Source: Pseudomonadota bacterium (GTDB lineage Bacteria > Pseudomonadota > Alphaproteobacteria > Micavibrionales > UBA2020). From it: a stretch of 64,000 nucleotides of DNA. Made by a program: the position numbers and the translations under genes. Within the stretch, counting starts at the first letter, position 1; the number at the start of each line of letters is the position of its first letter. Positions 1-64,000 of the stretch are shown here, piece by piece. The notes beneath the pieces were generated by a model. That model saw nothing but the letters and a program-made list of their open reading frames with translations, was not told the DNA's origin and did not search any database. Where the stretch lies: contig JAEXMB010000081.1 of NCBI GenBank assembly GCA_023444705.1, positions 37 to 64,036 of the forward strand. Reading direction: 5' to 3'.

Positions 1-1904
<1,904 letters not shown>

Positions 1905-2190
1905 GGCAGAGTGTCCTTTCAGTGGCAAATATGCGGGTCAGCCCTCGTGGGAGGCACCGGCCCAGATTTCCGTGCTTTTTCCACCCGTCGTTCAGGGGGG
2001 TAAAACGCATCAGCGTGGATGTCATGGCTATGACATAGCGCGTGCCCGCGAAATTACACCCCTTTAAAGGCGAAGTGAAGGTCTTTCGGGGCGGTTTTCG
2101 CGGCCATAAACATGCACCGCAGTGCCACCCCATGCCTTTTCTACGCAAGAGGGGGCGAATTGGATGACTCGCGGGGAAATTACGTAAAAA

Positions 2191-2805
2191 TCAGCCGTGC
2201 TTGGGCGGTTTCGGGCCGGATTTGGGCGCAGGTTTGTCCTTGGCGGCCTTGGGCTTGCTCTGGGCGGCCAGGGCTTCGTCGATCACGGCCAGCGTGTCGG
2301 CGATCTGCTTGTCTTCGATCGCGCGTAGTTTGGGGGCGATACCGTCGGCATAGACGCTGCGGTCTTCGGCGAAATCGGCCAGGCTGTAGCGGATGTCGGT
2401 CAGCCAGTCGCGGTCGGGCTGGGCTGTCGTTTTGATCGCCAGCGCGAGGTTTTCGGCGTGGGCGATGAACATGGCGCTGTAGATCTGCACAAGGTCGGTA
2501 TTGGCGGCCGTCACGCCCGCACCCAGCGTGTGGGTGTCGATCATCGCCTGCACGTGGGGATGATAGTCATCGGCAAAACGACTTGATTTCAGCGCCATGT
2601 AGGGCGGGCAGTGCATCAGCACGCAGACGGTCAGGATGCATTCCTTGACCGCGTCGCTGGTGGTGACGTTGTCGTCGATCAGCGTCAGTGCGCGGTGCGT
2701 GGCCGCCGCCAGATCCGCAGGCACGCCGTCGGCGGCGGCGGCGAAGATGCCGCGCTGCTCGTCGAGCGCTTTTTTAACCAGCGGATAGCGTGTATAGGCG
2801 GTCAT
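2191..2805 (-). CDS. Hypothetical protein (204 aa) with Lys/Pro-rich basic C-terminal tail
   Basis: Long ORF co-oriented with its neighbours. No family recognised. The tail reads ...KDKPAPKSGPKPPKHG. Confidence 0.55.
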   Translation of the reverse strand: MTAYTRYPLVKKALDEQRGIFAAAADGVPADLAAATHRALTLIDDNVTTSDAVKECILTVCVLMHCPPYMALKSSRFADDYHPHVQAMIDTHTLGAGVTAANTDLVQIYSAMFIAHAENLALAIKTTAQPDRDWLTDIRYSLADFAEDRSVYADGIAPKLRAIEDKQIADTLAVIDEALAAQSKPKAAKDKPAPKSGPKPPKHG

Positions 2806-2899
2806 GTGATCGTCTTCACGTCTGCGTGTTCAAGAATGCAGCCAGTATGAAAAAACAGGGCGGTTCTGTCAATTTTCAAAAAGCCTATGTGGCTGGATT

Positions 2900-5293
2900 T
2901 CAACCCTTTTTCTGCTGCGGTGCAACAGGCTTGGGGGAGGCGGATGCTGTGTTTTCAGGAGCTTGCGCGGGCACGGGCTGGGCGGCTGCGTTAAAGGCGG
3001 CGTCAAGCTTCTTGAGGCTGACATAGTCGGTCTTGCCCGTTGCAAGCTTGGGGATCTCCGCCACCACGCGGATGTTGTCGTTGCCGGGTAAGCCAAGGAA
3101 AGAACGGCTCAGCGATTTGGCCGCAGCCGCCAGCGTGTCGCGCTTCATGTTGGCATCGGTGGTGTAGAGGATGATTTCATCGGCCTGGCCCGCCTGCTGG
3201 CGCAGGATGACGGCCTGTTCGGCCTGCGGGCTTGCGGTGCGCGCGATGGTTTCGATGGCGTCAAGCGATACCATCTCGCCACCCACCTTGGCAAAGCGCT
3301 TGGCGCGGCCTGCGATCTGCACGTGACCCTGCGCTGTCATGCGCACGATGTCGCCGGTGTCGTGCCAGCCGTCTGCGGGTGGTTCGATCACGCCGGGGTT
3401 TTCAGGGCGCAGGTAGCCCATCATCACGTTGGGACCTTTGATAAGCAGCCTGTAGCCATCGTCCATGTCGGCGACGGGTTCAAGGCGCGCCTCGATCCCC
3501 GGCAACAGGCGGCCGACGGTGCCGTGTTCGTTCTTGCCGGGCAGGTTGATGGCGACGACGGGTGCGGCCTCGGTCATGCCATAGCCTTCGTAGATGCGCA
3601 CGCCGAAACGGTTGATGTAGGTGTCGCGCGTATCCTGCGTCAGCGCCTCTGCGCCTGCAAAGATAAAGCGCAGGCGGTTCATGTCGGCGTTGCTGTCGGT
3701 GCCCTTGGCGTAAAGGCGCAGGAAGGTATCGGTTGCAAACATCAGCGTTGCATCGGACCAGTAGATCGCCTTGGGGATGTTCTTGCCGTCAAGCGGGGTC
3801 GGGTATTGCACGCTCGGGATGCCGCGCAGCATCGGCATGATCAGGCCGCCGCCAAGGCCGAAGGAGTGGAATACCGGCAGGGCGTTGAATACTTTGTCAG
3901 CGGGCGTGATGGGGGCCGTGGCCATGACCTGTGCGATGTTGGCGCGGATGTTGGCGTGGCTGAGGACGACACCCTTGGGCGGGCCTTCCGAACCCGAGGT
4001 GAACAGCACGACGGCGGGCGCGGTGCCGTTGATCTTGGGCGCGCCCGCGGGCAGTACGCCGCGGCTGCGCGCCAGTGCGGTCAGCTTGTCTTTCATACCG
4101 ATGTCGGCTTTGACATCTTCGAGGTAGATGATGCGCGCGCTGGCGCCAAGGGCTGCGATCTTGTCTTGCAGCTTGGCAAGTTCGATGAAGGTGCGCGATG
4201 TGATGATGGTTTTTACACCAGCCGTTGCAACACACGATTGCAGCGTGGGTGCATCCGACGACGCGTTCAGCATCGCGGGTACGCGGCCATAGGCCTGCAA
4301 GGCCCAGAACGACACGGCGGCGGCGTTGCTGTTGGGCAGGAAGAAGCCGACGGTTTCGCCTGCCTGCGTTTGCGTGGCGAGCTTGGCGCCCAGCGCATAG
4401 GCGCCCGTCATCACTTGCCCGTAGGTGACGCGATTGCGCATGGGGTCTTCGACCGTTACGCGCTTGCGCCCGAACTGATGCGCTGCGGCCTTGAGGTCGT
4501 CAAACAGCGCGCGGTCGCGCTCCATCGCTTCGACCGGCAGGGCGTGCATGATTGTTTCAAGCGCATCCAGACGCAGCTTGCGGCGCGCGCGGGCGGTGGC
4601 GTCGGCGGGAATGTCGAGCTTGCGCGGGGCAAGCGCCGTGACGCTGATATCGGGGCGCAGGCGGCGCGGATAGTTTTTCAGCCCCAGCGTGCCAAAAGGC
4701 AGCATGTTAAGGCCCTTGAGGTAAACCGGAACAATGGTTGCATCGGCCCCGTCGGCGATGGCGCCGGCGCCGTCAAAAATCTGCATGATGTTGCCCGTCG
4801 ACGTCAGGCGGCCTTCGGGAAAGATCATGACGGGCGTGCCGCTTTTGGCCAGATGCGTCATGGTTTTCAGCGCTTGCGGTTTCGTCGGGTCGATCGGCAG
4901 GATGGTCAGGCGCTTGAACAAAAAGCGCACCAGCGGGTTCTTGTTGAATTTTTCGAACTGGTCGGTGGCAATCGCAAAGGCGGGGCGCACGGGCAACATC
5001 GCGGCCAGCACCACGCCGTCAAGCAGCGAGGTATGGTTGGCGATGATGACCATCGGCTTGCCATCAAGCCCCTTGAAGTTCTCCATGCCGCGTGCCTTGA
5101 TGCCAAGCACCGTGCGCAGCGCCACGCGGATGCTCATGCGGATGGTGCGTGTAATGCCCTCGTCGATCACCGCCACGGTTTTTTGTCCTGCGGCTTTCAC
5201 GCCGGTTACGATGCGCGTGCGCGCCTTGCGCAGGTTGGTGCGCAGGCTGTTCAACTGTGTGGCGGCAAAACGGGCGGCGCGGCGATAGGGCAT
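2900..5293 (-). CDS. Aas-like fusion protein: N-terminal PlsC-type acyltransferase plus C-terminal AMP-forming acyl-ACP/CoA synthetase
   Basis: Acyltransferase motifs are NHTSLLDG (HX4D) and FPEGRLT. The AMP-binding motif is LFTSGSEGPPKGVVLSH, followed by YGMTE and GWHDTGD. This domain order matches the bifunctional Aas enzyme. Confidence 0.8.
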   Translation of the reverse strand: MPYRRAARFAATQLNSLRTNLRKARTRIVTGVKAAGQKTVAVIDEGITRTIRMSIRVALRTVLGIKARGMENFKGLDGKPMVIIANHTSLLDGVVLAAMLPVRPAFAIATDQFEKFNKNPLVRFLFKRLTILPIDPTKPQALKTMTHLAKSGTPVMIFPEGRLTSTGNIMQIFDGAGAIADGADATIVPVYLKGLNMLPFGTLGLKNYPRRLRPDISVTALAPRKLDIPADATARARRKLRLDALETIMHALPVEAMERDRALFDDLKAAAHQFGRKRVTVEDPMRNRVTYGQVMTGAYALGAKLATQTQAGETVGFFLPNSNAAAVSFWALQAYGRVPAMLNASSDAPTLQSCVATAGVKTIITSRTFIELAKLQDKIAALGASARIIYLEDVKADIGMKDKLTALARSRGVLPAGAPKINGTAPAVVLFTSGSEGPPKGVVLSHANIRANIAQVMATAPITPADKVFNALPVFHSFGLGGGLIMPMLRGIPSVQYPTPLDGKNIPKAIYWSDATLMFATDTFLRLYAKGTDSNADMNRLRFIFAGAEALTQDTRDTYINRFGVRIYEGYGMTEAAPVVAINLPGKNEHGTVGRLLPGIEARLEPVADMDDGYRLLIKGPNVMMGYLRPENPGVIEPPADGWHDTGDIVRMTAQGHVQIAGRAKRFAKVGGEMVSLDAIETIARTASPQAEQAVILRQQAGQADEIILYTTDANMKRDTLAAAAKSLSRSFLGLPGNDNIRVVAEIPKLATGKTDYVSLKKLDAAFNAAAQPVPAQAPENTASASPKPVAPQQKKG

Positions 5294-5464
5294 CGGGATA
5301 AAACCTCCGGTAAAAACGGCGGGGACGGGGAAATCTTATAGAAAATCGAATGCCTGTTTGTACCCCCGCGCGCGGGGCGAGTCAACCGTGCGCAAGCTGG
5401 CACACGCAAAGAAAAAGCCCGTTATGCGGCGGTGCATAACGGGCTTTTCGGCAAGGTTTTTTGA

Positions 5465-6082
5465 CTATGCGCTGGTGTCGAGGTGCGCGCCGCCTTCAAG
5501 GCTGGCATCGCCCTTGGCCACGCCCACGCGCGCGGGACGCAACAGGCGGTCGTGGATGGTATAGCCGGCCTCGATCACCTGGATGATGGTCCCTGCTTTT
5601 TGTCCGGGGACTTCGCTTTCGAAAATCACTTCGTGCAGGTTGGGGTCGAACATCTGGCCCTGCGGGTCGAGTTTCTTGATGCCGTGCTTTTCAAACAACT
5701 GCAGCAAGACGCGCTCGGTCATCTCGACACCGACGTAGATGTTTTTCAGCTCGGCGTTGGCTTCCTGCTGTTCGGGCGTGATGGCGTTGAGCGCGCGGCG
5801 CATGTTGTCAGATACCGCCAGCAGGTCGCGGGCAAAGCCGCTGATGGCGTATTTGGCGGTGTCCTGACGTTCTTTTTCAAGACGCTTGCGGGTGTTGTCG
5901 GCCTCGGCCATTGCGCGCAGGGCGCGGTCGTTACTCTCCGCCAGCTTGGCTTCAAGTTCGGCGATGCGCGCATCGGCGGTGCCGGTGCCTTGCAGGTTGA
6001 CGACGACGTCATCACTGGTGACGGCATCGTTCTCCGTGCCTTCGGGCAGGGGCTGGTCGTCATGCGGGGTGGCGCTGGTCAT
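5465..6082 (-). CDS. grpE: Nucleotide exchange factor GrpE (copy 1)
   Basis: LRAMAEADNTRKRLEKERQDTAKYAISGFARDLLAVSDNMRRAL ... FDPNLHEV ... GYTIHDRLLRPARVGV. Both the GrpE coiled coil and the C-terminal signature are present. Confidence 0.9.
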   Translation of the reverse strand: MTSATPHDDQPLPEGTENDAVTSDDVVVNLQGTGTADARIAELEAKLAESNDRALRAMAEADNTRKRLEKERQDTAKYAISGFARDLLAVSDNMRRALNAITPEQQEANAELKNIYVGVEMTERVLLQLFEKHGIKKLDPQGQMFDPNLHEVIFESEVPGQKAGTIIQVIEAGYTIHDRLLRPARVGVAKGDASLEGGAHLDTSA

Positions 6083-6151
6083 GGGTGGTCTCCTGTCTGA
6101 AATACGGGCCTAATCTGGCCTCTTTTGCGCGCGCGATCAAGGGGCGCAAAG

Positions 6152-6190
6152 AAAAACCGCGTTTTACAAGGGTAAAACGCGGTTTTTTTT
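6152..6190 (-). terminator. Rho-independent terminator between the two grpE genes
   Basis: Perfect 12-bp stem ACCGCGTTTTAC / GTAAAACGCGGT (6156-6167 / 6172-6183) with a 4-nt loop. It is flanked by an A-run and a T-run, so it reads as hairpin plus U-tract on the minus strand, 22 nt after the grpE copy 2 stop. Confidence 0.7.
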
Positions 6191-6211
6191 GATCGGACAG
6201 GCCGGGGCCGC

Positions 6212-6820
6212 TTACATTTCGGGCGGGGTCACGATGACCTTGGCGGCGCGGATCAGGCGGCCGTTGATCTCGTAGCCTTTTTGCTCGACCTTGATGACGG
6301 TTTCGGGATCGGTGTCGGGCTTGGGCACGACAGTGATCACTTCATGCTTGTTCTCGTCGAACTGCTGGTTGATCGGATTGATCTCGCTGATGCCGAAGCG
6401 GTTGAACACTGTGGTCAGCGACGCGATGGTTTTTTCGACACCATCGACCAGTTTGGCGTATTTGGGGTCGCTGTCGCGATCCGCCTGCGGAATGGTCTTC
6501 AGGCCCAGTTCCAGCGTGTCGATAACGGGCAGTACTTCCTTGACGAATTTGGCGATGGCGTATTTTTCATCTTCTTTCGCCTTGGCTTCCATGCGCGCGA
6601 TGGTGCGCAGGGCTTCTTCGGCGCGGCCGTGGTTGGCCAGATTATCGCGCTGCGCGTTTTGCAGGGCGGTGGTCAGGGTTGCAACCTGCTGCGTCAGTGC
6701 GGCGACGGCTTCGCTGTCGTTGCCTTCGCTGCCCTCGATATCCTCGAACAGCGCTTCGCGGGTTTCGCGGCGTGCTTTTTCCTCGGGGGTTTCTTCGCGG
6801 GGAGGCGTTTCGTCTGACAT
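6212..6820 (-). CDS. GrpE paralogue (copy 2, divergent), immediately downstream of hrcA
   Basis: EDEKYAIAKFVKEVLPVIDTLELGL ... FDENKHEV ... GYEINGRLIRAAKVIV. It has GrpE architecture but little identity to copy 1 outside the signature. Confidence 0.85.
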   Translation of the reverse strand: MSDETPPREETPEEKARRETREALFEDIEGSEGNDSEAVAALTQQVATLTTALQNAQRDNLANHGRAEEALRTIARMEAKAKEDEKYAIAKFVKEVLPVIDTLELGLKTIPQADRDSDPKYAKLVDGVEKTIASLTTVFNRFGISEINPINQQFDENKHEVITVVPKPDTDPETVIKVEQKGYEINGRLIRAAKVIVTPPEM

Positions 6821-6935
6821 GGGAATCTCCGGCAGGGGTGAATTACATAAGCCGGAAAAGATTAGGAAAAATAACCGCGTTTGTCAATCAAACGATGACA
6901 TTAAATAAATACAATAATTTCATATAGATATACCA

Positions 6936-8000
6936 TTAACGCAGCATCTGCCCGATCAGCTGGGACGTATAATTGATCACGGGGATGATGCGGCCATAGT
7001 TGAGTCGCGTCGGGCCGATGACGCCAAGCGCACCCACGATTTTGCTGTCGCCGTTGGTATAGGGGGCGACGATCAGGCTGCACCCCGCATGGGCGAACAA
7101 GGTGTTTTCCGCCCCGATGAAAATCTTGATGCCTTCGCCGGCCGTCGTGGCCTTCAGCACCTTTTGCATGGTCTCTTTCGCCTCGAGCGCGCTGAACAGG
7201 GCGCGGATGCGCTCAAGATCCGCCAGCGCCGTTACGTCGTCCAGCAGCCGCGACTGTCCCTTGACGAACAGATGCCCACCGCTGCCCGTGGGCGAGAGCG
7301 AGGCCAGGCCGCTGTCGATCACGCGTGCTGTCAGTTCGTCCAGCTGCGCGCGCTCGCGCGCCATATCCTTGGCGATGATGTCGGCGGCTTCGGACAATGT
7401 CTTGTCGGCGATCTGCGCGTTGAGGTAATTGGCGGCGCGCATCAGCGTGGTGGCGGTCACGTCGTTGGGCACGCTGATCATGCGGTTTTCTACGCTGCCG
7501 CCGCTGGTCACCAGTATGGCCAGCGCACGCCCCGGGGCCAGCAGCACGAACTCGATCTGCTTGATGGCCTCCTCGTCCGTCGGCGCGAAGACAAGGCCCG
7601 CACAACTTGACAGACCCGACAGCAGCTCCGACGTGCGCTCCAGCGTTGTCGCGCGCGAGGTCGCGGCGGCGGGTTCGATCGCCGTCTTGATATGGTGCTG
7701 GTCGGCGGCGCTCAATGTGTCGATTTCAAGCAGGCCGTCGACGAAGACCGCAAGGCCGCTGTCGGTCGGCAGGCGCCCTGCCGAGGTATGCGGCGCATAT
7801 AAAAGGCCGCGCGCCTCAAGCTCTGCCATTGCATGGCGCACCGTGGCGGGGGAGAGGCTCAGGCCCATTTTCTCCGAAATCGCCTTGGAGCCGACAGGCT
7901 CCCCCGTTGCGACGTAGGAGTCGACGACAAGCTTGAGAATCTGCCGGGTGCGGGCGTTGAGATCGGTGATCATGAGGGCATCGTAGCGGGGAAAAGCCAA
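6936..8000 (-). CDS. hrcA: Heat-inducible transcription repressor HrcA
   Basis: N-terminal winged-helix region LNARTRQILKLVVDSYVATGEPVGSKAISEKMGLSLSPATVRHAMAELEARGLLYAPHTSAGRLPT. Length is 354 aa, and the gene sits in the conserved hrcA-grpE position. Confidence 0.93.
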   Translation of the reverse strand: MAFPRYDALMITDLNARTRQILKLVVDSYVATGEPVGSKAISEKMGLSLSPATVRHAMAELEARGLLYAPHTSAGRLPTDSGLAVFVDGLLEIDTLSAADQHHIKTAIEPAAATSRATTLERTSELLSGLSSCAGLVFAPTDEEAIKQIEFVLLAPGRALAILVTSGGSVENRMISVPNDVTATTLMRAANYLNAQIADKTLSEAADIIAKDMARERAQLDELTARVIDSGLASLSPTGSGGHLFVKGQSRLLDDVTALADLERIRALFSALEAKETMQKVLKATTAGEGIKIFIGAENTLFAHAGCSLIVAPYTNGDSKIVGALGVIGPTRLNYGRIIPVINYTSQLIGQMLR

Positions 8001-8137
8001 TTATTTCAATGGCTATAATGGGGGTGACGAATGTATTGACATAACATGACAACTGTGGTTTTTTATGACATCTTCATATAGACAACAAGAGGCGGCTTTT
8101 CCCCTGCCGCCCTCAAGCCGGATGAGACACAGAACCC

Positions 8138-8905
8138 ATGTCGCAGAAGCCTGAATATTACAGCGTCCTCGGTATCCAAAAGGGCGCAAGCGCAAGTGAA
8201 ATCAAGACGGCCTATACCAAGGCCGCGATGAAAAACCACCCCGACCGCTTCATCAACAAGAGCGATGCGGAAAAAGAGGCCGCGCGCGCCAAGTTTCAGG
8301 AGATCGAGGAAGCGTACAAGGTACTCTCCGACGACAGCAAGCGCGCCACTTACGACAGCTATGGCCATGAAGGCCTTGCGCGTCAGGCCGCCGGCCAGAG
8401 CGCTGGTACCGGCCGCAGTTTCAGCGACCTTGCAGGCGAGGGCAGCAAGCCGCGCTTTGTGAGCGAGGAAGACGCGTTTTCGTTCTTTGACCGCGCTGCG
8501 GGCAACAAACCCGCCGCCAGTGCGCCCAGCGATACGCCCGCTGTCGACCGCACCGATGCCGCCGCCGCGCGCCGCGCGCGCCGTCAGGAACGCATCGGCA
8601 CCGGCTCCCCCGGCATTGTCGAGGCTGTGACCGTCAAAACGCCCGCGGCTGACCCCATCGGCCAGCCGTCCAAGCCGGCCAAACCCGCAGAGGCCCCCAA
8701 GGCCAAAACCGCGACCGGTTTTGACTTCGGCGCCGCCACGCGCGATACGCGCGCGGCACAAGAGAAAATCGGCCAGATCGCGCGTGGCGACAGTGTCGAA
8801 GTTCCTCTCGACAAGCTCGAGGCTTTCCGCGATAACGTACAGGAAATGCTCAATGTTCTCGACGCTGCCATCACCCGCGCCAAGCGCGGCGGTCCGCGCC
8901 GTTAA
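8138..8905 (+). CDS. J-domain-only protein (DnaJ-like; no Zn-finger or C-terminal substrate domain)
   Basis: N-terminal J domain [32 protein letters not shown] with the HPD motif. The rest is Ala/Pro/Arg-rich low complexity ending ...AKRGGPRR. Confidence 0.85.
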
Positions 8906-8965
8906 TTCACGGGCCTGATACAGACCGGATAAGATACACACCAGACAAGCAAGGATCTTCACGCG

Positions 8966-9712
8966 ATGACCCAGCAGGCCCTCGCCACAGCGGCAACACG
9001 TCCCTCACTGCGCACGCCCGACCAGCTGCGCACCGTCACGCTCGAGGCAGGATTTGCCCCGCAGGCCGAAGGATCGTGCATGGCGAAATTCGGCAATACG
9101 CATGTGCTGTGTACCGCTAGCGTTGAAGAACGCGTGCCGCCCTGGCTCAAGAACAAAGGCAAGGGCTGGGTCACGGCGGAATACGGCATGCTGCCGCGCG
9201 CCACTGGCCAGCGCACCGACCGCGAGGCCGCGCGCGGTAAGCAAACGGGCCGCACGCAGGAAATTCAGCGCCTGATCGGCCGCAGCCTGCGCGCCGTGGT
9301 TGATCTTGCCAAGCTTGGCGAAGTGCAGATCATCGTCGATTGCGACGTCATTCAGGCCGACGGCGGCACGCGCACCGCCGCGATCACCGGCGGCTATGTC
9401 GCGCTGGCGCAGGCGGTCAACCATCTGGTCAAAATCGGCGCGGTGAAATCAAACCCGCTGATCGACCATGTCGCCGCCATTTCCTGCGGCATTTATCAGG
9501 GTACGCCCGTGCTTGACCTTGACTATGCCGAAGATTCAAACGCCGAGGCGGATGCCAATTTTGTTCTTACAGGTGCCGGCGGCCTGGTTGAAATTCAGGC
9601 GACGGCGGAACACCGTGCCTTTGAAGAAACCCATTTCACCGCCATGCTGGGCCTTGCGCGCAAAGGCATCGCCGAGCTGGTCGAAAAACAAAAAACAGCC
9701 ATTGGCGGCTGA
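8966..9712 (+). CDS. rph: Ribonuclease PH
   Basis: [44 protein letters not shown]...[43 protein letters not shown] is a typical RNase PH sequence. Confidence 0.95.
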
Positions 9713-9743
9713 GACAGCGTTTTTATTTATTGGACTCAAGACA

Positions 9744-9977
9744 ATGTTCTTTCGCCGCGCTGATACGACGACACGTGCGCTGACGCGCGGCGATACGGGA
9801 TGGTTGCGCGCACAGATGGCCAAGGGCACCGATCCGGTCGCATTTTACGACCGCGCGCGGCAATTGAAAAAGCCGCACCCCAAATGCCTTGACCTTTTGG
9901 AGCAGGAGATCGAAGATCGGGCCATGCATCCCGGCACGCATGTGCCGCGCCACCACGACTGGAAAATCAAGAGATAG
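9744..9977 (+). CDS. Possible small protein (77 aa), unknown function
   Basis: In-frame ATG at 9744 within the 9468..9977 ORF. It fills the rph-rdgB gap and ends 3 nt before rdgB. Third-codon positions look GC-biased like the neighbouring genes. No family recognised. Confidence 0.35.
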   Translation: MFFRRADTTTRALTRGDTGWLRAQMAKGTDPVAFYDRARQLKKPHPKCLDLLEQEIEDRAMHPGTHVPRHHDWKIKR

Positions 9978-9980
9978 ACG

Positions 9981-10610
9981 ATGACACGTCAATTTACCGG
10001 CCGCGATCTGGTGATCGCCACGCACAACAACGGCAAGCTGGCCGAATTCCGCGCCATGTTCGATGGCATTGACCTCACCCTGACCTCGGCGGCCGATCAC
10101 GGCCTGCCGTCGCCGCCGGAAACCGGCACGACCTTTCTTGAAAACGTGCGCATCAAGGCGCTGGCCGCAGCCACTGGCGCGAACCTGCCTGCACTGGCCG
10201 ACGACAGTGGCCTGTGCGTTGAAATCCTTGGCGGCGCACCCGGTGTCTATTCCGCCGACTGGGCGGGGGAGGAGCGCGATTTTGGCCTTGCCATGCGCAA
10301 GGTGCATGAGGCGATGGCCGAAATGATCCCGCCCGACCAGACATGGGTGACGTCAAACCGCCGCGCGCAGTTCGTGTCCGTCATCATGCTGGCCTGGCCC
10401 GATGGCCATACCGAATGGGTCGAAGGTTTGGCGCCGGGCACCATCGTCTGGCCGCCGCGCGGCACCGGCGGGCACGGGTTTGATCCGATGTTCAAACCTG
10501 ACGAAGACGAGCGCGTCTATGCCGAGATGAGTGCGGACGAGAAGAACGCCATCAGTCACCGCGCGCGCGCTTTTGCCGCTATCCGCGCCAAATGCTTTGC
10601 GGACGTGTAA
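9981..10610 (+). CDS. rdgB: Non-canonical purine NTP pyrophosphatase RdgB/HAM1
   Basis: LVIATHNNGKLAEF...DDSGLCVEILGGAPGVYSA...GGHGFDPMF...SHRARAF. Confidence 0.93.
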   Translation: MTRQFTGRDLVIATHNNGKLAEFRAMFDGIDLTLTSAADHGLPSPPETGTTFLENVRIKALAAATGANLPALADDSGLCVEILGGAPGVYSADWAGEERDFGLAMRKVHEAMAEMIPPDQTWVTSNRRAQFVSVIMLAWPDGHTEWVEGLAPGTIVWPPRGTGGHGFDPMFKPDEDERVYAEMSADEKNAISHRARAFAAIRAKCFADV

Positions 10611-11771
10611 ATGACGCCGTCGCCATCACCGCTGGCGATCTATGTCCACTGGCCGTTTTGCGCCAAAAAATGCCCCTATTGCGATTTCAACAGTCATGTG
10701 CGCGATCGCGTCGATCATGACGCGTGGAAAAATGCCTATCTGCGCGAGCTTGAGCATACGCGCACGCTGACGGGCCCGCGCGAGGTCGTATCGGTCTTTT
10801 TCGGCGGCGGCACGCCATCGCTGATGGAACCATCGACCACCGCCGCTATCATCGAGAGCATCGACCGCCTGTGGGGAATTCCGCAAGGGACTGAAACCAC
10901 GCTTGAAGCCAATCCCGGATCGACCGAGGCGGATAAATTCCGCGCTTTCAAATCGGCGGGGGTCAACCGCGTGTCGGTCGGCGTGCAGGCGCTCAACGAT
11001 GCCGATTTACAGACCCTTGGCCGCCTGCACGGGGCAGAGGAAGCACGGCGTGCGGTCGGCATTGCGGGCGACGTCTTTGACCGCTTTTCGTTTGACCTGA
11101 TCTATGCGCGTCAGGGCCAGAGTGTCGAGATGTGGGAGCGCGAGCTGCGCGAAGCGCTGGCGATGGGCACGTCGCATCTGTCGCTCTACCAGCTGACCAT
11201 CGAGGAAGGTACGCCGTTTCACACGCTGTTCCAGCGCGGCGAGATTGTGCTGCCTGATGAGGACAGCGGTGCGACGATGTACGAACTGACGCAAGACATC
11301 TGCGCGGCTGCTGGCTTGCCTGCCTATGAAGTATCCAACCACGCCCGCATGGGCGAGGAATCACGCCACAACCTTGTCTACTGGCGTGGCGGCGATTATG
11401 CGGGCATCGGCCCCGGCGCGCACGGGCGCCTGACGCTCGATGGACAGCGCCATGCCACGCGCATGCACCGCGCGCCCGAAATCTGGCTGGAGCGCGTGGC
11501 GCAACAAGGCCACGGCGCGCATCCGTTTGAACCTGTCAGCGGCGATGAATTTGCGCGCGAGCGCCTGATGATGGGGCTTCGTCTGTCAGAGGGTATTGTG
11601 CATGCGCAGTTTCGCGCCCTGACCGGCATGAATGTCGCAGATGTTATCAATGCGCAGGCGGGGCAAGCCCTGCAACAAGGCGGTTTTTTGCATGATGACG
11701 GGCAGGTGATCGCAGCGACGGCGGCGGGCCGCCAGCGGCTCAACGCCTTGCTGGCCTATCTGGTCGCTTAA
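10611..11771 (+). CDS. hemW: Radical SAM heme chaperone HemW (HemN-like, oxygen-independent coproporphyrinogen oxidase family)
   Basis: The CxxxCxxC motif lies in HWPFCAKKCPYCDFNS, followed by FFGGGTPS. The start abuts the rdgB stop. Confidence 0.92.
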   Translation: MTPSPSPLAIYVHWPFCAKKCPYCDFNSHVRDRVDHDAWKNAYLRELEHTRTLTGPREVVSVFFGGGTPSLMEPSTTAAIIESIDRLWGIPQGTETTLEANPGSTEADKFRAFKSAGVNRVSVGVQALNDADLQTLGRLHGAEEARRAVGIAGDVFDRFSFDLIYARQGQSVEMWERELREALAMGTSHLSLYQLTIEEGTPFHTLFQRGEIVLPDEDSGATMYELTQDICAAAGLPAYEVSNHARMGEESRHNLVYWRGGDYAGIGPGAHGRLTLDGQRHATRMHRAPEIWLERVAQQGHGAHPFEPVSGDEFARERLMMGLRLSEGIVHAQFRALTGMNVADVINAQAGQALQQGGFLHDDGQVIAATAAGRQRLNALLAYLVA

Positions 11772-12328
11772 AGCCCGCGCGAGGGACCCTGCGTGCGCGG
11801 CGGTGGCGGCAGGCGGTCGATCATCACCAGCAGTTTTTCACAGTGACGGTGATGCATTTCTGCCAATTGCGCCACATAGGCGCGTGTACCGCGGTCGACC
11901 ATGCGGTCCGCCGCCAGCGCGCGATTGATCACTGTCATGCTGGTATCAATATCGTGCATCACCGCTTCGGTCATGCGCCGCGCCAGAAAGAGAGCCTGCG
12001 CATGCGCTTCGTGGCAGGGCGTGACGGTGGAGATCAGCTCAAAGACAGGCGCGGTGACGCCAAGGGCGCTTGCCACCGGTGCGTTGCGCAGGCTCGCGCG
12101 GCTGATGGCGGTGGTGAGCAAGCCGTGAGGCTGTGTTCTGCCGCCCTCGTATAAATGCGACAGGCCCTGCGTCAGCAGCTCCCAGCTGGTGCGCTCTGCG
12201 GCGGTGTCGCTGGCGCCATCCCCGGCAGGAGCGACGATCACGCCACCCGTGCGCGGCGGGGTCTGGCGCTGTGCCATGACGACAAGATGGTATAGCGAGG
12301 CGTTGCGGTTTGGGTGCGTCATATTCAT
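11768..12328 (-). CDS. Hypothetical protein (186 aa)
   Basis: Longest ORF in this gap. It is convergent with hemW and overlaps it by 4 nt. No family recognised. The tail reads ...PPPRTQGPSRGL. Confidence 0.45.
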   Translation of the reverse strand: MNMTHPNRNASLYHLVVMAQRQTPPRTGGVIVAPAGDGASDTAAERTSWELLTQGLSHLYEGGRTQPHGLLTTAISRASLRNAPVASALGVTAPVFELISTVTPCHEAHAQALFLARRMTEAVMHDIDTSMTVINRALAADRMVDRGTRAYVAQLAEMHHRHCEKLLVMIDRLPPPPRTQGPSRGL

Positions 12329-12390
12329 CCACCCCAGTATAGCACAACCCCCTGCCGGCGGTCCGGCAGGGGGTTGATTGTGTTTTTATA

Positions 12391-14022
12391 TCAAGGGGTT
12401 GCTGGCGCGGGGGCTGCGGGTGCGCTGCCCTTGGGAATCATCGCTTTCATGTCGGCGCCGTTGAGCAGCACTTTGCCATCAGGCGTCAGCTCGAACGCAT
12501 AGGTGCGCTCGCTCTTGCCGTCCGCTGCCTTGGACAATTGGCCCGACAGCTGCATGATGATCAGCATCTGCGCATAGCCAGCCGCGCGCGGGTTGTTGGA
12601 GGTGCGCGACATTTCCTGCAGCTTGGCGATCAACTCGTCGATGCCTTTGAGCGTCAGTGTCGTCTTGCCCGCGAAGATATAGGGCGCACCGCTGGTGGCG
12701 GTGAGCGCACCGTTGAGCGTGGACGAAAGGTCGCTTGCGGTCGTATAAGTGTCGCTGATGGTGATGGTTGTGCCTGCCTTGGCCAGCAGTTCGGGCAGCG
12801 ATGCCACAGCCTGCTCCATATGCAGCTTGGCCTGTGCCTCGGCCGTGGCGCTGTTTCCGTCGGGGCCTGATTGTGCCTCGATCGCGCTGTTGATGGCGGT
12901 GCTGAAGTTGCTCATCGCCGATTTGAACGGCACGTTGGCGGCGGCAATGTTGAATGACGCTTCGGAAGGGATCAGGCCGAGCAAGGGGCCTTCATGCCCG
13001 GTCAGCGCCAGACCCGTCAGCGTGGTTTTCGACGTCAGCGCACCGGCATCGGTCTTGACGCCGTCAAAGGTACTGCTGCTGCCAAGGCGCGCCAGGCGCA
13101 CGCTGGTCGGCTGCGCGCCTGCGGTCGCTTTGGCGGCAGGCACGTCAAGCGCGAGGTTGGTCATGGTAAAGTTGCTGGTGCCGCTTTCGGGTACGGCGGT
13201 CATGCCGCCCATCGTCGCCTCGACCAGCTTTTGCAGTTCGCGCGCGGGTACGTCGCCGGTGTCCTGCATGCTCTGGCGCAGGTCGTCGCGCAGTTTTTTC
13301 GCGCCAGCCATATCGGCCTTGTTATAGGACACGGCGGCGATCATTTCGCCGATCGACAGCTTGCTGGCCTTGTTGTCGCCGAATTCAAGCAGGGCGTTGC
13401 GCACCGTGGTGGTTTGCGGTCCCGACCATGTATCGCCGTCGCGCGTCATGGCGATCTTGCTGGCGATGCTGCCAAGCGTGATGGTCACGGGGTCGGATTT
13501 CTTCTTGTCGGTGGGGTCGTCCTTGGGTGTGATGTTGGCGACGACGTTGTCATAGGCGGCGTCGGCCTGAACGAAGGCACCAAGGGCAGGGTTGAAGATG
13601 CCCGAGAATTTCTGGCTGCCGAGCGTGATGACCATGCGCTCGCCGCCGTCGTTGTCCTTCATCGTCATCTGGCTGGGCACGGCGATGCTGGCGCGGTAGT
13701 CGCCGTCGTCTTCGGGGGTGGCGTTGATCATCACAGTGCCAAGATCCATCGTCGCGCTGTCGTTGGTGATGGCGGCGCCGGGAATTTTGACTTCATAATA
13801 AGAGCCCTTGGGCGTGACCTCGACCGGGCCGGAAAGTGCCAGACCTTGCCCCGTCTTTTGCTTGAGGTCGATGTAAAAGCCGAGCGTTTCGTCGACCACG
13901 GCTTTCAGCGTTGCGGCACCGGCATCGTCAATCGCGGGTGCGGCGCGGGCGGGTGCCAGCGGCAGCAGGGTGGTGGCGGCAAAGGCTGCGACCATGAAAC
14001 CGCGGATGAAAAAAGAACGCAT
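12391..14022 (-). CDS. Exported protein of unknown function (about 543 aa, signal peptide)
   Basis: The internal start MRSFFIRGFMVAAFAATTLLPLAPARA-APA gives a classical Sec signal peptide. The track ORF extends to 14115, but those extra 31 codons look like a spurious extension. Confidence 0.7.
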   Translation of the reverse strand: MRSFFIRGFMVAAFAATTLLPLAPARAAPAIDDAGAATLKAVVDETLGFYIDLKQKTGQGLALSGPVEVTPKGSYYEVKIPGAAITNDSATMDLGTVMINATPEDDGDYRASIAVPSQMTMKDNDGGERMVITLGSQKFSGIFNPALGAFVQADAAYDNVVANITPKDDPTDKKKSDPVTITLGSIASKIAMTRDGDTWSGPQTTTVRNALLEFGDNKASKLSIGEMIAAVSYNKADMAGAKKLRDDLRQSMQDTGDVPARELQKLVEATMGGMTAVPESGTSNFTMTNLALDVPAAKATAGAQPTSVRLARLGSSSTFDGVKTDAGALTSKTTLTGLALTGHEGPLLGLIPSEASFNIAAANVPFKSAMSNFSTAINSAIEAQSGPDGNSATAEAQAKLHMEQAVASLPELLAKAGTTITISDTYTTASDLSSTLNGALTATSGAPYIFAGKTTLTLKGIDELIAKLQEMSRTSNNPRAAGYAQMLIIMQLSGQLSKAADGKSERTYAFELTPDGKVLLNGADMKAMIPKGSAPAAPAPATP

Positions 14023-14134
14023 GGCAAATATTCCCTGACAGTGAGCGATGGGCGGCCAAAAGCGGCCATAGCCCGTGCGGGCGTGAATAACGCCCCTCTC
14101 GACAGTGTGCAACAAAAAGCGTTAATAAACACTG

Positions 14135-14527
14135 ATGTCATTGAAAATGAATGCCCGATTCTGCCGTCTGGCGGCCTTGGCCGTTGCGATAATCCCCCTG
14201 CTGGTGACGGCGGGGGCAAAACCTGTGCAGGCGCAATACATGACGGGTGCCGATTTATCGCAAAGCTGTGCTGCCGACAGCGGGGCCAATGCCATCAACC
14301 GCTGCCTTGGCTATATCGCGGGGGTGATCGACTATCACGTCGTCATGCAGTCGCTGGGCACCAATCCGTCGACGGATTTCTGCCTTCCCAAGGGCTTGCT
14401 GGTCGAAGAAGCCGCCATCACCGTATTGGCATATCTCAAGAACAAGCCCGACCAGCAGGGATTTATCGCAGCACCCGCGGTCGCGCTGGCGCTCAACGCC
14501 GTCTATCCGTGCAAATCCGTGCGTTGA
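14135..14527 (+). CDS. Rap1a/Tai4-like small periplasmic protein (putative T6SS-amidase immunity family)
   Basis: It has a signal peptide (...LLVTAGAKPVQA). The family-like pattern follows: MTGADL..C......RCLGYIAGVIDY ... DFCLPKGLLVEEAAITVLAYLKNKPDQQ ... ALALNAVYPC. Confidence 0.65.
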   Translation: MSLKMNARFCRLAALAVAIIPLLVTAGAKPVQAQYMTGADLSQSCAADSGANAINRCLGYIAGVIDYHVVMQSLGTNPSTDFCLPKGLLVEEAAITVLAYLKNKPDQQGFIAAPAVALALNAVYPCKSVR

Positions 14528-14605
14528 CTTGACGCCGCGTGCGGCGCGACTATATCGACCGGATCACCGCAATCCTTTCCCTTTTTTCGTTGGAGAACAT
14601 CCGTC

Positions 14606-15652
14606 ATGGAATACCGTCAGCTGGGCCGCAGCGGCCTGAAAGTCCCCGTTCTGAGCCTTGGCACCGGCACCTTCGGCACCAATAACGAGTTTTTCAAGCG
14701 CTGGGGCGATACCGACGTCAAGGAAGCGGCCGACATGATCGACCTCTGCCTCGATCACGGCATGAATTTCTTTGATACTGCCGACATCTATTCGCAAGGG
14801 GGGTCTGAAAGCGTGCTGGGCGAGGCCTTGCAGAAAACCGCCGCCAAGGGCCAGCGCGACAAGGTGCTGATCTCGACCAAGGCGACGTTCCAGTTCGGCG
14901 AAGGGCCCAACAGTGCCGGATCCTCGCGCTATCGTTTGCTGAAGCAATGCGAGGACAGCCTCAAGCGTCTCAAGACCGACTACATCGACGTCTACTTTAT
15001 GCATGGTTTCGACGCGCTGACGCCGGTTGAAGAAACGCTCTCCACCCTTGAAACCCTCGTGCAGCAGGGCAAGGTGCGCTATATCGGCTGTTCGAACTTC
15101 TCGGGCTGGCATGCGATGAAGTCGCTGGCGACGTCGGACAAACACGGCTGGTCGCGCTATGTCAGCTATCAGGGCTATTACTCGCTGGTCGGGCGCGACT
15201 ATGAACACGAATTGATGCCGCTTGCGCTCGATCAGGGGCTTGGCACGATGGTCTGGAGCCCCCTTGGCTGGGGCCGCCTGACCGGCAAGATCCGCCGCGG
15301 GCAGAAACCGACCGAAGGCCGCATCGCACAGGGCGGCGACGTCGGCGGCCCGCAGGTCGAAGACGAATACCTTTATACCGTCATGGACGCGCTTGACGCG
15401 GTTGCGGCGCAAACCGGCAAGACCGTGCCGCAGGTGGCGCTCAACTGGTTGCTGACGCGCCCCTCCGTCGCCAACCTGGTCGTGGGTGCGCGCAATGCCG
15501 ATCAGCTCAAACAAAACCTCGGTGCTATCGGCTGGAGCCTGTCGCAGGAGCAGATCGATCTGCTCGACACCGCCAGCCACAAGCATCCGGCCTATCCCTA
15601 CTGGCACCAGATGGGCTTTGACGAACGCAACCCCAAGCCCGTAAAATGGTGA
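14606..15652 (+). CDS. Aldo/keto reductase
   Basis: [24 protein letters not shown]...[11 protein letters not shown]...[12 protein letters not shown]...[14 protein letters not shown]. Confidence 0.93.
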
Positions 15653-15653
15653 A

Positions 15654-17681
15654 ATGACGATAGCGAAATCCGGATTTCAGCTCACGACAGAATATAAACC
15701 CGCCGGCGACCAGCCGCGCGCGATCGGCGAGCTGTTATCCGGCATTCGCGAGGGCGAGAAAGATCAGGTGCTGCTGGGCGTGACGGGGTCGGGCAAGACC
15801 TTCACCGTTGCCCACCTGATACAGGAAACGCAGCGCCCGACGCTGATCCTCGCACCCAACAAGACGCTGGCGGCACAGCTGTTCGGCGAAATGCGCGAGT
15901 TTTTTCCCAATAACGCGGTCGAATACTTCGTGTCGTTCTACGACTACTACCAGCCCGAAGCTTACATTCCGCGCACCGACACCTACATCGAAAAAGATTC
16001 GACGATCAACGAGCAGATCGACCGCATGCGCCACTCCGCCACGCGCGCGTTGCTGGAACGCCGCGACACCATCGTGGTCGCCAGCGTGTCTTGCATCTAC
16101 GGTATCGGCGATGTCGAGACCTATCAGTCGATGGCCTTTCCCGTCAAGGTCGGCCAGACCATCGAGCGCAACCACCTGCTGCAATTGCTGGTCGAAATCC
16201 AGTACAAGCGCAACGACATCGATTTTTCCCGCGGCAATTTCCGCGTGCGCGGCGACATCGTAGAAATCTTTCCCGCCCACCTGGATGACCGTGCGTGGCG
16301 CATCTCGTTCTTTGGCGACGAGATCGAAAGCATCACCGAAATCGACAGCCTGACCGCGCAAAAGACCGCGCAGCTTGACGAGGTGACGATCTACGCCAAC
16401 AGCCACTATGTGACGCCCAAGCCGACACTGGCGCAGGCGGTCAAGCAGATCAAGGTCGACCTGCATGCGCGGCTGGAAGAACTGCGGCGCGAGAACAAGC
16501 TGCTGGAAGAACAGCGCCTTGCCCAGCGCACGCAATTCGACCTTGAGATGATCGAGGCGACGGGCGTTTGCCCCGGTATTGAAAACTACTCGCGCTACCT
16601 GACGGGCCGCGCGCCCGGCGAAGCGCCGCCGACGCTGTTTGAATACCTGCCCGACGACGCGCTGCTGATCGTCGATGAAAGCCACGTCATGGTGCCGCAG
16701 ATCAGGGGCATGTATCTGGGCGACCGCGCGCGCAAGACCACGCTGGTCGACTATGGCTTTCGGGTGCCCGCAGCACTCGACAACCGCCCGCTGAAGTTCG
16801 AGGAATGGGAAAAACTGCGCCCGCAAACGGTATTTGTTTCCGCGACACCCGCCGACTGGGAACTGGAGCAGACCGGCGGCGTGTTTGTGGAACAGGTCGT
16901 GCGCCCCACGGGCCTGACCGACCCCGAAGTGATCGTGCGCCCGACCGAGCATCAGGTCGACGACCTGCTGGCCGAGTGCAAGCAGCTGGCCGCCAAGGGG
17001 CAGCGCGCGCTGGTGACAGTGCTGACCAAAAAGATGGCCGAAGACCTCACCGATTACATGACCGAGGCCGGCATCAAGGTGCGCTATGTGCATTCCGATG
17101 TCGACACCATCGAGCGTATCGAGATCATCCGCGACCTGCGCCTTGGTGTCTTTGACGTGCTGGTGGGCATCAACCTGCTGCGCGAGGGGCTCGACATCCC
17201 CGAATGCGCGCTGGTGGCTATTCTCGATGCCGACAAGGAAGGGTATCTGCGTTCGCGCACGTCGTTGATCCAGACCATCGGGCGCGCGGCGCGCAACGTC
17301 GAAGGCCGCGCGATTTTATACGCCGACAAAATGACCAAGAGCCTGCAGGCCGCGATTGAAGAAACATCGCGCCGCCGCGAAAAGCAGTTGCTCTACAACA
17401 AGGAACACGGCATCACGCCTGAAAGCGTCAAGCGCAAGATTTCCGACCTGCTGGAAAGCGTGTTTGAAAAGGGCGACCGTGTGGTGGTGTCGACCGGCGA
17501 CGACGCAACGCCGCATCTGGTGGGCAAGGACCTCAAGACCCATATGGCAGGCCTTGAAAAACGCATGAAGGCCGCCGCCGCCAACCTTGAATTCGAGGAA
17601 GCCGCGCGTCTGCGCGACGAACTCAAGCGTCTGCAACAGGCAGACCTTGCCAGCCGTGAAGGTGCTATTGCCGAGGTATGA
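15654..17681 (+). CDS. uvrB: Excinuclease ABC subunit B
   Basis: Walker [11 protein letters not shown], then [11 protein letters not shown], helicase motifs, and the C-terminal UVR domain [16 protein letters not shown]. Confidence 0.97.
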
Positions 17682-18278
17682 TTAAGCCGAAGGGCCTTTG
17701 CCGCCGCGACCGCGCTTGGGGGCGGGGGTTGCGGGTTTTTCCTCGGTAAACAGGTCGGTCGATTTCGCCTTGCGCAGGAATTCGCTCAGGCGGGTCAGTT
17801 CGTCCTGGCTGCGGCCGACGATCTGCTTGAAGAACGACAGTACTTCCTTGGGATTTTTGGGCACGCTGACTGCGGTCATTTCCATCGCCAGTACGTCCTG
17901 AATTTCGGGGTGGGAGAACAGCTTGCGCGTCCACTCCAGCGTTTCCTTGATGTCCTTGGCGTATTTGCCGCCGTTGCGCGCTTCGGATGCCTTGATGATG
18001 TCTTCCAGCACCTCGATGTCGCTGCGGCCCATGTAGCTGACGCCGAGCTTGTGCGCGGTGACGAGCGTCAGGATCTTGACCTCTGCAATCAGCGGCAGCA
18101 CGTCATAGGCGGTGAAGAAAGCGCCCTTGTTGGGATCGGACAACGCCTGTTTTTGTTTTTTCAGCGCATCGCCCAGATCGCGTGTCAGCAGGTCGGGGTT
18201 ATTGGCATGCAGGACCTTGTGGCCATGATCCTTGGCAAGCTTGGCGAACATAACGGCGAGTCTGAACTGGGGAAGCAT
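17682..18278 (-). CDS. Hypothetical protein (198 aa), basic Gly/Pro C-terminal tail
   Basis: ORF co-oriented with and 87 nt downstream of the 972-aa gene. Its stop abuts the uvrB stop. No family recognised. The tail reads ...PAPKRGRGGKGPSA. Confidence 0.6.
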   Translation of the reverse strand: MLPQFRLAVMFAKLAKDHGHKVLHANNPDLLTRDLGDALKKQKQALSDPNKGAFFTAYDVLPLIAEVKILTLVTAHKLGVSYMGRSDIEVLEDIIKASEARNGGKYAKDIKETLEWTRKLFSHPEIQDVLAMEMTAVSVPKNPKEVLSFFKQIVGRSQDELTRLSEFLRKAKSTDLFTEEKPATPAPKRGRGGKGPSA

Positions 18279-18365
18279 TGGGGCGTACTCCGTGTCTATA
18301 TCTGTGTGTGTGGTTTATTTTTAACATAAGTCTTGCGCGCGAGTCAAAGGGGCAAAACCGTTGCT

Positions 18366-21284
18366 TTACTTGGGTTTTGCCGCCTTCGCGGGCGCATTTT
18401 TTTCGGGTTTTTGCCAGATGATGTATTGGGCTTTCGAATCACGGTAGCCGGAATAGTCACGTGGCTGGGCGGGTTCTCGTTGCTGTTCGGGTTTTTGCGC
18501 TGGCACTGCGGTGGCGTACATCGCGTAGCCGTGGATGGGTTGCTGTGCGGCGGCACGTGGATAGAGTTTGCCAAAAGACGATGGCGTTTCGCCGCTGGTA
18601 CCGATCATGAAGGCGGTGATGCCGTGCTGCGCCTTGCGCGCGCCGATCTGCCTGACCACCTGCGTGACCAGATCCTGCCATTGCTGCGGCGACACGCGGC
18701 CCTTGAGCATTTCAAGGCTGTCAAAAACCAGTTCGCCCTTTTCGCCACGCCACGCCCATGTCTGGCCGATGATCTCGCCTTTGTCTGTTTCCACGACGTA
18801 GAAGCCGCCATTGGGTGAGGTGAAGCCGTGCGTGGCGCACTTCGCGCCGGCGCCGCCAATCGACTGGCAGCAATCGGTCAGCTCGCCCATGAACAGTCCG
18901 CGGATATCGCCGCTGTCAAGCAGGCGAAAACGCGCGTTGGGCAAGCCGAAATCCTTGCCCGCGATGTTCAGCGCAGGCAGGTTTTTTTCATGCACAGGCG
19001 TGCGCGCGACAATGTCGAGTGCGGCGTTAAAGTTGGCTTCCGATACGCTGTGTTTGTGGCACAGTGCGGCCAGTTCGCTGTGTTCGCCGCCGCGCGCATA
19101 GACGTATTGTGCCGCGATCTCGCGCGTTTTGGCCAGCGACCAGCTGGTGCCGTCGTCGCTGCGCGCGGGCGAAGGGATGCTCTTGCAGAACTTGACCAGC
19201 TTGGCCATTTCGGGACCGTGGCGCAGTATGGCGTCACCCCAGTCGTTGAGGTTGACGCCGCTCAGGTCGCCTTTGGGCAGCTCGGCTTTTTGCAACAGGT
19301 TGTGCAGCGGCTGGCGGCTTTTGGCGTCGCCCCATTTTTGCAGGTATTGCAAGATGCGTTCTTCGCTCTGCAACAGTGCGGCCGCACGATAGGCGAAGAT
19401 GTTGGCTGCCGCACCGCTGTATTCTTCCGTCTTCATGATGTCAACGACGCTGGCAAGCAGCGGTGCCTTGAAGGGCGCGGGATCGTAAGATGGCAAGCCC
19501 CGGGGCGGCAGGGTGCGGGTTACGCGTTGCCAGTTGTCGTAGGCGCCGCGCTGTTCTGCCAACAGGGCGCGTTGTACGTCGTTCAGCACCGCAGGGTCGG
19601 CGCCGTATTTGACCAGCAGATAGGCGGGATAAGCATATTCTTCGCCCTCAGCAAGCCGCGCGGCGACCCTTTGCAATGCCTTGTTTTTGTCATCCTGCGG
19701 GCAAGGGCCCGAGAGGACCAGCGGCACGGCGCTGTGGCAATCATGTTTGTGGACGCGCATGATTTCCCCGCGCTGTTCTTCGCTGAGCTGCGTCAGGTCC
19801 ATGCAATTCAGCAACCGCGACAGGGCGCGCGGCTGCGTGCTGTAGATATCTTCGCGCACCAGTGTCTTGAAAACGGGTACGTGGGCAAAATAGCGGTGTT
19901 CGGACAGGGCTTGCAACAAAGGTGCGGGGGCCGTCGCGTTCGCTTCTTTGTATTTGCACGAAGCTCTGACCACAAGTTCCGCAAAGATTGCCTTGAGGTC
20001 GTCGTCTGGAAAGCAGGCAAGGAAGGCGCGTGCGCTGTCGATACTCATGAAATTGATACTGACCTGTTCAAGGTCGATCTTGCGTGCCCAGCCCGGTTCA
20101 AGCTTTTGTGCGATCAGGTCAATCACATCAGCGCGCATGCTGGGGGCGTAGCCCAGCAGCAGCTTGTCCCATGCGGTAGCGGTGAAAACAGGATGTTCGA
20201 ACAGGTCTTTCAGCGACTGTGCGGGCAATGCTGTAGCAAACTGCTTGGCCGCTTCATAGCGGTGTTGCGTCTTGATTGTCTGCGCGCAATCAGGTCCCAG
20301 CCGCGACATCGCCTTGTGCAAGAGATCTTCTTTTTTGGTCAGGCGCATCGCAACGCCCAACCACTGTTCATCCTCCAGCGGTAACGAGGGCATGTCGAGC
20401 AACGCGTGCAGTGCTGGTGCGCTCATACCGCGTGAAGAAACGAGGTTCATGACCAGATGGCTTGCCATGCGTCTGTCGTGCCAGCGTTGTGTGCGCATTA
20501 ACTGCAACAAAAAGCCTTCGCTTTTTGGCAGGTTGGATAAGGCGGGATACAGCACACTGTAGGAGAAGTGTTCCATTTCGTACCTGTCGCCGAAATGGCC
20601 GGGCAGATCATGCAGCAAATCGGTCAGCAGGTCGAATTTATTCATTTTGGCAAGGCTGCCAAGAAAATGTAAGGCAAGGCGTGCGGGTGCATCTTCGAGG
20701 AAGCTGCGTACCATGTCCAACTGCTTGCGTGCGTCGGGTTCGCGCAGTGCTTGGTAGGCGCGTTCCTGCAGATTGCGGTGGCGTGCCATATCGTCGGCGT
20801 GGCGGCTCATCATTGCGTGCTGATGACGTGCCTCGCGTGGCGTAATATGGCGATCCATTTCGTAAGCCATACGGTCCATCTCGTACATATCGCGCGCATA
20901 CCAGCCCATTGGCGGGAATGCCGCGCGCATGCCGAATTCGTCGGTGACGGCGTTATAATCGCCGTAATCGCGTTGTGGCCGTGGCGCGCTTGGTGGCCGG
21001 TTGTCGGCGATCCATTTGGTGTAGCGTTCATGCAGGGTCAGCGGGGCGGCGGCCTGGGCGAAAATTTCCTTGAGGGCGGCGGGGCCGCGCTGTGCGGCGG
21101 CGATCAGTGCGGCAACGCTGGTGTCCTCGCCGCGCTGGTCCATGCGCACGGCATAGCCGGGCAGCAAGGTGGCGATGCGCGCCGCCAGTTGGGCATCCTG
21201 CGCGCGCAATTGCGCAAGGGCTGCCTGTGCGTTCAGCACGGGTTGCGGGGTTTGGCGCGGCTTGGGTTCGTTTGTATCGGACAT
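18366..21284 (-). CDS. Large hypothetical protein (972 aa) with a Cys-containing C-terminal domain of unknown family
   Basis: Uninterrupted 2.9-kb ORF. The N-terminal region carries the short repeat MYEMDRMAYEMDRH. The C-terminal ~170 aa read GELTDCCQSIGGAGAKCATHGF...GFYVVETDKGEIIGQTWAWRGEKGELVFDSLE. The tail is basic: ...KPEKNAPAKAAKPK. I see no Walker A, HExxH or other motif I can name. Confidence 0.75.
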   Translation of the reverse strand: MSDTNEPKPRQTPQPVLNAQAALAQLRAQDAQLAARIATLLPGYAVRMDQRGEDTSVAALIAAAQRGPAALKEIFAQAAAPLTLHERYTKWIADNRPPSAPRPQRDYGDYNAVTDEFGMRAAFPPMGWYARDMYEMDRMAYEMDRHITPREARHQHAMMSRHADDMARHRNLQERAYQALREPDARKQLDMVRSFLEDAPARLALHFLGSLAKMNKFDLLTDLLHDLPGHFGDRYEMEHFSYSVLYPALSNLPKSEGFLLQLMRTQRWHDRRMASHLVMNLVSSRGMSAPALHALLDMPSLPLEDEQWLGVAMRLTKKEDLLHKAMSRLGPDCAQTIKTQHRYEAAKQFATALPAQSLKDLFEHPVFTATAWDKLLLGYAPSMRADVIDLIAQKLEPGWARKIDLEQVSINFMSIDSARAFLACFPDDDLKAIFAELVVRASCKYKEANATAPAPLLQALSEHRYFAHVPVFKTLVREDIYSTQPRALSRLLNCMDLTQLSEEQRGEIMRVHKHDCHSAVPLVLSGPCPQDDKNKALQRVAARLAEGEEYAYPAYLLVKYGADPAVLNDVQRALLAEQRGAYDNWQRVTRTLPPRGLPSYDPAPFKAPLLASVVDIMKTEEYSGAAANIFAYRAAALLQSEERILQYLQKWGDAKSRQPLHNLLQKAELPKGDLSGVNLNDWGDAILRHGPEMAKLVKFCKSIPSPARSDDGTSWSLAKTREIAAQYVYARGGEHSELAALCHKHSVSEANFNAALDIVARTPVHEKNLPALNIAGKDFGLPNARFRLLDSGDIRGLFMGELTDCCQSIGGAGAKCATHGFTSPNGGFYVVETDKGEIIGQTWAWRGEKGELVFDSLEMLKGRVSPQQWQDLVTQVVRQIGARKAQHGITAFMIGTSGETPSSFGKLYPRAAAQQPIHGYAMYATAVPAQKPEQQREPAQPRDYSGYRDSKAQYIIWQKPEKNAPAKAAKPK

Positions 21285-21485
21285 GGAGAGGATTTTAAAG
21301 GATTCTTGCGTTATGTCAATTTATATTATTCATAACATATCAATATCTTAGCACGGCCGTATTGCGATGAAGGAGGCAGGCGAAAAAACCGGCCATCGGG
21401 CGATCTCAACACCAATCATACTGTTTTCAGAAGCGATATTTTTGGTCTAGAATCGTCGACGGGTTTTCAGGGGGAGTTTCTTTTC

Positions 21486-23540
<2,055 letters not shown>

Positions 23541-23552
23541 GTCAGGATTATT

Positions 23553-24530
23553 TCAGCGGCCCGCGCCGCCCGATGTTCCGGCCAGCATCAATGCGGCCAG
23601 CGCGGCGTCGCGCGGGTCGTCGTATTCGGCATCTTCGGCCAGCAGGCAAGCGGCCAGCCCGACGCGGTAGTCGGGGTATTTCAACACAACACCCAGTTCG
23701 TCCTTGATGCGGTCGTTGCGGATGCGTTTGTTGTCCTTGTAAAAACTGCGCACCATCGGGGCGAGGTCGGCCTTGTCGATGTCGATCAAGGGCGGCTCGT
23801 CCATGCCGATCAGCTTGCTGCCGTGGCTCAGCACGTCGGCGCTTGATGCGGGTTCGTCGTCGGCAAGATTATAGATGGCGCCGGGATTGGGTTTTTGCAT
23901 CGAGGCGAGCAGGGTGGCTGCAATATCCTCGACATGGATGCGGTTGAACACGTGGCCCGGCTTGTCGATGCGGCGCGCGTGACCTGCACGCAGGCTGTCA
24001 AGCGCGCTGCGGCCGGGCCCGTAAATGCCCGACAGGCGGAAGATATGCAGCGGCACGTTGGTGTGGTAGTGCAGGCCGCTCCATTCTTCCTCCGCGCGCA
24101 AGCGGTGGTCGCCACGGCGGCTGGTGGGGGCGGGGGTCGCGCTTTCGTCGATCCACTCGCCGTCACGGTTGCCGTAAACACCCGTGGTCGACAGGTAGCC
24201 AAGCCATTTCAGGTTGGGGGCGCCCGCGATATCCTCGCTATGCACGTCAAAAGCGGGGTCGCCTTCGCCGCAGGGCGGGATCGACACCAGAATATGCGTC
24301 GCGCCGCCAAGGCTTGCGCGCGCGTCGATCAGCGGGCGGTCGATGCTGAACAGCTCTGCCGCAATGCCCGCGGCTTTGAGTGCTGCCAGCTTGTCGGGAT
24401 CGGTCGTGGTGCCCGCGACCTTCCAGCCCAGCGGCAACACAAGACGCGCCAGCGCGATGGCGGTATAGCCAAGGCCGAAACAAAACAGTGATGGCGTGGC
24501 GCTGGATGAAGCGTCAGTCATGAATAACAC
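23553..24530 (-). CDS. NAD(P)-binding SDR / epimerase-family protein
   Basis: N-terminal Rossmann-like LFCFGLGYTAIALA...VAGTTT, and later STTGVYG...HVEDIA, typical of atypical SDR / NAD-dependent epimerase-like proteins. Confidence 0.75.
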   Translation of the reverse strand: MLFMTDASSSATPSLFCFGLGYTAIALARLVLPLGWKVAGTTTDPDKLAALKAAGIAAELFSIDRPLIDARASLGGATHILVSIPPCGEGDPAFDVHSEDIAGAPNLKWLGYLSTTGVYGNRDGEWIDESATPAPTSRRGDHRLRAEEEWSGLHYHTNVPLHIFRLSGIYGPGRSALDSLRAGHARRIDKPGHVFNRIHVEDIAATLLASMQKPNPGAIYNLADDEPASSADVLSHGSKLIGMDEPPLIDIDKADLAPMVRSFYKDNKRIRNDRIKDELGVVLKYPDYRVGLAACLLAEDAEYDDPRDAALAALMLAGTSGGAGR

Positions 24531-24542
24531 ATCGGGCGTTGG

Positions 24543-25211
24543 TTAAAAGTCGAGGTCTTGATAGTGCCGTGGCGGCGGGAAGCCTGGAATGACGTCTTCC
24601 AGCAGCGGCTTGAAGCTCGGGCGCGACTTGATGCGCACGTACCAGTCCTTGGCAGCGCGGTGGTCGTCCCACGGCACGTCACCGATATAGTCAATCGCCG
24701 ACAGGTGGGCTGCCGCCGTGATGTCGGCCAGCGAGATGTCATCGCCCGCCAGCCAGCGGCGGCGTTCGGTCAGAAAGCCGATGTAGTCAAGGTGATAGTG
24801 GATGTTGGCGTGACCGGCGCGCACCGACGGGCCGCTTGGCTCGCCGTTTTTCAAAAAGCGCTTCATCATCTTTTCGCCAACGAGGTTTTCGGTTACCTCG
24901 GTGTTGAACTTGCGGTCGAACCACGCGACAAGGCGGCGGGTTTCCGCGCGCTGCAACGGCTCCTTGCCCATCAGGTCGATGGTGTTATAGACCTCGTTGA
25001 GGTATTCGCAGATCACCTGGCTGTCGGTCAGGATGGTGCCGTCGGGTTCGATCAGCACGGGCACGTCGCCGGCAGGGTTGATGGCGAGGAACTCGGTACG
25101 GCGCTCCCAGACTTTTTCGATCTTGAGTTCGAAGTCGAGTTTCTTCTCGGCGAGCGCGATGCGCACTTTCCGTGAAGCGGGATGCAGCCAAAGGTGATAG
25201 AGCGTCCTCAT
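24543..25211 (-). CDS. Glutathione S-transferase
   Basis: MRTLYHLWLHPASRKVRIALAEKKLDFEL...NPAGDVPVL is a thioredoxin-like GST N-domain, followed by a helical C-domain. The start is taken at the internal Met (track ORF starts at 25268). Confidence 0.88.
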   Translation of the reverse strand: MRTLYHLWLHPASRKVRIALAEKKLDFELKIEKVWERRTEFLAINPAGDVPVLIEPDGTILTDSQVICEYLNEVYNTIDLMGKEPLQRAETRRLVAWFDRKFNTEVTENLVGEKMMKRFLKNGEPSGPSVRAGHANIHYHLDYIGFLTERRRWLAGDDISLADITAAAHLSAIDYIGDVPWDDHRAAKDWYVRIKSRPSFKPLLEDVIPGFPPPRHYQDLDF

Positions 25212-25374
25212 GATGAAAACTCTAGCGCATCGCCCATAACAGGGCAATTTTATTGTCCGTATGTTCACGAACAGCGGATTGGCGCGGGGATTCAGAAGTG
25301 CCCGTGGCAGGCACGTTTGTCAGAGTCAGAGGAAAGCGCGGGTGGTGCCGATTCGTTCCCGTGACCGTGCGGTG

Positions 25375-25971
25375 TCAGGGTGCTGGGGTTGTTTCCAGCG
25401 CAAAGCGGATCGGCAGGAATTTAGGCAGGCCCAGTTCGGGCGCCATCTGGCCGACAGGGGCGACCAGCTCTCCGCTGAACGTCAGTGCGGGCTGGCCTTG
25501 CTGTTGGCCAGCATAGGCGATGGTCATGGGAAAGGTGGCGAGCAATTGGCGGCCGTTCATGTATACCGTGCCGGTCACCTGAAAGGTATTATCGCCTGTT
25601 TGTTTGATTTCCGTGCTTTCAAACAGCATGGCGGCGGCCTTGGCCGCATCCTCCTGATCGAGCAAGCGCGGCGGTGCTGCGGGAATGAAGCTGGCGCCAA
25701 AGGATATGCGGCTGTCGTCAAGCTCGCGCGGGTCAAAGCGGATGTCGCTGCTGATGTTTTGCACATCCACCTTGCCGACGTAATACTCGCCGCCGATCCC
25801 GTCGGTGCGCACGGCAATATCGGCACGCTTGGTCTGCGTCCATTGCTGGACAGCTTTATCTGTGGCTTGCGCGCGGTTGTCGAGCAGCGGGGCGACCAGC
25901 AGGGCGCCAAAGACGAGAGGCAAGACCACGCGGGTCATCAGGTTGCAGGTTTTCTTGTCTTGCACTTTCAT
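25375..25971 (-). CDS. Exported protein, tentatively YceI-like
   Basis: It has a signal-like N-terminus (MTRVVLPLVFGALLVAPLL; alternative start at 25938). The C-terminal FESTEIKQTGDNTFQVTGTVYMNGRQLLATFPMTI resembles the YceI beta-barrel core. The assignment is weak. Confidence 0.5.
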   Translation of the reverse strand: MKVQDKKTCNLMTRVVLPLVFGALLVAPLLDNRAQATDKAVQQWTQTKRADIAVRTDGIGGEYYVGKVDVQNISSDIRFDPRELDDSRISFGASFIPAAPPRLLDQEDAAKAAAMLFESTEIKQTGDNTFQVTGTVYMNGRQLLATFPMTIAYAGQQQGQPALTFSGELVAPVGQMAPELGLPKFLPIRFALETTPAP

Positions 25972-25997
25972 CGCGCGTGTCCTTGCGGGGTAGGGCG

Positions 25998-26309
25998 TTA
26001 GCGGCTTTGCAGGTCGGCCTCAAGACGGTCGAGTGCGGCGATCACATCGGCGCGTGCGGCGTATTTCTGACGCAGTTTTTTCAGCTCCGCATCCGTGCCG
26101 CTGCAATACATGGCGGACTGGCTGGCCATGAAATCGTCGCCGTCGCCGAAAGACGCATCCTCGCTGAAATCGCCGCAGGCACTGCGGCGGTCAAGAAAGC
26201 TTGCGACGTCGCGGGGCAGGCCGTCATGGCGGCTGGTGTATCCGTCAATATGGCTGCACCCTGCCATCAGCAGGGTGCATGTCAAAAGAACAACCAGATG
26301 GCGGCGCAT
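25998..26309 (-). CDS. Small lipoprotein (103 aa)
   Basis: [20 protein letters not shown] has a lipobox (LMAG-C). Its ATG overlaps the accC stop by 1 nt (TAATG). The longer 224-aa track ORF would overlap accC out of frame. Confidence 0.6.
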   Translation of the reverse strand: MRRHLVVLLTCTLLMAGCSHIDGYTSRHDGLPRDVASFLDRRSACGDFSEDASFGDGDDFMASQSAMYCSGTDAELKKLRQKYAARADVIAALDRLEADLQSR

Positions 26310-27676
26310 TACGATGCGGCCTTGGCTTTTTCCTCGGCCTGGCGGGCCAAGGTCTTTTCCAGCCAGTGGATGGTGAAATCGCCCGCCTGGAATTCCGGTT
26401 CGTTCAGAATGCGCAGGTGCAGGGGGATGTTGGTCTGGATACCGTCGATGACGGTTTCGCCGAGCGCACGCTCCATGCGGGCAATTGCTTCTTCGCGGGT
26501 TTTCGCATGTACGATGATCTTGGCAACAAGACTGTCGTAGGTCGGCGGCACGGTGTAGCCGTCGTAAAGGGCGCTGTCCACGCGCACGCCAAGACCGCCG
26601 GGCGCATGAAAACGCGTGATCTTGCCGGGCGAGGGCACGAAGGTATCGGGGTTTTCGGCGTTGACGCGGCATTCGATGGCCCAGCCGTCAAAGCGGATGT
26701 CTTCCTGCTTGAACGACAGCGGCAGGCCGGCGGCCACGCGGATTTGCTCGCGCACCAGATCGACGCCGGTGATCATTTCGGTGATGGGGTGTTCGACCTG
26801 CAGGCGGGTGTTCATTTCCATGAAGTAGAACTTGCCGTCTTCATAGAGCATCTCGATGGTGCCCGCACCGCGGTAGCCCATCTTGCGCGCGACGTCCGCA
26901 GCCAGCTCGCCCGCCTGCTTGCGCAGTTCGGGGGTCAGTGCGGGCGAGGGGCATTCCTCGACCACTTTCTGGTGGCGGCGCTGGATCGAGCAATCACGCT
27001 CGCCCAGATGCACGGCGTTGCCATGCGTGTCGCAGATCAGCTGGATTTCGATGTGGCGCGGCGCGCGCAGGTACTTTTCCATGTACATGTCGCCGTTGCC
27101 GAATGCCGCTTTCGCCTCGGCCGAAGCGGTGGCGAAGGCAGGTTTGAATTCTTCTTCGGAGTTCGCGACCTTCATGCCTTTGCCGCCGCCGCCCGCAACT
27201 GCCTTGAGCAGCACGGGGAAGCCGACCTTTTTGGCAATCGCAAGGCCTTCGTCGGCGTCTTTCAGAACACCGGGGGAGCCTTCGATGACGGGCAGGCCAA
27301 GCGCGCGCACGGTGTCTTTGGCCACCGCCTTGTCGCCCATCTTCATGATGTGTTCGGGCGTGGGGCCGATGAAGGTAAAGCCATGTTCCTCGACCATGCG
27401 GCAGAACTCGACGTTTTCCGACAAAAAGCCGATGCCGGGGTGGATGGCGTCCGCACCCGTGATGGTGGCTGCGGAAATGATCGCGGCCATGTTCAGGTAG
27501 CTCTGGCGCGAGGGTGCGGGGCCGATGCACACGCTTTCGTCGGCCATGCGCACAGCCATGCCGTTGGCGTCGGCGGTTGAATGCACGACAACGCTTTCGA
27601 TGCCCATTTCCTTGCAGGCGCGCACAATGCGCAGGGCGATTTCACCGCGGTTGGCGATCAGGATCTTCTTGAACAT
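26309..27676 (-). CDS. accC: Acetyl-CoA carboxylase biotin carboxylase subunit
   Basis: [27 protein letters not shown]...GGGGKGMKV...[14 protein letters not shown]. Confidence 0.97.
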
Positions 27677-27696
27677 GGTACAGGTATCCGGTGCTG

Positions 27697-28158
27697 TTAT
27701 TCGATGATGAACATGGGCTGGCCGAATTCGACCGGCTGGCCGTCCTCGATCAGCACGTCAACGACGGTGCCGGCTTTCTCAGCCTTGATCGGGTTCATGA
27801 CTTTCATCGCCTCGATGATGACCAGCGTATCGCCGGCTTTCACTTTCGCGCCCTTGGCGGCGAAACGGGCGGCACCCGGCTCGGGCTGCAGGTAGGCGGT
27901 GCCGACCATCGGCGACTTGACGGCGCCGGGGTGGTTTTCAGGGGCGGTGGCCGCAACGCTGGCGACGGGGGCCACGGCTGCGGGCGCGCCGTTGGCGGGT
28001 GCGAAGGCGGGCATGGCCTGGGGTGCGGCAAAGCTTTGCACGTTGACGGCCTTGGTCACGCGGATGCAGCTGTCACCCTGACTGATCTCGATCTCGGTCA
28101 GGCCGGTTTCATTGAGCAGGCCGGCGAGGTTCTTGATGGCTTCGTGGTCGATTTTCAT
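27697..28158 (-). CDS. accB: Acetyl-CoA carboxylase biotin carboxyl carrier protein
   Basis: The biotinyl-lysine motif is [12 protein letters not shown] Pro/Ala linker is present, and the gene sits upstream of accC. Confidence 0.95.
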
Positions 28159-28190
28159 GGATAGGATCTCCTTGGGAAAATGGAAACGGC

Positions 28191-28658
28191 TCAGGCATCG
28201 TCAAGGCAAGCGCGCAGCGCATCAAGCGCCAGCAGATAGCCGTGACCGCCAAAGCCGCAGATCATGCCCTGCGCCACGGGCGTGACGTAGGAATGGTGGC
28301 GGAAGCTTTCGCGTTTGAACACGTTGGACAAGTGGACTTCGATCACGGGCATGTCGAGCATTTTCAGCGCGTCGTGGATGGCGATCGAGGTATGGCTGTA
28401 GGCGCCGGCGTTGAGGACGATGCCCGCATACTGGCCGGGGGCTTCGTTGAGGATGGTGACGATGTCGCCTTCGCTGTTGCTCTGGCGGAAGTCGATCGCC
28501 AGGCCCAGTTCGGCTGCGTATTCCTCGCACGCCATTGCGATGGAGGAGAGCGTCTTGAATCCGTAGACATCGGGCTCGCGCGTCCCCAGCATATTGAGGT
28601 TCGGCCCGTTGAGGATCAGGATGTTGTGGCGGCTCTTGCTCACGCAGTTTTCCGGCAT
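28191..28658 (-). CDS. aroQ: Type II 3-dehydroquinate dehydratase
   Basis: ILILNGPNLNMLGTREPDVYG...FRQSNSEGDIV...INAGAYSHTSIAIHDAL...EVHLSNV. The aroQ-accB-accC order is conserved. Confidence 0.95.
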   Translation of the reverse strand: MPENCVSKSRHNILILNGPNLNMLGTREPDVYGFKTLSSIAMACEEYAAELGLAIDFRQSNSEGDIVTILNEAPGQYAGIVLNAGAYSHTSIAIHDALKMLDMPVIEVHLSNVFKRESFRHHSYVTPVAQGMICGFGGHGYLLALDALRACLDDA

Positions 28659-28813
28659 TGGTTGAACAAGCGCCCGTTATAACACAGGCATTATAGTGTC
28701 GGGACAGAATAATTATTTACATAAACATAAAAAACGGGGTATTGCGCAATAAATGAACCCATTGCCCCGCTACCGTGAATGATTATTGCGGTAAGGGGTT
28801 TGGCCCCGCCCGA

Positions 28814-29398
28814 CTACTTTTTGCGCGGCAAAAACGGCAGGCGCGGGGCCTGCAGGGTGCGCGCACGGTGCAGGCGCGGCAGACACATAGTGGCGTATAA
28901 AATGGCGGCGCATTCGCTGTGGCCGTGCGCAAGGGCAAGGTCATAGGCGATCTGGTCGCGCTTGTTGCGCTGGAAAATATCCGCACCCGCGCCGGTCAGC
29001 ATGCGGGTGATCTGCGTGCTGCCCTCGACCACGGCGAGCATCAGCGCCGACATGCCTTGCGCGTTGACGGCGTCGACGTCGCTTTTGGCTTCGACCAGCA
29101 GGCGGCAGAGTTCGGGGCTGTTTTGCGCCGCCGCCAGCATCAGCGGGGTCAGGTGTTGCGTGGTGCAACGCGCGTTCACATCGGCGCCAAAGGCGACCAG
29201 CAGTGCGATCATGCGTGTGTCTTCCTGCGCCACCGCATGGTGCAGCGGCCCAAGCGCGCCGCGCAAAACGTTGGGCGACACGCCACCATCCAGCAGGCTT
29301 TCAACAGCGGCATGATTGCCCGCCAGCACTGCCTGATAGAGGGTGTCGGCGTAATCACCCTGCGTATAGGTGGCGTATCTGGGGGTGCGTGCGGCCAT
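28814..29398 (-). CDS. Ankyrin-repeat protein (194 aa)
   Basis: Three to four ANK-like units: GNHAAVESLLDGGVSPN, PLHHAVAQEDTRMIALLVAFGADVNA, TPLMLAAAQNSPELCRLLVEAKSDVDA, MSALMLAVVEGSTQITRMLTGAGADI. The tail is basic: ...PRLPFLPRKK. Confidence 0.85.
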   Translation of the reverse strand: MAARTPRYATYTQGDYADTLYQAVLAGNHAAVESLLDGGVSPNVLRGALGPLHHAVAQEDTRMIALLVAFGADVNARCTTQHLTPLMLAAAQNSPELCRLLVEAKSDVDAVNAQGMSALMLAVVEGSTQITRMLTGAGADIFQRNKRDQIAYDLALAHGHSECAAILYATMCLPRLHRARTLQAPRLPFLPRKK

Positions 29399-29556
29399 TA
29401 CGGGCGCGGGCCGAATTTGATTTTGGGCGCGGTGAGGACATTGTCCTTCTTTTCATCGCGCGGCGGCGTGACGGGGGCTTGCTTTTGGCCCTTGGGTGCG
29501 GGGCCGTCGTTGGTGTGCGCGGGACCGTAATCGCCCCACCAGCCTTCGGTCTGCAT
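29398..29556 (-). CDS. Possible small protein (52 aa) translationally coupled to the ankyrin gene
   Basis: MQTEGWWGDYGPAHTNDGPAPKGQKQAPVTPPRDEKKDNVLTAPKIKFGPRP. Its stop overlaps the ankyrin ATG (TAATG). The longer 75-aa version would start inside the upstream terminator stem. Confidence 0.35.
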   Translation of the reverse strand: MQTEGWWGDYGPAHTNDGPAPKGQKQAPVTPPRDEKKDNVLTAPKIKFGPRP

Positions 29557-29574
29557 CGTGTCGTCCTCCGTGGT

Positions 29575-29624
29575 GGTGAAAACAAAATGCCCGGGCGCGC
29601 AAAACGATGCGGCAGGCCCGGGCA
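29575..29624 (-). terminator. Putative rho-independent terminator after the 70-aa gene
   Basis: Inverted repeat TGCCCGGGC / GCCCGGGCA (29588-29596 / 29616-29624), followed on the minus strand by TTTTGTTTT. The loop is rather long at 19 nt. Confidence 0.45.
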
Positions 29625-29660
29625 TGTGTCGCGTATCAGCTTGCGCTGCTTACTTGCTGC

Positions 29661-29873
29661 TTACTTGGGGCCGCGGCCTTTTTTGATCGCGTCGGCGATT
29701 TTGCCTTTGGCTTCATCGACTTTGGCGTTGACGATCTTGTCGGCTTCGACGATGGCTTTGCCGGCTTGCTCGGCATAGGGGGCCAGCTTTTGCTTGGCTT
29801 CGGCGGCTTTGACCTGTGCTTCGCCAAGGGCCTTGGTTGCTTTGTCTTTAAGATCTTTCAGGTTGAATTTCAT
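29661..29873 (-). CDS. Small Lys/Ala-rich helical protein (70 aa), unknown function
   Basis: MKFNLKDLKDKATKALGEAQVKAAEAKQKLAPYAEQAGKAIVEADKIVNAKVDEAKGKIADAIKKGRGPK has amphipathic, stress-protein-like composition. No family named with confidence. Confidence 0.55.
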   Translation of the reverse strand: MKFNLKDLKDKATKALGEAQVKAAEAKQKLAPYAEQAGKAIVEADKIVNAKVDEAKGKIADAIKKGRGPK

Positions 29874-30086
29874 GTGAACACACTCCGTCGGTGGTGAATT
29901 GGGTGAATCGCTGCGATGTCGGCAGGGGCCCAGAATGCAACAGCGGGCACATTATGTCAATGTTTGGGGTGGAATAAGGAAAAATACTTAAATTTCAATG
30001 CCTTTATACCCTTTCGGGGCGCGGTGCGCCTTGCTAGACTTTCGCCATCAAAACTTTCCCCCACGTTTTCATGCGGAGGCTTCGCC

Positions 30087-30872
30087 ATGCATCTGACCAA
30101 CAAGACAGCAATCGTGACCGGATCAACCAGCGGTATCGGCTTTGGCACCGCCAAGGCGCTGGCGGCGCACGGCGCCAACATCGTGCTTAATGGCTTTGGC
30201 GATGCGGCGCTGATCGATCAGCTGAAAAAAGAAGTGAAGGAAGCAGGCGCTGGCGGCGTGATCCACATCGGTGCCGACATGCGCAAGCAGGCCGAGATCA
30301 ACGACATGGTCGCCACGGCCGAAAAGGAATTCGGCTCGGTCGACATTCTCGTCAACAACGCGGGCATCCAGTTCGTGTCAGAGCTTGAAAAATTCCCCGA
30401 GGAAAAGTGGGACGACATCATCGCCATCAACCTGACGGCACCGTTCCACCTGACCAAGGCCGTGCTGCCCGGCATGCAAAAGCGCGGCTTTGGCCGCATC
30501 GTCAACATCGCATCGGTGCAGGGGCTGATCGGCTCGATCAACAAATCGGCCTATGTTGCCTCCAAGCACGGCATCATCGGTTTGACCAAGGTCACCGCGC
30601 TTGAAAACGCGACGCGCGGCATCACCTGCAACGCCGTCTGCCCGGGCTATGTGCTGACGCCGCTGGTGCAAAAGCAGCTTGACGACCGCGCCAAGGAAAA
30701 GGGCCTGACGCCCGAGCAGGCTGTTGAAAGCCTGCTGGGTGAAAAACAGCCGATGATGCAATTCGTGCGCATCGAAAACATCGCCAACATGGTGGCCTAT
30801 ATGTGCAGCCCTGCCGCAGACCGCATGACGGGTTCGTGTGTTCCTGTCGACGGTGGCTGGACGGCGCAGTAA
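30087..30872 (+). CDS. bdhA: 3-hydroxybutyrate dehydrogenase (SDR)
   Basis: KTAIVTGSTSGIGFGTAKALAAHGANIVLNGFGD...ILVNNAGIQ...NKSAYVASKHG...EKQPMMQFV...VPVDGGWTAQ. The start is taken at MHLTNK (track ORF starts at 29916). Confidence 0.9.
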   Translation: MHLTNKTAIVTGSTSGIGFGTAKALAAHGANIVLNGFGDAALIDQLKKEVKEAGAGGVIHIGADMRKQAEINDMVATAEKEFGSVDILVNNAGIQFVSELEKFPEEKWDDIIAINLTAPFHLTKAVLPGMQKRGFGRIVNIASVQGLIGSINKSAYVASKHGIIGLTKVTALENATRGITCNAVCPGYVLTPLVQKQLDDRAKEKGLTPEQAVESLLGEKQPMMQFVRIENIANMVAYMCSPAADRMTGSCVPVDGGWTAQ

Positions 30873-30888
30873 TAAAAAACAAACACGT

Positions 30889-30924
30889 AAAAAAAAGCGG
30901 GGTTTTATGCCCCGCTTTTTTTTT
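30889..30924. terminator. Bidirectional rho-independent terminator between bdhA and truA
   Basis: AAAAAAAA-GCGGGG-TTTTATG-CCCCGC-TTTTTTTTT: a GC stem with an A-tract on one side and a T-tract on the other. Confidence 0.75.
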
Positions 30925-30926
30925 GT

Positions 30927-31691
30927 TCAATAATCCACGCGCACGAAATAAAGCCCGTAGGGCGGGGCGGTCGGGCCGCCTTTGGTGCGGTCTTTGGCGT
31001 CAAGCGCCGTCTTCACATCATCCGGCGTCCATTTGCCCTCGCCTACCAGCTTCAGTGTGCCTGTGATGTTGCGGATCTGGTGGTGCAGGAAGGAGCGCGC
31101 TTCGGCCCATAGCTCCAGATGGCGGCCAAACATCGCGTCTTCGCGCTCGATGATCTCGAGCCGGTCGATGGAGCGGATCGGTGATTTTGCCTGACACTCG
31201 CTGTCCCTGAATGTCGTGAAGTCATGCGTGCCGAGCAGATGGCGCGCGCCTTTGTTCATCGCGGCAAGGTCAAGGTCGTGGTTGACGTGCCATGCGCGGT
31301 CGCGCAGCAACACGCTGTCGCCGCGGCGGTTGCAGATGATCTTGTAGCAATAGACGCGGCCTGTGGCCGACATGCGGGCGTTGAAATCGTCGGCGACCTT
31401 TTCGGCGCTGACGATCGAAATCGGGTGCGGGCGCAGGTGGAAATTGGTGGCGTCGCGCATGGCCTTGGCGTCAAAATCCTCGCGCTGCATGCGTACATGC
31501 GCAACCTGGCCCAGCGCATGCACACCGGCATCGGTGCGGCCCGCGACGGTCAGATCGACGCTCTCCTGTCCGCTGAAGGCTTTGATCGCGTCCTCAATAC
31601 ATTGCTGCACGGCCAGCACATTGGGCTGGCGCTGCCACCCCGCAAAGGGCATGCCGTCGTATTCGATGGTGAGCTTCCATTTCTGGCTCAT
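30927..31691 (-). CDS. truA: tRNA pseudouridine(38-40) synthase TruA
   Basis: KLTIEYDGMPFAGWQRQ...VAGRTDAGVHALGQVAH... Confidence 0.93.
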   Translation of the reverse strand: MSQKWKLTIEYDGMPFAGWQRQPNVLAVQQCIEDAIKAFSGQESVDLTVAGRTDAGVHALGQVAHVRMQREDFDAKAMRDATNFHLRPHPISIVSAEKVADDFNARMSATGRVYCYKIICNRRGDSVLLRDRAWHVNHDLDLAAMNKGARHLLGTHDFTTFRDSECQAKSPIRSIDRLEIIEREDAMFGRHLELWAEARSFLHHQIRNITGTLKLVGEGKWTPDDVKTALDAKDRTKGGPTAPPYGLYFVRVDY

Positions 31692-32179
31692 GACGCAAAC
31701 CCGCGCCAGACCATGTCGTGGAGTATGCGCGCGGGCCGGTCAGGCTTGCTGTAGGCGCGCACATGTTCAAAGCCGAGCTTGGTATAAAGTGCGATCGCGG
31801 GCGCGTTTTCGGCCCAGACGTCAAGACGGATGGTGGTGAAACCTTTAACCTGCGCCGCCCCAAGCGCTGTGCGCAGCAGTTTTTCGCCAATCCCTTTGCC
31901 GCGATAGGGTGCCATCAGGCCCATGCCGGTGACACCAAGGTCTGGCTGTGCCTCGTCGCGCGCCAGAATATCGCACCAGCCGATGATCGTGCCGTTGTCT
32001 TGCGCGACGAATTGCACCCAGCCGTTACTGACGGATTTTTCGACGAAGGCGCGCGTGCGCTCGATGGGAGGATGTTCATCTGTGGCCAGATAGACTTTTT
32101 CGTCGATCACGCTGCACAACGCCCGCCAGAAACCCTCAGCGTCGTCACTGCGGATGGGGCGGATGGTGACGCTGTTCAT
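31688..32179 (-). CDS. GNAT family N-acetyltransferase
   Basis: Motif A MAPYRGKGIGEKLL. Length is 163 aa. It has 4-nt overlaps with both fmt and truA. Confidence 0.85.
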   Translation of the reverse strand: MNSVTIRPIRSDDAEGFWRALCSVIDEKVYLATDEHPPIERTRAFVEKSVSNGWVQFVAQDNGTIIGWCDILARDEAQPDLGVTGMGLMAPYRGKGIGEKLLRTALGAAQVKGFTTIRLDVWAENAPAIALYTKLGFEHVRAYSKPDRPARILHDMVWRGFAS

Positions 32180-33108
32180 GACAGGGCCTCGTTGACGGCA
32201 AGGTGGCCGCCGTTCAGCGCATCGCGCGCGCTCATGGCTTTCTTGTTTTCCGGCTGGACGGTGACAAGGCGCAGCAGGCTGGCGTCACCGCAGGTAATGA
32301 TCGCATCTTCAAGCACTGTACCCGCGCGGTTATCGTTGCGGCCCGCGACGATCTCTGCCGCCAGTACCTTCAGGCGCTGGCCATTGCTGCGCAGGCACCA
32401 CACGCCCGGCCACGGGGTGAGGGCGCGCAGCTGGCGCTCGATTACGCGGGCGCTTTGCGTCCAGTCGATGCGGCCATCGTCCTTGCTCAGCATATGGGCG
32501 TAGGTCACGCCCTCCTCGCCTTGCGCGTGCGGCGTCAGGGTTTCAAGTTGCGCCATCGTATCGACGATCAGCCTGCCGCCCATTGCGGCGAGGTCGTCAT
32601 GCAGGGTGGTCGCGGTGGTGTGATCCGTGATCGCAACGCTGTCGCGCAACAGCACAGGGCCGGTATCAAGACCCGCTTCCATCTGCATGATGCACACGCC
32701 GCTTGTGTCGTCGCCCGCAAGGATGGCGCGCTGGATGGGCGCTGCCCCGCGCCAGCGCGGCAGCAGCGATGCATGGATGTTGATGCAACCGTGCTTTGGC
32801 GCATCAAGCACATCTTGGGGCAAGATCAGGCCATAAGCCGCAACGACAGCCACATCGGCATTGAGCGCGGCAAAGGCCGCGCGCGCGTCGCTGTCTTTCT
32901 TGAGGCTTTTTGGTGTAAACACCGCAAAGCCATGTTCGTCGGCATATTGATGCACGGCGGATTTCTGCACGGCATAACCGCGGCCGGCGGGACGGGGCGG
33001 TTGCGTGTAGACCGCGACAATGCGATGCCCCGCCTTGACCAATGCGTCAAGCGCGGCGACGGCGAAGGGCGGCGTGCCCATAAAGACGATGTCGCGCGGC
33101 GTGGTCAT
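32176..33108 (-). CDS. fmt: Methionyl-tRNA formyltransferase
   Basis: IVFMGTPPFAVAAL...INIHASLLPRWRGAAPIQRAILAGD. Confidence 0.95.
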   Translation of the reverse strand: MTTPRDIVFMGTPPFAVAALDALVKAGHRIVAVYTQPPRPAGRGYAVQKSAVHQYADEHGFAVFTPKSLKKDSDARAAFAALNADVAVVAAYGLILPQDVLDAPKHGCINIHASLLPRWRGAAPIQRAILAGDDTSGVCIMQMEAGLDTGPVLLRDSVAITDHTTATTLHDDLAAMGGRLIVDTMAQLETLTPHAQGEEGVTYAHMLSKDDGRIDWTQSARVIERQLRALTPWPGVWCLRSNGQRLKVLAAEIVAGRNDNRAGTVLEDAIITCGDASLLRLVTVQPENKKAMSARDALNGGHLAVNEALS

Positions 33109-33704
33109 TACAGGATGTGGGTGCCGTCAAAGAATTCGGGGTTTTCGCGGAGATGCTTTTTCAGCTTGCGCAACAGCATGTCGCGCTTGAGACTCGAGAG
33201 GTGGTCGGTGAACAAAATGCCGTTCACGTGGTCGATTTCATGTTGCAGGCAGGTGGCGAGCAGTCCGTCGGCCTCGATCTCCTGCGTCTTGCCGTCAAGG
33301 TCCATGTACTTCACGCGCACCATTTTGGGGCGGGTGACGGGGGCATATTGACCGGGAATGGACAGGCAGCCTTCCTCGTAGACGTTTTCTTCTTCCGATG
33401 CCCAGACGACTTCGGGGTTGATGAAGACGCGCACGGTGCCTTTTTCAAGCGGGGTGTCGTCTTCGTCTTCGTCGCTGTCGTCGTCATGGTCGCTGCCGTC
33501 GGCGCGTTTTTGGTCGACATCCATGACGATCACACGCTGCGACACGCCCACTTGCGGTGCGGCAAGGCCGATGCCGCGCGCGGCGTACATGGTCTCGACC
33601 ATGTCGTCGACCAGCTTGCGGATTTCGTCCGTGACGCTACTGACAACTTCCGCACTCTTTTTCAGCACGGGTTGGGGAACGACATAAATGGGCAAAACAG
33701 CCAT
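33108..33704 (-). CDS. def: Peptide deformylase with an acidic insertion
   Basis: The three motifs GIGLAAPQVG, EGCLSIPG and QHEIDHVNG are present. The 26-aa insert DQKRADGSDHDDDSDEDEDDTPLEKG lies between motifs 1 and 2. Confidence 0.93.
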   Translation of the reverse strand: MAVLPIYVVPQPVLKKSAEVVSSVTDEIRKLVDDMVETMYAARGIGLAAPQVGVSQRVIVMDVDQKRADGSDHDDDSDEDEDDTPLEKGTVRVFINPEVVWASEEENVYEEGCLSIPGQYAPVTRPKMVRVKYMDLDGKTQEIEADGLLATCLQHEIDHVNGILFTDHLSSLKRDMLLRKLKKHLRENPEFFDGTHIL

Positions 33705-33767
33705 AGATCACCTATCGGGGCAGTATTGGATAACGTGCCTTAAAATAGGGTGTTGGCAGGGGAAAGG

Positions 33768-35141
33768 TCAAGAAAGCCGTGCGGTTTTGGCGCTGCTTTC
33801 GGCGTTATCGTCGCCATCGGTTGCGGCCTCGGCGCTGTCGAGCAGGTTTTTGGGCATCGACTTGCCTGTTTTCAGGCCGAGCGCCTTGAGGCTTTCCGCA
33901 CGTTTGAGCAGATTGCCCGTGCCGCTGCTGAGCTTGCCCATCGCGTCCTGATAGGATTTCTGTGTCTGTTGCAGGCGGTTGCCGATGGTTTCCATGTCGC
34001 CCACGAAGGTGACCAGCTTGTCGTAGAAATTGCCGCCCTGGCGCGCGATTTCCTCGGCGTTTTTGTTCTGGCGCTCAAGCCGCCAGACCGACGCGATGGT
34101 GCGCAAGGTCGCAAACAAGGTCGAGGGACCAACGATGACAATCCGCTGCTCCCACGCGAAGTTGTGCAGCGTGGGGTCGGATTGCAGGGCCAGCGCGTAA
34201 GCGCCCTCGATCGGCATGAACATCAGTACGAAATCGGGCGTGCCAAGACCGGCGGCGTCCTGATAGCGGCGTTCGGACAGGCCCTTGATATGCGCTTTGA
34301 CGGAGGTGTTGAATTCGCCAAGCGCTGTGGTGCGCGCGACTTCGTCTGTCGCACCCGCAAGGCGCTCATAAGCCGTCAGCGATACTTTGGCGTCGACGAT
34401 GATGTGCTTGTCCTCGGGCAGCTTGATGATGACGTCGGGCTGCAGGCGGCGGGTGCTGTCCTCGCTGTGGCGCAGGTCCATGCCCACGCCCTGTACGATA
34501 TAATCCTCGTCGCGGCGCAGGCCCGAGGCTTCGAGAATGCGCTCGAGCATCATCTCGCCCCAGCCGCCCTGCGCCTTGACGTCGCCGCGCAGCGCGGTGG
34601 TCAGCTTTTCGGTCTGCACGCGCATGTTTTCATTGAGCGCCATGATGTTGCGGATCTCGTTTTTCAGCGAGAACTGCTCCTTGGCGCTGTCTTCGACCTT
34701 TTGCTGGAAACCCGCCAGCGTATCGCGCAGCGGGGCGAGCAGGGCGGTCAGGCTTTCGCTGTTCTGCGCCTTCATCGCCGTGGTCTTTTCGTCAAAGATG
34801 CGGTTGGCGAGGTTTTCGAACTGCAGGGTGAAGCGCTGTTCAAGCGCGCTGGCCTCGGCGGCTTGCGCGCGCAGGCGGTCTTCAAGTGCGGTGTTGCGCT
34901 CGCCCAGTGCCGCATTGCGCGCGGCCAGATCGGTGTTTTCGGAAGTAATCGCCTTCTCGCGCTTGCCCGCCAGCAACAGCGCGGCGGCCACACCCGCCAG
35001 AATGCCCGCAACCAGACCAAGGGCAAGCGATAACGGGTCAAGTGAAAGGGTCACGGCGCAAATATCCTTGGCGACGGTTGGCAAAGTGCGGATCAGAGGG
35101 GGTGAGTCGATGGCCGGAGTATAGCGGAATCGCAGACCCAA
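33768..35141 (-). CDS. rmuC: DNA recombination protein RmuC
   Basis: An N-terminal membrane helix and a long coiled coil are followed by the C-terminal RmuC core (PDVIIKLPEDKHIIVDAKVSL...FVLMFMPIEGA). The true start may be slightly downstream of 35141. Confidence 0.88.
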   Translation of the reverse strand: MGLRFRYTPAIDSPPLIRTLPTVAKDICAVTLSLDPLSLALGLVAGILAGVAAALLLAGKREKAITSENTDLAARNAALGERNTALEDRLRAQAAEASALEQRFTLQFENLANRIFDEKTTAMKAQNSESLTALLAPLRDTLAGFQQKVEDSAKEQFSLKNEIRNIMALNENMRVQTEKLTTALRGDVKAQGGWGEMMLERILEASGLRRDEDYIVQGVGMDLRHSEDSTRRLQPDVIIKLPEDKHIIVDAKVSLTAYERLAGATDEVARTTALGEFNTSVKAHIKGLSERRYQDAAGLGTPDFVLMFMPIEGAYALALQSDPTLHNFAWEQRIVIVGPSTLFATLRTIASVWRLERQNKNAEEIARQGGNFYDKLVTFVGDMETIGNRLQQTQKSYQDAMGKLSSGTGNLLKRAESLKALGLKTGKSMPKNLLDSAEAATDGDDNAESSAKTARLS

Positions 35142-35341
35142 TGCGAGGGGGTGTGGATAAAATAAATATCCGATGTATGGAAACTAAAAGTGAATTTTTT
35201 GCTGGTCGTGGTCCATTTGCCCCTCTAATCTTTTATTCTGCATTTCGGGCATCGGAGTTGTGCAAAGTTTCAATGTACTGCTGTTTGTGTGCAACAAAAT
35301 TTCTGAACACCCGCACCACACACTAAAGAGGGGATAAAATC

Positions 35342-36808
35342 ATGGCGAAAAAAGGCGAAAGCACCAAGCACCTGTTAATCGATATTAAAACAGGTTTCGC
35401 TTATGGCGTGAAAATGAGCGCCGACGGCATTTGCGAAGCCGCGCAACCCCTCAACGTCGATATCCAAAGCCTGCAGGGCGCATCGGTGCGCACCTTTGGC
35501 CCGCTGGTCGGCCTTGATCCCGCAACCGTGCAGGCCACCGGCGGCAATCCGTTGCCCTATGGCCAGACCACCTATGCGGTCGAACTGGCGCAGGACGGCA
35601 GCCGTGGCAACCTGTTCACCATCAACTGGCCCAGCAAGGCCGATGCCGCCAAAGGCATCCTGCCGCTGGTCGCCGTTAAAAAACTGCCCGAAAACCTGAT
35701 CGATGCCGGTTTCGCCGCGCGCCCCGCGTCGCCCGATGCCGCCAAGAACGAGGAAGAGGCCCTGCGCATCGCCCTCAAAAACATCGACGATATGATCGGC
35801 CTGAGTGCCGCCAAGCGCGACATCAAGCAAAACATCGCCATCGCGCGCTTTAACAAGATGAAAGAGGAAATGGGCCTGACCACCAAGCCGATTTCCCGTC
35901 ACATGGTCTTTACCGGCAACCCCGGTACCGGCAAAACCACCTTTGCGCGCGAAGTCGCCAAAGTCTATCACGCGCTCGGCCTGATCGGCCGCCCCGTGGT
36001 GCATGAAGTCAAGCGCGAGGACCTCGTCGCCGGCTACATCGGGCAGACCGCGATCAAGACTTCGGCCGAGATCGACAAGGCTGTCGGCATCGAGCGCGAC
36101 AAGGACGGCAAGATCATCCCGAGCAAAGGCCCCAAAGGCGGCGTTCTGTTCATCGACGAGGCTTATGCCCTGTCGCGTGAAGCGGGCGCGGACAGCAAGG
36201 ACTTTGGCCGCGAGGCGATTGATACCCTCGTTGCCGCGATGGAAAACATGCGCGACGACCTCGTCGTCATCGTTGCCGGCTATACCGGTCCGATGAAGCA
36301 GTTCATCGACGCCAACCCCGGCCTGAAGTCGCGCTTCATGACCTATATCGACTTCGCCGACTACAAACTGGAAGAACTGGCCGAGATCATGGATTTCATG
36401 CTCAAGGACCGCGGCTACACCATGTCGCCCGAGGCACGCGACCACGCGCTGGCCCTGCTGGCGGACGAACGTGCGCGCGCACAGAAAGACTTCGGCAACG
36501 GTCGTACCGTGCGCAACCTCGTCGAGATGGCCGAAAAAGAACTGGCCCTGCGTCTGGACAGCGAACATGTGCTGGACCGCAACACCAAGCTCACGCCCGA
36601 GCAGCTCAAGGCGGCGCTGACCTCGATCACGCTGGCGGATGTCGAGCGCATCAACCTGCGCGGCCTGTCGGCATCGACCAAGGCGGGCATGGATTTTGGT
36701 ACCGCCAGCAAGGCGCGCAGCAACGACAACACCAAGGCGCCGCCGCGCGGCCTTGAGGAAGTTCCCGCTGCACGCTTTAAAAAGCCTGCCGGTCCCGGCA
36801 GCTGGTAA
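35342..36808 (+). CDS. AAA+ ATPase of the CbbX/SpoVK/EccA type with an unrecognised ~180-aa N-terminal domain
   Basis: Walker A FTGNPGTGKTT, Walker B GVLFIDEAYAL, then VVIVAGYTGPM..FIDANPGLKSRF, typical of this AAA subfamily. An RBS (AGAGGGGA) lies upstream. The tail is basic: ...ARFKKPAGPGSW. Confidence 0.88.
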   Translation: MAKKGESTKHLLIDIKTGFAYGVKMSADGICEAAQPLNVDIQSLQGASVRTFGPLVGLDPATVQATGGNPLPYGQTTYAVELAQDGSRGNLFTINWPSKADAAKGILPLVAVKKLPENLIDAGFAARPASPDAAKNEEEALRIALKNIDDMIGLSAAKRDIKQNIAIARFNKMKEEMGLTTKPISRHMVFTGNPGTGKTTFAREVAKVYHALGLIGRPVVHEVKREDLVAGYIGQTAIKTSAEIDKAVGIERDKDGKIIPSKGPKGGVLFIDEAYALSREAGADSKDFGREAIDTLVAAMENMRDDLVVIVAGYTGPMKQFIDANPGLKSRFMTYIDFADYKLEELAEIMDFMLKDRGYTMSPEARDHALALLADERARAQKDFGNGRTVRNLVEMAEKELALRLDSEHVLDRNTKLTPEQLKAALTSITLADVERINLRGLSASTKAGMDFGTASKARSNDNTKAPPRGLEEVPAARFKKPAGPGSW

Positions 36809-36825
36809 CAACGGCAAAAGACTTG

Positions 36826-36860
36826 AAAAAACCCGCCCTCGCAAGACGGCGGGTTTTTTC
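36826..36860 (+). terminator. Rho-independent terminator after the AAA+ gene
   Basis: AAAAAACCCGCC-CTCGCAAGAC-GGCGGGTTTTTTC, located 18 nt after the stop. Confidence 0.7.
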
Positions 36861-36933
36861 TTGCCCCGTTTGCTTGCCGCGGCGACCTTGCGCGCCTATG
36901 ATGGGCGCATCACAGTTGAAAAGGATATGCGCG

Positions 36934-37749
36934 ATGAACATTCAGGACCGTCTGGCCCTTGCCCGTCAATTGATCCCCCTTGCGCGCGCGGCGGGCGCGA
37001 TCGAACTGCACTATTATAAAGAAGGTGCAGAAGTGATCGACAAGGCCGACGGCTCGCCTGTGACCATCGCCGATCAGGAGGCCGAGGCCCTGATCGCCAA
37101 GGGACTGGCTGAAATCGCGCCGCACATCGCGCTGGTGGGCGAGGAAGCCACCGCCGCCAACAACATCCCCGATATTGCCAGTGGCACGTTCTTTCTGGTC
37201 GACCCGCTTGACGGCACCAAGGAGTTCATCACCGGCGGCGGCGATTTCACCGTCAATATCGCGCTGTTGCAAAACTTCCGCCCCGTTATGGGCGTGATCT
37301 ACGCTCCCGTCACCGATACGCTGTGGTATGGCGCCACGGGCGATGACGGCACGGGCGGGCAGGCCTTTGTGCAGCTGGCGGGTGCCAACGGCGACACGGC
37401 CCATGACCAGCCGATGCAGGTGCGCGCCAAACCGGCGGATGGCCTGACCGTGGTGGCCAGCCGCCGTCACGGCGATCCGTCGGCGCTGGAAGACTTCCTG
37501 CGCCCTTATCAGGTGCGCGAGATGATCAACCGCTCAAGCTCGCTCAAGTTCTGCGCCATCGCGCAGGGGCAGGCCGATCTATACCCCCGTCTTGGCCCCA
37601 CCAGCGAATGGGACACTGCGGCGGGCGAGGCGATCGTGCATGCAGCCGGCGGACGCGTGTCGCAACTGGACGGCACGCCAATGGTTTATGGCAAGAGCGA
37701 GCGTAAGTTCCTCAACCCGGGCTTTGTCGTGCATGCCTTTGCGGCCTAA
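36934..37749 (+). CDS. cysQ: 3'(2'),5'-bisphosphate nucleotidase CysQ (inositol monophosphatase family)
   Basis: KADGSPVTIADQEAE...FFLVDPLDGTKEF...EWDTAAGEAIV. The start is taken at MNIQD (the track ORF start at 36823 lies inside the terminator). Confidence 0.85.
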   Translation: MNIQDRLALARQLIPLARAAGAIELHYYKEGAEVIDKADGSPVTIADQEAEALIAKGLAEIAPHIALVGEEATAANNIPDIASGTFFLVDPLDGTKEFITGGGDFTVNIALLQNFRPVMGVIYAPVTDTLWYGATGDDGTGGQAFVQLAGANGDTAHDQPMQVRAKPADGLTVVASRRHGDPSALEDFLRPYQVREMINRSSSLKFCAIAQGQADLYPRLGPTSEWDTAAGEAIVHAAGGRVSQLDGTPMVYGKSERKFLNPGFVVHAFAA

Positions 37750-37852
37750 CTATATATAGGTGCGTGCAAGGGCAGGCGGCGTGGATGGCCGCGCTGTTAC
37801 CCCGATGCAACGCCGCAAAAAAATCCCCGCAAAAGCGATTCCCGCCATTGTC

Positions 37853-37868
37853 CCGACCGGTTGGTCGG
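37853..37868. promoter_or_regulatory. Candidate TetR operator (inverted repeat CCGACC-N4-GGTCGG)
   Basis: Perfect 6-bp arms located 15 nt upstream of the tetR-family ATG. TetR regulators commonly bind short palindromes at their own promoter. No experimental or comparative support. Confidence 0.3.
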
Positions 37869-37882
37869 TCTAGCTTTGGCTC

Positions 37883-38509
37883 ATGTTTGATTCTGCGCCC
37901 CAAAGCCTGCCCACCCGCGACCGCCTGATTCAGGCGGCGTCTGACCTTATGATGCGCCAAAGCTACAGCACCGTCAGCGTCGACGACATCTGCAAGGCCG
38001 CCGACATCAAGAAGGGCACGTTCTATCACCACTTCCCTTCCAAGGTGGAACTGGCGCTGGTGACCTTCGAACATATCTGGGATGAATGCCGCCGCGATCT
38101 GGTTGCCTGCATCAATGACACAACCAAAACGCCCGAACAGCGCCTGCGCGCCTTTGCCGACCTTGTCGTCGCGCATCACCGCGAAACCTATGCCGCCGAA
38201 GGCAAGGTCTATGGCTGTCCGCTGGCCAACGCAGGCAATGAGCTTGGCGCGCAGGATGACGCCGTGCGCTGCAAGGTCGAAGGCCTGTTCGAAGACAGCA
38301 TTGGCCTGTTCGCCGCACTGGTGGCGGAATTCCCGGCTCACCGCGACTGCACGCGCGAGCAATGCCTTGAAACCGCGCGCGCGCTGGTTTGCATGCTGAT
38401 GGGTGTGGAATACCAGGCCAAAATCTTCAACAACCCAGAAATTCTTGCCCGCGATCTGATGCCGGGTTTTTTACGCATCCTTGCCGCTTCACATACGGAG
38501 ACCACCTGA
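37883..38509 (+). CDS. TetR/AcrR family transcriptional regulator
   Basis: HTH region SYSTVSVDDICKAADIKKGTFYHHFPSK. Its stop abuts the start of the efflux adaptor gene. Confidence 0.9.
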   Translation: MFDSAPQSLPTRDRLIQAASDLMMRQSYSTVSVDDICKAADIKKGTFYHHFPSKVELALVTFEHIWDECRRDLVACINDTTKTPEQRLRAFADLVVAHHRETYAAEGKVYGCPLANAGNELGAQDDAVRCKVEGLFEDSIGLFAALVAEFPAHRDCTREQCLETARALVCMLMGVEYQAKIFNNPEILARDLMPGFLRILAASHTETT

Positions 38510-39907
38510 ATGTCCGCCTCCCAGCTTCCCCCGCATAGCGACGAAACCCCGACTGTCTATCCCGGCCTGCGCCATGTCGACAGTGCGCATGCCCACAGTG
38601 ATGACGACGCGATGGCAACACCGCGCGGCGTGCTGAAAGCGGCGCTGGTGATCGTGGCTTGTGCGGCCGCGGGCTATCTTGCCTTTGCCACCCCGACCGA
38701 GGCCGAAAGCCCCGCCGCCGACGGCAAGGCCGACAAGGTCGCCGAAAAACCCGCCGAGGGTGCAGAGGGTGCGCCCGCCGGCGCGCCGCAAGCCATGCCG
38801 ATCAGCGTTGCGGTGGTGCCGGGTGTCGATATTACCCGCTACAGCGAGTTTTCGGGCCGCCTGCGCGCGGTCGAGGATGTCGAGATCCGCCCGCGCGTGT
38901 CGGGTATCATCGATGCCGTGAATTTCACCGAAGGCGACATGGTCGAAAAAGGGCAGGTGCTGTTCGTCATCGACCGCCGTCCGTTTCAGGCCAAGCTGAA
39001 CACCGCCGAGGCGGCTGTCGTTGCGGCGCAAGCCAGCGTCAAGCTGGCCGAGCGCGACATCAAGCGCGCGCGCGCCCTGCTGGCAGAACGCGCCCTGTCG
39101 CAACGCGAGTTTGACGAACGCCAGAGCGCGGTTGACAACGCCCGCGCCACGCTGGCGGGCGCGCAGGCGCAAAAAGAGCTTTATGCGCTTGATCTTGAAT
39201 TCTCCGAAGTGCGCGCGCCTGTCGCGGGCCGTATCGGTCGCCCCGAAATCACCGTGGGCAACACCGTACGCGCCAACGAAGACGTCGTGACCACGCTGCA
39301 GTCCATCAATCCAGTCTATCTTGATTTCGACATCGATGAGGGCACCTATCTGGGCCTGATGAAATCGGTGCGCGTGGACAACACCACCGGCAACATGCCT
39401 GTGGCGATGGCGCTGGCCGACGAGGAAGATTTCAACCGTCAGGGCCGTATCCGCTCGTTTGACAACCAGTTGCTGGCCACCAGCGGCACCATGCGCGTGC
39501 GCGCGGAATTCGACAATCCCGACGGCTTCCTTACGCCCGGCCTGTTCGCGCGCGTGCGCCTTGGCACGCCCGAGAAAATTCAGGCGGTCATCATCAACGA
39601 CAGTGCGATCAATACCGACCAGAGCAAACGCTTTGTCTACGTCGTCGCCGATGACGGCACGGTGCAGTACCGCGAGATCAAACAGGGCCCCATGCATCCG
39701 CTGGGCCGTATCATCGAAAGCGGCCTGCAGCCGGGCGAGAAAATCATCGTCAACGGCCTGTTGCGCGCACGCCCTGGCATGAAAGTAACGCCGATGGTGG
39801 TCGACATGACGACGCTGAAACCCGCCGATGCCGCCCCCGCAGCGCCTGCGGCGCCGATGGACGCACCGGATGCGCAGCCCGCCGCCGAAACGCCTGCACA
39901 AGACTGA
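38510..39907 (+). CDS. RND efflux periplasmic adaptor (membrane fusion protein)
   Basis: Membrane anchor, then SGRLRAVEDVEIRPRVSGII..V.F.EG..V.KGQVLF.ID.RPFQA, a coiled-coil hairpin, and a beta-barrel. This is an AcrA-family layout. Confidence 0.92.
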   Translation: MSASQLPPHSDETPTVYPGLRHVDSAHAHSDDDAMATPRGVLKAALVIVACAAAGYLAFATPTEAESPAADGKADKVAEKPAEGAEGAPAGAPQAMPISVAVVPGVDITRYSEFSGRLRAVEDVEIRPRVSGIIDAVNFTEGDMVEKGQVLFVIDRRPFQAKLNTAEAAVVAAQASVKLAERDIKRARALLAERALSQREFDERQSAVDNARATLAGAQAQKELYALDLEFSEVRAPVAGRIGRPEITVGNTVRANEDVVTTLQSINPVYLDFDIDEGTYLGLMKSVRVDNTTGNMPVAMALADEEDFNRQGRIRSFDNQLLATSGTMRVRAEFDNPDGFLTPGLFARVRLGTPEKIQAVIINDSAINTDQSKRFVYVVADDGTVQYREIKQGPMHPLGRIIESGLQPGEKIIVNGLLRARPGMKVTPMVVDMTTLKPADAAPAAPAAPMDAPDAQPAAETPAQD

Positions 39908-39969
39908 TCCTTCTTCTTCCCGCGCGGTCATAACTTTCGCCGTGTTCGCGCCAGCCCAAAGAGACCGAC

Positions 39970-42900
39970 ATGGATATTTCACGTTTCTTCGTCGACCGCC
40001 CGATTTTTGCCGCGGTGCTGTCGATCATTATCTTCGTGACGGGGGTTATCGCCCTGCCGTTACTGCCGATCTCGGAATATCCCGAAGTGACGCCGCCGTC
40101 GGTCGTCGTGCGCGCAAGCTATCCGGGTGCCAACCCCAAGGTCATCGCCTCGACCGTGGCAACGCCGCTTGAAGAACAGATCAACGGGGTGGAGGACATG
40201 ATCTATATGTCCTCGCAATCAGGGGCCGACGGCCAGATGGCGCTGACGGTCACCTTCAAGCTTGGCACCGACCCCGACAAAGCCCAGCAGCTGGTGCAAA
40301 ACCGCGTCAACCAGGCTTTGCCGCGCCTGCCCGACATTGTGCGCCAGGTGGGTGTTTCGACGGCGAAAAGCTCGCCCAACTTCATCATGGTCGTTCACCT
40401 TGTCTCGCCCAACGGGCGTTATGATGCGGATTACCTGCGCAACTATGGCGTTTTGAACGTCAAGGACCAGCTGTCGCGCATCGAAGGCATGGGCGAGGTC
40501 ATGATGTTCGGTGGCGGCGATTACGCCATGCGTATCTGGGTTGACCCCAACAAGATCGCCGAACTTGGCCTGACCGCAAGCGATGTCGCCAACGCAGTGC
40601 GCGAACAGAACGTGCAGGTGGCGGCGGGTATCATCGGCGGCCAGCCCCGCCCGATGGACGGCAATGCGGGTTTCGAGCTGCTGGTCAACACCAAGGGCCG
40701 CCTTGAAAGCGTCGAGGAATTCGAAAACATCATCATCAAGACCACGCCCACGGGCGGCATCACCCGCCTGAAAGAAGTCGCGCGCGTGGAGCTTGGCGCC
40801 AACCAGTACGCCATGCGCTCGCTGCTCAATAACAAGCAGGCGGCGGCCATCGGTGTGTTCCAGTCGTCGGATTCAAACGCGCTCGACATCGCCGCCGCCG
40901 TGCGTGCGAAAATGGCGGAGCTGAAAAAGAACTTCCCCGAAGATGTCGACTACACCATCGTCTATGACCCCACGCGTTTTGTCCGCGCCAGTATCGACGC
41001 GGTGATCCATACGCTGATCGAGGCGGTGATCCTGGTCGTTCTGGTGGTCATCGTGTTCCTGCAGACATGGCGCGCGTCGATCATTCCCTTGCTGGCCGTG
41101 CCGGTATCGATCGTGGGAACCTTTGGCATCATGCTGGGGGCGGGGTTTTCCATTAATAACCTCACGCTGTTCGGCCTTGTTCTTGCCATCGGGATCGTCG
41201 TCGACGACGCCATCGTCGTTGTGGAAAACGTCGAACGCAACATCGAAGACGGCTTGAGCCCGCGCGACGCCACCTACAAGGCGATGCAGGAAGTTTCCGG
41301 GCCGATTATCGCGATCGCGCTGACGCTGTGCGCGGTCTTCGTGCCGCTGGCCTTCATCACCGGCCTGACGGGGCAGTTCTTCCGCCAGTTCGCGCTGACG
41401 ATTTCGATTTCGACCGTCATTTCGGCCTTCAACTCCCTTACGCTCAGCCCCGCCATGTCGGCGTTGCTGTTGCGCGGGCATGATGCACCCAAGGACAGGC
41501 TGTCGCGCTTCATGGATAGCGGCTTTGGCTGGTTCTTCACGCGCTTTAACAGCTTCTTCCACGGCATGTCGCACCGCTACGGGCAGGGCCTGCGCCGTGT
41601 CATCCGCGTGCGCGTGCTGGCCGTGCTGGTCTATATCGGTCTTGCCATTGGTGCCGCATGGTTGTTTATGACCCTGCCCCAAGGTTATGTGCCGCAGCAG
41701 GACAAGCAGTATTTGGTGGGCTTTGCGCAGTTGCCGCCGGGCTCCTCGCTTGACCGCACCGACGCGGTGTTGCGCCGGATGTCTGAAATCGCCATGAAGA
41801 CCGAAGGCGTGCAGGATGCCGTGGCCTTCCCCGGCCTGTCGATCAGCTTTGGCGCGACGTCAAGCGCGGGCGTGGTGTTCTTCCCGCTGACGCCGTTTGA
41901 AGAGCGCCAGACCGACGAGCTGTACGGCCCCGCCATTGCGGGCAAGCTGATGGGGCAGATGGCGCAGATCGAAGATGCCTATGTGGGTATCTTCCCCCCG
42001 CCGCCTGTCGAGGGCATGGGTACCATCGGCGGTTTCAAACTGCAATTGCAGGACCGCGGCGACAAGGGCTATGAAGAACTTTATCAGGTGCTGCAAGCCG
42101 TGCAGATGAAAGCATGGCAGAACCCTGTACTGGCCAACGTGTTTTCAAGCTATCAGATCAACGTGCCCCAGCTTGACGTCGATATCGACCGCACCAAAGC
42201 CAAGCAGCTTGGCATTCCGCTGGCCAATATCTTTGATACGATGCAGGTCTATCTCGGCTCGCTCTACATCAACGACTTCAACCGTTTTGGCCGTACCTAT
42301 CAGGTGGTCGTGCAGGCTGACGCGCCCTTCCGCGACGATGCCAGCGACATCGGCCAGCTCAAGACCCGTAATATGGCGGGGGAGATGGTGCCGCTTGGCA
42401 CGGTGGTCAACGTGGCACCCAGTTACGGCCCCGACACGGCGTCGCGCTATAACCTCTACCGCACGGCAGAGCTGAACGGCGGCCCTGCGCCCGGACATTC
42501 CTCGGGCGAGGCGGAAAACGCCATGATCAAGATCCTCAACGAAACGCTGCCGCCCGGCATGTCGTTTGAGTGGACGGATCTGAAATACCAGCAGATTCTG
42601 GCTGGCAACACGACGATGTTCGTCTTCCCGCTCTGCGTCTTTCTGGTGTTTTTGGTACTGGCGGCGCAGTACGAAAGCCTGATGCTGCCGTTCATCATCA
42701 TCCTTATCGTTCCGGTTGTCGTGTTGTGCGGCATCTTTGGTGTCTGGATATGGGGTGGCGACAACAACATCTTCACCCAGATCGGCCTGACGGTCCTTGT
42801 GGGGCTTGCCTGCAAGAACGCGATCCTGATCGTGGAATTCGCGCGCGAACTTGAAATGCAGGGCGTCAAGCCGCTCGAGGCTGCGCTGACGGCCAGCCGC

Positions 42901-43167
42901 CTGCGTCTGCGCCCCATTCTGATGACGTCGTTTGCCTTCATCATGGGTGTGGTGCCGCTGGTGTTCTCAAGCGGTGCGGGTGCGGAAATGCGCCAGGCCA
43001 TCGGCGTGACGGTATTTTCGGGCATGCTGGGGGTGACGTTCTTTGGCTTGTTCCTGACGCCTGTTTTCTACGTCATCCTGCGCACGCTGTCGGGCGGCAC
43101 CTTTGTCAGCCATCACGCGCATGCGCCTATCAACGTCCACTTCGACGACGAGGACAATAAACAATGA
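39970..43167 (+). CDS. RND multidrug efflux permease (AcrB/HAE1 family)
   Basis: MDISRFFVDRPIFAAVLSIIIFVTG... 1065 aa, 12-TM RND layout, with GLACKNAILIVEFA near the C-terminus. Confidence 0.97.
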   Translation: MDISRFFVDRPIFAAVLSIIIFVTGVIALPLLPISEYPEVTPPSVVVRASYPGANPKVIASTVATPLEEQINGVEDMIYMSSQSGADGQMALTVTFKLGTDPDKAQQLVQNRVNQALPRLPDIVRQVGVSTAKSSPNFIMVVHLVSPNGRYDADYLRNYGVLNVKDQLSRIEGMGEVMMFGGGDYAMRIWVDPNKIAELGLTASDVANAVREQNVQVAAGIIGGQPRPMDGNAGFELLVNTKGRLESVEEFENIIIKTTPTGGITRLKEVARVELGANQYAMRSLLNNKQAAAIGVFQSSDSNALDIAAAVRAKMAELKKNFPEDVDYTIVYDPTRFVRASIDAVIHTLIEAVILVVLVVIVFLQTWRASIIPLLAVPVSIVGTFGIMLGAGFSINNLTLFGLVLAIGIVVDDAIVVVENVERNIEDGLSPRDATYKAMQEVSGPIIAIALTLCAVFVPLAFITGLTGQFFRQFALTISISTVISAFNSLTLSPAMSALLLRGHDAPKDRLSRFMDSGFGWFFTRFNSFFHGMSHRYGQGLRRVIRVRVLAVLVYIGLAIGAAWLFMTLPQGYVPQQDKQYLVGFAQLPPGSSLDRTDAVLRRMSEIAMKTEGVQDAVAFPGLSISFGATSSAGVVFFPLTPFEERQTDELYGPAIAGKLMGQMAQIEDAYVGIFPPPPVEGMGTIGGFKLQLQDRGDKGYEELYQVLQAVQMKAWQNPVLANVFSSYQINVPQLDVDIDRTKAKQLGIPLANIFDTMQVYLGSLYINDFNRFGRTYQVVVQADAPFRDDASDIGQLKTRNMAGEMVPLGTVVNVAPSYGPDTASRYNLYRTAELNGGPAPGHSSGEAENAMIKILNETLPPGMSFEWTDLKYQQILAGNTTMFVFPLCVFLVFLVLAAQYESLMLPFIIILIVPVVVLCGIFGVWIWGGDNNIFTQIGLTVLVGLACKNAILIVEFARELEMQGVKPLEAALTASRLRLRPILMTSFAFIMGVVPLVFSSGAGAEMRQAIGVTVFSGMLGVTFFGLFLTPVFYVILRTLSGGTFVSHHAHAPINVHFDDEDNKQ

Positions 43168-44663
43168 TTACCCTTACGCCCCAAACCCTGTTGCGCCTGT
43201 CGGCGGTGATGACGCTTTCGCTGACGCTGGCGGCATGCTCGCTGGCGCCGGACTATAAAACGCCCGACGTGTCCGTGCCCGCGCACTTCAAGGAAGAGGC
43301 GATGAACCCCAACGCGCCCGTCGACCTCAAGGCGCAGTGGAGCGAAGCCAAGCCCGCCGCCGACCAGTCGCGCGGCCCGTGGTGGGAAATGTTCAACGAC
43401 CGCGAGCTGAGCCAGCTGGTGATCGAGGCGACCAACAGCAACCAGAACCTGGCCGCAATGGCCGCACGCGTCGAACAGGCGCGTCAGACCGCAGTCATCG
43501 AAGGTGCGGCGTTGTTCCCCATGATCAGCGGCGAGGCGGGCGTACAACGCGCGATGTCTTCCGCCGCCGGCACGGGCATCCCCGGTCCCTTCAAGCCGGA
43601 AACGATCTATCGCGCCGGCCTTGGCCTGAGCTATGAAATCGACCTGTTCGGGCGCGTGCGCAATACCCGCGCCGCCGCCGCCGCCAATACGGCCGCGGTC
43701 GCATCGGATTTCAACAGCATGCTGCTGACCCTGCAAAGTGACGTGGCGCAACTCTACTTCACGATGCGCGGTCAGGATGCCGAGATCAAACTGCTGCGCG
43801 AAACGCTGGGCTTGCGTAAAGACAGCCTGAAAATCCTTGAAAAGCGCCGCGATGTCGGCACGGTGACCGATCTTGAGGTTGCGCAAAACATCGTCGACCT
43901 TGAAAATACCCGTGCGGCGCTGGAGCAACTTGAAAGCGAGCGCTCGCGCAACGAAAACGCGCTGGCCGTTCTGCTGGGCAAGGCACCGGCCGAATTCTCG
44001 CTGGCGCAAAAGCCGCTGAGCGCGCAGGCGCCCAAGGTGCCGGCGGGCCTGCCCTCGACCTTGCTCGAGCGCCGTCCTGACATTGCCGCCGCGCAATATA
44101 ACCTGATGGCCGCCAATGCGCGCATCGGTATCGCACGCGCGGCGTTCTTTCCCTCACTGTCGCTGACGGCGTCGGGTGGGTTCGCCTCGGAAAGTCTTGG
44201 CAAGCTGTTTGACTGGTCAAGCCGCACCTGGGCTATCGGCCCGCTGATGACGCTGCCGATCTTTCAGGGCGGACGCATCGTGGCGGAAAACGAGCGTACC
44301 AAGGCGGCCTATGCTGAAAGCGTCGCTATCTACCGCCAGCAGGTGCTGGGCGCGTTTCAGGATGTGGAAGACACGCTGTCGCGCCTGAAGATGCGCGACG
44401 CGCAGGCGCAATCCTATGGCCGCGCCAAGGCCGCTGCCGACAAGGCGGCGCGTCTGGCCTCGCTGCGTTTTGAAAGCGGGGATACCGGCTATCTCGAGGA
44501 AATCGAGGCCAAGCAAAGCGCGCTCAATGCGGGCCGCGCCGTCATCCAGACGCAGGCTGGCAAGATGGTCGATACCGTGCAGCTGGTACGTGCCCTTGGC
44601 GGTGATTTCACGGCCGATTTCGGCGGCGTGCGCCCCACGCCTGCCGCGCCGAAAAAACAGTAA
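43164..44663 (+). CDS. RND efflux outer-membrane factor lipoprotein (NodT/OprM family)
   Basis: Lipobox LTLAACS, and the tandem OEP repeats RPDIAAAQ / FFPSLSLTASGG. A 4-nt ATGA overlap links it to the permease gene. Confidence 0.93.
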   Translation: MITLTPQTLLRLSAVMTLSLTLAACSLAPDYKTPDVSVPAHFKEEAMNPNAPVDLKAQWSEAKPAADQSRGPWWEMFNDRELSQLVIEATNSNQNLAAMAARVEQARQTAVIEGAALFPMISGEAGVQRAMSSAAGTGIPGPFKPETIYRAGLGLSYEIDLFGRVRNTRAAAAANTAAVASDFNSMLLTLQSDVAQLYFTMRGQDAEIKLLRETLGLRKDSLKILEKRRDVGTVTDLEVAQNIVDLENTRAALEQLESERSRNENALAVLLGKAPAEFSLAQKPLSAQAPKVPAGLPSTLLERRPDIAAAQYNLMAANARIGIARAAFFPSLSLTASGGFASESLGKLFDWSSRTWAIGPLMTLPIFQGGRIVAENERTKAAYAESVAIYRQQVLGAFQDVEDTLSRLKMRDAQAQSYGRAKAAADKAARLASLRFESGDTGYLEEIEAKQSALNAGRAVIQTQAGKMVDTVQLVRALGGDFTADFGGVRPTPAAPKKQ

Positions 44664-44675
44664 GAGCAAAGAAAC

Positions 44676-45482
44676 TCAGCCGTTGTGCTTGACCACGCGG
44701 GCGGGAACGCCCGCGATGGTCACATCTGCGGGCATGTCTTCAAGCACAAGGCTGCCCGAGGCGACGATGCTGCGGTCGCCGATGCGCGTGCGGCCAAGGA
44801 TTGACGCTCCCGCGCCGATCACCACCTGATTGCCGACGATGGGGTGGCGGTCGCCCTTGATGAATTCCTTGGTGCCTAGCGTCACGCCGTGCAGGATCAG
44901 CACATCATCACCCACGATCGCGGTTTCGCCGATGACAATGCCGGTGGCATGGTCAAGCACGATGCCGCTGCCCATTTTGGTGGCGGGGTGGATGTCGACG
45001 GCGTAGATCTGCGACAGGCGGCTTTGGATATAAAGCGCAATCGGCTGGCGGCCATCCTTCCATAGCTGGTGGGCAAGGCGCCAGCCCTGCAGGGCCTGAA
45101 ACCCCTTGAAGAACAGCATGCACGACGCATGGTCGCGCGCGGCGGGGTCGTCACGCAAAATGGCGGCAAGATCGCGCGCGGCGGCTTCGGAAATTTCGCA
45201 ATGCGCGCGGTAGAGGTGCGCGAAGGTATCGTGGAAAATATCGCTGCCGATATCCGCGCAGCCAAGATGATCGGCCAGCAGGCGCGCAAGGCCGTCGCCC
45301 AGCGTGGGCGCGCCGGTGATATAGCGGTCGATGATGCTCTGCAACAAAGGTTCGCGCGCGCTCAATTCCACGCCCTGTTGCTGGACATCGCGCCATAAAT
45401 CGGCGGCACCCGGGCATGGCGTGATCTTACGCGCATCGGTGCAGGGCAGGACGGTGGTGTCGTCTATATTCGCACTTGTCAT
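44676..45482 (-). CDS. cysE: Serine O-acetyltransferase
   Basis: SAT N-domain (DPAARDHASCMLFFKGFQALQGWRLAHQLW), then hexapeptide repeats DIHPATKMGSGIVLDHATGIVIGETAIVGDDVLILHGVTLG. Confidence 0.92.
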   Translation of the reverse strand: MTSANIDDTTVLPCTDARKITPCPGAADLWRDVQQQGVELSAREPLLQSIIDRYITGAPTLGDGLARLLADHLGCADIGSDIFHDTFAHLYRAHCEISEAAARDLAAILRDDPAARDHASCMLFFKGFQALQGWRLAHQLWKDGRQPIALYIQSRLSQIYAVDIHPATKMGSGIVLDHATGIVIGETAIVGDDVLILHGVTLGTKEFIKGDRHPIVGNQVVIGAGASILGRTRIGDRSIVASGSLVLEDMPADVTIAGVPARVVKHNG

Positions 45483-45590
45483 GCCTGATAAAGTATCGTC
45501 TTATAAATCGCCTGTAAAAACTTATTTATTGTTCATAAATCAGTCGTCTTTTGCGCTCGCCGGCTGGCACAAAGACTGGAGCAGACCTGC

Positions 45591-47003
45591 ATGACCGCAA
45601 CGACCGCCACCGCATCCACGCCCACCGCAATCCCGACCTCGGTTTTATCCTTCATCGGCGCAACACCGCTGGTCCGGTTGACCAAATTCGACACCGGTCC
45701 GTGCGAGCTGTACGTCAAGCTTGAATCCCACAATCCCGGCGGGTCGATCAAAGACCGCATCGCGCTGCGCATGATCGAGGCGGCAGAGCAATCCGGCAAG
45801 CTCAAGCCCGGGGGCACGATTGTCGAGGCGACGGCGGGCAATACCGGTCTTGGCCTTGCGCTGATCGCGGCACTCAAGGGCTACAAGGTTGTGCTGGTCG
45901 TGCCCGACAAAATGTCGCGCGAGAAAGTGCAACACTGCAAGGCGCTTGGGGCAGAGATCATTTCCGCGCGCTCCGACGTCGTCAAGGGCGACCCCGAATA
46001 CTATCAGGACATTGCCGAGCGCGTGGCGCAGGAACGTCAGGCGTTTTACATCAACCAGTTTTCCAACCCCGCCAACCCGCAAACGCACGAGGACTGGACC
46101 GCGCCTGAAATCTGGGAGCAGATGAACCACGATGTCGACGCCGTTGTCTGCGGTGTCGGGTCGGGGGGTACGCTGACGGGCATTGGCCGCTATTTCAAAA
46201 AGGTCAGCCCGAAAACAAAAATGGTGCTGGCCGATCCGGTCGGATCAATCCTGGCGCCGCTGGTGAACGAGGGCAAGGATGTGACGCCCGGCTCGTGGCT
46301 GGTCGAGGGCATTGGCGAGGATTTCGTGCCCGATATTCTCGAACTCGACCTCACGCGCGAGGCTTTTGCCATCAGCGACAACGAAAGCCTTGATACCGTG
46401 CGCGATCTTGTCCAGCGCGAAGGCATCCTTGCGGGGTCGTCTTCGGGCACGCTGGTGGCGGCGGCGCTCAAGTACTGCCGCGCCCAGACGCAGAAAAAGC
46501 GCGTGGTGACCTTTATTTGCGACCGCGGCGATAAATACCTGTCGAAAGTCTTCAGCGACCCGTGGGTGCGCGAACAGGGGTTTAGCGACGCCAAGGTCAC
46601 CAAGACCGTGGCTGATATGCTCACACGCACGCATGCGCGCGGCGAAACCGTTTTCGTGCGCAAGCAGGATACCGTGCTGACCGCCTACAAGCGCATGCGT
46701 CTGGCCGATGTCTCGCAACTGCCCGTCATCGAGGGCAACGACAAAATCGTCGGCCTGCTGACCGAAGACGTTCTGCTCAACGCTCTGATGGCGATGAAGG
46801 AGGGCGACAGCCTGAGCAAGCGTACCGTCGGCGACGTGATGGAAAAAGTGTTTATCAGTGTACCGCTTGAAACCGCAACGCATGAAGCCGCGCGTCTGCT
46901 GCAAACCCACCCCGTGCTGGTGGTGACTGACGGCGATGCCTTTGCCGGCGTCATTACGCGTATTGACGTACTCAACAACCTTGTCCTGCAATTGCCGCGC
47001 TAG
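45591..47003 (+). CDS. Cystathionine beta-synthase-type enzyme (CysK-like PLP domain plus C-terminal CBS pair)
   Basis: The PLP-lysine region is ESHNPGGSIKDR, followed by GNTGLGLAL and a GSGGT loop. The C-terminal ~130 aa have a CBS-domain pattern (VSQLPVIE...VLVVTD). Confidence 0.85.
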   Translation: MTATTATASTPTAIPTSVLSFIGATPLVRLTKFDTGPCELYVKLESHNPGGSIKDRIALRMIEAAEQSGKLKPGGTIVEATAGNTGLGLALIAALKGYKVVLVVPDKMSREKVQHCKALGAEIISARSDVVKGDPEYYQDIAERVAQERQAFYINQFSNPANPQTHEDWTAPEIWEQMNHDVDAVVCGVGSGGTLTGIGRYFKKVSPKTKMVLADPVGSILAPLVNEGKDVTPGSWLVEGIGEDFVPDILELDLTREAFAISDNESLDTVRDLVQREGILAGSSSGTLVAAALKYCRAQTQKKRVVTFICDRGDKYLSKVFSDPWVREQGFSDAKVTKTVADMLTRTHARGETVFVRKQDTVLTAYKRMRLADVSQLPVIEGNDKIVGLLTEDVLLNALMAMKEGDSLSKRTVGDVMEKVFISVPLETATHEAARLLQTHPVLVVTDGDAFAGVITRIDVLNNLVLQLPR

Positions 47004-47013
47004 GAGTATTGCC

Positions 47014-48201
47014 ATGAGCCACGATAAACCCGCCGACATGAAATTCGCCACTGCCTGCATCCATGCGGGCCAATCCCCCGACCCGACGACGGGCGCGGTG
47101 TCGATGCCGATTTACGCGAATTCGACCTATGTGCAATCCGCCCCCGGCGAACACAAGGGCTTCGTTTACGCGCGCGGTCACAACCCAACGCGTTTTGCGC
47201 TTGAACGCGCACTGGCCGCCCTTGAAGGAGGGGCGGGCGGTTTTTGCTTTGGCTCGGGCCTTGCGGCGATGGATGCCGTGCTGGACCTGCTGCCTGCAAA
47301 TGCGCATATGGTCGCGAGCGACGATTTGTATGGCGGCAGCTATCGCCTGTTCGAGCGCGTACGCAAAGGCTCAACCGGACTTGAGGTAACCTACGTCGAC
47401 ATGAACGACCTTGACGCGGTCAAGGCCGCGATCCGCCCCAATACGCGCATGTTGTGGGTTGAAACGCCCAGCAACCCCTTGCTCAAGATCATCGACATCG
47501 CGGCGGCTGCCGACATCGCCAAAGGCCGCGATATCCTCACCGTGGTCGACAATACCTTTGCCACGCCGTGGTGCCAGCAACCGCTGGCATTCGGTGCCGA
47601 TATTGTCGTGCATTCGCTGACGAAATACGTCGGCGGGCATTCCGACCTGATCGGCGGTGCGGTCATTACGCTCAACGATGACCTCAGCGAGCGCATCAAG
47701 TTCATTCAGAATGCAACGGGCGGCATCCTTGGCCCGTTTGAAAGCTTCCTGGCCCTGCGTGGTCTCAAGACGCTTGATGTGCGCATGGAGCGCCATTGCC
47801 GCAGCGCACAGCGTGTGGCCGAATGGCTGGAGGCGCATCCGCAGGTCGAAAAGGTCTACTACCCCGGCCTGCCAAGCCACCCCGGCCATGCACTGGCGGC
47901 GCGCCAGATGCGCGGCTTTGGCGGCATGGTGACGGCAGTGCTGAAAACCGATCTTGCGGGTGCGAAAAGAATGCTGTCGAACTGCCGCATCTTTACGCTG
48001 GCCGAAAGCCTTGGTGGCGTTGAAAGCCTGATCGAGCATCCGGCCATCATGACGCATGCCTCCATCCCCCAGGCCCAGCGCGAGGCGCTTGGTATCGCCG
48101 ACGGCCTGATCCGTCTGTCGGTTGGTATCGAGGCTGTCGATGACCTGATCGCCGACCTTGACCAGGCTATCGCCAACATGGGCGTTGCGGCCGCAGCCTG
48201 A
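47014..48201 (+). CDS. Cystathionine gamma-lyase / gamma-synthase family (Cys/Met metabolism PLP enzyme)
   Basis: ATACIHAGQ...MPIYANSTY...VVHSLTKYVGGHSDLIGG (the PLP lysine) ...IRLSVGIE. The start is taken at MSHDK. Confidence 0.9.
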   Translation: MSHDKPADMKFATACIHAGQSPDPTTGAVSMPIYANSTYVQSAPGEHKGFVYARGHNPTRFALERALAALEGGAGGFCFGSGLAAMDAVLDLLPANAHMVASDDLYGGSYRLFERVRKGSTGLEVTYVDMNDLDAVKAAIRPNTRMLWVETPSNPLLKIIDIAAAADIAKGRDILTVVDNTFATPWCQQPLAFGADIVVHSLTKYVGGHSDLIGGAVITLNDDLSERIKFIQNATGGILGPFESFLALRGLKTLDVRMERHCRSAQRVAEWLEAHPQVEKVYYPGLPSHPGHALAARQMRGFGGMVTAVLKTDLAGAKRMLSNCRIFTLAESLGGVESLIEHPAIMTHASIPQAQREALGIADGLIRLSVGIEAVDDLIADLDQAIANMGVAAAA

Positions 48202-49145
48202 TGGCAATGACGCTGATCGCCGACATCGGCGCGACCAACGCACGCTTTGCACTGGCAGACGGCCACGGCGGTTATGACGGCGTGCGCGTCTATGCCTGCG
48301 CCAACTACCCGCAATTTGCCGATGCGATCACGCATTATTGTGCCGAAAGCGGTGTTGCGCCCACGCGCGCCGTGGTGTCGATCGCAGGGCCGCTTGATGG
48401 CAGCGATATAATACGCATGACCAACCATGTGTGGGAATTTTCTATCCAGCAAACGGCAGCGGCTTTCGGCTGGAGCGCGCTGCGCGTGGTCAATGATTTT
48501 ACCGCTGTCGCGCTGTCGGTGCCGCATTTGCAGGACGGGCGCGATTTTTATGCAGTCGGCAATGGCCAGCGCCAGCCCGGTGCGCCTATCGCCATCATCG
48601 GTCCCGGCACGGGGCTTGGCGTTGCGGGCATTTGCTTTGATGTTGAGGGCCGCCCGGTTATCCTCAGCACCGAAGGCGGGCATGTCAGCGTGCCGGTGCA
48701 AACGGCGCGTGAATTCGCAGTGGTCGACTGGTTGTTGCATAACAAATACAGCCATGTCTCGGCCGAGCGCGTGGCCTCGGGCAAGGGGCTGGTCAACGTC
48801 TACAACGCGCTGTGTGCGCTGGATGGCATTGACCCACGCTATGACGATCCTGCCGTCATCATGCGCGAAGGGCTTGCTGGCGGCGACAAACAGTCGCACG
48901 AGGCGGTTGATTTATTTTGCCACTGGCTGGGATCCGTCGCGGGCAATCTGGCGCTGAGTTACGGCGCGTTTGGGGGCGTGTATATCGCGGGCGGTATCGT
49001 GCCGCAAATGGGCGATGCCTTCGCCACCAGCCGTTTTCGCGACAGCTTTTTATCCAAAGGGCGCTATCGCGGCTATCTTGACCGCATCGCCACCGTGGTC
49101 ATCACGCATCCGCAACCGGGATTGCTGGGTCTTGCGGCACTTTAG
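48201..49145 (+). CDS. glk: Glucokinase
   Basis: LIADIGATNARFAL...GPGTGLGVAG...EGGH are ROK-less Glk-family motifs. A 1-nt TGATG overlap links it to the upstream gene. Confidence 0.9.
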   Translation: MAMTLIADIGATNARFALADGHGGYDGVRVYACANYPQFADAITHYCAESGVAPTRAVVSIAGPLDGSDIIRMTNHVWEFSIQQTAAAFGWSALRVVNDFTAVALSVPHLQDGRDFYAVGNGQRQPGAPIAIIGPGTGLGVAGICFDVEGRPVILSTEGGHVSVPVQTAREFAVVDWLLHNKYSHVSAERVASGKGLVNVYNALCALDGIDPRYDDPAVIMREGLAGGDKQSHEAVDLFCHWLGSVAGNLALSYGAFGGVYIAGGIVPQMGDAFATSRFRDSFLSKGRYRGYLDRIATVVITHPQPGLLGLAAL

Positions 49146-50770
49146 GCCTTGTGCGCCATCCACCAGCCCCATGCGGGCAGTTCAAGCGTTGTGTCTTTAT
49201 ACATGCCTGTGATGTCTTCAAGGGCGGCGGTGCGATAGCCTGCGCCTACCTGCATGCTTTGCGGGTGTTCCGACAAGTTGAAATAGCAGGCGATGCCGCC
49301 GCGCGTAAATCCCAGAACCGTTTCGGGCAGGCCGTCGATGAAATCCATACCGGCCAGACGCAGTTCGGGGTTGTTTTTACGCCATGCGATCAGGCGGCGC
49401 GCGGTGTGAAGTGCGGCCTGCGGGTCGGCTTCCTGCGCATCCACTGCCAGCAACTGGTGTTCGGCGGGCACGGGCAGCCAGCTGTCGCGCGCGGTTGAAA
49501 AACCGGCGTGAACGGCGTTGCTTTGCCAGGGCATCGGTGTGCGGCACCCATCGCGGCCCTTGTCTTCGGGCCACAAAAAGATGCCATAGGGGTCCTGCAG
49601 GCGCTCGAACGGCACGTCGGCTTCGGGCAGGCCAAGCTCCTCGCCCTCGAACATGAAAATCGTGCCGCGCAGGCTCAGCAACAGTGCCTGCATCATCTTG
49701 ATCTGCTCAAGGCTGGCATGGCGGCCATCGGCTGCCCAGCGCGTGGCGGTGCGGCGCATGTCGTGGTTGGAAAACGCCCATGCGGGCCAGCTGTCTTTAT
49801 AGGACTGATACCCCGTAATGATCTCGCGCATGGCGGCGGGCGAAAAGACGTGGTCTTGTATCAGCGCGAAGTTATAGGCCGTATGCACGCGCCCGTCGCC
49901 GTGCGTATAGGCGGCGGAGGTGCCGGCCGGATCGTCGTCGTAAATCTCGGCCACCATCATGCGGTCGTCGTATTGATCTGTCAGTGCGCGCAGACGTTCG
50001 ACAAAGGCAAGGTTTTCAGGGCGCGTACGGTCATAGACGTGGCTTTGCCAGTAATAGGGATGATCGTTGCGGTCCTTGCCCGCCGTGGCGCGGTCGATGT
50101 TGGGGTTGGGCGGGTTGTCGCGCAACTGGTCGTCCTGAATGCAGTGGTTCAGCACATCAAGCCGAAAGCCGTCAACGCCACGCTCCAGCCACCATTTCAG
50201 CACATCAAGCAACGCATCCTGCACTTCGGGGTTGCGCACGTTGAGGTCTGGCTGTTCCTTCAAAAACTGGTGCAGGTAGTATTGCCCGCGCTTGGTGTCA
50301 TAGCTCCACGCCGGGCCGCCAAAAACAGACAGCCAGTTGTTGGGTGCGCCGCCGTCTTCCTTGGGGCTGGCCCAAACATACCAGTCGGATTTGGGGTTGT
50401 CGCGGCTCTGGCGGCTTTGCTGGAACCACGGGTGCTGGATGGAGGAATGGTTCATCACCACGTCGATGATGAGCTTGATCCCGCGCTTGTGCATTTCCGC
50501 CAGCATGGTGTCGAAATCATCAAGCGTGCCAAAGATAGGGTCGACGTTGCAGTAATCGGCAACGTCATAGCCGAAATCCGCCATTGGCGAGGTAAAGAAC
50601 GGCGACAGCCACACACCGTCAACGCCAAGGCTTTTGATGTAGTCAAGCTTTTGTGTGATGCCTGCAAGGTCGCCGATGCCGTCGCCGTTGCTGTCGAAAA
50701 AGCTGCGCGGGTAGACCTGATAGATCACCCCGCCGCGCCACCATGAAAGTTTTCCGTGCTGATCCGCCAT
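49142..50770 (-). CDS. GH13 alpha-glucosidase / oligo-1,6-glucosidase family
   Basis: WWRGGVIYQVYPRSF.DSNGDGIGDL.GI...DVVMNHSS...GVDGFRLDV...MVAEIYD...FSNHD are conserved regions I-IV of the alpha-amylase family. Confidence 0.93.
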   Translation of the reverse strand: MADQHGKLSWWRGGVIYQVYPRSFFDSNGDGIGDLAGITQKLDYIKSLGVDGVWLSPFFTSPMADFGYDVADYCNVDPIFGTLDDFDTMLAEMHKRGIKLIIDVVMNHSSIQHPWFQQSRQSRDNPKSDWYVWASPKEDGGAPNNWLSVFGGPAWSYDTKRGQYYLHQFLKEQPDLNVRNPEVQDALLDVLKWWLERGVDGFRLDVLNHCIQDDQLRDNPPNPNIDRATAGKDRNDHPYYWQSHVYDRTRPENLAFVERLRALTDQYDDRMMVAEIYDDDPAGTSAAYTHGDGRVHTAYNFALIQDHVFSPAAMREIITGYQSYKDSWPAWAFSNHDMRRTATRWAADGRHASLEQIKMMQALLLSLRGTIFMFEGEELGLPEADVPFERLQDPYGIFLWPEDKGRDGCRTPMPWQSNAVHAGFSTARDSWLPVPAEHQLLAVDAQEADPQAALHTARRLIAWRKNNPELRLAGMDFIDGLPETVLGFTRGGIACYFNLSEHPQSMQVGAGYRTAALEDITGMYKDTTLELPAWGWWMAHKA

Positions 50771-50891
50771 GCTCTGCCACTCCGGTCCTGTCCGATCAAA
50801 GAGGTGTCAAGCTTAGCCAAACACCGGGGGGATAGCAAGGACAGGGCCGGAGGCGGCGGGCGACGCTTTGTTCAGGCAAGCCGAGGAGGGA

Positions 50892-52238
50892 TCATCGCTC
50901 GCTGAAGGCTGTCGCCATCGCCGATTGCAGAGGTTTGAGCAGATAGGTCATGATGGTTTTCTCGCCGGTGACGATATCGGCCATCACTGTCATGCCGGGC
51001 AGGATGCGGTTGGCGGTCGTGCCGACATAAGGTTTTTCAAGCGCGACGGTGCCTTCGTAAAAGCGCTCCCCTTTCTCGCCCGCAAAGGTGCTGGGGGAAA
51101 GCGCGGTCAGCCTGCCGCGCACGGCGCCATAGCGCGCAAAGTCAAAACTGCTGACCTTGACCTGCACATTCTGGCCGATTTTCAGATGGCCGATATCGGC
51201 GGGGCGGATGCGCAGGTTGACCACCAGCGGCCCGTCATTGGGCACAATTTCCATCACCGCCTGTGCCGGCTGGATGACGCCGCCGCGCAATTGCAGGTTC
51301 AGCCCCTGCACCATGCCGTCAATAGGGGCCGTGACCAGAAGGTTTTCAAGGCGGTTTTGCAATTTGGCGATCAGTTCGCGGTTTTCGCCTGATTGCGCCA
51401 GCACGCCGTCAAGTTCGCGGTGAGCGTCATCGGCGCGGCCGGCACTCATCGCCTGCTTGCGGGTGGTCAGCTCTGCCAGCATGGCCTGCGTGCCTGCAAC
51501 GTCGCCACGCAGGCGGTCGCGCGCGGCGACGGCATCGTTATAGCGTTGTTCGGTTTCCATCAGGCGCACGTCCGACAACACGCCCTGCCGGTTGAGCGCG
51601 CGGCGCTTGTCCATCAGCGATGTCATCAACGCGGCATTGCGCTCGGCACTGGCGCTGGCGCGGTGCAGGGCGGATAGTTCGGCCTGTTTCTGGCGGATCT
51701 GCTCGTCGATCACGGCCATGTCTTGCGCTGCCGATGTCTGCTGGCTTTTGAGGAAAGCGGCCTGATCGGCGATCAGTGCGTCTGCCTCCGCGCCATCTGC
51801 GGCAAAGACGGGCGCGCGGCCTTCGATCAGGGCGCGCAGGCGTTCTTCCTGCAGGTCAAGCGTGGTCTGGCGTGCCTGTGCGCGGGCAAGATCCTGGCGG
51901 ATATCGGCATCGTCCAGACGCAGAAGCGGATCGCCCCTTTTAACCATCTGGCCATCGCGCACCATGACGCTGGCCACGGTGCCGCCGTCGCGGTGCTGCA
52001 CCATGCGGCTTTGCGTGGCGGGCACGGCCTCGCCCGGCGCGCGCGCCACTTCGCCGACGTGGGCAAAGCAGGCCCAGACGATAAAGGCCAGCAACATCGT
52101 ACACAGCGTTGCGATGGTGGCACGCAAGATGCCCGGCGTTTCGGCTTCGGCCAGACGGATGGATTGCGCAAGATAGCGGGTTTGATGGGTGATGCGGTGT
52201 TTTTGCGTGCGGTGCAGGTCAAGGGTTGTGCTGGTCAT
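50892..52238 (-). CDS. HlyD-family type I secretion membrane fusion protein
   Basis: An N-terminal TM helix and a long coiled coil are followed by the C-terminal barrel, ending ...MTYLLKPL. This is a typical T1SS MFP. A 1-nt overlap links it to the upstream ABC gene. Confidence 0.93.
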   Translation of the reverse strand: MTSTTLDLHRTQKHRITHQTRYLAQSIRLAEAETPGILRATIATLCTMLLAFIVWACFAHVGEVARAPGEAVPATQSRMVQHRDGGTVASVMVRDGQMVKRGDPLLRLDDADIRQDLARAQARQTTLDLQEERLRALIEGRAPVFAADGAEADALIADQAAFLKSQQTSAAQDMAVIDEQIRQKQAELSALHRASASAERNAALMTSLMDKRRALNRQGVLSDVRLMETEQRYNDAVAARDRLRGDVAGTQAMLAELTTRKQAMSAGRADDAHRELDGVLAQSGENRELIAKLQNRLENLLVTAPIDGMVQGLNLQLRGGVIQPAQAVMEIVPNDGPLVVNLRIRPADIGHLKIGQNVQVKVSSFDFARYGAVRGRLTALSPSTFAGEKGERFYEGTVALEKPYVGTTANRILPGMTVMADIVTGEKTIMTYLLKPLQSAMATAFSER

Positions 52239-54505
52239 CAGGCGCTCTCCCGTTTAGGCGTGAAATAGGTGACTTCCGGCTCTTGCTTGTCGCTGTGCGG
52301 CGTGACGTTGCGCGCCAGGTAGTTGATCTTGCCGGCACGGATATCGACTACGCTGTCGGCCAGCGCCAGAATATCCTGCTGCTGGCTGACGATGACGATG
52401 GTGCGCTGGCCGCGCACGCGGTTGATAAAGCGTCTGAGCGTTTCACCCGCCTTGCCGGTGGTGACGCTGGCGGGCAGCTCGTCAATCAGCAAAACGGCCC
52501 CGCCGTGCAGATAGCCGCGCGCCAGCGACAGGCGTGCGGCAAGACTGTGGGGCAGTTTCTGCGGGTCAAGCTTTGCGTAAACGCCGCCGTCCATCGCCTT
52601 GACCTCGTCCATCGCATCGGCAAGGGTAAGGGCGTGGATGACCTCGGCCTCGCTGGCAAGGGGGCGTGCATAGCGCAGGTTTTCGATGATGCTGGCGCTG
52701 AAAAACTCTGCCTGCTGTCCGACATAGCCGATGTGGCGGCGCAGGTGCAGGGGGTCGAGCTGGCGCACGTCAAAACCGTCGATGCGCACCGCCCCGCCCT
52801 GCGTGCGGTACATGCCTTTGATGAGCTTGAGGATAGTGCTTTTGCCGCTGCCGTTGCGCCCCGTGATGCCGACGATCTCGCCGGTGCGGATATGAATGTC
52901 GGCATGACGCAGCACGGGCTGCGTGTCGGCATGGTATTGCATCGTCACGTTGGCAAAGATGATGTCGCCACGGATGTCGAGCAGGCGTGCCGCGCTCATC
53001 GCGCTTTCTTCTTCGGTCTCGATGTCGGTCAGGTCGTTGATCTGCGCCACGCTGTTGCGCAGCTGTTCGATACGCGTGACCATCGCGCATAGACTGTAAA
53101 ACGGCATCAGGACGCGCCAGACGAGCATCATGCTGGCGATCAGCGCGCCTGTGCCGATGGCGCCTTCCCATACCATATGTACGCCGTAACCTACCGTGGC
53201 AACCGCTGCCATCAGGGTAAGTGCATGGGCAAGGGTCTCCGCCACCGTGCTGAGCCAGGTCAGGTTCATGTTCATCATGATCTCGCGTCCCGCAAGATCG
53301 GCGTATTTGGCCTGCCAGACGGGGGAAAGGCCGTTGGCGTGGATGCCGGCCAGCTTGTCAAACGTTTCCAGCGTGAATTGCTGGCGTGCCGAGCTGGCCT
53401 TGGCGGCAAGACGGATCACAACCTTGGTCCGTTTATAGATGACGGCGAACAACACGCCAAAACAGCCAAGCATCATGACCGGCACAAAGGCCAGCGGTCC
53501 CGCGATCAGACCGATCAGTCCGACGGCCAGCACGACGTAGGGGATTTCAAGAAAGGACAGAAAGATTGCGCCACTGAACAAATCGCGGATCGATTCAAAC
53601 GTCTTGATGCGCGCGATCTGCGCTGCGACAGAAATTTTTTCGCCCGTATGCGGCGGCAGGCCCAGCAAATGGGCGAAAATCTGCGTGCCGACCAGCGTGT
53701 CAAGGCGTGCGGACAGCCATGATAACGCGCGTGAGCGCACGCCGCGCAACGCATACTCGGCACAAAGCGCGATGGCGACGCCGATGGTGATGGCAGGCAG
53801 GCTGGCCAGATGCGCGGGCGACACCACGCGGTCATAAACCGCCATCATGTAAAGCGGTGGCGCAAGGGCTGCGATATTCAGCACAAGGCCGATCAGCAAA
53901 ATATGACGCAGCGTCGGTGAAAAGCGCGACAGCAATGCGCGAAACCAGCTTTGGCCCGTACCCTGGCGGATAAAGCGTGACAAACGCTGGCGCTGGCGGT
54001 CATAGGGTTGGAAAAACCAGATGCGCGCGGGCAGGCGAAAGCGTCCGTCGGTGGCATCATGTTCGTTGATCTCGCCGCTGGCGGGATCGTAGATGACGAC
54101 CCGCGCGTCATGGCGGGCGATCAGCGTATAGGGCAGTGCGCCGGGATCGGCAGGCACGACAAGGCAAGGAGCAAGGCGGCCGTCGATCTCGCTGACGGGC
54201 AGATCAAGCGGACGTGAAAAATGACCGAGGTTTGCCATTGCGTTGAGAACGGCGGTTTCGTCAAGGTGACGGGCGGTGGGCGGCAGGGCCTCGAGCGTGT
54301 CGGTCACGCGGTTGTCGGTATTGAGTGTCAGCGCCAGCGCGCAAAAGCAGTTTTTCCACGCCTGCGCCATCGCTTCGGGTGCGTCTTCGGCCTGTGCGCT
54401 GTGATGCCACAGGTGGGTGTCGAGCAGGGTTGACAGGCGCGCGATGGTTTGCGCAAAGACGTTCATATCCTTATCGCTGTAAAGCTGTGGTGACGTGTGC
54501 GTCAT
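52238..54505 (-). CDS. T1SS ABC transporter with N-terminal C39-like domain; degenerate signature and H-loop
   Basis: The N-terminal ~170 aa resemble a C39/C39-like domain (NCFCALAL ... ARHDARVVIYDPASG). A 6-TM region follows, then Walker A GRNGSGKST and Walker B LLIDE. The signature position reads LPHSL instead of LSGGQ (52541-52555), and the H-loop reads VSQQQ. The start is taken at MTHTSPQ (ATGA overlap with the upstream gene). Confidence 0.9.
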   Translation of the reverse strand: MTHTSPQLYSDKDMNVFAQTIARLSTLLDTHLWHHSAQAEDAPEAMAQAWKNCFCALALTLNTDNRVTDTLEALPPTARHLDETAVLNAMANLGHFSRPLDLPVSEIDGRLAPCLVVPADPGALPYTLIARHDARVVIYDPASGEINEHDATDGRFRLPARIWFFQPYDRQRQRLSRFIRQGTGQSWFRALLSRFSPTLRHILLIGLVLNIAALAPPLYMMAVYDRVVSPAHLASLPAITIGVAIALCAEYALRGVRSRALSWLSARLDTLVGTQIFAHLLGLPPHTGEKISVAAQIARIKTFESIRDLFSGAIFLSFLEIPYVVLAVGLIGLIAGPLAFVPVMMLGCFGVLFAVIYKRTKVVIRLAAKASSARQQFTLETFDKLAGIHANGLSPVWQAKYADLAGREIMMNMNLTWLSTVAETLAHALTLMAAVATVGYGVHMVWEGAIGTGALIASMMLVWRVLMPFYSLCAMVTRIEQLRNSVAQINDLTDIETEEESAMSAARLLDIRGDIIFANVTMQYHADTQPVLRHADIHIRTGEIVGITGRNGSGKSTILKLIKGMYRTQGGAVRIDGFDVRQLDPLHLRRHIGYVGQQAEFFSASIIENLRYARPLASEAEVIHALTLADAMDEVKAMDGGVYAKLDPQKLPHSLAARLSLARGYLHGGAVLLIDELPASVTTGKAGETLRRFINRVRGQRTIVIVSQQQDILALADSVVDIRAGKINYLARNVTPHSDKQEPEVTYFTPKRESA

Positions 54506-56202
54506 AGGGTTTCTCCTGCGTCGGTGATATCGCCGCTCATGGCGCATTCGGTGATGCGCCCGCCCTGCAGGTGCAGGTGCCGCGTGGCCAGGGCCTGCAT
54601 CGCGGGTTCCTCGCTGACAATAATCATGCTGACGCGACCGCGCATGGCGTGCAGGTGATCGACCAGCAGCTTTTGCCCGTGACGGTCAAGCGACATATCG
54701 GCACCGTCCAGCAGCAAGACGCCCGGCGTGGCTGCAATGACGCGCGCCATCGCGATGCGCTGCTTGAGGCCCGGGGGGATCGTGTCGCTGATGTTTCCCT
54801 GCAGAAAAGTGTCAAAGCCAAGCGGCAGGCGCGCGATGTCCTTGTCGATGCCAAGCTGCGTGGCCGCGCGGCGGGCGTTGAGCGCATCGATGTCGCCAAA
54901 GCGGGTGATGTTATGGCGGATGGTGCCGCGAAAGATCACCGGTTCGGCATTGACATAGCCGATATGGCGCGCCAGTTGGGCCGGCGTGTAGCGGCGCAGC
55001 GGCTGGCCGTCGATGCGGATGTCGCCGCGCGTCGGGCTCAGTACGCCGGCCAGCAGGCGCAGCAACGTCGTCTTGCCGCTGCCGGTAGGGCCGCTGAGCC
55101 AGACGATGTCACCCGGTGAAATGACAAGCTGGTCGATGGTGAATAACGGCTTGTCAGCTCCTGCAGGTGCATAGGCCAGATTGGCAAGCGCAAGGTTGCC
55201 CCCGGGTTGTGCTGTGGCGCTTTCGCTCACGGCATGGGTGGATAGCCAGCGGCTGTCATGTCGCGCGGGTTCTTCGAGCAGGGTGTTGATTTTCTGGCGC
55301 GCAAGGCTTGCGTCCTGCTGCTTGATCAACAGCGTCAGCCCGCGTTGCACCATCTGCATCATGCGTCCTGACAGCAACAGCGTCGCGACAAGCGCGCCCG
55401 AGGTGATTTCATGACGCAGGGCCAGAAAGGCGCCTAGCATGATGGTGGCGACGACGATAACGTTGGATAATGTGGCGCAGGCGTTAAAGGCTTTGGCCGT
55501 GGCCTCCGCCGTGGTGAAGTTACGCCGTGCGCTGTGTTCTTCGAGCTGTTCGTACTTGCGCTGGAAGATTTTTTCAAGCGTCAGCGCCTTGAGCGTGTGG
55601 ATGGCGCCAAGGGTTTCAATCAGAAAATTATAACGCTTGTCATCCGCTGCATCGCGCTGCGCCAGCAGGCGGCGCAGGGTCTGCCCTTGGGCCAGTGACA
55701 GCAGTGCCATCGCCATCAGTCCCGTCGCGGGTACAATGGCCAGCGGCCCTGCGATATAGATCACAAAAGCCAAAAAGACGGGAATGAAGGCAAGGTCGAT
55801 CAGCGTCACCGGCAGATAGCCGTTGTTGAAATCGCGCAACTTGCCGATGGCCGACATCTGGTGCAGGTATTCGCCCGCGCCGCGCTTGAGCATGTCGGGC
55901 AGGTCTGCCGCCAGCACATGGTCAAGTGCATGGCAGGACATGCGGTATTCGTAAACCGCACCGTACCAGCCCAGCAGCCAGGCGCGCATCAGGCGCAAGG
56001 CCGCCTCGAGCGCGACGGCCACCGCCACCCCCGCGATCAGCAGGGGCAATGTGCCTGATCCCGGATTGGGCAGGATACGGTCATAGATTTGCAAGGTCAT
56101 CACGGGCAGGGCCAGCGCCAGAATATTGATGGCGATACTGGCCGTGACCAGTTGCAACAGCGAAATGTCGGCACGCAGCAGGGGGGCGTGTGCTTTGCTC
56201 AT
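54502..56202 (-). CDS. Second T1SS-type ABC transporter (no N-terminal accessory domain); catalytic motifs degenerate
   Basis: The TMD carries IYDRILP. Walker A is GPTGSGKTT. The Q-loop position reads YVNAEP and the signature position IPPGL (54766-54780). Walker B is LLLDGA, so the catalytic Glu is replaced by Gly (54703-54705). The H-loop reads VSEEP. Confidence 0.9.
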   Translation of the reverse strand: MSKAHAPLLRADISLLQLVTASIAINILALALPVMTLQIYDRILPNPGSGTLPLLIAGVAVAVALEAALRLMRAWLLGWYGAVYEYRMSCHALDHVLAADLPDMLKRGAGEYLHQMSAIGKLRDFNNGYLPVTLIDLAFIPVFLAFVIYIAGPLAIVPATGLMAMALLSLAQGQTLRRLLAQRDAADDKRYNFLIETLGAIHTLKALTLEKIFQRKYEQLEEHSARRNFTTAEATAKAFNACATLSNVIVVATIMLGAFLALRHEITSGALVATLLLSGRMMQMVQRGLTLLIKQQDASLARQKINTLLEEPARHDSRWLSTHAVSESATAQPGGNLALANLAYAPAGADKPLFTIDQLVISPGDIVWLSGPTGSGKTTLLRLLAGVLSPTRGDIRIDGQPLRRYTPAQLARHIGYVNAEPVIFRGTIRHNITRFGDIDALNARRAATQLGIDKDIARLPLGFDTFLQGNISDTIPPGLKQRIAMARVIAATPGVLLLDGADMSLDRHGQKLLVDHLHAMRGRVSMIIVSEEPAMQALATRHLHLQGGRITECAMSGDITDAGETL

Positions 56203-58340
56203 CCAAACAATCCTCCCAGCAGGCCACCGGATTTGCCGCCGCCAAGACCGCCAAGGCCGCCGAGCAGGCCGCCCCCGTCACCGCCATGACTGCCGCCGCC
56301 AAGGTCGAGCAGGCCGATACCCTCGACAATCGAGCCCACGGGCGCCAGTACGCCGCCGTCACCGCCGCTGCCACCGCCAAGCACGCTGTCGATCAGTGTA
56401 TCGCCAAGGTCTGATACGGGGGTTGCAGGCCAGGCACCGCCATCGCCGCCAAGGCCGCCTGCCAGCCCGCCAGTCAGTCCATCCAGCAGGCCGTCGGTCA
56501 CTCTACCCAGCGTGTCGCCAAGCGGGCTGTCGCCGCCAACGCTGACAAGGTCGGATAACGTGCCTGCCAGCGCACCGGGATTGCCAAGCGCGTCAAGGGC
56601 TGCCGTCACGTCGATATCAAGGTCGCCGGTAATGGCTTCGACGATATCAAGCGGCACATGGATATCGTCGATGATGCCAAGGCTGACCGTCAGGTCGGTA
56701 TCGCAGCCTTCGGCGGGCGGGGGGAGAATACCGCCGCTCAGGCCATCCAGCAGATCGCCGGCGACAGGTATATCACCAAGACCCGCCGTAACAGTGTCGA
56801 CCACGCCATCAAGGCCGCCGCCGGCCAGATCACCGATCACGTCACTCACGATGTCGGGCAGGGCGGTGACGACCTCGTGAATTTCACCTGCGGGATCCTG
56901 CAAAATAGCCTCGACCGTGGTGGGGATGGTGACGTCGATGTCGGGCAAGGCTCCGCCCAGTAACTCGCCACCCAGCGATACGGTCGTATCGGCTCCTTGC
57001 AGGATGCCGTCTATGCCGGCATTGACGTCGATATCGCCCACGATTTGTTCCACCACATCAAGGCCAACATGCAGCGTGTCGTTCAGCACAGGCACATCGG
57101 CGATGCCAAGGTCCACCAGAAGGTCGGTATCGCCGCTGGCGGGCGGGGACAGCAGGCCGTCGGTCAGTCCGGATGTCAGCGTTTCAATGGTATCGGGCAG
57201 GCCCATCACGACATCTGTCAGGCTGCCGGCGGGATCGTGCAGAAGGCTTTCTACCGTGACGGGCAGCGACAGGGTGATGTCAGGCAGGGCAGTGCCCAGC
57301 AGCTCCCCGCCCAGCGATACGGTCGTATCCGTTCCCTGCAGGATACCGTCGATGCCGACATTCACGTCGATATCACCCACGATCTGCTCGACCAGATCCA
57401 ATCCCACATGCAGCGTATCGTTGAGCAACGGCAGGTCGGCGATGCCAAGATCGACGATGATGTCAGTGTCCGATCCGGTGGGCGGGGGTTCAAGAAGAGG
57501 GGTGAGGATATTGGTGACCGTCGTCGTGATGGTGGTAATGATGTCGGGCAGGATGGTGGTGATGTTTTCGGTGATGTTCTCGACGGTTTGGGTAATGTTG
57601 GTGACGATGTTCGTCACCTCGGTCAGCTCGATAACCGGACCGATGGTGATCGGGCCGATGATGTCGATATCGACCAGCGTCGTGCCGCCGCAGCAATGAT
57701 CGCCACCGCCGTTGCTGCCGTTTGCGCCATCCGTTCCGTTGGTGCCATTCGTGCCGTTGGTGCCGTTTTGCCCTGCAGGGCCTGCGGGGCCGGGCGTGCC
57801 GTTGGTGCCGTTGCTGCCCGATGCCGCATCAATCGTTGCGGGTGCCGGCAGCACGTCCGAGCTGATGAAGCCGCCGCCGGCGTTTTGTGCGGTCGTGGCG
57901 GGCATGAATTGCGCGGCTGCCGCGCTGTGGCTGTGTACGCTGCCACCGCTGCTGGCTTCGGTGACCGTCATGCCTGCGGGGGTGCTGTGACCTGCCGCAA
58001 CACTGCCCGCAACGCCGCTATATCCCGCCGCGATGCCTGCGGCAAGACTGCCAAGCGTCATGTCCTGGCTATAGGCGCTGTCGCCTGCGCTGGCATCGGC
58101 GAGCAGGTCGTTTTGCTGCGCCTGCAGGATTGCGTGATTGAGGTTGCCCGATCCGGCAATGCCTTCGCTGTTGTCGCCGATTTCCGTGGCGGTGTAGTAA
58201 TCGGCATCAAGTTTTTGTGCCACTGTGCTGCTGACGAAGGCATCGGGCAGGGGGGCTGTGCGTGTATCGCCGCCCACGGCAGGCTGCACGAGGTTGGTGT
58301 TTGGCGTGGCGGTGCCACCGGTGATGTCCAGCAAGGCCAT
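56199..58340 (-). CDS. Putative T1SS cargo: 713-aa highly acidic Gly/Thr/Asp/Leu-rich repeat protein with a collagen-like segment
   Basis: The start is taken at MALLDITGG (ATG 58340-58338), with the RBS AAGGGGGA 8 nt upstream. The stop overlaps the ABC start (ATGA). By my count there are only 2 Lys and 2 Arg. Segments are listed as separate repeat features. Confidence 0.8.
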   Translation of the reverse strand: MALLDITGGTATPNTNLVQPAVGGDTRTAPLPDAFVSSTVAQKLDADYYTATEIGDNSEGIAGSGNLNHAILQAQQNDLLADASAGDSAYSQDMTLGSLAAGIAAGYSGVAGSVAAGHSTPAGMTVTEASSGGSVHSHSAAAAQFMPATTAQNAGGGFISSDVLPAPATIDAASGSNGTNGTPGPAGPAGQNGTNGTNGTNGTDGANGSNGGGDHCCGGTTLVDIDIIGPITIGPVIELTEVTNIVTNITQTVENITENITTILPDIITTITTTVTNILTPLLEPPPTGSDTDIIVDLGIADLPLLNDTLHVGLDLVEQIVGDIDVNVGIDGILQGTDTTVSLGGELLGTALPDITLSLPVTVESLLHDPAGSLTDVVMGLPDTIETLTSGLTDGLLSPPASGDTDLLVDLGIADVPVLNDTLHVGLDVVEQIVGDIDVNAGIDGILQGADTTVSLGGELLGGALPDIDVTIPTTVEAILQDPAGEIHEVVTALPDIVSDVIGDLAGGGLDGVVDTVTAGLGDIPVAGDLLDGLSGGILPPPAEGCDTDLTVSLGIIDDIHVPLDIVEAITGDLDIDVTAALDALGNPGALAGTLSDLVSVGGDSPLGDTLGRVTDGLLDGLTGGLAGGLGGDGGAWPATPVSDLGDTLIDSVLGGGSGGDGGVLAPVGSIVEGIGLLDLGGGSHGGDGGGLLGGLGGLGGGKSGGLLGGLFG
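56574..57470 (-). repeat. Two and a half tandem coding repeats (~113-143 aa units) inside the cargo gene
   Basis: Unit 1 (57132-57470) reads DTDIIVDLGIADLPLLNDTLHVGLDLVEQIVGDIDVNVGIDGILQGTDTTVSLGGELLG... Unit 2 (56703-57131) reads DTDLLVDLGIADVPVLNDTLHVGLDVVEQIVGDIDVNAGIDGILQGADTTVSLGGELLG... The partial unit 3 (56574-56702) reads DTDLTVSLGIIDDIHVPLDIVEAITGDLDIDV. Each unit is preceded by PPP/PPA-x-G. Confidence 0.85.
57702..57818 (-). repeat. Collagen-like Gly-X-Y run (about 12-13 triplets) inside the cargo gene
   Basis: GSN GTN GTP GPA GPA GQN GTN GTN GTN GTD GAN GSN GGG. It also creates several N-G-T/S sequons. Confidence 0.85.
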
Positions 58341-58557
58341 GATGCGATCCCCCTTTGTTTTTGCGGTGCGCAAAGTCCGGCGTGGTGCCGTTGTCTCTTT
58401 GCGTCCACTCTTTCAGGATGCAACTTTTGGTTTAATTAGGGATGAAATATGCCAAAACCTTTATGGAACGTGGTTCACAAAAATCTGCATATTTAAAGTG
58501 ATTTCAGCCAAATCCACAAAAAAACGTATACACTTTAGGGTTGTATTTTGATATGGT

Positions 58558-58583
58558 GGCGCATTCCGGCATATGCGCCGGAA
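58558..58583. promoter_or_regulatory. Two interleaved inverted repeats in the cargo-operon / tolC divergent control region
   Basis: The repeats are GGCGCAT(58558-58564)...ATGCGCC(58573-58579) and TTCCGGC(58564-58570)-N6-GCCGGAA(58577-58583). They lie 33-58 nt upstream of the TolC-like ATG. This may be an operator or a leader hairpin; the function is unproven. Confidence 0.3.
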
Positions 58584-58615
58584 GCGTCTGTCCGCTGTAT
58601 ATAGGAGAGAATCGC

Positions 58616-60031
58616 ATGATGTTGCCGTTACTTTTTACCCGCCGCTCTGGCGTTTTTTTTATCGTTGTCGCTGTGCTGCTGCCCGTCGTGGCGGCAGCGC
58701 AGCAATCCTCCCCGCCGCAACCGCGCACCGTCGATTTGGCGCACATCGCGGCGGCGGCATACCAGCATAGTCCGGCCATCCGCGCGGCGCGCCAGCAATT
58801 GCGCGGCGTGCAGGAGCTTTATCCGCAGGCACTGGCGAATTACCAGCCCGACATCAATGCGACCGCGGGCATCACCGACGAAGATCTGGATAACAGCAAC
58901 TTCGCCGGTGCCGATGGTGCCACGACCAAGGATGTCGGCGTGACGTTTGACCAGCCGGTCTGGCGCGGCGGGCGCAGCCGCGCGCAAAAGAACGAGGCCA
59001 AGGCGCGCATCGCCGCACAAAAGGCATCGCTGGCCGCAACCGAACAACGCATGATGGCCGACGCGATGACGGCGGCAGTGGCGGCCGAGGCCGCGACGCG
59101 CACGCTGTCCGTGCAGAATAATACCGAAGGCCTGTATCAACGCCTGCTTGGCGATACCGTCAAACGGCAGGAAGGTGGCGAGGCGACGCAAACCGATCGC
59201 GCGCTGGCGCAAAGCCGCCTGTCGGGCGTCACGGCCGACCGCCTGCAGGCCGCCAATCGCCGCAGCGCCGCTGGCCGCGCGCTGGAGCGCCAGACCGGGC
59301 AAACCCCCGCACAATGGGGGTTGGATGATGCTGTGCCCACGTTGACGCTACAGGGCATGCCCGCAACGCTGGAAGCCGCGCAATCGCTGGCGCGCGCCGC
59401 CAATCCTGACCGTGCCGTGCTGGTGGCGGTGCAGGACGCGGAAAACCACGGCATCGAGCTTGCCCGCGGTGAGTTGTTGCCGGAGCTGAACTTCCGCGCC
59501 AGCTGGCTGCGTGAATGGGACCCGTCGCCCGGCCTGATCGACGATGCCACCAGCCGGCAGGTTGGGTTGCGCCTGAGCATTCCGTTATATGAGGGCGGGG
59601 GCACGCGGTCGCGCGTACGTGCGGCTAAAAACCGCATGGCACAAAGCCGCTATGAGCTTGAAGATTTCGACCTCAAGCTCGCGCAGGACGTCGGCGATGC
59701 GTGGACGCGTCATGAAACCGCGCAGGAACGCGCGCGTGTACTGGCCGAGCAAAGCCGCAGTGCGCGCGTTGCACGCGACAATATCGAGCGCGAAATCCTG
59801 GGGGGAGAAAAAACCATGACCGATCTGCTGCAGGCCGACCAGACATGGCTGGATGCGCAGGTCGATGCCATTGCAGCGCAAGAAGCGGCGCAGAACAGCA
59901 TGATCGAGGTATTGCGCCTGACCGGCATGCTCACGCCGCAAAACCTTGGCTTTGGCGCTGCGGCTTACGATCCTGATGCTTATCTGCTGGCGGTGCGTCA
60001 CCGCGTTCTCAGCACTGCGGTGCCGGATTAG
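58616..60031 (+). CDS. TolC-family outer-membrane channel
   Basis: The start MMLPLLF follows the RBS AGGAGA. It has a signal peptide (...VVAAAQQ) and two OEP repeats with typical motifs (AYQHSPAIRAARQQL..., YPQ..., QPVW.GGR, IPLYEGG). Length is about 471 aa. Confidence 0.88.
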   Translation: MMLPLLFTRRSGVFFIVVAVLLPVVAAAQQSSPPQPRTVDLAHIAAAAYQHSPAIRAARQQLRGVQELYPQALANYQPDINATAGITDEDLDNSNFAGADGATTKDVGVTFDQPVWRGGRSRAQKNEAKARIAAQKASLAATEQRMMADAMTAAVAAEAATRTLSVQNNTEGLYQRLLGDTVKRQEGGEATQTDRALAQSRLSGVTADRLQAANRRSAAGRALERQTGQTPAQWGLDDAVPTLTLQGMPATLEAAQSLARAANPDRAVLVAVQDAENHGIELARGELLPELNFRASWLREWDPSPGLIDDATSRQVGLRLSIPLYEGGGTRSRVRAAKNRMAQSRYELEDFDLKLAQDVGDAWTRHETAQERARVLAEQSRSARVARDNIEREILGGEKTMTDLLQADQTWLDAQVDAIAAQEAAQNSMIEVLRLTGMLTPQNLGFGAAAYDPDAYLLAVRHRVLSTAVPD

Positions 60032-60037
60032 GGGGCG

Positions 60038-64000: not shown

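Follow-up and report, generated by a model that had tools for sequence, protein, structure and literature searches.

Complementary degeneration of ATPase motifs in a tandem pair of ABC half-transporters from an alphaproteobacterial type I secretion locus

Two unlike ABC half-transporters, termed ABC-1 and ABC-2, are encoded side by side in a type I secretion system (T1SS) locus within the stretch of 64,000 nucleotides analysed here (the window), which derives from contig JAEXMB010000081.1 of a Pseudomonadota bacterium of the Micavibrionales. The damage to the ATPase motifs of the two proteins is complementary, such that, judging from motif conservation in related genomes, one of the two ATP sites that the pair would form is retained. 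ABC-1 and ABC-2 are thus probably the halves of one obligate heterodimeric T1SS exporter with one working and one decayed ATP site. The reading that best fits the sequences is a pump whose two halves would work only together and would hydrolyse ATP at one site, completed by a variant signature from which the usual Ser is missing.

The features of the locus are listed in Table 1. Every motif was re-translated from its window coordinates and all match, and the two ABC ORFs lie on the minus strand with the extent and lengths that a preceding sequence-only reading had given. The four window ORFs are intact and translationally coupled: the cargo stop overlaps the ABC-2 start as ATGA, the ATG of the 755-residue ABC-1 overlaps the ABC-2 stop, again as ATGA and with GGAG located 7 nt upstream, and the ABC-1 stop overlaps the start of the membrane-fusion protein (MFP) as TGATG. 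The longest possible ABC-1 ORF encodes 769 residues, and the longest cargo ORF starts with TTG at 58373. [quoted passage not shown] The cargo is a Gly/Asp/Thr-rich repeat protein ending in GGLLGGLFG, for which searches of Pfam and NCBIfam returned no match. Its homologues hold the equivalent place upstream of ABC-2 in distant loci and keep the C-terminus (GGLFG). This protein is a candidate substrate, and we propose from its gene position and conservation that it may be secreted by the neighbouring pump.

Table 1. Genes of the secretion locus and ATPase motifs of ABC-1 and ABC-2, in window coordinates; fractions refer to 74 species-level pairs.
Feature	Position	Strand	Remarks
HlyD-family T1SS membrane-fusion protein (MFP)	50892..52238	-	448 aa; TIGR01843 and Pfam HlyD_3
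ABC-1	52238..54505	-	755-aa half-transporter; C39-like N-terminal domain, TMD and NBD
ABC-1 H-loop Gln708 (for His)	52382..52384	-	family: Tyr 49, His 19, Gln 1 of 74
ABC-1 Walker B and D-loop LLIDELPASVT	52460..52492	-	Glu676 kept 69/74; D-loop Asp 0/74
ABC-1 signature LPHSL (for LSGGQ)	52541..52555	-	family L-[PTS]-S-S-L; second Gly 11/74
ABC-1 Walker A GRNGSGKST	52835..52861	-	Lys kept 74/74
ABC-2	54502..56202	-	566-aa half-transporter; 6 TM helices and NBD; N-terminal appendix absent
ABC-2 H-loop Glu531 (for His)	54610..54612	-	family: Asp 45, Asn 13, Glu 10, His 2 of 74
ABC-2 Walker B and D-loop LLLDGADMSLD	54685..54717	-	catalytic Glu replaced by Gly (G500); D-loop Asp 74/74
ABC-2 signature IPPGL (for LSGGQ)	54766..54780	-	family [IVL]-P-P-G-L; second Gly 72/74
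ABC-2 Q-loop Ala419 (for Gln)	54946..54948	-	family Gln 3/74
ABC-2 Walker A GPTGSGKTT	55066..55092	-	intact in window genome; G-K-[ST] missing in 19/74 relatives
Putative cargo gene	56199..58340	-	713 aa counted from ATG at 58340
TolC-like outer-membrane factor (OMF)	58541..60031	+	divergent; likely start ATG 58616; Pfam OEP

The motif register, first read by eye, was reproduced in three kinds of alignment: phmmer (HMMER) alignments of ABC-1 with HlyB (7sgr/8dck) and of ABC-2 with 5l22, a PrtD-type exporter, and with ABCB1, and a MAFFT alignment of both proteins with a canonical LssB encoded in the same genome. Conservation was counted over 74 intact species-level ABC-1/ABC-2 pairs.

ABC-1 displays an A-loop Tyr (Tyr524; Tyr in 71 of the 74 pairs), a Q-loop Gln (Gln597; Gln in 55 and Lys in 17), an unaltered Walker B Asp-Glu and a D-loop that reads ASVT. 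A one-residue insertion follows the catalytic Glu, and the position of the D-loop Asp is occupied by Leu in 60 pairs. The Gln found in the H-loop is common to the near relatives of the window genome, and the Tyr, His and Gln residues that occupy this position in the family are all hydrogen-bond donors. One subclade carries Ala for the Mg-coordinating Ser/Thr of Walker A, together with Lys for the Q-loop Gln. No Peptidase_C39 match was obtained when the N-terminal 195 residues were searched against Pfam at E<=10. The N-domain nevertheless aligns to the LssB model (TIGR03375) from model position 2, and the AF2 model of ABC-1 (pLDDT 77) fits full-length HlyB and PCAT1 over ~690-700 columns, N-domains included; structural matches to this model also comprise TM287/288, TmrAB and BmrCD. 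The site of the catalytic His of C39 domains holds other residues throughout the ABC-1 family, leaving a conserved Cys55 deprived of its partner. With the match to the LssB model and fold, and with no catalytic His, the label "C39-like" that had been attached to this domain at the outset is the right one. The possibility that ABC-1 is a working double-glycine peptidase that cleaves at the "MALLDITGG" N-terminus of the cargo was considered and rejected on two grounds: the ABC-1 family has no such His, and the N-termini of the cargo homologues are unrelated and devoid of a GG leader.

ABC-2, which lacks the N-domain, aligns to TIGR03375 only from model position 148 onwards. Its signature has Pro at the position of the Ser (Pro476), as do 44 of the 74 species, and is followed by a conserved KQRIA-AR segment in which Q, R and I are each found in 73. 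The position of the catalytic Glu is occupied by Asn in 49 species, Glu in 10 and Asp in 7, while the D-loop, MSLD, keeps its Asp (Asp506). In about 10 species the P-loop is obliterated (TDHTPSLSA is an example), although the ORFs are still intact and the signature IPPGL or VPPGL is still present; in these species the second site could bind no nucleotide and site I, as defined below, would be the sole possible nucleotide site. The monomer models of ABC-1 and ABC-2 (pLDDT 76.5 for the latter), which bear on each chain by itself, confirm the folds and show that the signature helix begins with the variant signature in both proteins.

When the motifs are sorted by the composite site to which each would belong, retention and loss separate. 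Site I would combine the nucleotide-binding elements of ABC-1 with the signature of ABC-2, and its parts are kept: ABC-1 has the Lys of Walker A in 74/74 and the catalytic Glu in 69/74, and ABC-2 has the second signature Gly in 72/74 and the D-loop Asp in 74/74. The parts of site II, its converse, decay: ABC-2 has the Glu in 10 and the H-loop His in 2 of the 74 species and has no G-K-[ST] in 19, and the D-loop Asp of ABC-1 is found in none. The D-loops were assigned to the opposite site, an arrangement that we take to be that of known ABC dimer structures. Averaged over its columns, the signature of ABC-2 has a conservation of 0.84 and that of ABC-1 one of 0.56, the background in the NBDs being about 0.6. 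Covariation of motif states between the two proteins is visible; it tracks clades, and hence was not counted as independent evidence. The sequence-only reading had held that neither composite site is canonical. This is literally true, since even site I has Pro476 for the signature Ser and Gln708 for the H-loop His, but the sites differ in how far they deviate: site I is strongly conserved and has its Glu, whereas site II is decaying. A survey of homologues had been suggested for the LPHSL and IPPGL variants, and family-wide versions of them do occur in relatives.

In the proposed mechanism, the heterodimer would energise a dedicated T1SS comprising the TolC-like OMF, the HlyD-type MFP and the co-encoded Gly/Asp-rich cargo. 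ABC-1 would supply to site I, in cis, the A-loop Tyr524, the Walker A Lys555, the Q-loop Gln597, the Walker B pair Asp675-Glu676 and the H-loop Gln708, and ABC-2 would supply, in trans, the signature I475-PPGL and the D-loop Asp506. Conserved as they are, these trans elements of ABC-2 would serve the ABC-1 site, for their retention would make no other sense. Site I would be the site at which ATP is hydrolysed. Site II would consist of Walker A, Ala419, Gly500 and Glu531 of ABC-2 with LPHSL and the D-loop Thr682 of ABC-1, and would not support hydrolysis; its P-loop, intact in the window genome, may at most allow nucleotide binding as a static glue or sensor, a role likened to that of the degenerate sites of TM287/288, TmrAB, TAP and MRP1. 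From these motif patterns we infer a physical heterodimer and ATP hydrolysis at site I, and transport is likely powered by that single site. More tentatively, the family may represent a one-site ABC motor in which the PPGL signature makes the γ-phosphate-binding Ser dispensable and Tyr or Gln stands in for the "linchpin" His. It would secrete a protein of >700 residues, with a partner NBD that is a pure pseudo-ATPase whose P-loop can be lost and, in one subclade, with a Q-loop Lys and no Walker A Ser/Thr. This is a possibility that we hold with considerable reserve; if true, nature would have produced a minimal ABC motor in which hydrolysis is stimulated in a novel manner.

The cassette TolC / cargo / ABC-2 / ABC-1 / HlyD was found in at least 126 species representatives, mostly uncultured and mostly Micavibrio-like Alphaproteobacteria, and is enriched in Micavibrio-like predatory bacteria. 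The pair is present, as one copy per genome, in 27 of the 54 genera sampled in the order, and cultured carriers include Micavibrio aeruginosavorus HCB189 and Marinagarivorans algicola Z1. Almost all related loci on uncut contigs display the gene order ABC-2, ABC-1, MFP, and 57 of the 74 species show a 4-nt overlap between the two ABC genes. In the midpoint-rooted tree, the ABC-1 proteins form one clade and the ABC-2 proteins another (100/100 each), and the internal topologies of the two mirror one another; both clades cluster together, with moderate support (94/73), apart from other exporters and the in-genome LssB. Close relatives (70-92% identity) share exactly the same variant motifs, and relatives at 35-50% identity have family-wide versions of them, which argues against both chance and sequencing error. 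The obligate heterodimer had been put forward from the two sequences, and it gains support from the adjacency and overlap of the genes, the mirrored trees and the complementary motif loss. Mirrored trees and synteny would, however, also be expected from co-inheritance in one operon, and thus do not prove physical pairing.

It is conceivable that the pair forms a heterodimer in which neither site hydrolyses ATP usefully, the NBDs acting as a nucleotide-gated clamp; transport would then draw solely on the binding and release of ATP, or for the most part on the proton-motive force. The H-loop His is reportedly essential in HlyB (Zaitseva and colleagues, 2005). The Ser is described as the most conserved residue of ABC signatures and, like the second Gly, as a γ-phosphate ligand in transition-state structures, those of MalK in the case of the Ser; a site I with Pro476 and Gln708 in place of Ser and His would suit such a clamp, as would the subclade whose ABC-1 has Ala in Walker A and Lys in the Q-loop. 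We nonetheless consider this reading unlikely. The catalytic Glu and Walker A Lys are kept in ABC-1 and lost freely in ABC-2, an asymmetry that is hard to square with hydrolysis being unimportant; the second signature Gly is maintained, and in NBS2 of MRP1 a Gln or Asn in the H-loop gives wild-type-like transport (PMC7756269).

The two proteins might instead form separate homodimers, with ABC-1 as the transporter and ABC-2 as a non-catalytic accessory, for example as a scaffold in an assembly resembling the HlyB trimer of dimers, or as a separate exporter. The T1SS ABC proteins studied so far, HlyB and PrtD, are homodimeric, and both the C39-like domain and the catalytic residues reside in ABC-1 alone. 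An ABC-1 homodimer, however, would have to build both of its sites with an LPHSL-type signature, which is poorly conserved, and with a D-loop lacking Asp, while an ABC-2 homodimer would set the conserved IPPGLKQRI and D-loop Asp against dead or absent P-loops; the translational coupling of the two genes in 57 of 74 species also counts against separate assemblies, to which we assign a low probability. Finally, so many catalytic motifs off consensus, and TIGR03375 scores of 401 and 337 bits, far short of the curated threshold of 693, might be explained by drift in a decaying, non-functional secretion system. Such decay is highly improbable and was rejected on motif conservation: the ORFs are intact and coupled, the motifs are identical at 70-92% identity and kept down to ~35% identity in 126 species, and the transmembrane domains (TMDs) are as well conserved as the NBDs. 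The one-site heterodimer remains the preferred reading.

The accepted picture of a T1SS ABC transporter is that of a homodimer whose two ATP sites are canonical and equivalent, and textbook models regard the signature Ser and the H-loop His as essential. To our knowledge, the number of ATP molecules spent per T1SS secretion step is not settled in the field. That the arrangement is unusual for a T1SS, as had been supposed, agrees with the literature searched, including a T1SS review (PMC8277102), where no T1SS with complementary NBD degeneracy was found described; the Micavibrio genome paper mentions only classical T1SS. The family may be viewed as a natural experiment, in which a widespread T1SS has kept one site, itself bereft of signature Ser and H-loop His, and discarded the other, sometimes down to its P-loop. 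The system would allow single-site energisation of protein secretion to be tested directly, and could reveal which signature and H-loop contacts really matter and what a C39-like domain does at one copy per dimer. The existence of cultured carriers renders these questions experimentally tractable, and the enrichment in Micavibrio-like predators suggests that the conserved cargo may be of importance in predation or in the biology of the cell surface.

Among known systems, LssB and HlyB (TIGR03375, TIGR01846; 7sgr, 8dck) are the best HMM match of both proteins; ABC-1 has the same three-domain architecture, a C39-like domain, six TM helices and an NBD, which ABC-2 does not, and an HlyD-type MFP and a TolC-like OMF accompany both LssB/HlyB and the window pair. 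In contrast with these homodimers with two canonical sites, the window encodes two paralogous subunits, one lacking the N-domain, which score far below the family cut-offs (400.9 bits for ABC-1 and 337.0 for ABC-2 against TIGR03375, cut-off 693.1). The other LssB of the same genome, on a separate contig, reaches 924 bits and displays canonical LSGGQ, LLLDEPTASID and VTH motifs. Membership of the curated LssB, HlyB, PrtD and NHLP families was rejected on their curated cut-offs. NHLP export (TIGR03796 and TIGR03797, with TIGR03794) likewise involves tandem ABC genes, an HlyD-like protein and one peptidase-type N-domain, but scores against TIGR03796/TIGR03797 are 181.3/162.8 bits for ABC-1 and 181.7/151.0 for ABC-2, with cut-offs of 853.3/709.4, and the window differs in having an N-domain devoid of the catalytic His and, rather than a small leader-peptide cargo, one of >700 residues with a conserved C-terminus. 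ABC-1 has neither the Cys/His dyad nor the Pfam Peptidase_C39 match that define a PCAT.

The "atypical" four-component T1SS of MARTX toxins resembles the window system in having two unlike ABC proteins, RtxB and RtxE, both of which it needs along with an MFP and a TolC-like OMF (Boardman & Satchell 2004, as related in PMC3034196). Compared by description only, its order is rtxB-rtxD-rtxE with a MARTX toxin as cargo, whereas the window has ABC2-ABC1-MFP and a non-RTX, Gly/Asp-rich cargo; the literature searched yielded no report of complementary motif degeneracy in RtxB/RtxE.

TM287/288, TmrAB, BmrCD, LmrCD/PatAB and TAP1/2, heterodimeric exporters of the type IV fold with one degenerate nucleotide-binding site (PMC7756269), are also encoded by unlike half-transporter genes lying side by side. 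In the degenerate site of the TM287/288 type, Glu and His are substituted in one subunit and the signature in its partner, as they are in the window pair (G500 and E531; LPHSL), and in both cases the catalytic Glu is kept in the other site. The consensus site of that type, however, is fully canonical, with LSGGQ and His, while site I has IPPGL and an H-loop Gln (Tyr in most relatives); in the window family, moreover, the partner P-loop can vanish and one subunit bears a C39-like domain. TM287/288-type proteins are drug or peptide exporters, whereas the window pump would form a T1SS together with its MFP and TolC-like OMF. The degenerate NBS1 of Pdr5 deviates in several motifs, including Glu to Asn in Walker B and His to Tyr in the H-loop (PMC7756269), and both substitutions recur in the window family, as Asn in ABC-2 and Tyr in ABC-1 (49/74 each). 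Pdr5, however, is a full-length eukaryotic transporter of the type V fold that has its Tyr in the dead site, while in the window family the Tyr lies in the presumed live one.

[quoted passage not shown] Translational coupling extends across the four minus-strand genes, with junctions GGAGG-N9-ATGA (cargo/ABC-2), GGAG-N7-ATGA (ABC-2/ABC-1) and TGATG (ABC-1/adaptor). The adaptor lies above the curated threshold for type I secretion systems (T1SS). The best model for both ABC proteins is T1SS LssB, yet their scores (ABC-1, 400.9 bits; ABC-2, 337.0 bits) are far under its cut-off of 693.1 bits.

Location of the cassette and related features (window positions unless a locus is named)
Feature	Position	Strand	Length	Profile match
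Putative cargo, Gly/Asp/Thr-rich	56199-58340	minus	713 aa	
ABC-2	54502-56202	minus	566 aa	Pfam ABC_membrane + ABC_tran
ABC-1	52238-54505	minus	755 aa	Pfam ABC_membrane + ABC_tran
HlyD-family adaptor	50892-52238	minus	448 aa	TIGR01843, 347.9 bits (cut-off 208.65)
TolC-like OMF		divergent from cargo gene		Pfam OEP, 178.9 bits
Sigma-54 activator without receiver	60038-61009	minus		
Cargo homologue, related locus L001	L001:7572-10004			
Cargo homologue, related locus L003	L003:7683-10004			
Regulators 3' of cassette, L001	L001:15222-16602			
Regulators 3' of cassette, L003	L003:15222-18737			
Classical T1SS, own-genome contig C100	L084:248-10000			

The cargo belongs to a conserved family that gave no match in Pfam or NCBIfam. 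Its members share a KLDADQY...GSGNLNF block at the N-terminus, collagen-like runs of G-x-[ND]-G, an NxT stretch rich in Ile and Thr, acidic repeats (GDTDL...PLDPxExxxGDIDLD), which are not RTX nonapeptides, and a C-terminal end GGLFG; no conserved N-terminal double-glycine leader was found among them. Downstream of the cassette, distant relatives carry a response-regulator gene and an Hpt or hybrid histidine-kinase gene; the window has an alpha-glucosidase gene at this place, and its sigma-54 activator gene is on the far side of the TolC gene. One mode of regulating the cassette seems to have been replaced by another between lineages.

The motif register of the nucleotide-binding domains (NBDs) was tested by phmmer against HlyB (7sgr/8dck), by phmmer against the PrtD-type exporter 5l22 and ABCB1, and by a MAFFT alignment that included a canonical LssB (924 bits) encoded elsewhere in the genome, on a different contig, with the motifs GAVGSGKTT, VVQQ, LSGGQ, LLLDEPTASID and VTH. 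All three alignments reproduced the motifs that the sequence-only reading had assigned to both NBDs, and the nucleotide coordinates of every motif agree on re-translation.

ATPase motifs of ABC-1 and ABC-2
Motif	ABC-1	ABC-2
A-loop	Y524	P346
Walker A	GRNGSGKST	GPTGSGKTT
Q-loop	Q597	A419
Signature	LPHSL	IPPGL
Walker B	D675-E676	D499-G500
D-loop	ASVT	MSLD
H-loop	Q708	E531

The N-terminal domain of ABC-1, which found no match in Pfam, aligns with the N-domain of the LssB model, and the AF2 model of ABC-1 (pLDDT 76.8) finds its best fold matches in full-length HlyB (8dck_A, E 1.4e-38, 686 columns) and PCAT1, backing the C39-like domain proposed earlier. Because the position of the C39 catalytic His is not occupied by His, the domain is C39-like but not a peptidase. 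At least 90% of 41 homologues share a Trp50...Cys55-Ala-Leu motif in the first helix of this domain (residues 50-57), despite the absence of the C39 catalytic His. The ABC-2 model (pLDDT 76.5) is a plain half-transporter of six TM segments and an NBD, bearing out the proposed lack of an accessory domain, and IPPGL forms the start of its signature helix.

The variant motifs are a family trait and not private defects. Hundreds of homologues of each ABC protein were identified at 45-50% identity, repeatedly on common contigs. Relatives at 70-92% identity display the same variants (D-G, SEEP and NAEP in ABC-2; VSQQQ and LPHSL in ABC-1), and a survey of the two signatures, suggested by the sequence-only reading, revealed identical LPHSL in close relatives and placed IPPGL within a family pattern [IVL]-P-P-G-L. 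A scan with one genome per species detected ABC-2 relatives in 126 species, labelled mostly Micavibrio or uncultured Alphaproteobacteria with a few Cellvibrionaceae; Marinagarivorans algicola Z1 and Micavibrio aeruginosavorus HCB189, both cultured, are among the carriers. Within the order to which the window belongs, one copy is present in 38 of 151 genomes and 27 of 54 genera. Among 83 loci with related pairs, the order ABC-2, ABC-1, MFP occurs in almost all those on uncut contigs, and a cargo homologue and a divergently oriented OMF gene can often be recognised. The ABC-2 and ABC-1 genes overlap by 4 nt in 57 of 74 intact pairs.

Residues were counted in these 74 pairs for the two composite ATP sites: site I, formed by Walker A/B and Q-loop of ABC-1 with signature and D-loop of ABC-2, and site II, the converse. 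In NBD dimer structures the partner's D-loop likewise contributes to an ATP site. At site I, ABC-1 presents A-loop Tyr (71/74), Walker A Lys (74/74), Q-loop Gln (55/74) or Lys (17/74), catalytic Glu (69/74) and, at the H-loop, Tyr (49/74), His (19/74) or Gln (1/74), while ABC-2 contributes the [IVL]-P-P-G-L signature (Pro477 66/74, Gly478 72/74; Q, R and I 73/74 each) and an invariant D-loop Asp (74/74). At site II, ABC-2 retains Walker A Lys in 61/74 pairs, with G-K-[ST] missing in 19/74, Q-loop Gln in 3/74, Walker B Glu in 10/74 (Asn in 49/74) and H-loop His in 2/74 (Asp 45, Asn 13, Glu 10); the L-[PTS]-S-S-L signature of ABC-1 has the second Gly in 11/74, and its D-loop has Asp in 0/74 and Leu in 60/74. 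Column conservation averages 0.84 over the ABC-2 signature and 0.56 over that of ABC-1, against an NBD background of ~0.6. Therefore, each subunit keeps exactly its share of site I and loses its share of site II. The earlier view that both signatures, LPHSL and IPPGL, are non-canonical is upheld, with the refinement that site I elements are conserved and site II elements decayed.

Judged from these alignments, such a distribution fits the prediction for a heterodimer with a single working site and is contrary to that for two independent homodimers. In ~10/74 pairs the ABC-2 P-loop is obliterated (e.g. TDHTPSLSA, SDNASSLDA, AADDVALAV), leaving site I as the sole possible nucleotide site in those species, where the ABC-2 ORF, transmembrane domain and signature are all still kept. 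The one-site heterodimer is the reading we consider likely, and the proposed heterodimer is supported and sharpened on comparative grounds: site-wise conservation, gene order and overlap, and mirrored trees.

Walker A of one ABC-1 subclade reads G-x-N-G-x-G-K-A-T, with Ala for the Mg-coordinating Ser/Thr, and Lys stands in for the Q-loop Gln. Read from the ABC-1 genes downstream of each locus's match, both changes occur in 14 species (L004, L009, L010, L012, L014, L016-L019, L023, L024, L036, L038 and L050); they may reflect a single evolutionary event and suggest further remodelling of what would be the only live ATP site. Neither change is present in the clade of the window.

Identity between ABC-1 and ABC-2 is just 25%. 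Each forms a monophyletic group (100/100) in a maximum-likelihood tree, where their internal topologies mirror one another and the two cluster together with moderate support (94/73, midpoint root), separate from three other exporters and the own-genome LssB. The ABC-2 stem (1.27) is longer than that of ABC-1 (0.72). ABC-2 of the earliest-branching pairs (L081, L082 and L083) retains Gln, Glu and His at its Q-loop, Walker B and H-loop, yet neither signature of these pairs is canonical any longer (LPGGI/LPRGI and LPAGF/LPTSF). The signatures seem to have been altered before the ABC-2 catalytic residues were lost, and these pairs, useful for ancestral comparison, look like intermediates toward the one-site state.

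We propose that ABC-1 and ABC-2 would form an obligate heterodimer, possibly assembled like HlyB/D (8dck) from three dimers and six MFPs, with ATP hydrolysed at site I alone. Since a canonical Walker A is kept in this genome, its site II may bind ATP without turnover, as do degenerate sites elsewhere. The site I H-loop residue is Gln in the window and Tyr in most relatives; Tyr, His and Gln are possible hydrogen-bond donors, unlike the Asp/Glu at the ABC-2 position. In MRP1 NBS2, Gln or Asn at the H-loop supports transport (PMC7756269). In MalK transition-state structures the gamma-phosphate is held by the backbone NH of the second Gly together with the side chain of the signature Ser, which is described as the best conserved residue of the motif; at site I the Ser is replaced by Pro and just the Gly remains. 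Together, the H-loop and signature states suggest that site I is plausibly active but altered.

The pair resembles TM287/288, TmrAB, BmrCD and TAP in the logic of a heterodimeric exporter with one degenerate site, but in those transporters the second site is fully canonical, and none of them is a T1SS. T1SS with two ABC proteins have been described for MARTX toxins (RtxB/RtxE, gene order B-D-E; PMC3034196), which differ from the window pair in gene order and cargo, and for NHLP bacteriocins, which differ in cargo and HMM scores. No report of complementary NBD degeneracy was found in the literature on either system or in T1SS reviews. A classical T1SS is the only one described in the Micavibrio genome paper. 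The own genome also encodes one on contig C100, comprising an RTX/VWA protein (1511 aa, RTX/VWA/DUF5801), a TolC-like OMF, the canonical LssB (LSGGQ, D-E, His) and HlyD, in the same arrangement as reported for Micavibrio aeruginosavorus GMV0107-0111.

Follow-up and report, generated by a model that had tools for sequence, protein, structure and literature searches.

The gene at positions 56199-58340 (minus strand) of the 64,000-nucleotide stretch of DNA analyzed here (the window) encodes a 713-aa, extremely acidic protein without a Sec/Tat-type N-terminus. Judged by its sequence, this protein belongs to a conserved, unannotated and previously undescribed family and is not a one-off mosaic, and it is almost certainly the dedicated substrate (cargo) of the adjacent four-component type I secretion system (T1SS). 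We propose, as a reading with an even chance of being correct, that the cargo is a T1SS-exported polyanion that folds outside the cell into a trimeric fibre.

The cargo gene starts with an ATG preceded by GGGGGA, with an alternative TTG at 58373, and its 713-aa product is rich in Gly (18%), Leu (12.6%), Asp (10.4%) and Thr (10.4%) and contains 3 Cys and 1 Trp. An earlier note on this DNA had described an extremely acidic protein with 2 Lys and 2 Arg in 713 residues; our calculation agreed, giving a pI of 4.05 and a charge of about -89. Each feature of the module list given there for 56199-58340 (minus strand) was found again by regular-expression search. Because the same order recurs in homologues, these features are far beyond chance, and the ORF is, on sequence grounds, a real gene.

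The proposal that the protein is exported by the adjacent machinery gained support from a conserved cassette of overlapping genes, in which the order TolC (divergent)-cargo-short ABC-long ABC-HlyD is kept in about 40 loci/genomes, essentially every full-length locus fetched. In the window, the cargo stop overlaps (ATGA) the ATG of a short ABC half-transporter (566 aa; 54502..56202, minus strand), which has no N-terminal domain and a degenerate NBD (Walker B LLLDGAD, signature PPGLKQ). In the long ABC half-transporter (769 aa as ORF; 52238..54547, minus strand), the N-terminal domain is C39-like (non-peptidase) and the Walker B includes the catalytic Glu; if the ORF starts, as is likely, at 54505, it overlaps the stop of the short ABC (ATGA). 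The long ABC is followed by a type I secretion adaptor of the HlyD family (448 aa; 50892..52238, minus strand) scoring 347.9 bits against TIGR01843 (cut-off 208.65), so that the four co-directional genes show stop/start overlaps at all three junctions, and a TolC-family outer-membrane factor (496 aa as ORF; 58541..60031, plus strand) is divergently transcribed. Across loci, the transporters share 40-51% identity and the cargo only 26-35%. A receiver-less sigma-54 enhancer-binding protein (323 aa; 60038..61009, minus strand) adjoins the cassette, as it does in 8 fetched loci (L001, L011, L016, L024, L038, L039, L040 and L044); its regulatory link to the cassette is putative. In the window organism, the cassette sits in an ordinary metabolic neighbourhood.

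The word-index search with the cargo gave 15 matches, and the exhaustive profile search collected 410 clusters under a limit of E<=1e-10, at least 174 of them also satisfying E<=1e-30. This family is without a model in Pfam or NCBIfam, and profile and structure searches gave no matching family, consistent with the earlier remark that no described family was recognized. Family members keep their modules in a fixed order. The KLDADxY...GSGN...Q motif at the N-terminus is followed by a variable Gly-X-Y (GXY) run and then by a helix rich in Thr, Asn and Ile whose periodicity is 11/3 residues; acidic 45-aa repeats (consensus GDTDL...LDPVExxxGDIDL) come next, and the C-terminal region contains Trp and terminates with GGLFG-COOH. 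The order of N-terminal motif, GXY run and repeats is kept in 101 of the 102 members that have both GXY run and repeats. Conservation is strongest at the extreme C-terminus; among 149 members, the GGLFG end was found in 119, the Trp motif in 118 and the LPDPVG motif in 102. Across the family, Asp and Glu make up about 18% of the residues and Lys and Arg about 0.9%, and no N-terminal hydrophobic signal was found in any member. Lengths range from 453 to 1243 aa, with highly variable module lengths. The closest homologue, P0001, is 77% identical to the window cargo. The family is carried by 39 GTDB species loci, many labelled Micavibrio, and appears mostly in Micavibrio-like predatory bacteria; the GTDB scan was keyed to the N-terminal motif found in the Micavibrio-like subfamily, which biases this taxonomic picture.

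In the window cargo, the conserved N-terminal motif KLDADYYTATEIGDNSEGIAGSGNLNHAILQAQQ occupies aa 43-76 (58113..58214, minus strand), with family-invariant residues L44, A46, D47, Y49, E59, G63-S64-G65-N66, Q73 and Q76, and AF2 predicts a helix at aa 65-85, inside and after this motif. It is followed by an Ala/Gly/Ser-rich variable linker (aa 77-174; 57819..58112, minus strand), which is predicted to be disordered and is unconserved in sequence. The collagen-like run at 57702..57818 (aa 175-213, minus strand), which the earlier note had located correctly and counted as about 12 triplets, comprises 13 uninterrupted G-X-Y triplets by regular expression, in the frame G-T-N. Immediately after it, DHCCGG (aa 214-219; 57684..57701, minus strand) provides a Cys pair that is a candidate interchain cystine knot. 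The Thr/Asn/Ile-rich segment at aa 239-283 (57492..57626, minus strand) is a predicted long α-helix and a candidate trimerizing coiled coil; the Ile/Thr stretch reported at 57489-57683 is present within it at the narrower range aa 243-279 (57504-57614). AF2 gave one long helix at aa 239-283, although its pLDDT was only 50-57 and the segment contains a Pro (P265). Its hydrophobic periodicity is about 3.67 (hendecad), compared with 3.66 averaged over 111 members. Across the family, the periodic helix spans 40-60 residues, and the segment is present in members with and without the GXY run.

The PPx-G-DTD openers at aa 285, 399 and 541 (regular expression) mark the tandem repeats, which were indeed present; the unit of 113-143 aa described before proved to be a super-repeat of a canonical 45-aa unit, a degenerate unit and a linker. 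In R1 (aa 283-398; 57147..57494, minus strand), the canonical unit (aa 289-332; 57345-57476) precedes the degenerate unit and a linker helix. R2 (aa 399-540; 56721..57146, minus strand) has its canonical unit at aa 402-445 (57006-57137), and the partial R3 (aa 541-627; 56460..56720, minus strand) at aa 545-582 (56595-56708). R1 matches R2 at 68% identity across 110 aa (E 5e-56), and R3, compared as aa 541-654, is 34-41% identical to both. The AF2 model had a pLDDT of 44-51 over the repeat core, and a Foldseek search with this low-confidence repeat model gave no matches (best E-value 0.58). The C-terminal region (aa 637-713; 56202..56432, minus strand), our proposed secretion signal, contains the invariant W637, APVGSIVEGIG (the family's LPDPVGxxxEGLG), the Gly/Leu tail (aa 690-713) and the terminal GGLFG.

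Several functional suggestions could be weighed against the family. As had been argued, the cargo has no true RTX nonapeptides: neither PF00353 nor GGxGxDxUx was matched, and RTX membership was rejected. The three Gly-Asp motifs singled out previously (GGLGGDGG at aa 628, GGSGGDGG at aa 656 and GSHGGDGGG at aa 683, by regular expression) are of a type common only to the cargo and P0001, which makes them lineage-specific, with no support for their significance. Calcium-binding-like Gly-Asp motifs are thus not family-wide, but the Asp/Glu-rich 45-aa repeats are alternative family-wide candidates for calcium binding. Glycosylation via NxT/S sequons found no support, because G-T-N triplets, like the composition of the Thr/Asn/Ile-rich helix, produce such sequons as a side effect, and because the conserved cassette contains no glycosyltransferase.

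Beyond the observed gene anatomy, family conservation, synteny and periodicities, we infer a route in which the polyanionic chain (about -89, no signal peptide) would be kept unfolded in the low-calcium cytoplasm. Recognition would then take place at the ~80 conserved residues of the C-terminus, up to the terminal GGLFG-COOH, and the chain would be threaded out with this end first, as in T1SS precedent. Once exported, the 45-aa repeats, rich in Asp and Glu, may bind divalent cations and fold; calcium-gated folding has been reviewed for RTX proteins (PMC3034196). The hendecad helix (aa 239-283) would join three chains and set the register for the 13 triplets, and the CC pair between triplets and helix could form an interchain disulfide knot. 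The product would be a trimeric stalked fibre, whose conserved N-terminal motif would leave last and might serve as a tether at the dedicated TolC or the cell surface, or have a binding function.

We favour a trimer because the helix, the GXY run and the CC "cystine knot" (19 members) all point there. In GXY-bearing members, 39 of 125 Cys lie at -3 to +20 residues from the run end (3.7 expected), an enrichment that counts related sequences, so that its p-value overstates independence. The Cys cluster occurs at the C-terminal GXY end in 19 of 126 such members and takes forms like CCSCDG, GCCGP and CHDCCGC. For a knot of three disulfides between chains, which fixes their register, two Cys in each chain are enough (PMC12107170). 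Against a knot, a T1SS substrate would not meet the disulfide machinery of the periplasm, so that the disulfides would have to form spontaneously outside the cell. A PDB profile search with the family retrieved collagens and phage fibre gp68 (6v8i), with the alignment running across collagen and then helix, and Pfam Collagen matched 7 of 14 aligned members, the window cargo itself falling below significance. For the fibre suggested earlier, a fibre-like and probably trimeric design is plausible, with a firmer basis in the 11/3-periodic helix and the recurrent Cys cluster, but a true triple helix is uncertain because only 97 of 130 members have a GXY run (about a quarter do without it) and because the run is Pro-poor. 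Family triplets follow G-[T/S/N]-[N/D] with very little Pro (Y is Asn in 36% and Asp in 27%), a composition that is not known to support stable triple helices, and the run could be a mere flexible spacer.

Alternatively, the cargo might be a monomeric, largely disordered secreted polyanion, such as a cation-binding matrix, a biofilm or S-layer-like component or a surface calcium/metal buffer, in which the GXY run and the helix are spacers and no trimer or fibre forms. The very low AF2 confidence over nearly the whole chain, the extreme charge, the optional Pro-poor run and the variable member and module lengths would all suit such a protein. However, a periodicity conserved over a 40-60-residue helix is hard to square with a mere spacer, the same holds for a Cys cluster that recurs exactly where GXY run and helix meet, although Cys is otherwise scarce in the family, and the invariant D, E and G-D-x-D of the 45-aa repeats are of a kind typical of folded, ligand-binding units; we regard it as unlikely. 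More doubtful still is a contact-dependent antibacterial or predation effector, kept on the producer surface and inserting its Gly/Leu-rich C-terminus into the target envelope or perturbing it. Glycine-zipper toxins exported by T1SS are known in Caulobacter (CdzC/D), and the cargo end GGLLGGLGGLGGGKSGGLLGGLFG has GxxxG-like spacing. Moreover, the family is concentrated in Micavibrio-labelled MAGs, and Micavibrio live as epibiotic predators for which the factors behind attachment and feeding have yet to be identified (PMC3189940; PMC12428579). Yet conservation there is limited to GGLFG, the long Gly/Leu tail being confined to the cargo and its closest homologue, and the fetched cassettes contain no conserved small immunity-like gene. 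In addition, no hydrophobic or amphipathic pore-forming region was found, the charge disfavours membrane insertion, and the metabolic surroundings of the window cassette also speak against an effector.

It is very improbable that the cargo is instead a precursor cut at an N-terminal double-glycine leader by the C39 peptidase domain of the long ABC (bacteriocin/NHLP-type export). The cargo does begin MALLDITGG, the long ABC extension is homologous to the N-domain of LssB-type transporters, and NHLP systems, to which weaker NCBIfam matches were obtained, also have two ABC genes and a HlyD. However, the GG to which the earlier note drew attention is present in the cargo and P0001 only and is no family-conserved leader, the N-domain gave no Pfam Peptidase_C39 match even at E<=10 and only a marginal one to the C39-like domain 3b79 (E 0.62), LssB, HlyB and PrtD models score far above NHLM, and the strongest conservation lies at the opposite end. 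A spurious low-complexity reading frame, to which the long opposite-strand ORFs (usual at 62% GC) and the absence of the exact protein from the collection searched might point, is effectively refuted by hundreds of homologues with the same module order, conserved termini and constant cassette position, together with a good Shine-Dalgarno sequence and translational coupling.

The trimeric T1SS-exported fibre that we propose resembles several known systems in part. Like RTX proteins, the family is acidic and Cys-poor with Gly/Asp-rich repeats, lacks an N-terminal signal and is encoded beside ABC, HlyD and TolC genes; the repeats lie just upstream of a C-terminal candidate uncleaved signal, and the long ABC shares a C39-like N-domain with HlyB. 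In contrast, a 45-aa repeat replaces the RTX nonapeptides, the GGLFG C-terminus is conserved whereas HlyA-type signals are poorly so, and there are two ABC genes instead of the one of HlyB/HlyD/TolC-type systems. Two ABC genes and one adaptor for a single dedicated cargo are known from the atypical four-component MARTX T1SS (RtxB, RtxD, RtxE, TolC; PMC3034196), but there the genes are arranged rtxB-rtxD-rtxE, whereas the arrangement here is ABC-ABC-MFP. The present locus also includes a TolC gene, one of its two ABCs is without the N-domain and carries a degenerate NBD, and its cargo bears no relation to MARTX toxins. Collagen-like proteins (Scl, BclA, Lcl, Bucl8; phage 80alpha gp68, PDB 6v8i) likewise place an uninterrupted Gly-X-Y run beside a helical segment, a possible trimerization/registration domain, but use Sec or virion assembly, and the cargo run is short, Pro-poor and missing in a quarter of the family. 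The two (near-)adjacent Cys per chain at the triple-helical end in the cystine knots of animal collagen III (C-terminal Cys-Cys) and collagen IV recall ...GGG-DH-CC-GG of the window, a resemblance without homology that concerns candidate disulfides in a minority of members.

LapA/MpIBP-type giant adhesins also combine a dedicated TolC-like channel with a conserved element at the N-terminus, expected to be the last part to leave the cell, and by this analogy a retention-type surface display of the cargo is conceivable, although the cargo is much smaller, without BIg or RTX domains, a recognizable retention module or a LapG site, and its cassette contains no LapG/LapD genes. Compared with trimeric autotransporter adhesins and Bdellovibrio MAT fibre proteins, the secretion route differs, and no sequence similarity, YadA-type anchor or phage-fibre head domain was detected in the cargo; what they share is a coiled-coil stalk of non-heptad periodicity with many Asn, Thr and Ile residues, predicted in the cargo. 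Prey recognition by means of trimeric fibres is known from predatory bacteria (PMC10769870). The cargo likely functions in adhesion or cell-cell contact and, in the Micavibrio-like majority, possibly in prey attachment.

The cargo is encoded on the minus strand by a long, single ORF (56199-58373 in the ORF listing). Its ATG at 58340 follows GGGGGA and coincides with the start of the closest homologue. The 713-aa product is rich in Gly (18%), Leu (12.6%), Asp (10.4%) and Thr (10.4%) and contains 2 Lys, 2 Arg, 3 Cys and 1 Trp, with a pI of 4.05 and a net charge of approximately -89, confirming the extreme acidity and the scarcity of basic residues (2 Lys, 2 Arg) claimed in the earlier note. All the elements listed in that note were recovered at or very near the positions it had assigned to them. 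Read from the cargo sequence, they include a collagen-like run of 13 uninterrupted G-X-Y triplets (57702-57818; about 12 had been claimed), a DHCCGG motif (57684-57701), an Ile/Thr/Asn string (57504-57614), three PPx-G-DTD openers, three GGxGGDGG-type motifs and a Gly/Leu tail. The large tandem super-repeats proved genuine: R1 (aa 283-398) and R2 (aa 399-540) share 68% identity over 110 residues (E 5e-56), and R3 (from aa 541) is 34-41% identical to each of them.

A word-indexed search of 5.8 billion proteins retrieved only 15 relatives of the cargo, of which the closest is 77% identical and the others 26-33%. In their alignment, the modules of the window protein recur in an unchanged order. 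These modules are an N-terminal motif (N-motif, KLDADxYxAxDxDGxTESLxGSGNxNxxxxQxxQ), a variable Ala/Gly/Ser region, the G-X-Y run, a Thr/Asn/Ile-rich (T/N/I) segment, the acidic repeats, an invariant Trp, LPDPVGxxxEGLG and an invariant terminal GGLFG. When 1.84 billion cluster representatives were searched exhaustively with a profile, 410 clusters matched at E<=1e-10, 174 of them at E<=1e-30. The modules of the "unusual mosaic" first described are thus present, but they make up a conserved family rather than a one-off assembly. The 136 full-length members are 453-1243 aa long, with D+E of about 18% and K+R of about 0.9%; at least five GXY triplets occur in 102 of the 136, and the order N-motif, GXY run, repeats is kept in 101/102 members. 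Among 149 members with the N-motif, an exact GGLFG end was found in 119 and an LFG end in 130, with a W[PT]xx motif (118) and an LPDPVG-like motif (102) near the C-terminus, and a hydrophobic N-terminal signal in none (0/149). We propose that the conserved C-terminal region with GGLFG may serve as the address for the type I secretion system (T1SS). In 33 of the 149 members, the final 15 residues include at least two His, immediately preceding GGLFG (e.g. GGGNHHHGGLFG and HHHHSPLGGLFG; 12850-12886 of locus L003, loci L013 and L043, and protein P0014), a feature that may bind metal; at this place the window protein has SHGGDGGG only.

Where the sources name these proteins, they are called "hypothetical" or "uncharacterized", e.g. 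PZQ46654.1/A0A2W5N0P8 from a Micavibrio aeruginosavorus MAG. Neither Pfam nor NCBIfam contains a model for the family, and scans of the cargo against both gave zero matches at E<=0.01. When Pfam was relaxed to E<=1, Collagen matched 7/14 members, Baculo_PEP_C appeared sub-threshold over the T/N/I helix, and nothing else was found. The view that no described family covers the protein therefore held in these libraries, and a profile search of the PDB gave just collagens and a phage fibre. A literature search on the cargo family, the GGLFG terminus and collagen-like T1SS cargo found nothing relevant.

Iterated HMM searches within the family defined the repeat as a 45-residue core with the consensus GGDTDLTLxLDLLDNxLLxDxLxIPLDPVEDLVGDIDLDLxLAL. 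This core was found in 536 copies in 156 family proteins, most commonly spaced 50-59 residues apart. The 113- and 143-residue repeats of the window protein are super-repeats, each consisting of a canonical unit, a degenerate second unit (DTTVSLGGELLG...LPVTVESLLHDPAG) and a linker, which agrees with the unit-unit-linker organisation in homologues; by HMM, the canonical units lie at aa 289-332, 402-445 and 545-582. The invariant positions in a 102-row super-repeat alignment comprise Asp, Glu, Gly-Asp-x-Asp and one Gly, a pattern that would be expected of a cation-binding unit. The cargo gave no match to PF00353 (HemolysinCabind) at E<=0.01 or E<=1, and a strict GGxGxDxUx regular expression found 0 occurrences in the window protein and at most three, scattered and without arrays, in family members, bearing out the earlier judgement that these are not true RTX nonapeptides. 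The three GGxGGDGG-type motifs do exist and flank conserved family motifs, but they are limited to the window protein and its 77% relative.

AlphaFold2 modelling of the full-length cargo with a 14-sequence alignment gave a mean pLDDT of 38, with only two helices at pLDDT of about 50 or above, in the N-motif (aa 65-85) and the T/N/I segment (aa 239-283). With the 102-row repeat alignment, R1 reached a mean pLDDT of 58.6; only the linker helix was confident, and the repeat core was modelled as short strands at pLDDT 44-51. No fold was assigned to the repeat, because the models were poor and Foldseek found no match in the PDB (best E 0.58, TM about 0.2), again in keeping with the absence of a known family. 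The low model confidence fits, without proving, a protein whose folding depends on cations and/or on oligomerisation.

The T/N/I segment of the window protein has a hydrophobic periodicity of 3.67 residues, with a normalised hydrophobic-moment amplitude of 0.65 at 11/3 versus 0.32 at 7/2, and the peak averaged over 111 members is 3.66. An 11/3 periodicity marks non-heptad coiled coils of the hendecad type, and literal 11- or 22-residue repeats occur in this segment in several members. Over 44 aa, the T+N+I fraction peaks at 0.57-0.59 with or without a GXY run, versus 0.23 overall; the segment is thus found irrespective of the G-X-Y run and is therefore a core module. The run, where present, lies directly N-terminal to it. 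Repeats of 5-6 residues (NLGDI/LGDINLGDI) stand between the GXY run and the T/N/I helix in P0005 (aa ~270-305), P0009, P0010 and P0011; the window protein has DIDIIGPITIGPVIE at this place. In the PDB, the family aligned to collagens and to the collagen and following helix of the phage 80alpha upper fibre gp68 (6v8i), with nothing further detected by this sequence-profile search. In GXY-bearing members of this Cys-poor family, Cys lies between -3 and +20 residues of the run end in 39/125 cases against 3.7 expected, a statistic inflated by relatedness. These run-end Cys are spread over 19 proteins from several sub-lineages, in motifs such as CCSCDG, GCCGP, CNECCG and the DHCCGG of the window protein. 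In collagens III and IV, interchain cystine knots with two Cys per chain at the triple-helix end clamp the chain register and nucleate folding (PMC12107170). The predicted 11/3 helix at aa 239-283 and the Cys cluster are consistent with a candidate trimerisation domain beside the GXY run.

The stability of a triple helix is doubtful, because the triplets are of the form G-[T/S/N]-[N/D], with Asn or Asp at Y and very little Pro. To our knowledge, such a Pro-poor composition is not one known for stable triple helices. Moreover, the GXY run is absent from a quarter of the family, and the window protein itself falls below significance for Collagen in Pfam. The main rival reading is of a monomeric, largely disordered polyanionic matrix protein; set beside the poor models on one side and the family-wide hendecad periodicity and run-end Cys on the other, we consider it unlikely. 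A trimeric stalk remains the reading that we follow below.

Micavibrio are obligate epibiotic predators, and NCBI files them under Pseudobdellovibrionaceae/Bdellovibrionales. Labels of Micavibrio, Pseudobdellovibrionaceae or Bdellovibrionales are carried by 17/39 GTDB loci, most of the others being unclassified Alphaproteobacteria MAGs. This count is a biased lower bound, since the GTDB scan was queried with the N-terminal motif alignment of the Micavibrio-like subfamily and would miss the window's own variant. The Micavibrio genome paper discusses RTX-like proteins and T1SS and does not treat this cargo family (PMC3189940), and a 2025 review describes the molecular basis of epibiotic junctions as unknown (PMC12428579). 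A role as a predation or antibacterial effector, which the taxonomic labels might suggest and which is compatible with a fibre architecture, seems improbable to us.

The cargo is followed on the minus strand by a short ABC half-transporter of 566 aa without an N-terminal domain (54502-56202), a long ABC (769-aa ORF, 52238-54547) and an HlyD-family adaptor. The cargo stop and the short-ABC start overlap as ATGA (56199-56202), the short-ABC stop overlaps an internal ATG of the long-ABC ORF as ATGA (MTHTS..., 54505), and the long-ABC stop and the adaptor start overlap by 1 nt at 52238. Counted from the start at 54505, the long ABC would probably have 755 aa, not the 769 aa of the ORF. Judged from these overlaps, the gene junctions of the cassette are predicted to be translationally coupled. 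A TolC-family gene is divergent from the cargo, with a receiver-less sigma-54 activator next after it. Synteny was compared across 39 GTDB species representatives, three contigs from Logan and the one that carries the 77% homologue. Essentially every locus of sufficient length has the order TolC (divergent), cargo, short ABC, long ABC, HlyD, with identities to the window of 40-51% for the transporters and 26-35% for the cargo. The genes around the cassette are ordinary chromosomal ones with unchanged GC content, and Rfam had no match anywhere in the window. The window belongs to a 233.7-kb contig from an uncultured alphaproteobacterium, whose UvrB reaches no more than about 79% identity to MAG proteins labelled "Alphaproteobacteria bacterium".

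Elsewhere in the window, a complete RND efflux operon (MexE-like adaptor, RND permease and NodT-type outer-membrane factor; 38510-44663, plus strand) lies about 6 kb from the cassette, and the genome therefore has outer-membrane channels besides the cassette TolC. A 972-aa ORF (18366-21284, minus strand) and a 512-aa ORF (12994-14532, plus strand), the latter overlapping a 574-aa ORF on the opposite strand, had no NCBIfam match at E<=1e-10, and a 488-aa AAA+ ATPase of CbbX/SpoVK/EccA type (35342-36808, plus strand) matched all three corresponding NCBIfam models sub-threshold.

The HlyD adaptor scored 347.9 bits against TIGR01843, above the curated cut-off of 208.65. For both ABCs, TIGR03375 (LssB-type) was the best-scoring NCBIfam model (337 and 401 bits; cut-off 693.1), which places them, by profile score, as related to the LssB type and outside the curated subfamily. 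The short ABC has Walker A and the signature PPGLKQ, but its Walker B (LLLDGAD) is without the catalytic Glu, and neither the Q-loop Gln nor the H-loop His is present; the long ABC keeps LLIDE and the Q-loop Gln, with the signature LPHSLAARLS and the H-loop SQQQD. This asymmetry, kept in 11 orthologous pairs, suggests that the two form an obligate heterodimer in which one site does not hydrolyse ATP. The N-domain of the long ABC (about 54150-54400, minus strand) aligns to that of the LssB model and carries an invariant W-E-x-C-L-C-A-L motif with two invariant Cys. It has no Pfam match to Peptidase_C39 and a marginal one to the C39-like structure 3b79 (E 0.62). The best reading is of a putative C39-like domain that is not catalytic, like the one in HlyB (PMC8277102). 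The GG with which the short N-terminus of the cargo ends in the earlier note (aa 8-9) is not conserved among homologues. Processing of a GG leader by a C39 peptidase, which that GG might recall, was rejected on this non-conservation, the missing Peptidase_C39 match and the weakness of the 3b79 match, and is effectively excluded; a spurious cargo ORF, set against its overlap with the short ABC and its conserved place in the cassette, is likewise effectively excluded.

The sigma-54 enhancer-binding protein beyond TolC (323 aa; 60038-61009, minus strand) has AAA+ and HTH_8 domains and lacks an N-terminal sensory or receiver domain. A homologue stands beside the cassette in eight fetched loci (L001, L011, L016, L024, L038, L039, L040 and L044), and other loci have response regulators and hybrid histidine kinases in its place. 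In the cargo/TolC intergenic region (58341-58540), the long non-coding blocks GTTTTGGCATATTTCA and ATTAAACCAAAAGTTGCATCCTGAAAGAGTGGA are conserved with L044, the locus of the closest relative, and represent a candidate regulatory site. Within them, TGGCAT and TTGCAT are separated by 25 nt, unlike the canonical sigma-54 -24/-12 spacing, and a check of the window and 37 loci found no canonical -24/-12 element upstream of the cargo. We therefore dropped sigma-54 control as a demonstrated link.

The overlapping genes and the cassette order conserved across loci argue that the cargo is exported by the adjacent machinery, as originally supposed, and we hold with high confidence that it is the dedicated substrate of a four-component T1SS. 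In the fuller mechanism, a C-terminal signal ending in GGLFG would direct export of the unfolded cargo, and the acidic repeats would fold outside the cell, driven by cations. The hendecad helix would trimerise and set the register of the short collagen-like segment, which a cystine knot would lock, and the conserved N-terminal motif would leave last and may tether the fibre. Taken as a whole, we regard this mechanism as evenly poised between right and wrong. A bolder reading takes the family as a surface fibre attaching Micavibrio-like epibiotic predators and the window's alphaproteobacterium to other cells. The fibre would be a T1SS-secreted homotrimer in which a coiled coil and a cystine knot nucleate a Pro-poor collagen-like helix from C to N during exit through TolC, with a heterodimeric ABC exporter bearing one dead ATP site and a new C-terminal signal of conserved sequence, GGLFG-COOH. 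This reading in full is speculative and quite unlikely.

A T1SS-secreted acidic repeat protein is of an already-known kind. The libraries and literature searched contain no description of the family, its 45-aa repeat, the conserved GGLFG terminus, the stalk of GXY run, hendecad and Cys, or the constant pairing with an asymmetric exporter of two ABCs. If correct, our reading would add a new T1SS substrate family in which an acidic 45-aa repeat replaces RTX nonapeptides, a well-conserved GGLFG address as an attractive handle for T1SS signal recognition, a collagen-like/coiled-coil/cystine-knot stalk previously without a link to T1SS export, and two ABC half-transporters whose asymmetry is conserved. 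Because it is concentrated in Micavibrio-like epibiotic predators, for which the means of attachment is not known (PMC12428579), the family offers a testable candidate for adhesion between predator and prey. Its definition would also fill several hundred "hypothetical protein" annotations.

Compared with known systems, the cargo resembles RTX proteins in its linkage to ABC, MFP and OMF genes of type I secretion, but differs in lacking nonapeptide arrays (PF00353, GGxGxDxUx). It differs from PCAT/NHLP-type double-glycine substrates in having no conserved GG leader and a long ABC without a Peptidase_C39 match. Unlike LapA-like T1SS adhesins, it has no retention module, LapG site or BIg-type repeats by Pfam, and no LapG- or LapD-like gene was found in the cassette or in the homologous loci with Pfam-labelled genes. 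Unlike trimeric autotransporter adhesins, it has no YadA-type beta-barrel anchor by Pfam and ends in a Gly-rich tail. With bacterial collagen-like proteins it shares an uninterrupted (Gly-X-Y)n, here 13 triplets at aa 175-213. The ABC pair is akin to heterodimeric ABC exporters with one degenerate site, and the cassette, in organisation only, resembles the MARTX-type four-component T1SS, an atypical system with RtxB and RtxE (PMC3034196), in having two distinct ABC ATPase genes and one MFP per cargo.
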